Source of the DNA: Myxococcota bacterium
GTDB taxonomy: Bacteria > Myxococcota_A > Polyangia > Polyangiales > Sandaracinaceae
NCBI GenBank assembly: GCA_036149055.1
Contig: JAYZQJ010000213.1
Coordinates: 1-25,344, forward strand
Direction: 5' to 3'
DNA length: 25,344 bases
The position numbers and the translations under genes were made by a program. Of the stretch, positions 1 through 25,344 are shown piece by piece (position 1 is the first letter of the stretch; every line of letters begins with the position of its first letter). The notes under the pieces were generated by a model. That model was not told where the DNA came from and made no database searches. It worked only from the letters and a program-made list of their open reading frames with translations.

Positions 1-119
1 TGGCGCGTGCGGCGACCTCGCTGCGCTCGTCGCCTGCCGTCGTCTCGGGTCACTGTCGTGGAAGCGGGCGGGGGTGCCCCGGCGCCATTAGTTGCCACCT
101 CTCGAGCCCCACGCGAGGC

Positions 120-552
120 GCTGTCGTCGACACCCCAACGACCCGCCACAACCTGGCGAGCCTCCACCCCGCCGCCAGCTCGTCCCTCTGCGCTCTGCGT
201 CTCTGCGAGAGCAAAAAAGCTGTCGACGAGACAGCAACGACCCGCCAAGACGCGGCGAGCCTCCACCCCGCCCCCAGCTCGCCCCTCTGCGACCCTGCGT
301 CTCTGCGAGAGCAAAAAGGCTGTCGACGAGACAGCAACGCCCGGCCCAACGCGGCGAGCCTCCACCCCGCCGCCAGCCCGCCCCTTGGCGTCTTCGCGTC
401 TTTGCGAGAGAAAAAAGGCGGCCGCCGACACCCCAACGACCGCCAAAACGCGGCGAGCCTCCACCCCGCCGCCAGCTCGTCCCTCTGCGTCTCTGCGAGA
501 GAAAAAAGCTGTCGACGAGACAGCCCAGCGCGCCCTGGCGTCTCTGCGAGAG
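120..552. repeat. Degenerate tandem repeat, about 4.4 copies of a 99-bp unit
   Basis: Anchor GCGAGCCTCCACCCCGCC starts at 156, 255, 354 and 453 (period exactly 99). Each unit also carries a GCGTCT(C/T)TGCGAGAG motif and an A-tract; a partial extra motif lies near 536-552. Confidence 0.93.
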
Positions 553-569
553 CGAGGAGCCTCCGAGGC

Positions 570-1934
570 CTACTTGCGGCGCTCGCGCGCCCGGCGCCGC
601 AGGGCATCCTCGCCGACGAGGCCCTTGCGCTCGTCGAGCAGCATCGCGCCGCCGTCGCGCTGCGCGATCGCCCGGACCGCCGCCTCGACGACCTTCACCA
701 GGGTCGCGCGCTCGGCGTCGGCGCCCTCGGGCAGCACGAGGTTGCGGTAGCTGAGGTCGAAGCTGCGGCTGCGGGCGAGCGCGGGTCGATCCTCGCTGCG
801 CTTGGTCAGGACCACGTCGACGCTCGCCTCGCCCGCGCGGAACCGGAAGGTGCAGCGACGTCGGTCGAGGAGCAGCCCCTCGAGCTCCGCGCCGAGCGGC
901 TCGGCCACGCCGTCGACCAGCGCGCGCCAGGCCGGGTGGTCGGCGCTCGGCGCCGCGTCGCGGGCGCCTCGCGGATCGTCGCTGCCGAAGGCCAGGCCGT
1001 CCTCGGGCTCGCGCCACGGGGTCGTCCGCGGGGTCGGCACCAGGCGATCCGTCTCCCAGCCGTACTTGTGCACGTACTCGTGGGTCAGGCCGAGGCAGGC
1101 CTCGCCGTGCTCGCACTTCGCCTCGTAGAGGCAGGCGAACTTCGGGTAGAGGTCGTAGAACTCCTCGACGATCACCACGTCCGGCTGGGTGTTGTCGATG
1201 AGGTGCCCGTGCCGGCCGAGGGCGCAGCGGGGCACGTACTTCACCGCGCAGTCGACGCCGCGCGCCTCCGCCCGATCGAGCGCCGCGATCATCGCCGGGC
1301 CCAGCCGCGAGAGCGGCGCGATGAGGCCACGCTCGTCCGCCTTGTCCTCCATCGGCAGGTAGTTCCACCACTCCATGCGCGCCGGCTCGAGCGGGGCCAC
1401 GGTGTCCACGATCCGCGCGAGGTGATCGACGTTGAGCGTCGTCAGCACGGTGTTGGTCAGGATCGTCACCCCGAGCGCGCGCAGGTTGGTCAGCCCCGCC
1501 CACGCCTCCTCGAACGATCCCTCCCGCTGCGAGATGTAGTCCTGGGTGGCCGCGTCCGGGCCGTGCAGCGAGACGAAGAACTCGTCGACGCCGGCCTCGA
1601 CGAGGCGCTCGGCGAACGCACGATCGGCGAGGCGCCGCCCGTTGGTCTGCAGCCGGATGTGCTCGAAGCCGCCGCGCTCCCGGGCGACGCGCAGGTAGTC
1701 GAAGAGGCGCTTCTCGAGCGTGACCTCGCCGCCGGTGAAGGTGACGCGGCGGTACCGCGGCGCCTTGCCGTTCTCGTCCACCGCCTGCTCGAAGCGCTCG
1801 AAGGGCACCCCCTTGTAGAGGTTCATGCCCTCCTGGACGATGCAGAAGCGGCAGGCGGAGTGACAGTGGAAGTCCACCGTCACCGTCAGGTCCTCGAAGC
1901 GCGTCGGCTCGAAGCGGCCCTTATAGCTCTGCAT
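570..1934 (-). CDS. Radical SAM protein (HxsC/MoaA-like, auxiliary Cys cluster) with an extra C-terminal domain
   Basis: CHSACRFC (CxxxCxxC), TFTGGEVT, LQTNGRRL, VSLHG motifs. C-terminal PRC...CLYEAKCEHGEACLG...Y...YG Cys motif, then about 130 extra residues. Starts 3 bp after the upstream stop. Confidence 0.93.
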   Translation of the reverse strand: MQSYKGRFEPTRFEDLTVTVDFHCHSACRFCIVQEGMNLYKGVPFERFEQAVDENGKAPRYRRVTFTGGEVTLEKRLFDYLRVARERGGFEHIRLQTNGRRLADRAFAERLVEAGVDEFFVSLHGPDAATQDYISQREGSFEEAWAGLTNLRALGVTILTNTVLTTLNVDHLARIVDTVAPLEPARMEWWNYLPMEDKADERGLIAPLSRLGPAMIAALDRAEARGVDCAVKYVPRCALGRHGHLIDNTQPDVVIVEEFYDLYPKFACLYEAKCEHGEACLGLTHEYVHKYGWETDRLVPTPRTTPWREPEDGLAFGSDDPRGARDAAPSADHPAWRALVDGVAEPLGAELEGLLLDRRRCTFRFRAGEASVDVVLTKRSEDRPALARSRSFDLSYRNLVLPEGADAERATLVKVVEAAVRAIAQRDGGAMLLDERKGLVGEDALRRRARERRK

Positions 1935-1937
1935 GGA

Positions 1938-2792
1938 TCAGATGGTCCCGTAGAAGCTCGTCTTCGTCGCGCGCGCCTCGGCGCCGCGCATCTCGAAGTC
2001 GAGCCCCACGTCGAAGTAGAGGTGATCGAGCTCCGCCGCGTGGGCCCGGGTGAAGTCCACCAGGGAGCGCGGCCAGCCGCGCCGCTCGAGGAACCAGAGC
2101 AGCGCGTCCACGTCGATCCCGGAGTAGTAGACGCCGTCGCGCAGCCGCTTCTTCGCCACGCAGACTCGCTTGCAAGCGAACAGCTCGGGCGGCATCACCT
2201 CCGCGAGCACCCGCGGATCCTCGTAGTCGAGGAAGAGGCTGCTCCGCAGCAGGCCGAGCACGGTGTCGATCTCCGGCTTCGGGCGGAGGAAGCGGTAGGT
2301 GTTGGCGAGCTCGCGGCGGTCCTCGCGCACCACGTAGGAGCGACCCTCGTGGGCGTCGGTCCCGGTCAGGTAGAGGTTCAGCTCGCGGACCTCGCCCGAC
2401 GCGAGGATCTCCGCGTCGAGGTCGAAGCTGACCATCATGTAGGGCACCGTCTCCCGGACGCGCGGCAGGATTCTGAGGTGCGGCGCGAGCAGCTCGGTCA
2501 GCCCGCTCACCGTCGCCCGCGGGTCCTCCTTCTGCGGGTCGTAGACGTAGAGCTCGAAGAAGAGCCGCTCGCCGTCGTGCTTGGCGCCCCAGACGACCAT
2601 GTCGCGGCCGAGGCCCTCGATCAGCGCCTCGAGCGCGGGCCAGGCGGCCTCCCGGAGGCCGGCGAGCTCGAGCGTGTGCAGGAGCAGGTTGTCCGCGCGC
2701 AGCTTGCCCTCGGGCGGCCGCCGCGGCCGGTAGGGCTGGAGGCAGTAATCGAAGTAGCGGTCGCCCGCTGCGCTGCGGCGGAGCTCAGGCAC
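1938..2792 (-). CDS. Hypothetical protein, predicted ABBA/PT-barrel-like fold
   Basis: 284-aa ORF with normal composition; its start overlaps the stop of the upstream rSAM gene. Ten short beta-like segments occur in five hairpin pairs separated by helices. The CDS is well supported; the fold is inference. Confidence 0.85.
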   Translation of the reverse strand: MPELRRSAAGDRYFDYCLQPYRPRRPPEGKLRADNLLLHTLELAGLREAAWPALEALIEGLGRDMVVWGAKHDGERLFFELYVYDPQKEDPRATVSGLTELLAPHLRILPRVRETVPYMMVSFDLDAEILASGEVRELNLYLTGTDAHEGRSYVVREDRRELANTYRFLRPKPEIDTVLGLLRSSLFLDYEDPRVLAEVMPPELFACKRVCVAKKRLRDGVYYSGIDVDALLWFLERRGWPRSLVDFTRAHAAELDHLYFDVGLDFEMRGAEARATKTSFYGTI

Positions 2793-4431
2793 TCTGGAGC
2801 AGCGGCAGGGCGTCGGGGTGAACGGCGGCGATCACGTGGCGCAGGCGCTCGGCCTCGAGCCGGCTGACCTCGCCGCGGTGCGAGTAGGCGAGGCCGTCCT
2901 TGGCCTCGAAGCGGGGGCGGCCCTCCTCGGCCCGGACGACCTCGAGGGTGACGCGCCCCTCGGGCGAGTCGAGATCGAAGAAGAGGCCGTCGTGCTGGTT
3001 GCGGATCGTGCGGAGACGCCACCCGCCGACCGCGCGGACCCGCTCGCGCACCGCCTCGACGAGCTCGGGATCGACCGCGATCACCGACCGGTCGGCGACG
3101 TCGTCGATGGTGCGCGGCCCGGGACGCTGCTCGGCGCGCCGCCTCACCTGGAAGCCGGCCCAGTGATCGGCCACCACCGCGTTCTCGTGCTGCAGCGACA
3201 CGCGCTTCACGTGGTCGAGCTCGCGGCGCAGGTCCTCCGGCGACCAGCCCGCGCACGAGCGGATGAGCCAGGTCTCGGGATCGAAGTCCACCTTCAGCGC
3301 GGGATCGGAGCGGTCGAGCAGCGCGTCGGGCAGGACGAGCGTCCAGAACACCCGCACCGAGTCGGCGATCTCGACCGCCTTCTCGAAGGTGCGGCGGAAG
3401 GACTTCGGGTTGTCGCCGGGGAGGCCGAGCATCAGCTCGAGCTCGATCGGCCAGTGCTCCCGGACCACGTCGCACACCCGCTCGAAGCGCTCGAGGTCGA
3501 AGGGCCGGCCGAGCCCGTGCAGCACGTCCGCGTCGAAGCTCTGCACGCCGATCGCCACCTGACAGCGCCCGAACGAGGTCAACAGCTCCACGTGCTCGTC
3601 GCGCAGGAAGGTCGGGTAGAGGTGCCCGTGGACCAGGCTCTCCTTGAGCACGCCGGTCTGCCGCTCCGCCTCGGCGAGGCTCCGGAACGCGCGCGGGCTG
3701 AGGTTGAAGGCGGCGTCGAGGCAGAAGATGTTCGGCACCTCGGCGCGGCGCAGGCCCTCGAGGTGACGCGCGAGGTACTCGGCCGAGTGCACCCGGTCGG
3801 CGCGCTGCTCGCCCCACTGACAGAAGTTGCAGTGGATCGGGCAGCCCCGGTACGTCTCGAGGTAGCCGGTGAAGCCGTGGGGCGCGATGTCGAGCTGGTA
3901 GGGCGTCGGGTAGGCCTCGATGTCGACCCGCTCGACCGCCCCGGTGCTCTTCCAGCCCAGGGCGTGCGGCACGAGCAGGCCGGGCATCGCGGTCCAGCCC
4001 TCGCGGCGGTGCTCGCGCACGATGTCGCGGAAGATGCCCTCGCCCTCTCCGGTCACCGCCGCGTCGACGGTGTTCTTCAGGTCGGCGTAGGGCGGCAGCG
4101 CGAACACCGAGGTGCGCGCCTGCGGGCCGCCGATGACGATCTGCACCGAAGGATCCCAGCGCTTCAGCTTGGCGGCGAGATCCCGGAACGGGCCGATCGA
4201 CCAGAGATAGACCGACGCCGCCACGAGGGTGGGCCGGAAGTCGACGATCGCCTCGAAGAAGGCCTCCGGATCTCGCTCGCGGAGATCGATGACTTTCACC
4301 TCGACGTCGTCGAACGTGGGGTCGGCGCGCAGCGACGCCTCGAGCTTGCGCACCGAGTAGGTGAACGGGGTGAAGTCGCCGCTGGGATCCTCCCAGACCG
4401 GATCGACGGACACCAATGCGACTCGCGTCAC
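2785..4431 (-). CDS. Cobalamin (B12)-binding radical SAM protein with an extra C-terminal domain
   Basis: N-terminal B12-binding Rossmann motifs (LVAASVYLWS, IVIGGPQA, VTGEGEG), ETYRGCPIHCNFCQW, IGVQSFD, LMLGLPGD. GTG start overlaps the upstream TGA (GTGA). Confidence 0.93.
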   Translation of the reverse strand: MTRVALVSVDPVWEDPSGDFTPFTYSVRKLEASLRADPTFDDVEVKVIDLRERDPEAFFEAIVDFRPTLVAASVYLWSIGPFRDLAAKLKRWDPSVQIVIGGPQARTSVFALPPYADLKNTVDAAVTGEGEGIFRDIVREHRREGWTAMPGLLVPHALGWKSTGAVERVDIEAYPTPYQLDIAPHGFTGYLETYRGCPIHCNFCQWGEQRADRVHSAEYLARHLEGLRRAEVPNIFCLDAAFNLSPRAFRSLAEAERQTGVLKESLVHGHLYPTFLRDEHVELLTSFGRCQVAIGVQSFDADVLHGLGRPFDLERFERVCDVVREHWPIELELMLGLPGDNPKSFRRTFEKAVEIADSVRVFWTLVLPDALLDRSDPALKVDFDPETWLIRSCAGWSPEDLRRELDHVKRVSLQHENAVVADHWAGFQVRRRAEQRPGPRTIDDVADRSVIAVDPELVEAVRERVRAVGGWRLRTIRNQHDGLFFDLDSPEGRVTLEVVRAEEGRPRFEAKDGLAYSHRGEVSRLEAERLRHVIAAVHPDALPLLQSA

Positions 4432-5153
4432 GGGGAGATCCTACCGGCGAGGCTGCGGTCCAGCCAGGGCGGCTCCGGCGCGCCCGCCGCCGCGAAGTAG
4501 CAGCCCACCAGGAGCCGCAGCCCGGGCCTCCTCAGGGACCGCGCCGCGTGCCAGGTGCACTGCTCGAGGGCGACCAGATCGCCGGCGCGCGGGCGGAGCT
4601 CGATCATGCCCGGCCAGACCTCGTCGTCGAGCGGGTGCGGCGGCGCGGTGGGCTCGCCCTCGCGCCGCGGGTGCACGTAGAGCGGGCCGGTCTCGTCGTC
4701 GAGGTCGTCGAGGTAGAGCAGCGTCAGGACGCGCTCGGTCCGGGGGCGCGCCGGCCACTCGCCGCGCTGCACCCGCTGCCCCTCCTCCTCGCCGTCGATG
4801 TGGGTGTGCCAGGAGAAGAACGGCCGGCGCCGGTCGCTCGCCACCGCGCCGGCGAGCTCGAGGCGCACATCCGGGCCGAGGGTCTCTCGCATCGCGTCGA
4901 TCAATCGCGGCGCGAGCACCCGCGGCGCGAGCGCGGGCCGGGCGTCGAGCAGGCGGCTGATCGCGAGCCCGGTCGAGGTGACCGCGACCGTCTCGGAGAC
5001 CTGCACGGTGCTCGCCGCGAAGAAGCCGGGCGGATCGAGCTCGGCGATCAGCGCCTCGATCTCGGCGCGCAGCGCGGCCGTCTCCTCGCGGTCGAGGAGG
5101 CCCTCGAGGATGGCGTAGCCCTGCTCCCGGATCTGCGCGCGCACCGGGCGCAT
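4428..5153 (-). CDS. Phytanoyl-CoA dioxygenase (PhyH)-family Fe(II)/2-oxoglutarate oxygenase
   Basis: C-terminal part of ORF 4428..6584: EQGYAILEGLL, WHTHID, LYLDD...GPLYVHP, AGDLVAL...TWHAA and a terminal Arg (GLRLL). Start is ATG 5153, or GTG 5144 if leaderless. Confidence 0.88.
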   Translation of the reverse strand: MRPVRAQIREQGYAILEGLLDREETAALRAEIEALIAELDPPGFFAASTVQVSETVAVTSTGLAISRLLDARPALAPRVLAPRLIDAMRETLGPDVRLELAGAVASDRRRPFFSWHTHIDGEEEGQRVQRGEWPARPRTERVLTLLYLDDLDDETGPLYVHPRREGEPTAPPHPLDDEVWPGMIELRPRAGDLVALEQCTWHAARSLRRPGLRLLVGCYFAAAGAPEPPWLDRSLAGRISP

Positions 5154-5161
5154 TATAGACT
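5152..5161. promoter_or_regulatory. Overlapping divergent -10 elements (bidirectional, leaderless-type promoter)
   Basis: Minus strand TATAAT (5157-5152) lies 7 nt before in-frame GTG 5144; plus strand TAGACT (5156-5161) lies 7 nt before in-frame GTG 5169. This is the only AT-rich patch locally and there is no SD sequence. Confidence 0.65.
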
Positions 5162-5168
5162 CTCCGCC

Positions 5169-6158
5169 GTGCGCACCGCTCGGATCGCCGCCGCGTTCGA
5201 CCGCCTCGAGGCGACCCGGGGTCTCTCCGGCGCGCGGGCCGGGAGCGACGAGGCCGGGCTGTGGGTCCGCGCCGGCGACGAGCGCTTCGAGGCGCACCCC
5301 GGCGGCTGGCGGAGCCGAGCCCCGATCGACGAGGAGACCCGCGCCGCGCTCGACGGCCTGCGCGAGGCGCTCCGGGTGACGCCGCCGCGGTCCGAGGCGC
5401 TCGATCGACGCAGCGCGACGCGGCTGCTGGGCGACGACGGCCCGCGGCTCGCCGAGACCGTCGAGGCGTTCGCGGAGTGCTACGGCCAGCCGCTCGTGGC
5501 GGTGTTCCTCGAGGGCGACCCGGTCCCGTCGATCCGCTTCCCGGCCGTCGCGCCGGAACAGGAGCTGCTGATGTACGCGCCGCCGCCCTTCCGCGAGGAC
5601 GCGCGAATGCAAGCCTACCTGCTGGACCTCGGCTTCGAGGTGGATCGGGGCTGCCGCGTCTCCACCGTGCCGCTGCCGGCGTCGTTCGCGCGGCGCCGGG
5701 CCAGGCTGGAGGCGCGCGGCGGGCTGCGGCCGGAGCTGGTCCCGCTGCGCTGGCCGCTCTTCTCTCCCGCCGCGTGGCTGCGAGAGATCGCGCGCGGGGT
5801 CATCCCGGTGAACGTGAACGGTCGCCTCGGCGGGTGGCTCGCGCGGCTGGCGCGGCTGCCGGTGCCGGGGGCCACGCGCGCCTACCTCAACAATCACTTC
5901 CACGCGCTCGGGCACGACGTGGGGCTGCACGGGCTCGCGCTCCATCGGGTGCCGGCGCCGGCGATGGCCGAGCTGCGGCGGCTGGCGCGGGGGGCCCGCA
6001 GCGTGGAGCGCGCGGCTCGGTTCTTCGAGGAGACGCTCACCCGCGCCTGCGTGGATCTCTGGGCCGAGGTGCGTCGCCCGGAGGAGTTCGCCCCGCGCTT
6101 CGAGCGGGCGTTCGGAGGGCTCCGGCGTGAGCTCGCCCATGAGGCCGGCCTTGCCTGA
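5169..6158 (+). CDS. Hypothetical protein with a His-rich putative metal-binding motif
   Basis: C-terminal part of ORF 4416..6158 starting at GTG 5169, divergent from the dioxygenase. Contains HFHALGHDVGLHGLALH. Its 3' end overlaps the next gene. Confidence 0.78.
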   Translation: MRTARIAAAFDRLEATRGLSGARAGSDEAGLWVRAGDERFEAHPGGWRSRAPIDEETRAALDGLREALRVTPPRSEALDRRSATRLLGDDGPRLAETVEAFAECYGQPLVAVFLEGDPVPSIRFPAVAPEQELLMYAPPPFREDARMQAYLLDLGFEVDRGCRVSTVPLPASFARRRARLEARGGLRPELVPLRWPLFSPAAWLREIARGVIPVNVNGRLGGWLARLARLPVPGATRAYLNNHFHALGHDVGLHGLALHRVPAPAMAELRRLARGARSVERAARFFEETLTRACVDLWAEVRRPEEFAPRFERAFGGLRRELAHEAGLA

Positions 6159-7923
6159 CGTCGCCCGGGTCCGCACCAACGAGACCTGCAACCAGAACTG
6201 CGCGTTCTGCGACCGCCGATCGCCGCGCGAGGACCGCGCCTTCGTGCGGGACGCGGCCGCGCGCATCGACGCCGCCGACGCCGAGACGCTGATCCTCACC
6301 GGCGGCGAGCCCACCCTCCGGCGCGACCTGGCCGCGCTGATCGCGCGCGCCGACGCCCGCACGGTGGTGCTCGAGACGAACGCCGCGCTCGTCGACGAGG
6401 CCCGAGCCCGACAGCTCGCCGAGGCCGGCCTCGACGTGGCGCGGGTGCACCTCCCGGCGTGGGGCGACGCGCTCGACGCGATCACCCGCGACCCGGGCGG
6501 CTTCGAGGCCACGGTGCGCGGCGTACGCGCGCTCCACGCGGCGGGCGTCCGGGTGGAGGCGTCGGCCCCGATCGTGCGCGCCAACGCGGCGCTGCTGCCG
6601 TCGCTGCCGGAGCAGCTGACCGCTCTCCCGGTGCAGGCGCTGCACGTGCTCGCCCCGACGCGGGCGCCCGATCCGTCGACGCTGCTGCCCCTGCCGGAGG
6701 CGGCCCGGGTGCTCGAGCGGGTCGCCGACGCGGCCCGGCGGGTGGAGCTGCCGCTCAGCCTCGACCCGCACGCGAGCGTGCCGCCGTGTCTCCTGGAGCG
6801 CCCGGCCCGTCACGCGCACCTCTACTCGCTGACGCCCGGCGGCCGCACCAGGCCGGGGCACCGCCAGCTCGAGGCGTGCGACGGCTGCCGGGTCTCGGAT
6901 CGCTGCCCGGGTGTGCCGGAGCACCTGGCCGCGTCGCTCGACGGAGCGCTGCGACCGATCGACGGCGACCGGGTGCGCCGGCGCCTCAGCCTGATCTCGA
7001 CGCCCGAGGCGCAGGTCGCCCGCGAGCTCTACCAGGACGAGATCCTCCGCCCCGCCGGCCAGGCCGCGCGCCCCGTGCGCACGGTGCGCATCGGCTTCCG
7101 CTGCAACCAGGCCTGCGCCTTCTGCTTCGTCTCCACCCACCTCCCCTCGGCGCCGCGCGCGGACGTCGAGCGCGCCATCCTCGAAGCCGCGCGCGAGGGA
7201 GCCGCGATCGCGATCAGCGGCGGAGAGCCCACCCTCGATCCCGCGCTCCCCGAGTACGTGCGGCTCGCCAAGGACGCGGGCGCGGACTTCGTCGAGATCC
7301 AGAGCAACGCGACCCGGGTCGACGACGCGCTCGCTGCCTCCCTTCGGAGCGCCGGCGCCGACGTGATTCACGTCTCCTTGCACGCCGCCGACGCCGCCCT
7401 CTCGGACGCGATCACCGACGCGCCCGGCACCTTCGACCAGACGGTCCGCGGCCTCGACGCGCTGCACGCCGCGGGGCTCCGCCTCCGGCTCAGCTACGTC
7501 TTCCACCGCCGCAACCTCGCCGCGTTCACCGACCTGATCGAGCTCGCCGCCTCGCGCTGGCCGGGCACGAGCGTCGCCGTCTCCTTCGTCGCGCCGTCGA
7601 CCGACCTCGTGCCGCGCACCGAGGCCCTCATCCCGCGCTACCGGGAGGTCATGCCGCACCTCGCCGCCGGCATCCGGATCGCGCGCGACCGCGGCGTCGC
7701 GCTCAGCGGCTTCGAGTCGCTCTGCGGCGTCCCCCTCTGCCTCGCCCCGCCCGACCTCCTCGACGTCTTCGCCGTCGCCGAGGTCGACGACGGCTACACC
7801 GACGGCGAGACCCTCCACCCGGCCCCGTGCGACGACTGCGCCCTCCGCGCCCGCTGCTTCGGCGTCCGCCGAGGCTACGTCGAGCTCTACGGCACCGACG
7901 AGCTCTCCCCCCTCCCGCGGTGA
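6127..7923 (+). CDS. Tandem double radical SAM protein (two HxsC-like domains)
   Basis: Domain 1: CNQNCAFC, LTGGEPTL, LETNA, PPC...CDGCRVSDRCPG. Domain 2: CNQACAFC, ISGGEPTL, IQSNA, PLC...CDDCALRARCFG. SD-like GGAGGG at 6114-6119 before GTG 6127; alternative ATG at 6139. Confidence 0.93.
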   Translation: MSSPMRPALPDVARVRTNETCNQNCAFCDRRSPREDRAFVRDAAARIDAADAETLILTGGEPTLRRDLAALIARADARTVVLETNAALVDEARARQLAEAGLDVARVHLPAWGDALDAITRDPGGFEATVRGVRALHAAGVRVEASAPIVRANAALLPSLPEQLTALPVQALHVLAPTRAPDPSTLLPLPEAARVLERVADAARRVELPLSLDPHASVPPCLLERPARHAHLYSLTPGGRTRPGHRQLEACDGCRVSDRCPGVPEHLAASLDGALRPIDGDRVRRRLSLISTPEAQVARELYQDEILRPAGQAARPVRTVRIGFRCNQACAFCFVSTHLPSAPRADVERAILEAAREGAAIAISGGEPTLDPALPEYVRLAKDAGADFVEIQSNATRVDDALAASLRSAGADVIHVSLHAADAALSDAITDAPGTFDQTVRGLDALHAAGLRLRLSYVFHRRNLAAFTDLIELAASRWPGTSVAVSFVAPSTDLVPRTEALIPRYREVMPHLAAGIRIARDRGVALSGFESLCGVPLCLAPPDLLDVFAVAEVDDGYTDGETLHPAPCDDCALRARCFGVRRGYVELYGTDELSPLPR

Positions 7924-7941
7924 CCTCCACGAATTCGGACG

Positions 7942-8076
7942 AGGGGACGGAGTGAACTTGTGAACCTACGTAAGACTTCGTCTCACAAGCGGACCCGGCT
8001 GCTAGCCGACCAACAGACCCGCACACAACAGATGAGGGTTCGGCGGACACAAGTTCACAAGTGAACTCCGTCCCCT
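7942..8076. mobile_element. MITE/REPIN-like element with 24-bp imperfect terminal inverted repeats
   Basis: AGGGGACGGAGTGAACTTGTGAAC (7942-7965) and GTTCACAAGTGAACTCCGTCCCCT (8053-8076) are 22/24 complementary and flank a lower-GC 87-bp interior between convergent genes. Mobility is inferred. Confidence 0.6.
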
Positions 8077-9001
8077 ACCCCTCGATCGGGGACTCCAGGG
8101 CCCACGGGGCGGGAGGGGGATCGGGGGAGTCGTGCAGTAGGCCTCGGGACCACTCGAGGAGGTTTGGGGTGGGTGCGCCTCCGTGGGCGCGGTAGCTGAG
8201 GGCGCGGCCGGCGGCGCGGGCGAAGGCGCGGGGGGTCTCGGCGTCGGGGGCGAGGAAGAAGGAGACGGTGACGGGGCCGGCGCGCACGACGGCCGCCGGC
8301 TCGAGGGAGAAGAGCGCGGGGGCGTCGGCGTCGCGCGGCTTCACGTAGGCGGTCCAGCGCGCGGGGTCGGCGGCGAGGACGCCGACGGAGCGAGGCGACG
8401 CCGGCGGGAACGGCGCGTGGGCGCAGATCGTCTCCCAGGAGAAGCCGGGGAGGTGGCCGAAGGCGGCGTCGAGCCGGGCCGGCGACGCGGGGCGGAGGGC
8501 GACGAACCAGGCGTGCGATCGGCCGTCGGCGTAGGCGCTGACGACGCGGCCGGCGATCAGCTCGTCGGCGCGCTCGAGGAGCGGCGAGGGGAGCGACCGG
8601 ACCTGGTCGTAGCGCTTGAGCTCGACCCGACCATCGGACATCGCGTTGACGCCGATCACGTGGGGCGCGCCGTCGACTCCGAAGCGGGCGGCGACCGCGG
8701 CGCGGGCGTCTTCGGGCGCGTCCGACGCGTTGACGTAGACCTTCAGACACGCCCGGGCGAGGTCCCATCCCGCGATCAGCGGGAGCTCCGGGCCGCACGC
8801 CTCGAGCGCGCGATCCAGCAGCCGGCTCGGGGGCACGGCGAGCGCCTCGCGCAGGGTCTCGACCACCGCGGCCGGGGCGCGCTCGATCATCATGCGGTCG
8901 CCGCGGAGCCCGGCGGAGCCCGCGCGCACCGACGCCTCGAGCTGAGCCTCGGTCACCCCATGATGCCGGAGGTGGCGCCGCAGCTCCGCCTCGAAGATCA
9001 C
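8075..9001 (-). CDS. Putative F-family (PagF/LynF/TruF-like) ABBA prenyltransferase with an extra C-terminal module
   Basis: C-terminal 308 aa of ORF 8075..11248; GTG 9001 overlaps the relA TGA. Motifs LEASVR...R, AGWDL..LKVY...DAPE and VIGVN...DGRVELKRY parallel those I recall from PagF/LynF. The CDS is well supported; the function is moderate confidence. Confidence 0.7.
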   Translation of the reverse strand: MIFEAELRRHLRHHGVTEAQLEASVRAGSAGLRGDRMMIERAPAAVVETLREALAVPPSRLLDRALEACGPELPLIAGWDLARACLKVYVNASDAPEDARAAVAARFGVDGAPHVIGVNAMSDGRVELKRYDQVRSLPSPLLERADELIAGRVVSAYADGRSHAWFVALRPASPARLDAAFGHLPGFSWETICAHAPFPPASPRSVGVLAADPARWTAYVKPRDADAPALFSLEPAAVVRAGPVTVSFFLAPDAETPRAFARAAGRALSYRAHGGAPTPNLLEWSRGLLHDSPDPPPAPWALESPIEG

Positions 9002-11157
9002 GCCCGCTCGACGTCGTAGACGCCTTCGATCTGGCTGATGCGGCGCATCAGGGTGCGCAGCTTGGCGACGTCGCTGACCGTGAACTGGAAGTGGTTCACC
9101 GCGGAGCCGTCCTCGCCGACCCGGCAGTTCGCCTCCTGGATGTTCACGCCGCTCTCGGTGAACGCGGCGCTCACGTTGGCGAGGATGCCGGGGCGGTCGG
9201 CGGTGCTGATGCGGAGCGCGACCGGGCGGTCGACCTTCACCGCGTCGGACCAGCTCACCTCGAGGCGGCGCTCCGGGTCGAGCTCCATCGCCTTGGGGCA
9301 GCCGCGGCGGTGCACGGTCACGCCACGCCCCCGGGTGATCCAGCCGGTGATCGGGTCGCCGGGCAGCGGGTTGCAGCACTTGGCGAAGCGCACGAGCACG
9401 TCGTCGACGTCCTCGATCTTGATGCCGCCGTTGCCCCTGTCCTTGCCGGTGACGCGCCGGACCGTCTTCTCGAAGAAGCTCGGGCGGAGCGACTCGCGCG
9501 CCTTCATGTCGTCGGCGGGGACCGCGCGCTCGTAGACCTCCTGCGCGCTCGCCTTGCCGTAGCCGACCTGCGCGAAGAGCTCGTCGGTCGAGTCGACCTC
9601 GAAGCCGTGGGCGACCGAGTCGGTGTCCTTGCTCTTGAGCCACCGGGAGAACGAGTGATCGTTCTTGTGGAAGGCGCGCTCGACCAGCTCGCGGCCCAGC
9701 TTGATCGCGCTCTTGCGCTCCTCGTCCCGGATGTGCGCGCGGATCCGCGAGCGCGCCCGGCCGGTGGCGACGAAGTCGAGCCAGTCTTTGTTGGGCGACT
9801 GCTGCGGGCTGGTGATGATCTCGATCGTGTCGCCGTTGTGCAGCTTGTACCGCAGCGGGACGATCGCGCCGTTCACCCGCGCGCCGGCGCAGTGCTCGCC
9901 GACCTCGGAGTGGATCGCGTAGGCGAAGTCGACCGGGGTCGCGCCGCGCGGGAAGACCTTCAGCTCGCCGGCGGGGGTGAAGACGTAGACCTCGTCGTTG
10001 AAGAGGTCGACCTTCACCGAGTCGAGGAACTCCGCCGGGTCCGAGACCTCCTGCTGGAACTCCATCAGCTGGCGGAGCCACGCGAACTGCGCCGCGTCCT
10101 TGGCGTCGAGCCCGCCGGTCTTCTCCTTGTACTTCCAGTGCGCCGCGATGCCGAGCTCGGCCGTGCGGTGCATCTCCTGGGTCCGGATCTGGACCTCGAT
10201 GCGCCGCTGCCCGGGGCCGATGACCGTCGTGTGGAGCGACTGGTACATGTTCGGCTTCGGGAGCGCGATGTAGTCCTTGAAGCGCCCGGGGATCGGCGTC
10301 CACTGCGAGTGCACGACGCCGAGCGCCGCGTAGCAGTCGGCGACCGTCTCCATGATCACCCGGAAGGCGACGAAGTCGTGGACCTGCTCGAACTCGCAGT
10401 TGTTCTGGCGCATCTTCCGCCAGATCGAGTACTTGTGCTTGATCCGCCCGCCGACCTCGGCCGCGAAGCCGCGCTCGATGAGCATCTTCTGCAGGCGCTT
10501 GGTGACGTCCTGGATGTACTTGTCGCGGTCGCGCGAGGCCCGCTTCGCCTTGCGGCTGATCTCCCCGTAGCCCTCGGGGTGCAGGTACTTGAAGCTCAGG
10601 TCCTCGAGCTCGCTCTTCAGCCAGTAGATGCCGAGGCGGCCGGCGAGCGGCGCGTAGATGTCGAGCGTCTCCTGCGCGATCCGCTCCTGCTTCTCCGGCT
10701 TCATGTGCTGGAGCGTCCGCATGTTGTCGAGGCGGTCGGCCAGCTTCACGAGGAGCACGCGGATGTCCCGCGCCATCGCGACCAGCATCTTGCGGAAGCT
10801 CTCCGCCTGCTGGTCCTCCTTGCAGGTGAAGTTGATGCGGCCGAGCTTGGTCACGCCGTCGACGAGGAAGGCCACCTCCTCGCCGAACAGGTCGACCATC
10901 TCCTCGTTGGTCGCCGCGGTGTCCTCGACCACGTCGTGTAGGAGCGCGGCGCACACGCTCGCGGGGTCGAGGCGCATGTCGGCGATGATGTGCGCGACGG
11001 ACACCGGGTGGATGAAGTAGGGGTCCCCCGACTTCCGCATCTGCCCGTCGTGGGCCTTCGCCGAGTAGACGTAGGCCTTGTTGATCAGGTCCACGTCCGC
11101 TGCCGGGTGGTAGCTCTTCACCTTCTCGACGATGTCGGTCAGCCGAACCATGGCCAT
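8998..11157 (-). CDS. relA: Bifunctional (p)ppGpp synthetase/hydrolase (long RSH, Rel/SpoT)
   Basis: HD hydrolase (RKSGDPYFIHP, LLHDVVEDT, KLADRLDNMRTL), synthetase (RFKDYIALPKPNMYQSLHT, EVQIRT), TGS (VYVFTP, TPVDFAYAIHS), zinc finger (AKCCNP...HRRGC) and ACT (DRPGILANV). SD GGAG at 11163-11160. Confidence 0.98.
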   Translation of the reverse strand: MAMVRLTDIVEKVKSYHPAADVDLINKAYVYSAKAHDGQMRKSGDPYFIHPVSVAHIIADMRLDPASVCAALLHDVVEDTAATNEEMVDLFGEEVAFLVDGVTKLGRINFTCKEDQQAESFRKMLVAMARDIRVLLVKLADRLDNMRTLQHMKPEKQERIAQETLDIYAPLAGRLGIYWLKSELEDLSFKYLHPEGYGEISRKAKRASRDRDKYIQDVTKRLQKMLIERGFAAEVGGRIKHKYSIWRKMRQNNCEFEQVHDFVAFRVIMETVADCYAALGVVHSQWTPIPGRFKDYIALPKPNMYQSLHTTVIGPGQRRIEVQIRTQEMHRTAELGIAAHWKYKEKTGGLDAKDAAQFAWLRQLMEFQQEVSDPAEFLDSVKVDLFNDEVYVFTPAGELKVFPRGATPVDFAYAIHSEVGEHCAGARVNGAIVPLRYKLHNGDTIEIITSPQQSPNKDWLDFVATGRARSRIRAHIRDEERKSAIKLGRELVERAFHKNDHSFSRWLKSKDTDSVAHGFEVDSTDELFAQVGYGKASAQEVYERAVPADDMKARESLRPSFFEKTVRRVTGKDRGNGGIKIEDVDDVLVRFAKCCNPLPGDPITGWITRGRGVTVHRRGCPKAMELDPERRLEVSWSDAVKVDRPVALRISTADRPGILANVSAAFTESGVNIQEANCRVGEDGSAVNHFQFTVSDVAKLRTLMRRISQIEGVYDVERA

Positions 11158-11428
11158 GCTCCGTCAGCCCCTCCCAGGCTCTGGGGGAGGCTGCTCCTTC
11201 CGCACGCGCGTCTGGTCGGTGGCGGACAACACTACGCCGGCCTTGCACTGCAAGGATTGGGCGAAGACGGTATCACTGCCGAAAAAGCCGGACAAGATTA
11301 CGGACCCGGAGTGATCACAGGATAGCCACGTTCGGCCCCCGGATCGATTCGCCATGGTCACCACCATGAGGAATGTCTCGGGCTCTTCTCCCTCGGCGTC
11401 CACTCCTCCCCGTGACTCCCGGATGAGC

Positions 11429-11434
11429 TACGCT
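11429..11434 (+). promoter_or_regulatory. Putative -10 element of a leaderless pfk transcript
   Basis: TACGCT lies 7 nt before ATG 11442, with no SD sequence. Confidence 0.45.
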
Positions 11435-11441
11435 GCGCGGC

Positions 11442-12605
11442 ATGGCGGAGCCTTTTCTTCGGCCGAGCAAAGCGCCCCGGGGCGAGCGCCGGCTGCTGGC
11501 GGTGTTCGACGGCGGGAACGCGCCCGGGTACTCGTCGGTGGCGGTGGCGATCACCGAGGAGTGCGAGCGGCGCGGCTACGAGCTGTGGGCGGCGACGCAG
11601 GGCTTCCGGTCGCTGACGAAAGACGGCACGGCGGAGCTCGCGTTCGAGCGGCTCACGGTCGGGCGGAAGGAGCGCTATCGGCTGCTCGCGGAGGGCATCC
11701 CGGCGCGATCGATGGGGCGACGGGTGCAGGATCCGGGGAGCGACTTCCGGAGCGAGCGCTACCAGGGCTTCCGCGACCCGGCGGTGCGGGCCCAGGCGGC
11801 GAAGGTGTTCCGGAAGCAGGGCTTCACGCACCTGGTCGCGGTCGGCGGCAACGGCACGCTCGAGGGCACGCGCGCCTGGATGGAGGCGTTCGGGCCGGAG
11901 CGCCCGCGGACCGGCTTCGTGAACGTCTCGATCGACAACGACCTGACCGGCGACCGCGCGATCGGGTTCCTCACCGGGGTCGAGGCGGGGGCCACGATCG
12001 CGCGCGGGCTCTACGAGGACGGCTACACCCACAAGCGCGTCTACCTGCTCGAGATGATGGGCAACCGGAGCGGCCGCCACGCGCTCCACTGCGGCGTCGC
12101 CTCGCGCGCGCACCTGATCGTGCTGCCCTTCTTCTCGCTCCCGGACGAGGTGCTCGCCGAGATGGCCGAGGGCCTGGCCGGGCTCGACTCGGCGCTGGTG
12201 GTGGTGGCCGAGGGCTACGAGCGCGAGGCGCGCGAGCGCATGCCGGGCCGGCCGTCGGCGAGCGCCTACCTGCAGTCGCAGCTCGCCGCCCACGGGCTGG
12301 TCGACGAGCCGGAGCGCCGCGTGATCGCCGAGCCGTTCAGCCGCTACCTCCGCGGGGCACGCCCGGGCTTCGCCGACATCTCCGCCGCGTACCTCAAGGT
12401 CTCGCTCCTGTTCGACGCCTTCGAGGAGGGCCGCACCGAGGTGATGCCCTACGTGCTCGCCGCCAACGACTCCGGGGTGCGCGCCTTCGACGAGATCGCC
12501 CGCGAGGACCGCGTCGAGCGCAGCTTCCTCCCGCTCCTCGATCGCCTGGTGCTCCCGAAGTTCCGCCGCTGGGTCGCCGACAAGTTCACCGGCGTCGCCG
12601 TGTGA
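11442..12605 (+). CDS. pfkA: 6-phosphofructokinase (PfkA)-family sugar kinase, divergent active site
   Basis: GGNAPG, GSDFRSER, VGGNGT, SIDND, IGFLT, LEMMGN, VAEG and LRG motifs occur in PfkA order. Confidence 0.85.
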   Translation: MAEPFLRPSKAPRGERRLLAVFDGGNAPGYSSVAVAITEECERRGYELWAATQGFRSLTKDGTAELAFERLTVGRKERYRLLAEGIPARSMGRRVQDPGSDFRSERYQGFRDPAVRAQAAKVFRKQGFTHLVAVGGNGTLEGTRAWMEAFGPERPRTGFVNVSIDNDLTGDRAIGFLTGVEAGATIARGLYEDGYTHKRVYLLEMMGNRSGRHALHCGVASRAHLIVLPFFSLPDEVLAEMAEGLAGLDSALVVVAEGYEREARERMPGRPSASAYLQSQLAAHGLVDEPERRVIAEPFSRYLRGARPGFADISAAYLKVSLLFDAFEEGRTEVMPYVLAANDSGVRAFDEIAREDRVERSFLPLLDRLVLPKFRRWVADKFTGVAV

Positions 12606-13424
12606 TCAATCCACGCCGAAGCTGATGGCGGTCTGCAGGCCGACCGAGCTGCGCTGATCCACCACGACCGCGGCGGTGATCGCGCCGGCGGCGAGCACGG
12701 CGCCGCCGACGAGGATCCAGAAGAGCGGCTCCTCGAAGAAGGTCACGCCGCCGCCGCCGCCGTTCTCCGCGGCGCCGCCGCCGCCGCTCGGCATCCGGCC
12801 GACCACGCGGGGGGCGAAGGGCGAGCCCTCGGCGAGCAGCACGTTGCCGTGCATGTCGATGATCTGGACGTAGTACTCGACGCGATCGGCCTCGGCCGCG
12901 CCGTCGACCGGGACCGCGAGCACCGACTGGGCCTGGTACTCCTGCTCGGTGTACTCGGCCGCGCCCTCGAGGCGCGCCGCGAGGCGCACCCGCCGCGCCA
13001 TGTCCGTCGGGTCGCGCAGCTCCACGCGCACCGCCGAGCTCGCCCGGTCGAGGCCGGTCTCGACCGCGAGCCGCCCCTGCCGGGCCGCCCAGATGCCGCG
13101 CGCCTCGAGGTACGGGTTGCGGGCCCGCGGCGGCACGCTCTCGTCGAGCTGCGCGTCCGGGTCGATGCCGAGCATGCGCACGAAGTAGTCGCGCGCCGCG
13201 TCCTCCTCGCCCATCAGCGACGAGGCGGTCCCGAGCAGCTGATAGATCCGCACCAGCTCGTCGGGCGGGTGTCCGCCCTCGCGCAGCGCCTCGAGCGCGT
13301 GGTCCCGCGTGCCCTCGAAGTCGACCTCGAGGTAGGCGCTCTCCGCCTGCGCCAGCTCGCTCTGGGCGAGCGCGGGCGAGGCGACGAAGGTGACCAGCAG
13401 GGCGAGCCCGGCGGCGCGGATCAC
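12606..13424 (-). CDS. Exported TPR-like protein with a C-terminal membrane segment
   Basis: GTG 13424 overlaps the upstream TGA. Signal peptide ending ALA-Q, TPR-like helices (IYQLLG...AARDYFVRMLGIDPD), a beta-rich domain, a Gly linker and a hydrophobic FFEEPLFWILVGGAVLAAG segment. Confidence 0.85.
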   Translation of the reverse strand: MIRAAGLALLVTFVASPALAQSELAQAESAYLEVDFEGTRDHALEALREGGHPPDELVRIYQLLGTASSLMGEEDAARDYFVRMLGIDPDAQLDESVPPRARNPYLEARGIWAARQGRLAVETGLDRASSAVRVELRDPTDMARRVRLAARLEGAAEYTEQEYQAQSVLAVPVDGAAEADRVEYYVQIIDMHGNVLLAEGSPFAPRVVGRMPSGGGGAAENGGGGGVTFFEEPLFWILVGGAVLAAGAITAAVVVDQRSSVGLQTAISFGVD

Positions 13425-13894
13425 AGGCAACCTCGCGTGCACTTGTCCTGCGCGTTGGCGCAGCCGGGCGTGCGGCCCTGGGTCGAGACCGCGTAGTCGG
13501 CGGTCGGGTAGAGCTCGACCTCGATGGCCGGCGCGTCGGCGTAGGCCTCGGCGACGTGGCAGCCGCTCACGATGATGCGGTTGTCGCCGTCCTGCCCGAG
13601 CGCGACGTAGGCGTGGGGGCCCTCGGGGGCGGTGAACCCGACGCCCTCGCGGAGCTCGCAGACCGGGCGCCAGTCGCTGTCGATGACCGGGTCGCCGAAG
13701 TCGCTCGCGTCGATGCGCTCGAGGAGCGAGGCGCAGACGTCGAGGTCCCCGCTCGCGTCGTAGACCAGGAGCCGGCCCTGCTCGGTGAAGAGGAAGTTCT
13801 CCTCGCGCGGGAAGCCGAGATCGACCCGCACCGGCTCGGGCGCGCAGCCCGCCACCAGGCACGTCAGGAGCGCCGCCGTCAGCGCGCGGCTCAT
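13421..13894 (-). CDS. Cys-containing lipoprotein of unknown function
   Basis: ATG 13894 overlaps the upstream TGA. MSRALTAALLTCLVAGC lipobox, several Cys, C-terminal CANAQDKCTRGC. Confidence 0.82.
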   Translation of the reverse strand: MSRALTAALLTCLVAGCAPEPVRVDLGFPREENFLFTEQGRLLVYDASGDLDVCASLLERIDASDFGDPVIDSDWRPVCELREGVGFTAPEGPHAYVALGQDGDNRIIVSGCHVAEAYADAPAIEVELYPTADYAVSTQGRTPGCANAQDKCTRGCL

Positions 13895-15204
13895 CGGATC
13901 TCCTCCGCGTTGAGGGTGCGGAACCGGCAGAACGATCCGCGATCGCCGGAGAGCGTGGTCCGGTCGTCGCAGCTCGCGGTGGAGCCGGGCGCGTCGTAGC
14001 GCCAGATCTCGTAGGCGGTGACCACGTTGCCGAGGACGTCGAAGTTCACGTTGCCGCTCGCGCCCTGGTAGTCGACGTCGGTGCCCCGGCGCACGTCCGC
14101 GAGGCCCGCCGCCAGCGCGCCCGGCTCGACGAGGCCGCCGGTGTCCGAGGGCGGGCCCGACACCTGGAGCAGCGCGTCCCGGATGGCGACTCCGTCGGTG
14201 GAGCCGGCCCGGGCGATCGCGAGCGCGAGGAGCGCGACCGCGTCGTATTGGTTGGACGAGAAGGGGATGGGATCCTCGCCGTAGAAGGCGCGGTAGCGGT
14301 CGCGGAAGGCGTTGTACTCGCGGGTGGCCGGGTCGGTGATCGGCGAGGTGCCGAAGAAGCCGTCGATGAGGCCCGGGTCGGCCGCCTGGTCGACGAAGCC
14401 CGGGGCCCGGATCCCGTCGGTGCCGATCCAGGTCACGTCGGGGGTACCGCTGAGCGAGGCCCAGTCGCGCACGATGGTGCCGGCCGACCCCGGGAAGGCG
14501 ACGAGGGCCACGCAGTCCGGCATCGCGTCGCGGATCATCGACAGCTCGGCGGTGTAGCTGGCCTGCTCGTCGGCGAACGGGACCTGGGCCGCGATCACGC
14601 CGCCGCCGGCGCGGAACTCGCGCACGATGGCGTCGCCGAAGGGCTGGCCGTAGCTGTCGTCGAGGTGGAGCACGGCGAGGCTCGCGCAGGCGAGGTTCTC
14701 GGCGGCGATCGAGACCACCTTGGCCTGGAGGATGTCGGCCGGCGCGGTGCGGAAGAGGAAGCGCTCGCCTTCCGCCTGCATCATCGCCCGATCGGTGATC
14801 AGGTCGGAGGTCGAGCAGCAGGAGATCTGCGGGATCTGCGCCGGCCCGGTGATCTGGGCGAGCCCGAGGCTGATGCTGCTCGCCGCGGCGCCGATGACCG
14901 CGACCACCTCGTCGTCGTTCACGAGCCGGGTGGCGATGGCCTCGGCGCGCCCCGGGTTGGTCTCGTCGTCGACCACGATCAGCTCGATGGGCCGGCCGTC
15001 GATCGGGCCGCCGGCCGCGTTGACCTCGCGCTCCGCCACCCGCGCCGCGTCGCGCCAGCTCGGTCCGTCGGTGCCGAGCGTGCCGGTCAGCGAGGTCACG
15101 AGGCCGACCTTGATCGGCGCGAGCGTCCCGTCGGGCAGGGTCGGCTGCGGACCGCAGGCCAGCAGGCCGAGCGCCAGGACGAGCGATGCGCACCCCCTCA
15201 GCAT
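13891..15204 (-). CDS. Branched-chain amino acid-type (LivJ/LivK-like) substrate-binding lipoprotein
   Basis: LLAC lipobox, IKVGLVTSLTG, VNAAGG.IDGRPIELIVVDD, VIGAAAS, FRTAPAD, YDAVALLALA, YQGASGNVNFD. Start ATG 15204. Confidence 0.92.
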   Translation of the reverse strand: MLRGCASLVLALGLLACGPQPTLPDGTLAPIKVGLVTSLTGTLGTDGPSWRDAARVAEREVNAAGGPIDGRPIELIVVDDETNPGRAEAIATRLVNDDEVVAVIGAAASSISLGLAQITGPAQIPQISCCSTSDLITDRAMMQAEGERFLFRTAPADILQAKVVSIAAENLACASLAVLHLDDSYGQPFGDAIVREFRAGGGVIAAQVPFADEQASYTAELSMIRDAMPDCVALVAFPGSAGTIVRDWASLSGTPDVTWIGTDGIRAPGFVDQAADPGLIDGFFGTSPITDPATREYNAFRDRYRAFYGEDPIPFSSNQYDAVALLALAIARAGSTDGVAIRDALLQVSGPPSDTGGLVEPGALAAGLADVRRGTDVDYQGASGNVNFDVLGNVVTAYEIWRYDAPGSTASCDDRTTLSGDRGSFCRFRTLNAEEIR

Positions 15205-15211
15205 CCTCGGG

Positions 15212-15220
15212 AACCTACCA
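15212..15220 (-). promoter_or_regulatory. Extended -10 element, leaderless-type
   Basis: Minus strand TG-G-TAGGTT lies 7 nt before ATG 15204. Confidence 0.5.
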
Positions 15221-15256
15221 TAGGGCCGGGGGCCCGGCGCACCTTCCGCGCGCGTG

Positions 15257-15262
15257 TATGCT
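15257..15262 (+). promoter_or_regulatory. Putative -10 element, leaderless-type
   Basis: TATGCT lies 6 nt before ATG 15269. Confidence 0.5.
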
Positions 15263-15268
15263 CCCCGG

Positions 15269-15979
15269 ATGGGCCGCGCCCTCGCTTCACTTCTCCTGCT
15301 CGCGGCGTCGTCCGCCTCCCCCGCCCACGCCCAGGCCACCTTCGACGCCCGGGCCGAATTCGCGCTCGCGACCCGCGCCTACGAGGAGGGGCGGTTCGAG
15401 GACGCGCTCGGCCACTTCGAGCGGTGCTACGAGATGACCGGCGAGCCCGACCTGCTCTACAACATCGCCACCGTGCAGGACCGCCTGCGGCAGGACGAGG
15501 CCGCGCTCGCGAGCTTCCGCGCCTACCTCGAGGCGAGGCCTCAGGCCGAGGATCGCGCCGCGGTGGAGGCCCGGATCCGGGCGCTCGAGGCGGCGCTGTC
15601 CCGCGCGCCCGAGCCGCCGACGGAGGAGGTCGCGCCGGTGACGCCGGAGCCGATCGCGCCGGCCGCGCCGGTCGCGCCCACGCCTCCGATCGCGGGGATC
15701 GCCCTGACCGCGGGCGGCGGGGCGGTGACGATCGCGGGCGCCGTCTTGCTCGGGGTCGCGCTCGCCGACATCGACGCGGTGATGAACGCCGACGACTGGC
15801 CGAGCGTGCGAGACGCGCACGAGCGGGCGCCGGTCCTCTCGGGGGTCGGCATCGCGGCGCTCGCGGTGGGCCTCGCGACGGCTGGCCTCGGGATCGCGCT
15901 CTGGGCCACGGCCGGCGGAGAGACCGACGTCGAGGTCGCGCTCGGGCCCGGGACGGTGACCGTGCGGGGGCGGCTCTGA
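15269..15979 (+). CDS. Exported tetratricopeptide repeat protein with C-terminal hydrophobic segments
   Basis: Signal peptide ending AHA-Q, TPR motifs (AYEEGRFEDALGHFERCY, LLYNIA...ALASFRAYL), Pro-rich linker, two Gly/Ala-rich hydrophobic helices and a terminal beta-hairpin-like ALGPGTVTVRGRL. Confidence 0.88.
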   Translation: MGRALASLLLLAASSASPAHAQATFDARAEFALATRAYEEGRFEDALGHFERCYEMTGEPDLLYNIATVQDRLRQDEAALASFRAYLEARPQAEDRAAVEARIRALEAALSRAPEPPTEEVAPVTPEPIAPAAPVAPTPPIAGIALTAGGGAVTIAGAVLLGVALADIDAVMNADDWPSVRDAHERAPVLSGVGIAALAVGLATAGLGIALWATAGGETDVEVALGPGTVTVRGRL

Positions 15980-17253
15980 TGCGCGCGCTCCTGCTGTCGG
16001 TCTTCGCGCTGAGCGCCTGCACCGCGACGCTGCCGGAGGGTCAGTACCGCTGCGACGAGGAGGGCGTGACCGACCAGTGCCCGGACGGCTGGCGCTGCGT
16101 GGCCGGGCGCTGCCGCTCGGTCGCCGGCGGCCTCGACGCGAGCACCGAGGACGCCGGCACGGAGGACGCGGGGGATGGCGATCGGGGCGACGCCGAGATC
16201 CCCGACGCGGGTCGCCCCGACGCCGGGCTCGGGCCGGTGGAGCGCGAGCCCGCGGCGATCGTGACGCCGGTGCCGTCGATGGCCGGCGATCGGTTCGGCG
16301 CTTCGATCTCGGTCCGTGGCCGGTCCATGGCCGTGGGGGCCCCGAGCCCCCGGGTTCCGCTCGAGGGCGGCCGGGTGTTCCTCTTCGGGCTCGAGGGCGG
16401 CTTCGCGCAGGTGGGGCTGCTCGAGCTCCCGACCTCGGTCGGCCGGGAGCGGCTCGGCGCCTCGGTGGCGGTGGGCGAGGGCATGGACGTGTTCGCCGGC
16501 GCCCCCGGCGCCGACGCCGTCTACCGGTTCATGAGGGCGCGCGCGATGGCGCTCACCCGCGAGGGCGGCGAGCTGGGCGCGAGCGTCGCCTTCGTCGGCC
16601 CGGGCGTCATCGCGGCCGGCGCGCCCACCCTCGACTCCGCCTCGATCCGCGACGGCAGCGTCTATCGCATCGGCTTCGACGGGGGCGACGATGCCATCGT
16701 CGACCGCGGCGGGGCGGCGCAGGCAGGCGAGCGCTTCGGATCCGCCCTCGCGGCGGACGAGGCGACCGGGCGGCTGGCGGCCACCGCGGCGCCGGAGGAG
16801 GACTCGGGCGCGCCGGGGTACGTCGTGCTGGACAGCCAAACCGCGGGCACCACGCTCCGGATCGAGCACGGCGGCGCCGGCTTCGGCCGCTCCGTCGCGC
16901 TGCTCGCCGACGACGTCGCGGTGGGCGCGGACGGCCGCGTGCATCTCTTCGACGCGGACACCGGAGCGGCGACCGGCGTGATCGAGGCGCCCGAGGCTGG
17001 GAGTGACTTCGGGGCCGCGGTCTGCGCGCGCGACGGCTGGCTGGTCGTGGGAGCGCCGGCCGCCGGCGCGGGCGCCGCGCACGTCTACCGGGTCGCCGAC
17101 CGCGCTCACGTGGCGCGCCTGCTCGCGCCGCCCGGCGTGAGCGAGCTCGGCGCGGCCTGCGCGGTCATCGGCGACATGGCCTACGTCGGCGCGCCCGGAT
17201 CGGACGACGGCGGACGGGTCGTCGTCTACGCGCTCGAGGAGGGCGGGCCGTAG
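15979..17253 (+). CDS. Lipoprotein with a Cys-rich N-terminal module and an FG-GAP (integrin alpha-like) beta-propeller
   Basis: ATG 15979 overlaps the upstream TGA. LSAC lipobox, C..C.DGWRCVAGRC module, DAG-rich linker and about seven FG/LG-x-S/A-V...GAP repeats. Confidence 0.9.
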   Translation: MRALLLSVFALSACTATLPEGQYRCDEEGVTDQCPDGWRCVAGRCRSVAGGLDASTEDAGTEDAGDGDRGDAEIPDAGRPDAGLGPVEREPAAIVTPVPSMAGDRFGASISVRGRSMAVGAPSPRVPLEGGRVFLFGLEGGFAQVGLLELPTSVGRERLGASVAVGEGMDVFAGAPGADAVYRFMRARAMALTREGGELGASVAFVGPGVIAAGAPTLDSASIRDGSVYRIGFDGGDDAIVDRGGAAQAGERFGSALAADEATGRLAATAAPEEDSGAPGYVVLDSQTAGTTLRIEHGGAGFGRSVALLADDVAVGADGRVHLFDADTGAATGVIEAPEAGSDFGAAVCARDGWLVVGAPAAGAGAAHVYRVADRAHVARLLAPPGVSELGAACAVIGDMAYVGAPGSDDGGRVVVYALEEGGP

Positions 17254-17257
17254 CCGG

Positions 17258-19144
17258 TCAGCGGAGGCCCAGGCGGCGGCTCAGGCGCTGGCCGGGGCGA
17301 ATGGTCACCCGGTAGGTCTGCTCGATGCCGGCCTCGCGGTTGACCAGACGCAGGGTGTGGGTGCCCGCGGGCAGCTCGACGTTGACCAGCGGGGTGGTGC
17401 CGAGGTCCCGCCCGCCGAGGAAGACGTGGGTCCAGGGCGTCGTCGCCAGGGTGAGGCGCCCGGGCTCCTCGGCCGCCTGCGCCGGAGGCGCCTCGCGCTG
17501 CGCCGCCTGCTCGGCCTCGCGCTCCCGGCGCTCGCGCTCGCGGCGCTGGCGACGCTCCCGGGCCGCGCGCTGACGGGCGAGCTGCTCGGCGCTCGGCTCC
17601 TCCTCCGCGTCGACCTCGGTCTCGACGTCGACGTCGCCCTCGGAGTCGGCGGCGAGCTCGACCGGCGGCACCTCCACCACCTCCACCACCTCCTGAGGCG
17701 TCTGCTCGACCTGAGCAGCCTCGACCGGGGCAGCCTCGACCGGGGCAGCCTCGACCGGGGCGCGCTCGCCTGGCGCCTCGACGGTCGTGTCGCTCTCGGG
17801 GAGCGACGCGACCGAATCGCCGTCGTCTCGCTGCCCGAGGGGGAGCAGCAGCGCGGCCACCGCGGCGAGCAGGATCACCAGCAGGATCAGGGCGGCCTTC
17901 CACATCCAGCCGCCGCCCTCCTGGCGCTGCGGGGCGCTGGTGGCCATCGGAGGCGGGGTCACGCTGACGTGATGCGGCGGCGGGGTCACGCTGATCGGCC
18001 CGGGCCCCGGCGTGGGGGTCGGCGTCGGCGTCATGCCCGACGCGCTGGCGTGGATGCCCGAGACCGACGAGGTGCCGACCATGCGCTCGATCGAGCTCGA
18101 AGTGACCCCGGCGTCCGAGCCCTTGAGGCACGCGGCGAGCGTGGTCTTGTGGGTGTCGATGACCTCGGCGAAGCGCTCCTTCATCAGGCGGGACACGTGC
18201 CGGCGACCGGGCGCCTTGGGCAGCATCTGGAGGTAGCGGTCGAGGTCGTCCTTCATCTCCTGCGCGGACTGGTAGCGCTCGTCCGGGTCGCGCTGGAGCG
18301 CGCGCATGCAGATGGTGTCGAGATCGGTCGGCAGGTCGGGCCGGAACGCCGACGGCAGCTTCACCTCACCCTGCAACGTCTCGTGCAGCGTGGCGAGCTC
18401 GTTCGCGCTCTTGAAGAGGCGCCGGCCGGTCAGCACCTCCCAGAGCACGACGCCCATCGACCAGAGATCGGAGCGCTGGTCGACCTCCTGCCCGAGCGCC
18501 TGCTCCGGCGCGATGTAGGCGTACTTGCCCTTGATGACGCCGGTCTTAGTCTCGACGACGTGGGTCGCCGCCTTGGCGATCCCGAAGTCGAGCAGCTTCA
18601 CCATGCCGTTGTAGGTGACGAAGATGTTCTGCGGGCTGATGTCGCGGTGCACGACGTTGAGCGGCGTGCCGTCGAAGTCGGTCAGCTCGTGGGCGTAGGC
18701 GAGCCCGTCGAGCGCGTCGGAGATCATGCGCGCGGCCAGCTCCACGCTGATGACCTCCTCCCGCTCGCCCGAGATGCGGAGCAGCCGCTCGAGGCCCTGA
18801 CCGTCGAGGTACTCCATCGCGATGAAGTGGTTGTCGTCCGACTCGCCGACCTCGTAGGTCTGCACGCAGTGCGGGTGGTTGAGGCGGGCCGCGAGCCGCG
18901 CCTCGTCGAGGAACATGTCGACGAAGCCGGGCTCCATCGCGAGGTGGCGGTGCAGGCGCTTGATGACGACGAGCTTGCGGAAGCCGCCCTTGCCCTCCGA
19001 GACCGCGAGGTTCACCTCGGCCATGCCCCCGTGACCGAGCTTGCCGATCAGGGTGTACTTGCCGAACACCTGCGGCGGCATCGCCGCCAGCGAGTAGGCG
19101 CGTGATGCCGTGCTCTCCGCGCTCCGCGCCCCGTTCGACTTCAT
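17258..19144 (-). CDS. Membrane-anchored Hanks-type Ser/Thr protein kinase with a C-terminal PEGA-like domain
   Basis: LGHGGMAEV, VVIK, HRDISPQN, DFGIAK, YIAPEQ, DLWSMG, a TM helix and LGTTPL...LPAGTHTLRL. Start is uncertain: GTG 19159, ATG 19144 (GGGGGA upstream) or ATG 19081. Confidence 0.95.
   Translation of the reverse strand: MKSNGARSAESTASRAYSLAAMPPQVFGKYTLIGKLGHGGMAEVNLAVSEGKGGFRKLVVIKRLHRHLAMEPGFVDMFLDEARLAARLNHPHCVQTYEVGESDDNHFIAMEYLDGQGLERLLRISGEREEVISVELAARMISDALDGLAYAHELTDFDGTPLNVVHRDISPQNIFVTYNGMVKLLDFGIAKAATHVVETKTGVIKGKYAYIAPEQALGQEVDQRSDLWSMGVVLWEVLTGRRLFKSANELATLHETLQGEVKLPSAFRPDLPTDLDTICMRALQRDPDERYQSAQEMKDDLDRYLQMLPKAPGRRHVSRLMKERFAEVIDTHKTTLAACLKGSDAGVTSSSIERMVGTSSVSGIHASASGMTPTPTPTPGPGPISVTPPPHHVSVTPPPMATSAPQRQEGGGWMWKAALILLVILLAAVAALLLPLGQRDDGDSVASLPESDTTVEAPGERAPVEAAPVEAAPVEAAQVEQTPQEVVEVVEVPPVELAADSEGDVDVETEVDAEEEPSAEQLARQRAARERRQRRERERREREAEQAAQREAPPAQAAEEPGRLTLATTPWTHVFLGGRDLGTTPLVNVELPAGTHTLRLVNREAGIEQTYRVTIRPGQRLSRRLGLR
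17715..17759. repeat. Coding minisatellite, 3 x 15 bp, in the kinase extracytoplasmic linker
   Basis: GCAGCCTCGACCGGG occurs three times in perfect tandem, encoding APVEA repeats on the minus strand. Confidence 0.85.
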
Positions 19145-19180
19145 TCGGTCCCCCGCCACCGGGAGGCCGGTGACGCCGTC

Positions 19181-19209
19181 AGTGTCTGATCGGCCTCCCC
19201 CGCTGTCAA
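19181..19209 (-). promoter_or_regulatory. Putative sigma70 promoter for the kinase gene
   Basis: Minus strand TTGACA (19209-19204), 17-nt spacer, then GACACT (19186-19181). Confidence 0.45.
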
Positions 19210-19255
19210 CGCGACCAGGGCGGACATCCGGTGGAAATCCATGGGGATAGAGCCG

Positions 19256-20626
19256 TCACTTCTTGGGGTGCAGGCCGTGTTTGCGGGCGAGCTTGTGGAG
19301 GTACTTCCGGTCCATGTCGGCGGCCCGCGCCGCGGCCGAGATGTTCCCGTCGGCCTGCTCGAGCAGCCAGGCGACGTAGCGCTGCTCGAAGAGGGCCTCC
19401 CACTCGCTCTTGGTGTCCCGGTAGCTCTTGCCGGGCTCGAACTGGGGCACCAGCCCGACCTCCTGGGTGCGGGTCGCGGGGGCGGCGCCGGCGAGGGGCA
19501 CCATCCCGAGAGTGACCTCGTCGTGTCCCGCGGCCCGGGACAGGTAGGCGGCGCGCTCGAGCACGTTGCGCAGCTCGCGGATGTTGCCGGGCCAGTCGTG
19601 GGCCCGCAGCGCGTCGAGGGTCTCGGGGGAGATCTGGGTGGGCGTCGCGCCGGTGGCGTCGGACTCGGCGATGCGCTCGAGCAGGGTGCGCACGAGCACC
19701 GGGATGTCGGGCAGCCGCTCGCGGAGGGGCGGCAGCTCGACGGGCACCACGGCCAGGCGGAAGTAGAGGTCCTCACGGAACTTGCCGCGTTCGACCTCCA
19801 TCTTGAGGTTTCGCTTGGACGCCGCGATCACCCGGATGTCGACCGCGATCGCCTGGTTGCCGCCGACCCGCCGGAAGGCTCGGGTCTCGAGCGCGCGGAG
19901 CAGCTTGGGCTGGAGGTCGAGGGGCAGCTCTCCGATCTCGTCGAGGAAGAGCGTGCCGCCGTCAGCCAGCTCGAACGCGCCCTGCCGGGTCGCGGTGGCC
20001 CCGGTGAAGGCCCCCTTCTCGTGCCCGAAGAGCTCGGACTCGATCAGCGAGCCGACCACCGCGCCGCAGTCGACGACGATGAACGGCCGGTCCTTGCGGG
20101 GGCTCTGGGCGTGAATGGAGCGGGCGAGCACGTCCTTGCCGGTGCCCGTCTCGCCGCCGATGAGCACGGTGGCGTCGGTCGGCCCGAGGCGCTCGAGCAG
20201 CCCGAAGACCTGACGCATCGGGACCGAGCGGCCGACGACCTCGCCGTAGCTCGAGGCGTCGGAGGGGAGGATCTCGACCCGCTCGTGGAACGGCCGGACC
20301 TTCAGCTCGACCTTACCGACGGTGATCACCGCGCCGGTCTTGAGCCACGCCTCCTTGATCTCGGCGCCGTCGAGCAGGGTGCCGTTGGTCGAGCCGAGAT
20401 CCCGGAGCAGGTAGCCGCGCTCGTCGCGCACGATCTCGCAGTGCGCCCGGGAGACCGTCTCGTCGGGCAGCACGAGGTCGTTGCCCTTCGACTTGCCGAT
20501 CCGGAAGAGGTCGCCCTCGATGATCTTCTCGCGGCCGCGGTCGTCGCCGCTGAGGATGACGAGCGCGCAGCGGGGCAGCTCGAGCACCCGGGGATCGCCG
20601 ACATGCGCGGTGCGCGGCTGGGTCAT
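19256..20626 (-). CDS. FHA-domain sigma54-dependent enhancer-binding protein (FHA-AAA+-HTH)
   Basis: FHA (IGK...VSRAHC...DLGSTNGT), Walker [49 protein letters not shown] and a Fis-type HTH ([14 protein letters not shown]). Confidence 0.97.
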
Positions 20627-21012
20627 GATCCGCCCCCGAGCGCGATCCGGACGACGCCGTCCGAGGGCGCGCTCAGCCGTCCGCGCAGCTCCTCGCTGTC
20701 TCCCCCGCGTCGGACGAGCAGCACGCTGACCTCGTAGTCACCGGGGCTCAGCTCGACCGAGTCCCGGACCGATCGGGGCGCCCCCTGCGGGAAGTGCCGC
20801 TGGACGGTGCGCACCATCTCGTCCTCCTGCCAGTACTCGATGCGCGCCTCGGTCACCTGCGCGTGCCCCTCGCCCATCGGGAAATCCACCTCGACCTCGC
20901 GCGGGATCGCGCCGCCGACCTCGATGGCCACCGCCACCAGGAAGACGATGAGCGCGACGAACGCGAGGCGCTTCCGGTGCCTCTGGAACAGCGCTTTGAG
21001 CGTCTCGAACAT
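20623..21012 (-). CDS. Small membrane-anchored protein with a beta-rich domain
   Basis: ATG 21012 (alternative GTG 21057), basic N-terminus plus one TM helix, LSPGDYEV. The stop overlaps the EBP start (ATGA). Confidence 0.8.
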
Positions 21013-21053
21013 TCGACGCCATGATAGCGCGAGGGGGCCACCGCCCCCACCGA

Positions 21054-21374
21054 TCACGCGTCCTTCTTGCCTTTGTCCCGCCGGCGGCGCTTCTTCGGCT
21101 TCGCGGCCCCGCTCGGGACCGGCGGCACGGTGGGCGCCTCCTCGCCCCCGAGGCCGGCCAGCAGCGCCTCCCGGACCCCCGACGCGTCGAGGTCGCCGGA
21201 GTCGCTCACCACGCAGCTGACGTAGGCGAGGTCCGCGAGCGCCCGCATCGCGCGCTGCCGCTCGGCGTCCTTGGGCGACGCGAGCAGCTCGGCGCCGCCG
21301 TTGCCGAGCAGCGCCTCCGCGAGCGTGTCGAAGATGTAGACGCGGTTCTCGATGGTCGAGCCCTTCTTGGCCAT
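21054..21374 (-). CDS. Hypothetical protein with a basic C-terminal tail
   Basis: 106-aa ORF with GC-rich third positions filling the gap, co-directional with downstream genes, ending KPKKRRRRDKGKKDA. Confidence 0.72.
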   Translation of the reverse strand: MAKKGSTIENRVYIFDTLAEALLGNGGAELLASPKDAERQRAMRALADLAYVSCVVSDSGDLDASGVREALLAGLGGEEAPTVPPVPSGAAKPKKRRRRDKGKKDA

Positions 21375-21469
21375 GGGGTCAGGGTGGCACGCCCGAGGGC
21401 GGCAGATCCAGAACGGGTGGGCTATGCTCCGCGCCGGCGGAGCCGGGCGTCCCTCGCCCGGCCTCGCAC

Positions 21470-24262
21470 ATGCCCTTGCCCGCGTCGACGCGGCCCTTCG
21501 AGCTTGGCGATCCAGTGAGCGAAGAGAAGCGCGCCCCCGAGGGCGAAACGAAGCCCTCCACCCCCCCGAAGCCGGACCGGCGCCACCTCGTCCGCGGCGG
21601 CGTGCTCACCTTCGTCGGCTTCTTCGCCACGTTCATGATGATGGCGAACGAGTCGCAGCTCCCCCACGGGCCGCTGTGGGGCATGCTGACGATGCTGATC
21701 GGCACCGCCGGGCTCTTCGACGTGCTCGGCCTCTGGCACGAGGGCGCCGAGGCGCGGACCTCGCTCCGCGAGACCTGGCTCTTCCCGCGGGAGGGCGAGC
21801 CGCTCTGGCGCAGCCCCCTGGTCGGCGCGCCGGTGGCCCTCGCGGTCCTGATCGTGGGCGCCCTCGTGGGCGGCTACGCCGGCCTGCCGGTGACGATCGT
21901 CGCCGCCCTGCTCTGCCTGCTGCCGGCCGCCCTCACCCGCCCCGGGCTGATGGTCTTCCTCGTCGCCGGCGGCCTCTACCTCCCGTTCCTCGGCGCCTAC
22001 GGCCTCTGGGATCCGTGGGAGACGCACTACGGCGAGGTCGCCCGCGAGATCCTGGCCCGCGACGACTGGATCAGCCTCTGGTGGGCCCAGGAGGACTGGT
22101 TCTGGTCCAAGCCGATCCTGATCTTCTGGTCGGAGGCGCTGTCGATGGGCGCGCTCGGCGTCGACTTCCACGCCGACGCCAACCCCGGCCACCCCGAGTG
22201 GGCGATCCGGCTCCCGCACTTCGTGCTCGCGACCGGCGCGCTCTACGCCATCTACGCGCTGATCTCGCGGCGCTTCTCCCGGCGCGCCGGGCTGGTCACC
22301 GCGACCGTCGTCGCGACGCTGCCGCACTTCTTCTTCCTCGCCCACCAGGCGATCACCGACATGCCCTTCGTCTCGAACATGACGATGGCGGTGTCGATGC
22401 TCGGCCTCGCGGTGACGACCGACCCGGACCGCGAGGTGAAGCGCTGGGGCCTCGGTCCCTTCACCTTCAGCCTCCGCCACCTCGTCATCGGGCTCATCAC
22501 CCTCGTGGTGGTGCCGCAGATCCTCTACCTGGTGAGCCGCAACGTCACCTGGATGGACAGCGGCGCGCCCTTCGGCTGGCACGGCGACCTGTTCATGAGC
22601 GGCTCGGCCGGCAACAACGGCGTGCCCGGCAACTCGCCGATCCACAACGTCGAGCCCCGCTACGACGGCTTCGCCGCCCAGCCGGTCTCGCAGGCGTTCC
22701 TGTGGCTGCTCGGCTACCTCGGCCTGCTGTGGCTGCTGCGCAAGGAGACCCGCGCGCAGTCGCTCTTCATGTTCGCGTTCTACTTCTTCTGTGGGCTCGC
22801 GTTCATGGCGAAGGGCATCCCGGGCTTCGCGCTCCCCGGGCTCGTGGCGCTCTTCTTCCTGGTCGGCACGCGCCGCTGGGAGCTGCTCCTGTCGGGTCGG
22901 CTCCGGGTCGGGGCCGGCATCCTCACGGTGATCACCGTCGGGCTGCCCTGGTACGTGGCGATGTACATCCGCCACGGTCAGCCCTTCACCGACCGGCTGC
23001 TGATCCACGACCACATCAACCGCCTGACCGCGGGCGTGCACGGCGACACCGGCTCGATCGAGTACTTCATCGAGCAGATGGGCTACGGGCTCTTCCCGTG
23101 GATCGCGCTGGCGCCCCTCGCCCTCGCGGCGTGGCTCGCGCCCTGGCGCGCCCAGACCGCGCCGGTCGAGAAGAAGCGGCGCGACGTGCTGATCCTGGTG
23201 GCCCTGTGGCTCGCGTCGGCGTTCACGCTCTTCAGCGCGATGACCACCAAGTTCCACCACTACATCTTCCCGGCGGTGCCCCCGGCCGGGATCCTGGTGG
23301 GCCTCGCGGTCGATCGGCTCCTCAGCCCCGCGCCCGAGAAGCCCGACTGGAAGCGCATCGGCGCCACCGCGCTCGCGCTGCTGGCCCCGCTGCCCGCGAT
23401 CGCGGGCGTGGGCGGCATGTGGGGCGGCCTCCGCGGCGTGGTCCCGGAGAGCGTGCCCGAGGCCGAGGTCGAGGGCTGGGTCACCGCCCAGGCCTGGTCG
23501 ACCGGCGAGAGCGTGATGGCGATCCTGGCCAGCGGGCTGCTCCTCACCGGCGCCTGGTGGCTGATGAAGAAGGGCGAGGCGCCGGCGGCGGAGAAGCGCC
23601 GCGACGCCTGGGCCCGCGGCGCGGTGACCACCGGCCTGCTCGCCGCGCCCCCGGTGCTCGCGCTGGTCGGCCGCGACCTGAGCTGGATCACCGACGCGCG
23701 CCCGCAGGGCTACGAGCGACTCATCCACCTCTTCGTCTACAACTACGGCCGCCCCTGGCCGGAGTACCTGGACTTCCGCCCGGCGCTCACCGGCTTCGCG
23801 ATCGTCGCGGTGTGCGCGGTGCTGCTCGCCGCGTTCAAGCCGCTGCGCGACGTGGCCACCCGCGCCTTCCTCGGCGTGGCCCTGCTCTTCGCGGTGTGGG
23901 CGCTCGACGTCTACATGATCGACCTGTCGCCGCACTGGGGTCAGCGCGAGCAGGTGAAGCGGTACTACGAGCTCCGCCAGCCCGGGGAGCCGCTCGTCGC
24001 CTGGCAGATGAACTGGAAGGGCGAGAACTTCTACACGGGCAACCGGGTGAGCGTCTTCGTCCAGCTCGACAACCAGGCGCTCCGCACCTGGGTGGGCCAG
24101 AACCAGGGCACGACCGCCTACTTCCTGCTCGAGCACTCCCGGCTCGCGAACCTCCGCTCGGTGCTCTCCGGGAGCACGATCGAAGAGATCACCGACGAGC
24201 GCTTCGACAACAAGTTCATCCTGATCCGGGTCCGCCTGGGTCAGCGCCCGACGCCGGACTGA
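21470..24262 (+). CDS. Polytopic GT-C fold glycosyltransferase (ArnT/PMT-like)
   Basis: LWDPWETHYGEVARE, SKPILIFW, AIRLP, AITDMPF, FMAKG, LPWY, LFPW and TKFHHYIFPAVP motifs with many TM helices. Alternative start GTG 21515. Confidence 0.93.
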   Translation: MPLPASTRPFELGDPVSEEKRAPEGETKPSTPPKPDRRHLVRGGVLTFVGFFATFMMMANESQLPHGPLWGMLTMLIGTAGLFDVLGLWHEGAEARTSLRETWLFPREGEPLWRSPLVGAPVALAVLIVGALVGGYAGLPVTIVAALLCLLPAALTRPGLMVFLVAGGLYLPFLGAYGLWDPWETHYGEVAREILARDDWISLWWAQEDWFWSKPILIFWSEALSMGALGVDFHADANPGHPEWAIRLPHFVLATGALYAIYALISRRFSRRAGLVTATVVATLPHFFFLAHQAITDMPFVSNMTMAVSMLGLAVTTDPDREVKRWGLGPFTFSLRHLVIGLITLVVVPQILYLVSRNVTWMDSGAPFGWHGDLFMSGSAGNNGVPGNSPIHNVEPRYDGFAAQPVSQAFLWLLGYLGLLWLLRKETRAQSLFMFAFYFFCGLAFMAKGIPGFALPGLVALFFLVGTRRWELLLSGRLRVGAGILTVITVGLPWYVAMYIRHGQPFTDRLLIHDHINRLTAGVHGDTGSIEYFIEQMGYGLFPWIALAPLALAAWLAPWRAQTAPVEKKRRDVLILVALWLASAFTLFSAMTTKFHHYIFPAVPPAGILVGLAVDRLLSPAPEKPDWKRIGATALALLAPLPAIAGVGGMWGGLRGVVPESVPEAEVEGWVTAQAWSTGESVMAILASGLLLTGAWWLMKKGEAPAAEKRRDAWARGAVTTGLLAAPPVLALVGRDLSWITDARPQGYERLIHLFVYNYGRPWPEYLDFRPALTGFAIVAVCAVLLAAFKPLRDVATRAFLGVALLFAVWALDVYMIDLSPHWGQREQVKRYYELRQPGEPLVAWQMNWKGENFYTGNRVSVFVQLDNQALRTWVGQNQGTTAYFLLEHSRLANLRSVLSGSTIEEITDERFDNKFILIRVRLGQRPTPD

Positions 24263-24305
24263 CCCCGCGCTGGCGGGGGACCCGCTCCGGGCCCAGATAG
24301 GGCTC

Positions 24306-25238
24306 GTGAAGGTCCGACTCGCGCTGCTCCTCTCCGCGCTGCTCGGGGGGTGCGTCCCGGTGCCGCTGGCTCGCCCCGCGGTCGCCACCGAGTCGAGCTG
24401 CGGCTGCGGCCCGGTCGACCGCCTCGGCCGCTGGAGCGAGGACGGCGTCGAGTCGGTGCTCGCCGGCGATCTCCAGCACGGACGCGTGCACGTGATCGTG
24501 CACGGCTGGGCGCCGGGCTGGCACGCGCACGTCGACGAGTCGACCCGCTCCTGGGAGGCCGAGCGGCGGGGCGAGCCCTTCGACCCCTGGATGCACGCCC
24601 TCGCCCGGGGGCTCACCGCGCGCGACCCCCACGCGGTCGTCCTCTTCTACTCCTGGGTGGACGACGCGGCGACGAGCTCGAACCTGTTCGCCCAGCGCCG
24701 CGCCTTCTCGCGCACCGACCTGCACGGCGAGCTCCTCGCCGAGGGCCTCGACCGCGCGCTCGACCCCGGCTTCCGATCCCGGGGCGGACAGGTCCACCTC
24801 GTGGGTCACAGCTTCGGCGCCCGGGTGGTCACCCTCGCCGCGACCCAGATGGGCACGCCGCCGGACCACCTCACCCTGCTCGACGCCCCCGAGGGCGGCC
24901 TCGCGGCGATGACCGCGACCCGGGTGGCCCTCGGCGACTCGCTCCGGTCGCTCCCCCTGGGCCACGGCCCCGGCCGCGTGTTCGTCGACAACTTCATCTC
25001 GCAGATGGGCGTGCCCTACGGCCACGAGCCCGGCCTGACCGACGTGGTCGACGTGCACACCGCGCCCCCGTACGGCGTCTTCCAGATGGGCCCCCGCCAC
25101 GTCTGGGCGGCCGAGCTCTACGCCCGCAGCGCGTCGACCGACTTCGGCGTCGGCTGGTCCCCCCTCATCGCCGACGCCTCCCCCGCCGGCTGCTTCACCC
25201 AGCCCTTCGGCGAGCTGACCGTCCACCCGGGATGCTGA
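24306..25238 (+). CDS. Alpha/beta-hydrolase lipoprotein (lipase/esterase-like)
   Basis: LGGC lipobox, VIVHGW oxyanion motif, HLVGHSFGA nucleophile elbow, LTLLDAP Asp and a candidate catalytic His in PRHVWA. Confidence 0.88.
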   Translation: MKVRLALLLSALLGGCVPVPLARPAVATESSCGCGPVDRLGRWSEDGVESVLAGDLQHGRVHVIVHGWAPGWHAHVDESTRSWEAERRGEPFDPWMHALARGLTARDPHAVVLFYSWVDDAATSSNLFAQRRAFSRTDLHGELLAEGLDRALDPGFRSRGGQVHLVGHSFGARVVTLAATQMGTPPDHLTLLDAPEGGLAAMTATRVALGDSLRSLPLGHGPGRVFVDNFISQMGVPYGHEPGLTDVVDVHTAPPYGVFQMGPRHVWAAELYARSASTDFGVGWSPLIADASPAGCFTQPFGELTVHPGC

Positions 25239-25245
25239 GTTTTTT

Positions 25246-25344
25246 GGAGGGTTTGGGGCAAACCCTCCCCCCATTGGGCAAAGCGCCAATGGGGCCCCCC
25301 TCCCGCTGCTTCTTGCTGGAGGGTTTGGGGCAAACCCTCCCCCC
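25246..25344. repeat. REP-like palindromic repeats, truncated by the window edge
   Basis: GGAGGGTTTG-GGG-CAAACCCTCC occurs at 25246-25268 and 25318-25340 (period 72). A second hairpin CCCCATTGG-N8-CCAATGGGG lies at 25269-25294. Confidence 0.85.

Follow-up and report, generated by a model that had tools for sequence, protein, structure and literature searches.

Which chemistry, and on which substrate, is encoded by a compact block of radical SAM enzymes, an oxygenase and prenyltransferase-like proteins in a marine myxobacterium? The block lies in what we call the window, i.e. the whole stretch of DNA analysed here (25 344 nucleotides), which is one entire contig. All seven genes, designated A to G (Table 1), were found at roughly the positions first given for them, and their coordinates bear out the arrangement proposed in a preliminary description, namely two tightly packed divergent operons and a convergent G gene: the intergenic gaps in the minus-strand run D-C-B-A are -4, -8 and 3 nt, E and F overlap by 20 nt on the plus strand, the divergent start codons of D and E are 15 nt apart, and G, convergent with relA/spoT, overlaps the stop of that gene by 4 nt. 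The four radical SAM domains and the PhyH oxygenase postulated there are likewise present, with four CxxxCxxC motifs (one in A, one in C, two in F) and Radical_SAM, B12-binding and PhyH Pfam domains that each score above the gathering score.

Table 1. Features of the block and its flank, with the basis of each assignment
Feature	Position	Strand	Basis
A, HxsC-like radical SAM enzyme with C-terminal shared module	570..1934	-	PF04055, E 2.3e-23
B, ABBA/PT-barrel protein of an unnamed family	1938..2792	-	structure model and fold searches
C, cobalamin-dependent radical SAM enzyme with shared module, probable C-methyltransferase	2785..4431	-	PF02310 and PF04055
D, PhyH-type Fe/2-oxoglutarate oxygenase	4428..5153	-	PF05721, 32.1 bits (cut-off 22)
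E, protein without family match, possibly metal-binding	5169..6158	+	alignment of conserved H-D-x-G-x-H...H residues
F, tandem double HxsC-like radical SAM enzyme	6139..7923 (alternative start 6127)	+	two PF04055 stretches
G, ABBA/PT barrel with C-terminal shared module	8075..9001	-	fold searches and residue conservation
Interspersed repeat array (~99 nt, 4-5 copies)	120..562	.	copies counted, downstream of A

The repeat of the array matches 83 contigs of the assembly and is the likely cause of the contig break. Of the 6 terminator-like sites found, 5 lie in the array, as hairpins on its minus strand (1.6 expected in shuffles of this region); no sigma-70 consensus promoter was found in positions 1-9100 and no Rfam family in the window. 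Contig C227, with a second PhyH gene and an 884-aa radical SAM gene, is a probable continuation of the cluster, since in the genome G001 of the same genus these two directly follow A. As had been supposed, neither positions 570-9001 nor the likely extension on C227 shows a precursor, protease, exporter or small conserved ORF. Parts of the window sequence are present, as matches, in four RNA runs.

The block had been said to encode one or two proteins of prenyltransferase fold; there are two, B and G. Both models (pLDDT 95.9 for B, 93.8 for G) form the ten-stranded antiparallel barrel inside helices that defines the ABBA/PT fold, and in a wide structural search the best 19 matches of either protein were ABBA prenyltransferases exclusively (top match for B: Z 13.4, rmsd 4.1, 245 residues aligned; for G: PatF, Z 15.6, rmsd 3.4, 220 residues aligned). 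This relationship is visible by fold comparison only, because profiles of B and G gave nothing but chance matches against PDB sequences. Between B and G, profile-level kinship is not detectable (probability 0.3%), and a third barrel family, from other phyla, bears a weak likeness to G (E 0.002). In G, the catalytic-type residues E22, R36, K87-x-Y89, K129-x-Y131 and Y219 are invariant or nearly so; matched by strand order and spacing, without superposition, the series E..R(+14)..KxY..KxY..Y is spaced as in ABBA enzymes, where the diphosphate and shield residues of AuraA are R118, K205/Y207, K278/Y280 and Y423 (PMC11696170). Judged from sequence and model, G is the best candidate for the prenyltransferase of the cassette. 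Its description as F-family-like holds for the fold, but not for family membership: G matches no NCBIfam or Pfam model, neither G nor B matches the LynF/TruF/PatF family (TIGR04445/PF19156) at E 0.01, and their identity to solved members of the cyanobactin F-family (LynF/TruF/PatF, PagF, LimF, KgpF) is 8-18%. Unlike cyanobactin systems, moreover, G carries an extra C-terminal module and the cassette has no cyanobactin precursor or protease.

With DMATS and NphB/CloQ enzymes (AuraA, FgaPT2, PriB, CymD, NphB, AmbP1/3) B and G share the fold and a tyrosine shield, kept in B as Y141, Y166, Y222 and Y281. B differs from them in its interior, which comprises E80-x-Y82-x-Y84, N164-x-Y166, K71, K215, H257 and an invariant D261: the usual diphosphate lysines two residues ahead of Y141 and Y166 are absent, N-x-Y or a variable residue standing in place of the K-x-Y pairs, and the acidic E-x-Y-x-Y strand and the invariant Asp are peculiar to it, as is its tie or fusion to a radical SAM enzyme. 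The B family (572 clusters at 50% identity) has no Pfam or NCBIfam assignment, 115 members having been scanned against NCBIfam.

The remaining enzymes belong to recognisable superfamilies. A has the active-site motif CHSACRFC and a C-terminal Cys cluster; its top NCBIfam scores are for HxsC4 (85.5 bits, cut-off 500) and HxsC (69.2, cut-off 267.9), and F scores 140.4 and 120.1 against the same models, so that neither protein is an HxsC or HxsC4 equivalog. In a quick tree, a branch with SH-aLRT 96 keeps 22 A-type enzymes of several phyla together, and HxsC4 branches apart from them. C combines an N-terminal B12-binding domain (PF02310, 43 against a cut-off of 32.1) with a CxxxCxxC radical SAM domain (PF04055, 52.5 against 29.5), as expected of a cobalamin-dependent radical SAM enzyme, and reaches no named equivalog (top score KedN5, 75.6 against 700). 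D is a PhyH-domain protein with the motif WHxH(I/V)(D/G)...WHA, whose iron-triad stretch WHTHID allows either an H-x-H or an H-x-D reading; clusters often hold 2-4 paralogues, the majority of them with WHxH(I/V)G. E, formerly called His-rich, is not so overall: five histidines fall within one 17-residue stretch. It gave no usable Atlas match, a Pfam domain is absent from all 17 homologues, and its conserved residues are possibly metal-binding; the gene is an accessory one of narrow distribution. With all NCBIfam scores far below cut-off, the set maps onto no known cofactor, lipid or nucleoside pathway, and PADLOC returned only generic radical SAM-type matches.

A C-terminal module of about 95 aa had been noticed on several of these proteins, and profile-profile comparison confirms it for A (residues 332-440), C and G (E 3.7e-5 to 2.3e-3; best E with reversed sequences 0.16). 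Its bearers include several radical SAM enzymes and GT-C-like membrane proteins, and it is also found on signal-peptide-bearing membrane proteins and on a lipoprotein-like protein. A relation of the module to HxsD, HxsD-like proteins, DUF3467 or SapC was considered and is unsupported (probabilities <4%).

The cassette is real, widely conserved and uncharacterised. Its conserved core consists of B, the radical SAM enzyme A and a second, canonical-looking barrel. A lies at most 3 kb from B in 78 of 81 loci from several phyla, the A and B trees are congruent (r 0.92, 35 Myxococcota pairs), and B is naturally fused to A-type radical SAM enzymes, B12-radical SAM enzymes, PhyH proteins and G (the latter in P0184). 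Among 41 related genomes B occurs in 17; the co-occurrence that one would expect of a genuine gene set is found for G (14 genomes), C (13) and E (7), all of them in B-positive genomes only, and a match to F of at least 46% identity over most of its length occurs in 15 genomes, 14 of them B-positive. Neighbourhoods were counted on six-frame translations, because several high-GC loci were mis-called by a self-trained gene caller. Beyond the B-A pair gene order is labile, the coupling of G to relA being confined to this genus. Our literature searches found no paper on a pairing of ABBA barrel and radical SAM enzyme like that of B and A.

On what, then, does the cassette act? Tentatively, we read the block as an accessory arm of the myxobacterial HXS (His-Xaa-Ser) system for post-translational tailoring, with HxsA4, encoded at a separate locus, as its candidate substrate. 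Rather than a self-contained new system, the cassette is a single island within an HXS-related gene set that is larger and dispersed. The family models for HXS are TIGR03976-03978 and, for its NCBIfam myxobacterial variant HxsA4/HxsC4/HxsD-like, NF038313, NF038332 and NF038315. HxsA4 is a His-Xaa-Ser precursor of about 100 aa, in which an acidic leader is followed by HCS-(HGS)n-W. It is clearly present in 15 of the 17 B-positive close relatives, and in a phylum-wide draw, with rows compared by hand, it was found in 21 of 22 B-positive and 83 of 278 B-negative genomes, a nesting that these counts overstate, since related genomes are not independent samples and gene content of every kind rises with genome size. 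In six genomes (five genera, four families) B and hxsA4 are close together, at 2.8, 4.5, 22, 27, 38 and 62 kb. The assembly and the window contain no hxsB, hxsD or His-x-Ser repeat precursor; an hxsD-hxsD'-hxsB-hxsA4-hxsC4 locus, ~87-90% identical to that of G001, is present in all four tested runs that contain the window, on contigs that possibly derive from other organisms than that of the window, and in the possible source run it is split at the interspersed repeat into contigs of 6.3 and 3.4 kb. In the metagenome locus L213, a run on one strand holds hxsD, an hxsD-like gene and hxsB, each of which exceeds its NCBIfam cut-off; the same run includes B, a precursor rich in His-x-Ser that bears a Hint domain, and an A orthologue with a LynF/TruF/PatF peptide prenyltransferase as fusion partner. 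The C-terminal domain of this orthologue (146.6 bits, cut-off 140) alone reaches the TIGR04445/PF19156 cut-off, so a true family member fills the place of G.

The tailoring-arm reading draws on this one-strand run, on the nesting and proximity of B and hxsA4 and the hxs locus in all four runs, and on the single module appended to prenyltransferase, radical SAM enzymes and GT-C-like membrane proteins. It is also based on the best scores of A and F being those against HxsC4 and HxsC, as HxsC works on a protein substrate (PMC13128918), and on the precedent for His prenylation by the ABBA enzymes LimF, FunA and AuraA (PMC11696170). The cassette resembles HXS in its HxsC-like radical SAM domains with a C-terminal Cys cluster; it differs in that no window protein attains the HxsB, HxsC or HxsC4 cut-offs and the core also occurs without HxsB. 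The characterised HXS consists in >99.8% of cases of the four genes HxsD-HxsB-HxsC-HxsA (Li et al. 2026, PMC13128918), and two sections of that paper mention no prenyltransferase barrel, B12-radical SAM enzyme or 2OG oxygenase. Several observations speak against the tailoring arm. Comparison of HxsA4 from 14 loci with B and 20 without it showed no sequence difference; B lies >100 kb from hxsA4 in at least four genomes, G001 among them; and the HXS core was not found in two B-positive genomes (90% and 82% complete). Outside Myxococcota, HxsB passes its cut-off in 1 of 10 B-positive genomes, and of 43 metagenome loci of at least 5 kb, 27 have a secretion or giant-protein context and 2 lie near Hxs genes. 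The idea of a RiPP-like or protein-modification pathway with its substrate encoded elsewhere gains a candidate in HxsA4, but this precursor is the same with or without the cassette, and the core outside Myxococcota mostly lacks HxsB.

The partners of the core in other phyla would suit a small molecule equally well. Among 53 non-Myxococcota loci with the core, a methyltransferase occurs in 51, a Trp halogenase in 30 and a kinase in 31 (O-methyltransferase, flavin halogenase and P-loop kinase), a combination that, added to a constant trio, resembles a metabolite cassette. G might then prenylate a free aromatic compound (indole, Trp, His or a nucleobase), which B and A would cyclise or rearrange and C and D would finish, with O-methyltransferase and halogenases completing the product in other phyla; the link to HXS and giant proteins would reflect shared genomic islands or an envelope role. 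Foldseek places the free-Trp prenyltransferases PriB/DMATS first for G, Rieske, WelO5-like and PhyH oxygenases replace one another, as is common in small-molecule tailoring, and the core survives without HxsB. However, no conserved scaffold-building gene or transporter was seen near B, the prenyltransferase slot in L213 is held by a bona fide peptide prenyltransferase, and a fusion of the barrel to DUF3467, a secretion-locus gene, occurs in other loci; we consider a small-molecule pathway rather unlikely. A link to the prenyl-indole indiacens was considered; nothing on their biosynthesis appeared among the literature matches listed.

The target could instead be another exported myxobacterial protein, not HxsA4 but a counterpart of the giant RTX/LEPR-XLL proteins of other phyla, with the module marking all enzymes of its modification on both sides of the membrane. 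Outside Myxococcota the core adjoins giant type-I-secreted proteins and is flanked by DUF3467, M50-HlyD and SapC genes; B, A and second-barrel homologues lie inside SecA_DEAD/type-I-secretion-related loci (Kamneva et al. 2015, PMC4452313) with SecA-like, HlyD, M50-peptidase and giant RTX-repeat genes. The terms radical SAM, methyltransferase, halogenase, SapC and DUF3467 were not found in a search of the main text of PMC4452313, and literature matches listed for SapC/DUF3467 were unrelated papers only. The module on signal-peptide-bearing and lipoprotein-like proteins and the invariance of HxsA4 would fit such a target, but tblastn found no DUF3467, SapC or M50-HlyD homologue in the genome of the window, the Myxococcota loci showed no further conserved candidate substrate in the vicinity of B, and a search for His- or Trp-rich repeats found none in 36 long ORFs next to the cassette, part of which were called in the wrong frame, nor in the giant proteins. 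We hold this target to be improbable. Tailoring of a lipid-linked cell-surface glycan or lipid precursor by the radical SAM, B12 and 2OG enzymes, with export by neighbouring glycosyltransferases and flippases, appears quite improbable: GT2 proteins, NAD-dependent epimerases, carbamoyltransferases, UbiA, a MurJ-like flippase and multi-pass membrane proteins do lie near B in several Myxococcota loci, and GT-C-like proteins bear the module, but such neighbours vary by locus, none forming a family in three or more loci, and every solved structure matched by B or G is an aromatic or peptide prenyltransferase. That unrelated genes have gathered here by accident, as the labile order and genus-specific G-relA coupling might suggest, is very hard to believe given the B-A adjacency, the congruent trees, the B fusions and the confinement of G, C and E to B-positive genomes.

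Under the HXS tailoring-arm reading, G would attach a short prenyl group to HxsA4, at the imidazole of His residues or at the terminal Trp, and B, a tyrosine cage without diphosphate lysines, would bind or rearrange the prenylated residue and hand it over to A, which as its partner would carry out a radical cross-linking or cyclisation. C may add a C-methyl group and D may hydroxylate, desaturate or halogenate, while F and the 884-aa enzyme on C227 would supply further HxsC-type chemistry and the module would act as a shared substrate-docking domain. The core of B, A and a G-like barrel appears portable, and other phyla may have recruited it to giant type-I-secreted surface proteins. A wider proposal is possible although doubtful: the trio may be an undescribed, portable machine for protein tailoring, in which a prenyltransferase is coupled to a dedicated radical SAM enzyme and to a second ABBA barrel that no longer acts as a transferase but as a cyclase or scaffold. 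The residue that it would install on exported proteins is prenyl-derived, methylated and cross-linked by radical chemistry; its targets would be His-Gly-Ser peptides in Myxococcota and archaea-like genomes, and in Proteobacteria, cyanobacteria and Desulfobacterales the giant type-I-secreted adhesins, with the myxobacterial module as a recognition domain tagging every pathway enzyme on both sides of the membrane.

A candidate substrate of ~100 aa and cultured hosts of a related cassette (named Methylobacterium/Methylorubrum, Anabaena and Nostoc records) make this a directly testable question. B represents a large unnamed ABBA family with a non-standard active site, almost inseparable from one radical SAM clade. 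If the best reading is true, myxobacteria would possess a lipid-modifying extension of the recently characterised HXS anti-phage system, and prenyl, halogen and methyl groups may decorate the giant secreted adhesins of other phyla.

The window, which is the entire 25,344-bp contig C213 of assembly G000 (9.9 Mb, 96% complete), has its closest named homologues in Sandaracinaceae and Polyangiaceae, and was recovered in 20 sequencing runs, mostly marine. Of its seven genes at 570-9001, D-C-B-A make up a unit on the minus strand and E-F a divergent one, with G placed after relA/spoT. HxsC-like radical SAM (rSAM) domains occur in A and in each half of F, none scoring anywhere near an equivalog cut-off; a B12-rSAM is encoded by C and a PhyH oxygenase by D. 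As the starts of D and E are only 15 nt apart, the two promoters must reach into coding sequence unless the transcripts lack leaders. Related copies of the ~99-nt repeat left of A are present on 83 contigs of the assembly, frequently at contig ends. In G001, a genome of the same genus, A is directly followed by a second PhyH and a ~900-aa rSAM, and the G000 orthologues of these genes sit at the end of contig C227; the cluster was thus probably split by the assembly, and this segment is its probable left continuation. Orthologues of the C227 rSAM also adjoin hxs loci in B-negative genomes. A further module-bearing B12-rSAM, of the kind typical for these clusters, is located on contig C74 of G000.

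Features of the window and of the compared loci, with coordinates within each sequence
Feature	Coordinates	Remark
~99-nt repeat, tandem array, hairpin-plus-T tracts	window 120-562	left of A
D/E intergenic region	window 5154-5168	divergent starts
Ordinary-looking remainder	window 8998-25238	relA/spoT, phosphofructokinase-family gene, lipoproteins
Ser/Thr kinase and FHA-sigma54 activator	within window 8998-25238	both named by eye
PMT_2 membrane glycosyltransferase	window 21470-24262	
884-aa multi-domain HxsC-like rSAM, second PhyH, Cys-rich lipoprotein-like gene	L030:13616-17665	end of G000 contig C227
Signal-peptide-bearing multi-pass membrane proteins with module	G000:C33:148064-150028; L018:1635-3665	GT-C-like by eye
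Two tandem hxsA4 precursor genes	L162:6982-7716	genome G037
WelO5-like 2OG enzymes, H-C-G motif	L025:6894-8201; L025:12370-13206	three to four copies next to B and G
258-aa His-x-Ser-rich precursor-like protein	L213:7368-8144	interrupted by Hint (intein-like) domain; ends CSW
Trp-halogenase domain/PT barrel fusion; DUF3467 with one or two tandem PT barrels	L082:7635-10013; L136:6771-8816; L145:5499-7520	giant-protein secretion loci

Both barrels were modelled confidently (pLDDT 95.9 for B and 93.8 for G), and for each of them the top of a wide structural search consisted of ABBA prenyltransferases alone, in agreement with Foldseek. Profile comparison revealed no relationship between B and G. 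Among 65 G sequences, E22, R36, K87-x-Y89, K129-x-Y131 and Y219 are nearly invariant. PMC11696170 describes an acceptor Glu, basic diphosphate-binding residues and shield tyrosines in AuraA, and G has the same spacing of these elements, matched via strand order rather than superposition. Across 115 diverse members, B retains the tyrosines on these strands, yet it shows N164-x-Y166, a variable residue ahead of Y141, an E80-x-Y82-x-Y84 strand, K71, K215, H257 and an invariant D261. G is therefore a putative transferase, and B may have some other role. The B family comprises 572 clusters at 50% identity and carries no family name.

We examined 117 B loci and excluded 36 of them, including the window, because one flank was shorter than 3 kb. 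In the remaining 81, a profile seeded with these very loci placed an A-type rSAM no more than 3 kb from B in 27/28 Myxococcota and 51/53 other loci; a second barrel is equally near in 52/53 non-Myxococcota and 12/28 Myxococcota loci. B is present in 17 of 41 relatives, and it is only there that we found G (in 14), C (in 13) and E (in 7); the unpublished genome G023 adds one to each of the tallies of B, G and C. A branch with SH-aLRT 96, from a quick tree only, sets the 22 A-type enzymes under test apart. Distances of A and B correlate with r 0.74 over 102 pairs (0/999 permutations as high), with 0.92 for 35 Myxococcota pairs and 0.44 for 67 others, values that shared ancestry alone inflates. 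We also observed natural fusions of B to A-type rSAMs, a B12-rSAM, a PhyH, G and other barrels.

Pairwise alignment shows that A, C and G share a ~95-aa module at their C-termini. An iterated profile placed it on five proteins of G000, namely A, C, G, the B12-rSAM of C74 and a C33 membrane protein; in relatives it was also detected on further rSAMs, on another barrel and on a lipoprotein-like protein. Proteins included in the profile have scores inflated by construction, and a reversed control was clean (best E 0.16). In the C33 and L018 membrane proteins, the latter without a Pfam match, the module directly follows the signal peptide. Comparison did not bear out a likeness to HxsD or DUF3467. 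By analogy with RiPP recognition elements, a module on chemically unrelated enzymes suggests that these may act on a common macromolecular substrate.

In Myxococcota the cassette is nested in His-Xaa-Ser (HXS) surroundings. The precursor, leader-HCS-(HGS)n-W, is NCBIfam HxsA4 (82.5 vs 55 bits) and adjoins hxsB, hxsD and hxsC4. In a draw of 300 genomes, HxsA4 occurs in 21/22 B-positive versus 83/278 B-negative genomes. B and hxsA4 are 3-62 kb apart in six genomes from four families and >100 kb apart in at least four, distances that come from linked cases alone, the two being on separate contigs elsewhere. In G003, G019 and G020, islands unite the hxs core with A, B, G and F, with as many as four PhyH paralogues and with many additional HxsC-like enzymes. 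The H-C-G motif of the WelO5-like enzymes in L025 is presumably halogenase-type. In the G000 assembly itself, searches for hxsA4, hxsB, hxsC4 and hxsD found none. Four of the 20 window-containing runs were compared with the G001 hxs locus, and each of the four contains contigs spanning hxsD through hxsC4 that are ~87-90% identical to it and differ by mostly the same substitutions (G000 and G001 orthologues: 75-86%). In the possible source run the locus is interrupted at the repeat, giving 6.3- and 3.4-kb contigs. The simplest, though tentative, reading is that the hxs locus was omitted from the G000 bin.

Of 79 metagenome loci, 43 are at least 5 kb long; 27 of these show the secretion context, two have Hxs-type matches and none has both. 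One of the two, L213 (37% GC), has neighbours that look archaeal by eye. On a single strand it encodes a membrane protein (weak archaeal A24-peptidase match, E 0.03), hxsD, an hxsD-like gene, hxsB, the precursor-like protein, two more genes, B and a 588-aa protein. The N-terminal half of the latter is an A orthologue (best G000 match A, E 2e-63 vs 7e-18) and its C-terminal half exceeds the LynF/TruF/PatF peptide-prenyltransferase cut-off. No other single argument speaks as strongly for a peptide as the substrate of the prenyltransferase slot, but it comes from one locus. The other, L216, has a weak HxsB-like match and no precursor in view.

Outside Myxococcota, the trio adjoins giant RTX-repeat proteins and, in 53 loci, an O-methyltransferase (51/53), DUF3467 (36/53), a P-loop kinase (31/53), a Trp halogenase (30/53), an M50-HlyD gene (30/53) and SapC (26/53); several loci carry the barrel as a fusion with DUF3467 or with the halogenase. 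HxsB exceeded its cut-off in 1/10 of these genomes. The loci resemble the SecA_DEAD/type-I loci of PMC4452313, in whose main text a term search returned no mention of these trio-associated enzymes.

According to PMC13128918, HxsB/HxsC in the E. coli system shift the mass at an SHRSS motif by +8 Da. The folds, linkage, fusions, module and nesting described above are direct observations; our leading, still tentative, proposal built on them is that the cassette further modifies HxsA4. After or alongside maturation by HxsB/HxsC4, G would attach a prenyl group to His or to the terminal Trp, radical chemistry by B and A would then transform the prenylated residue, C would methylate and D oxidise, yielding a lipid-anchored, further cross-linked envelope peptide. 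Counting against HxsA4, we saw no difference between precursors with and without B, two incomplete B-positive genomes have no detectable hxs core, and the trio core thrives without HxsB elsewhere. A small molecule as substrate appears unlikely. Another exported protein is less probable still, and a glycan or lipid slightly less so again. Beside the fusions and co-occurrence, a chance grouping is hardly credible. Neither the enzyme classes nor the HXS system is new; in the open-access literature we found no description of this set of genes together, of the B family, of the rSAM that partners it or of the module, and by their defining tests the cassette belongs to neither the HXS nor the F family. 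It might, though we consider this doubtful, constitute a new portable protein-tailoring machine.
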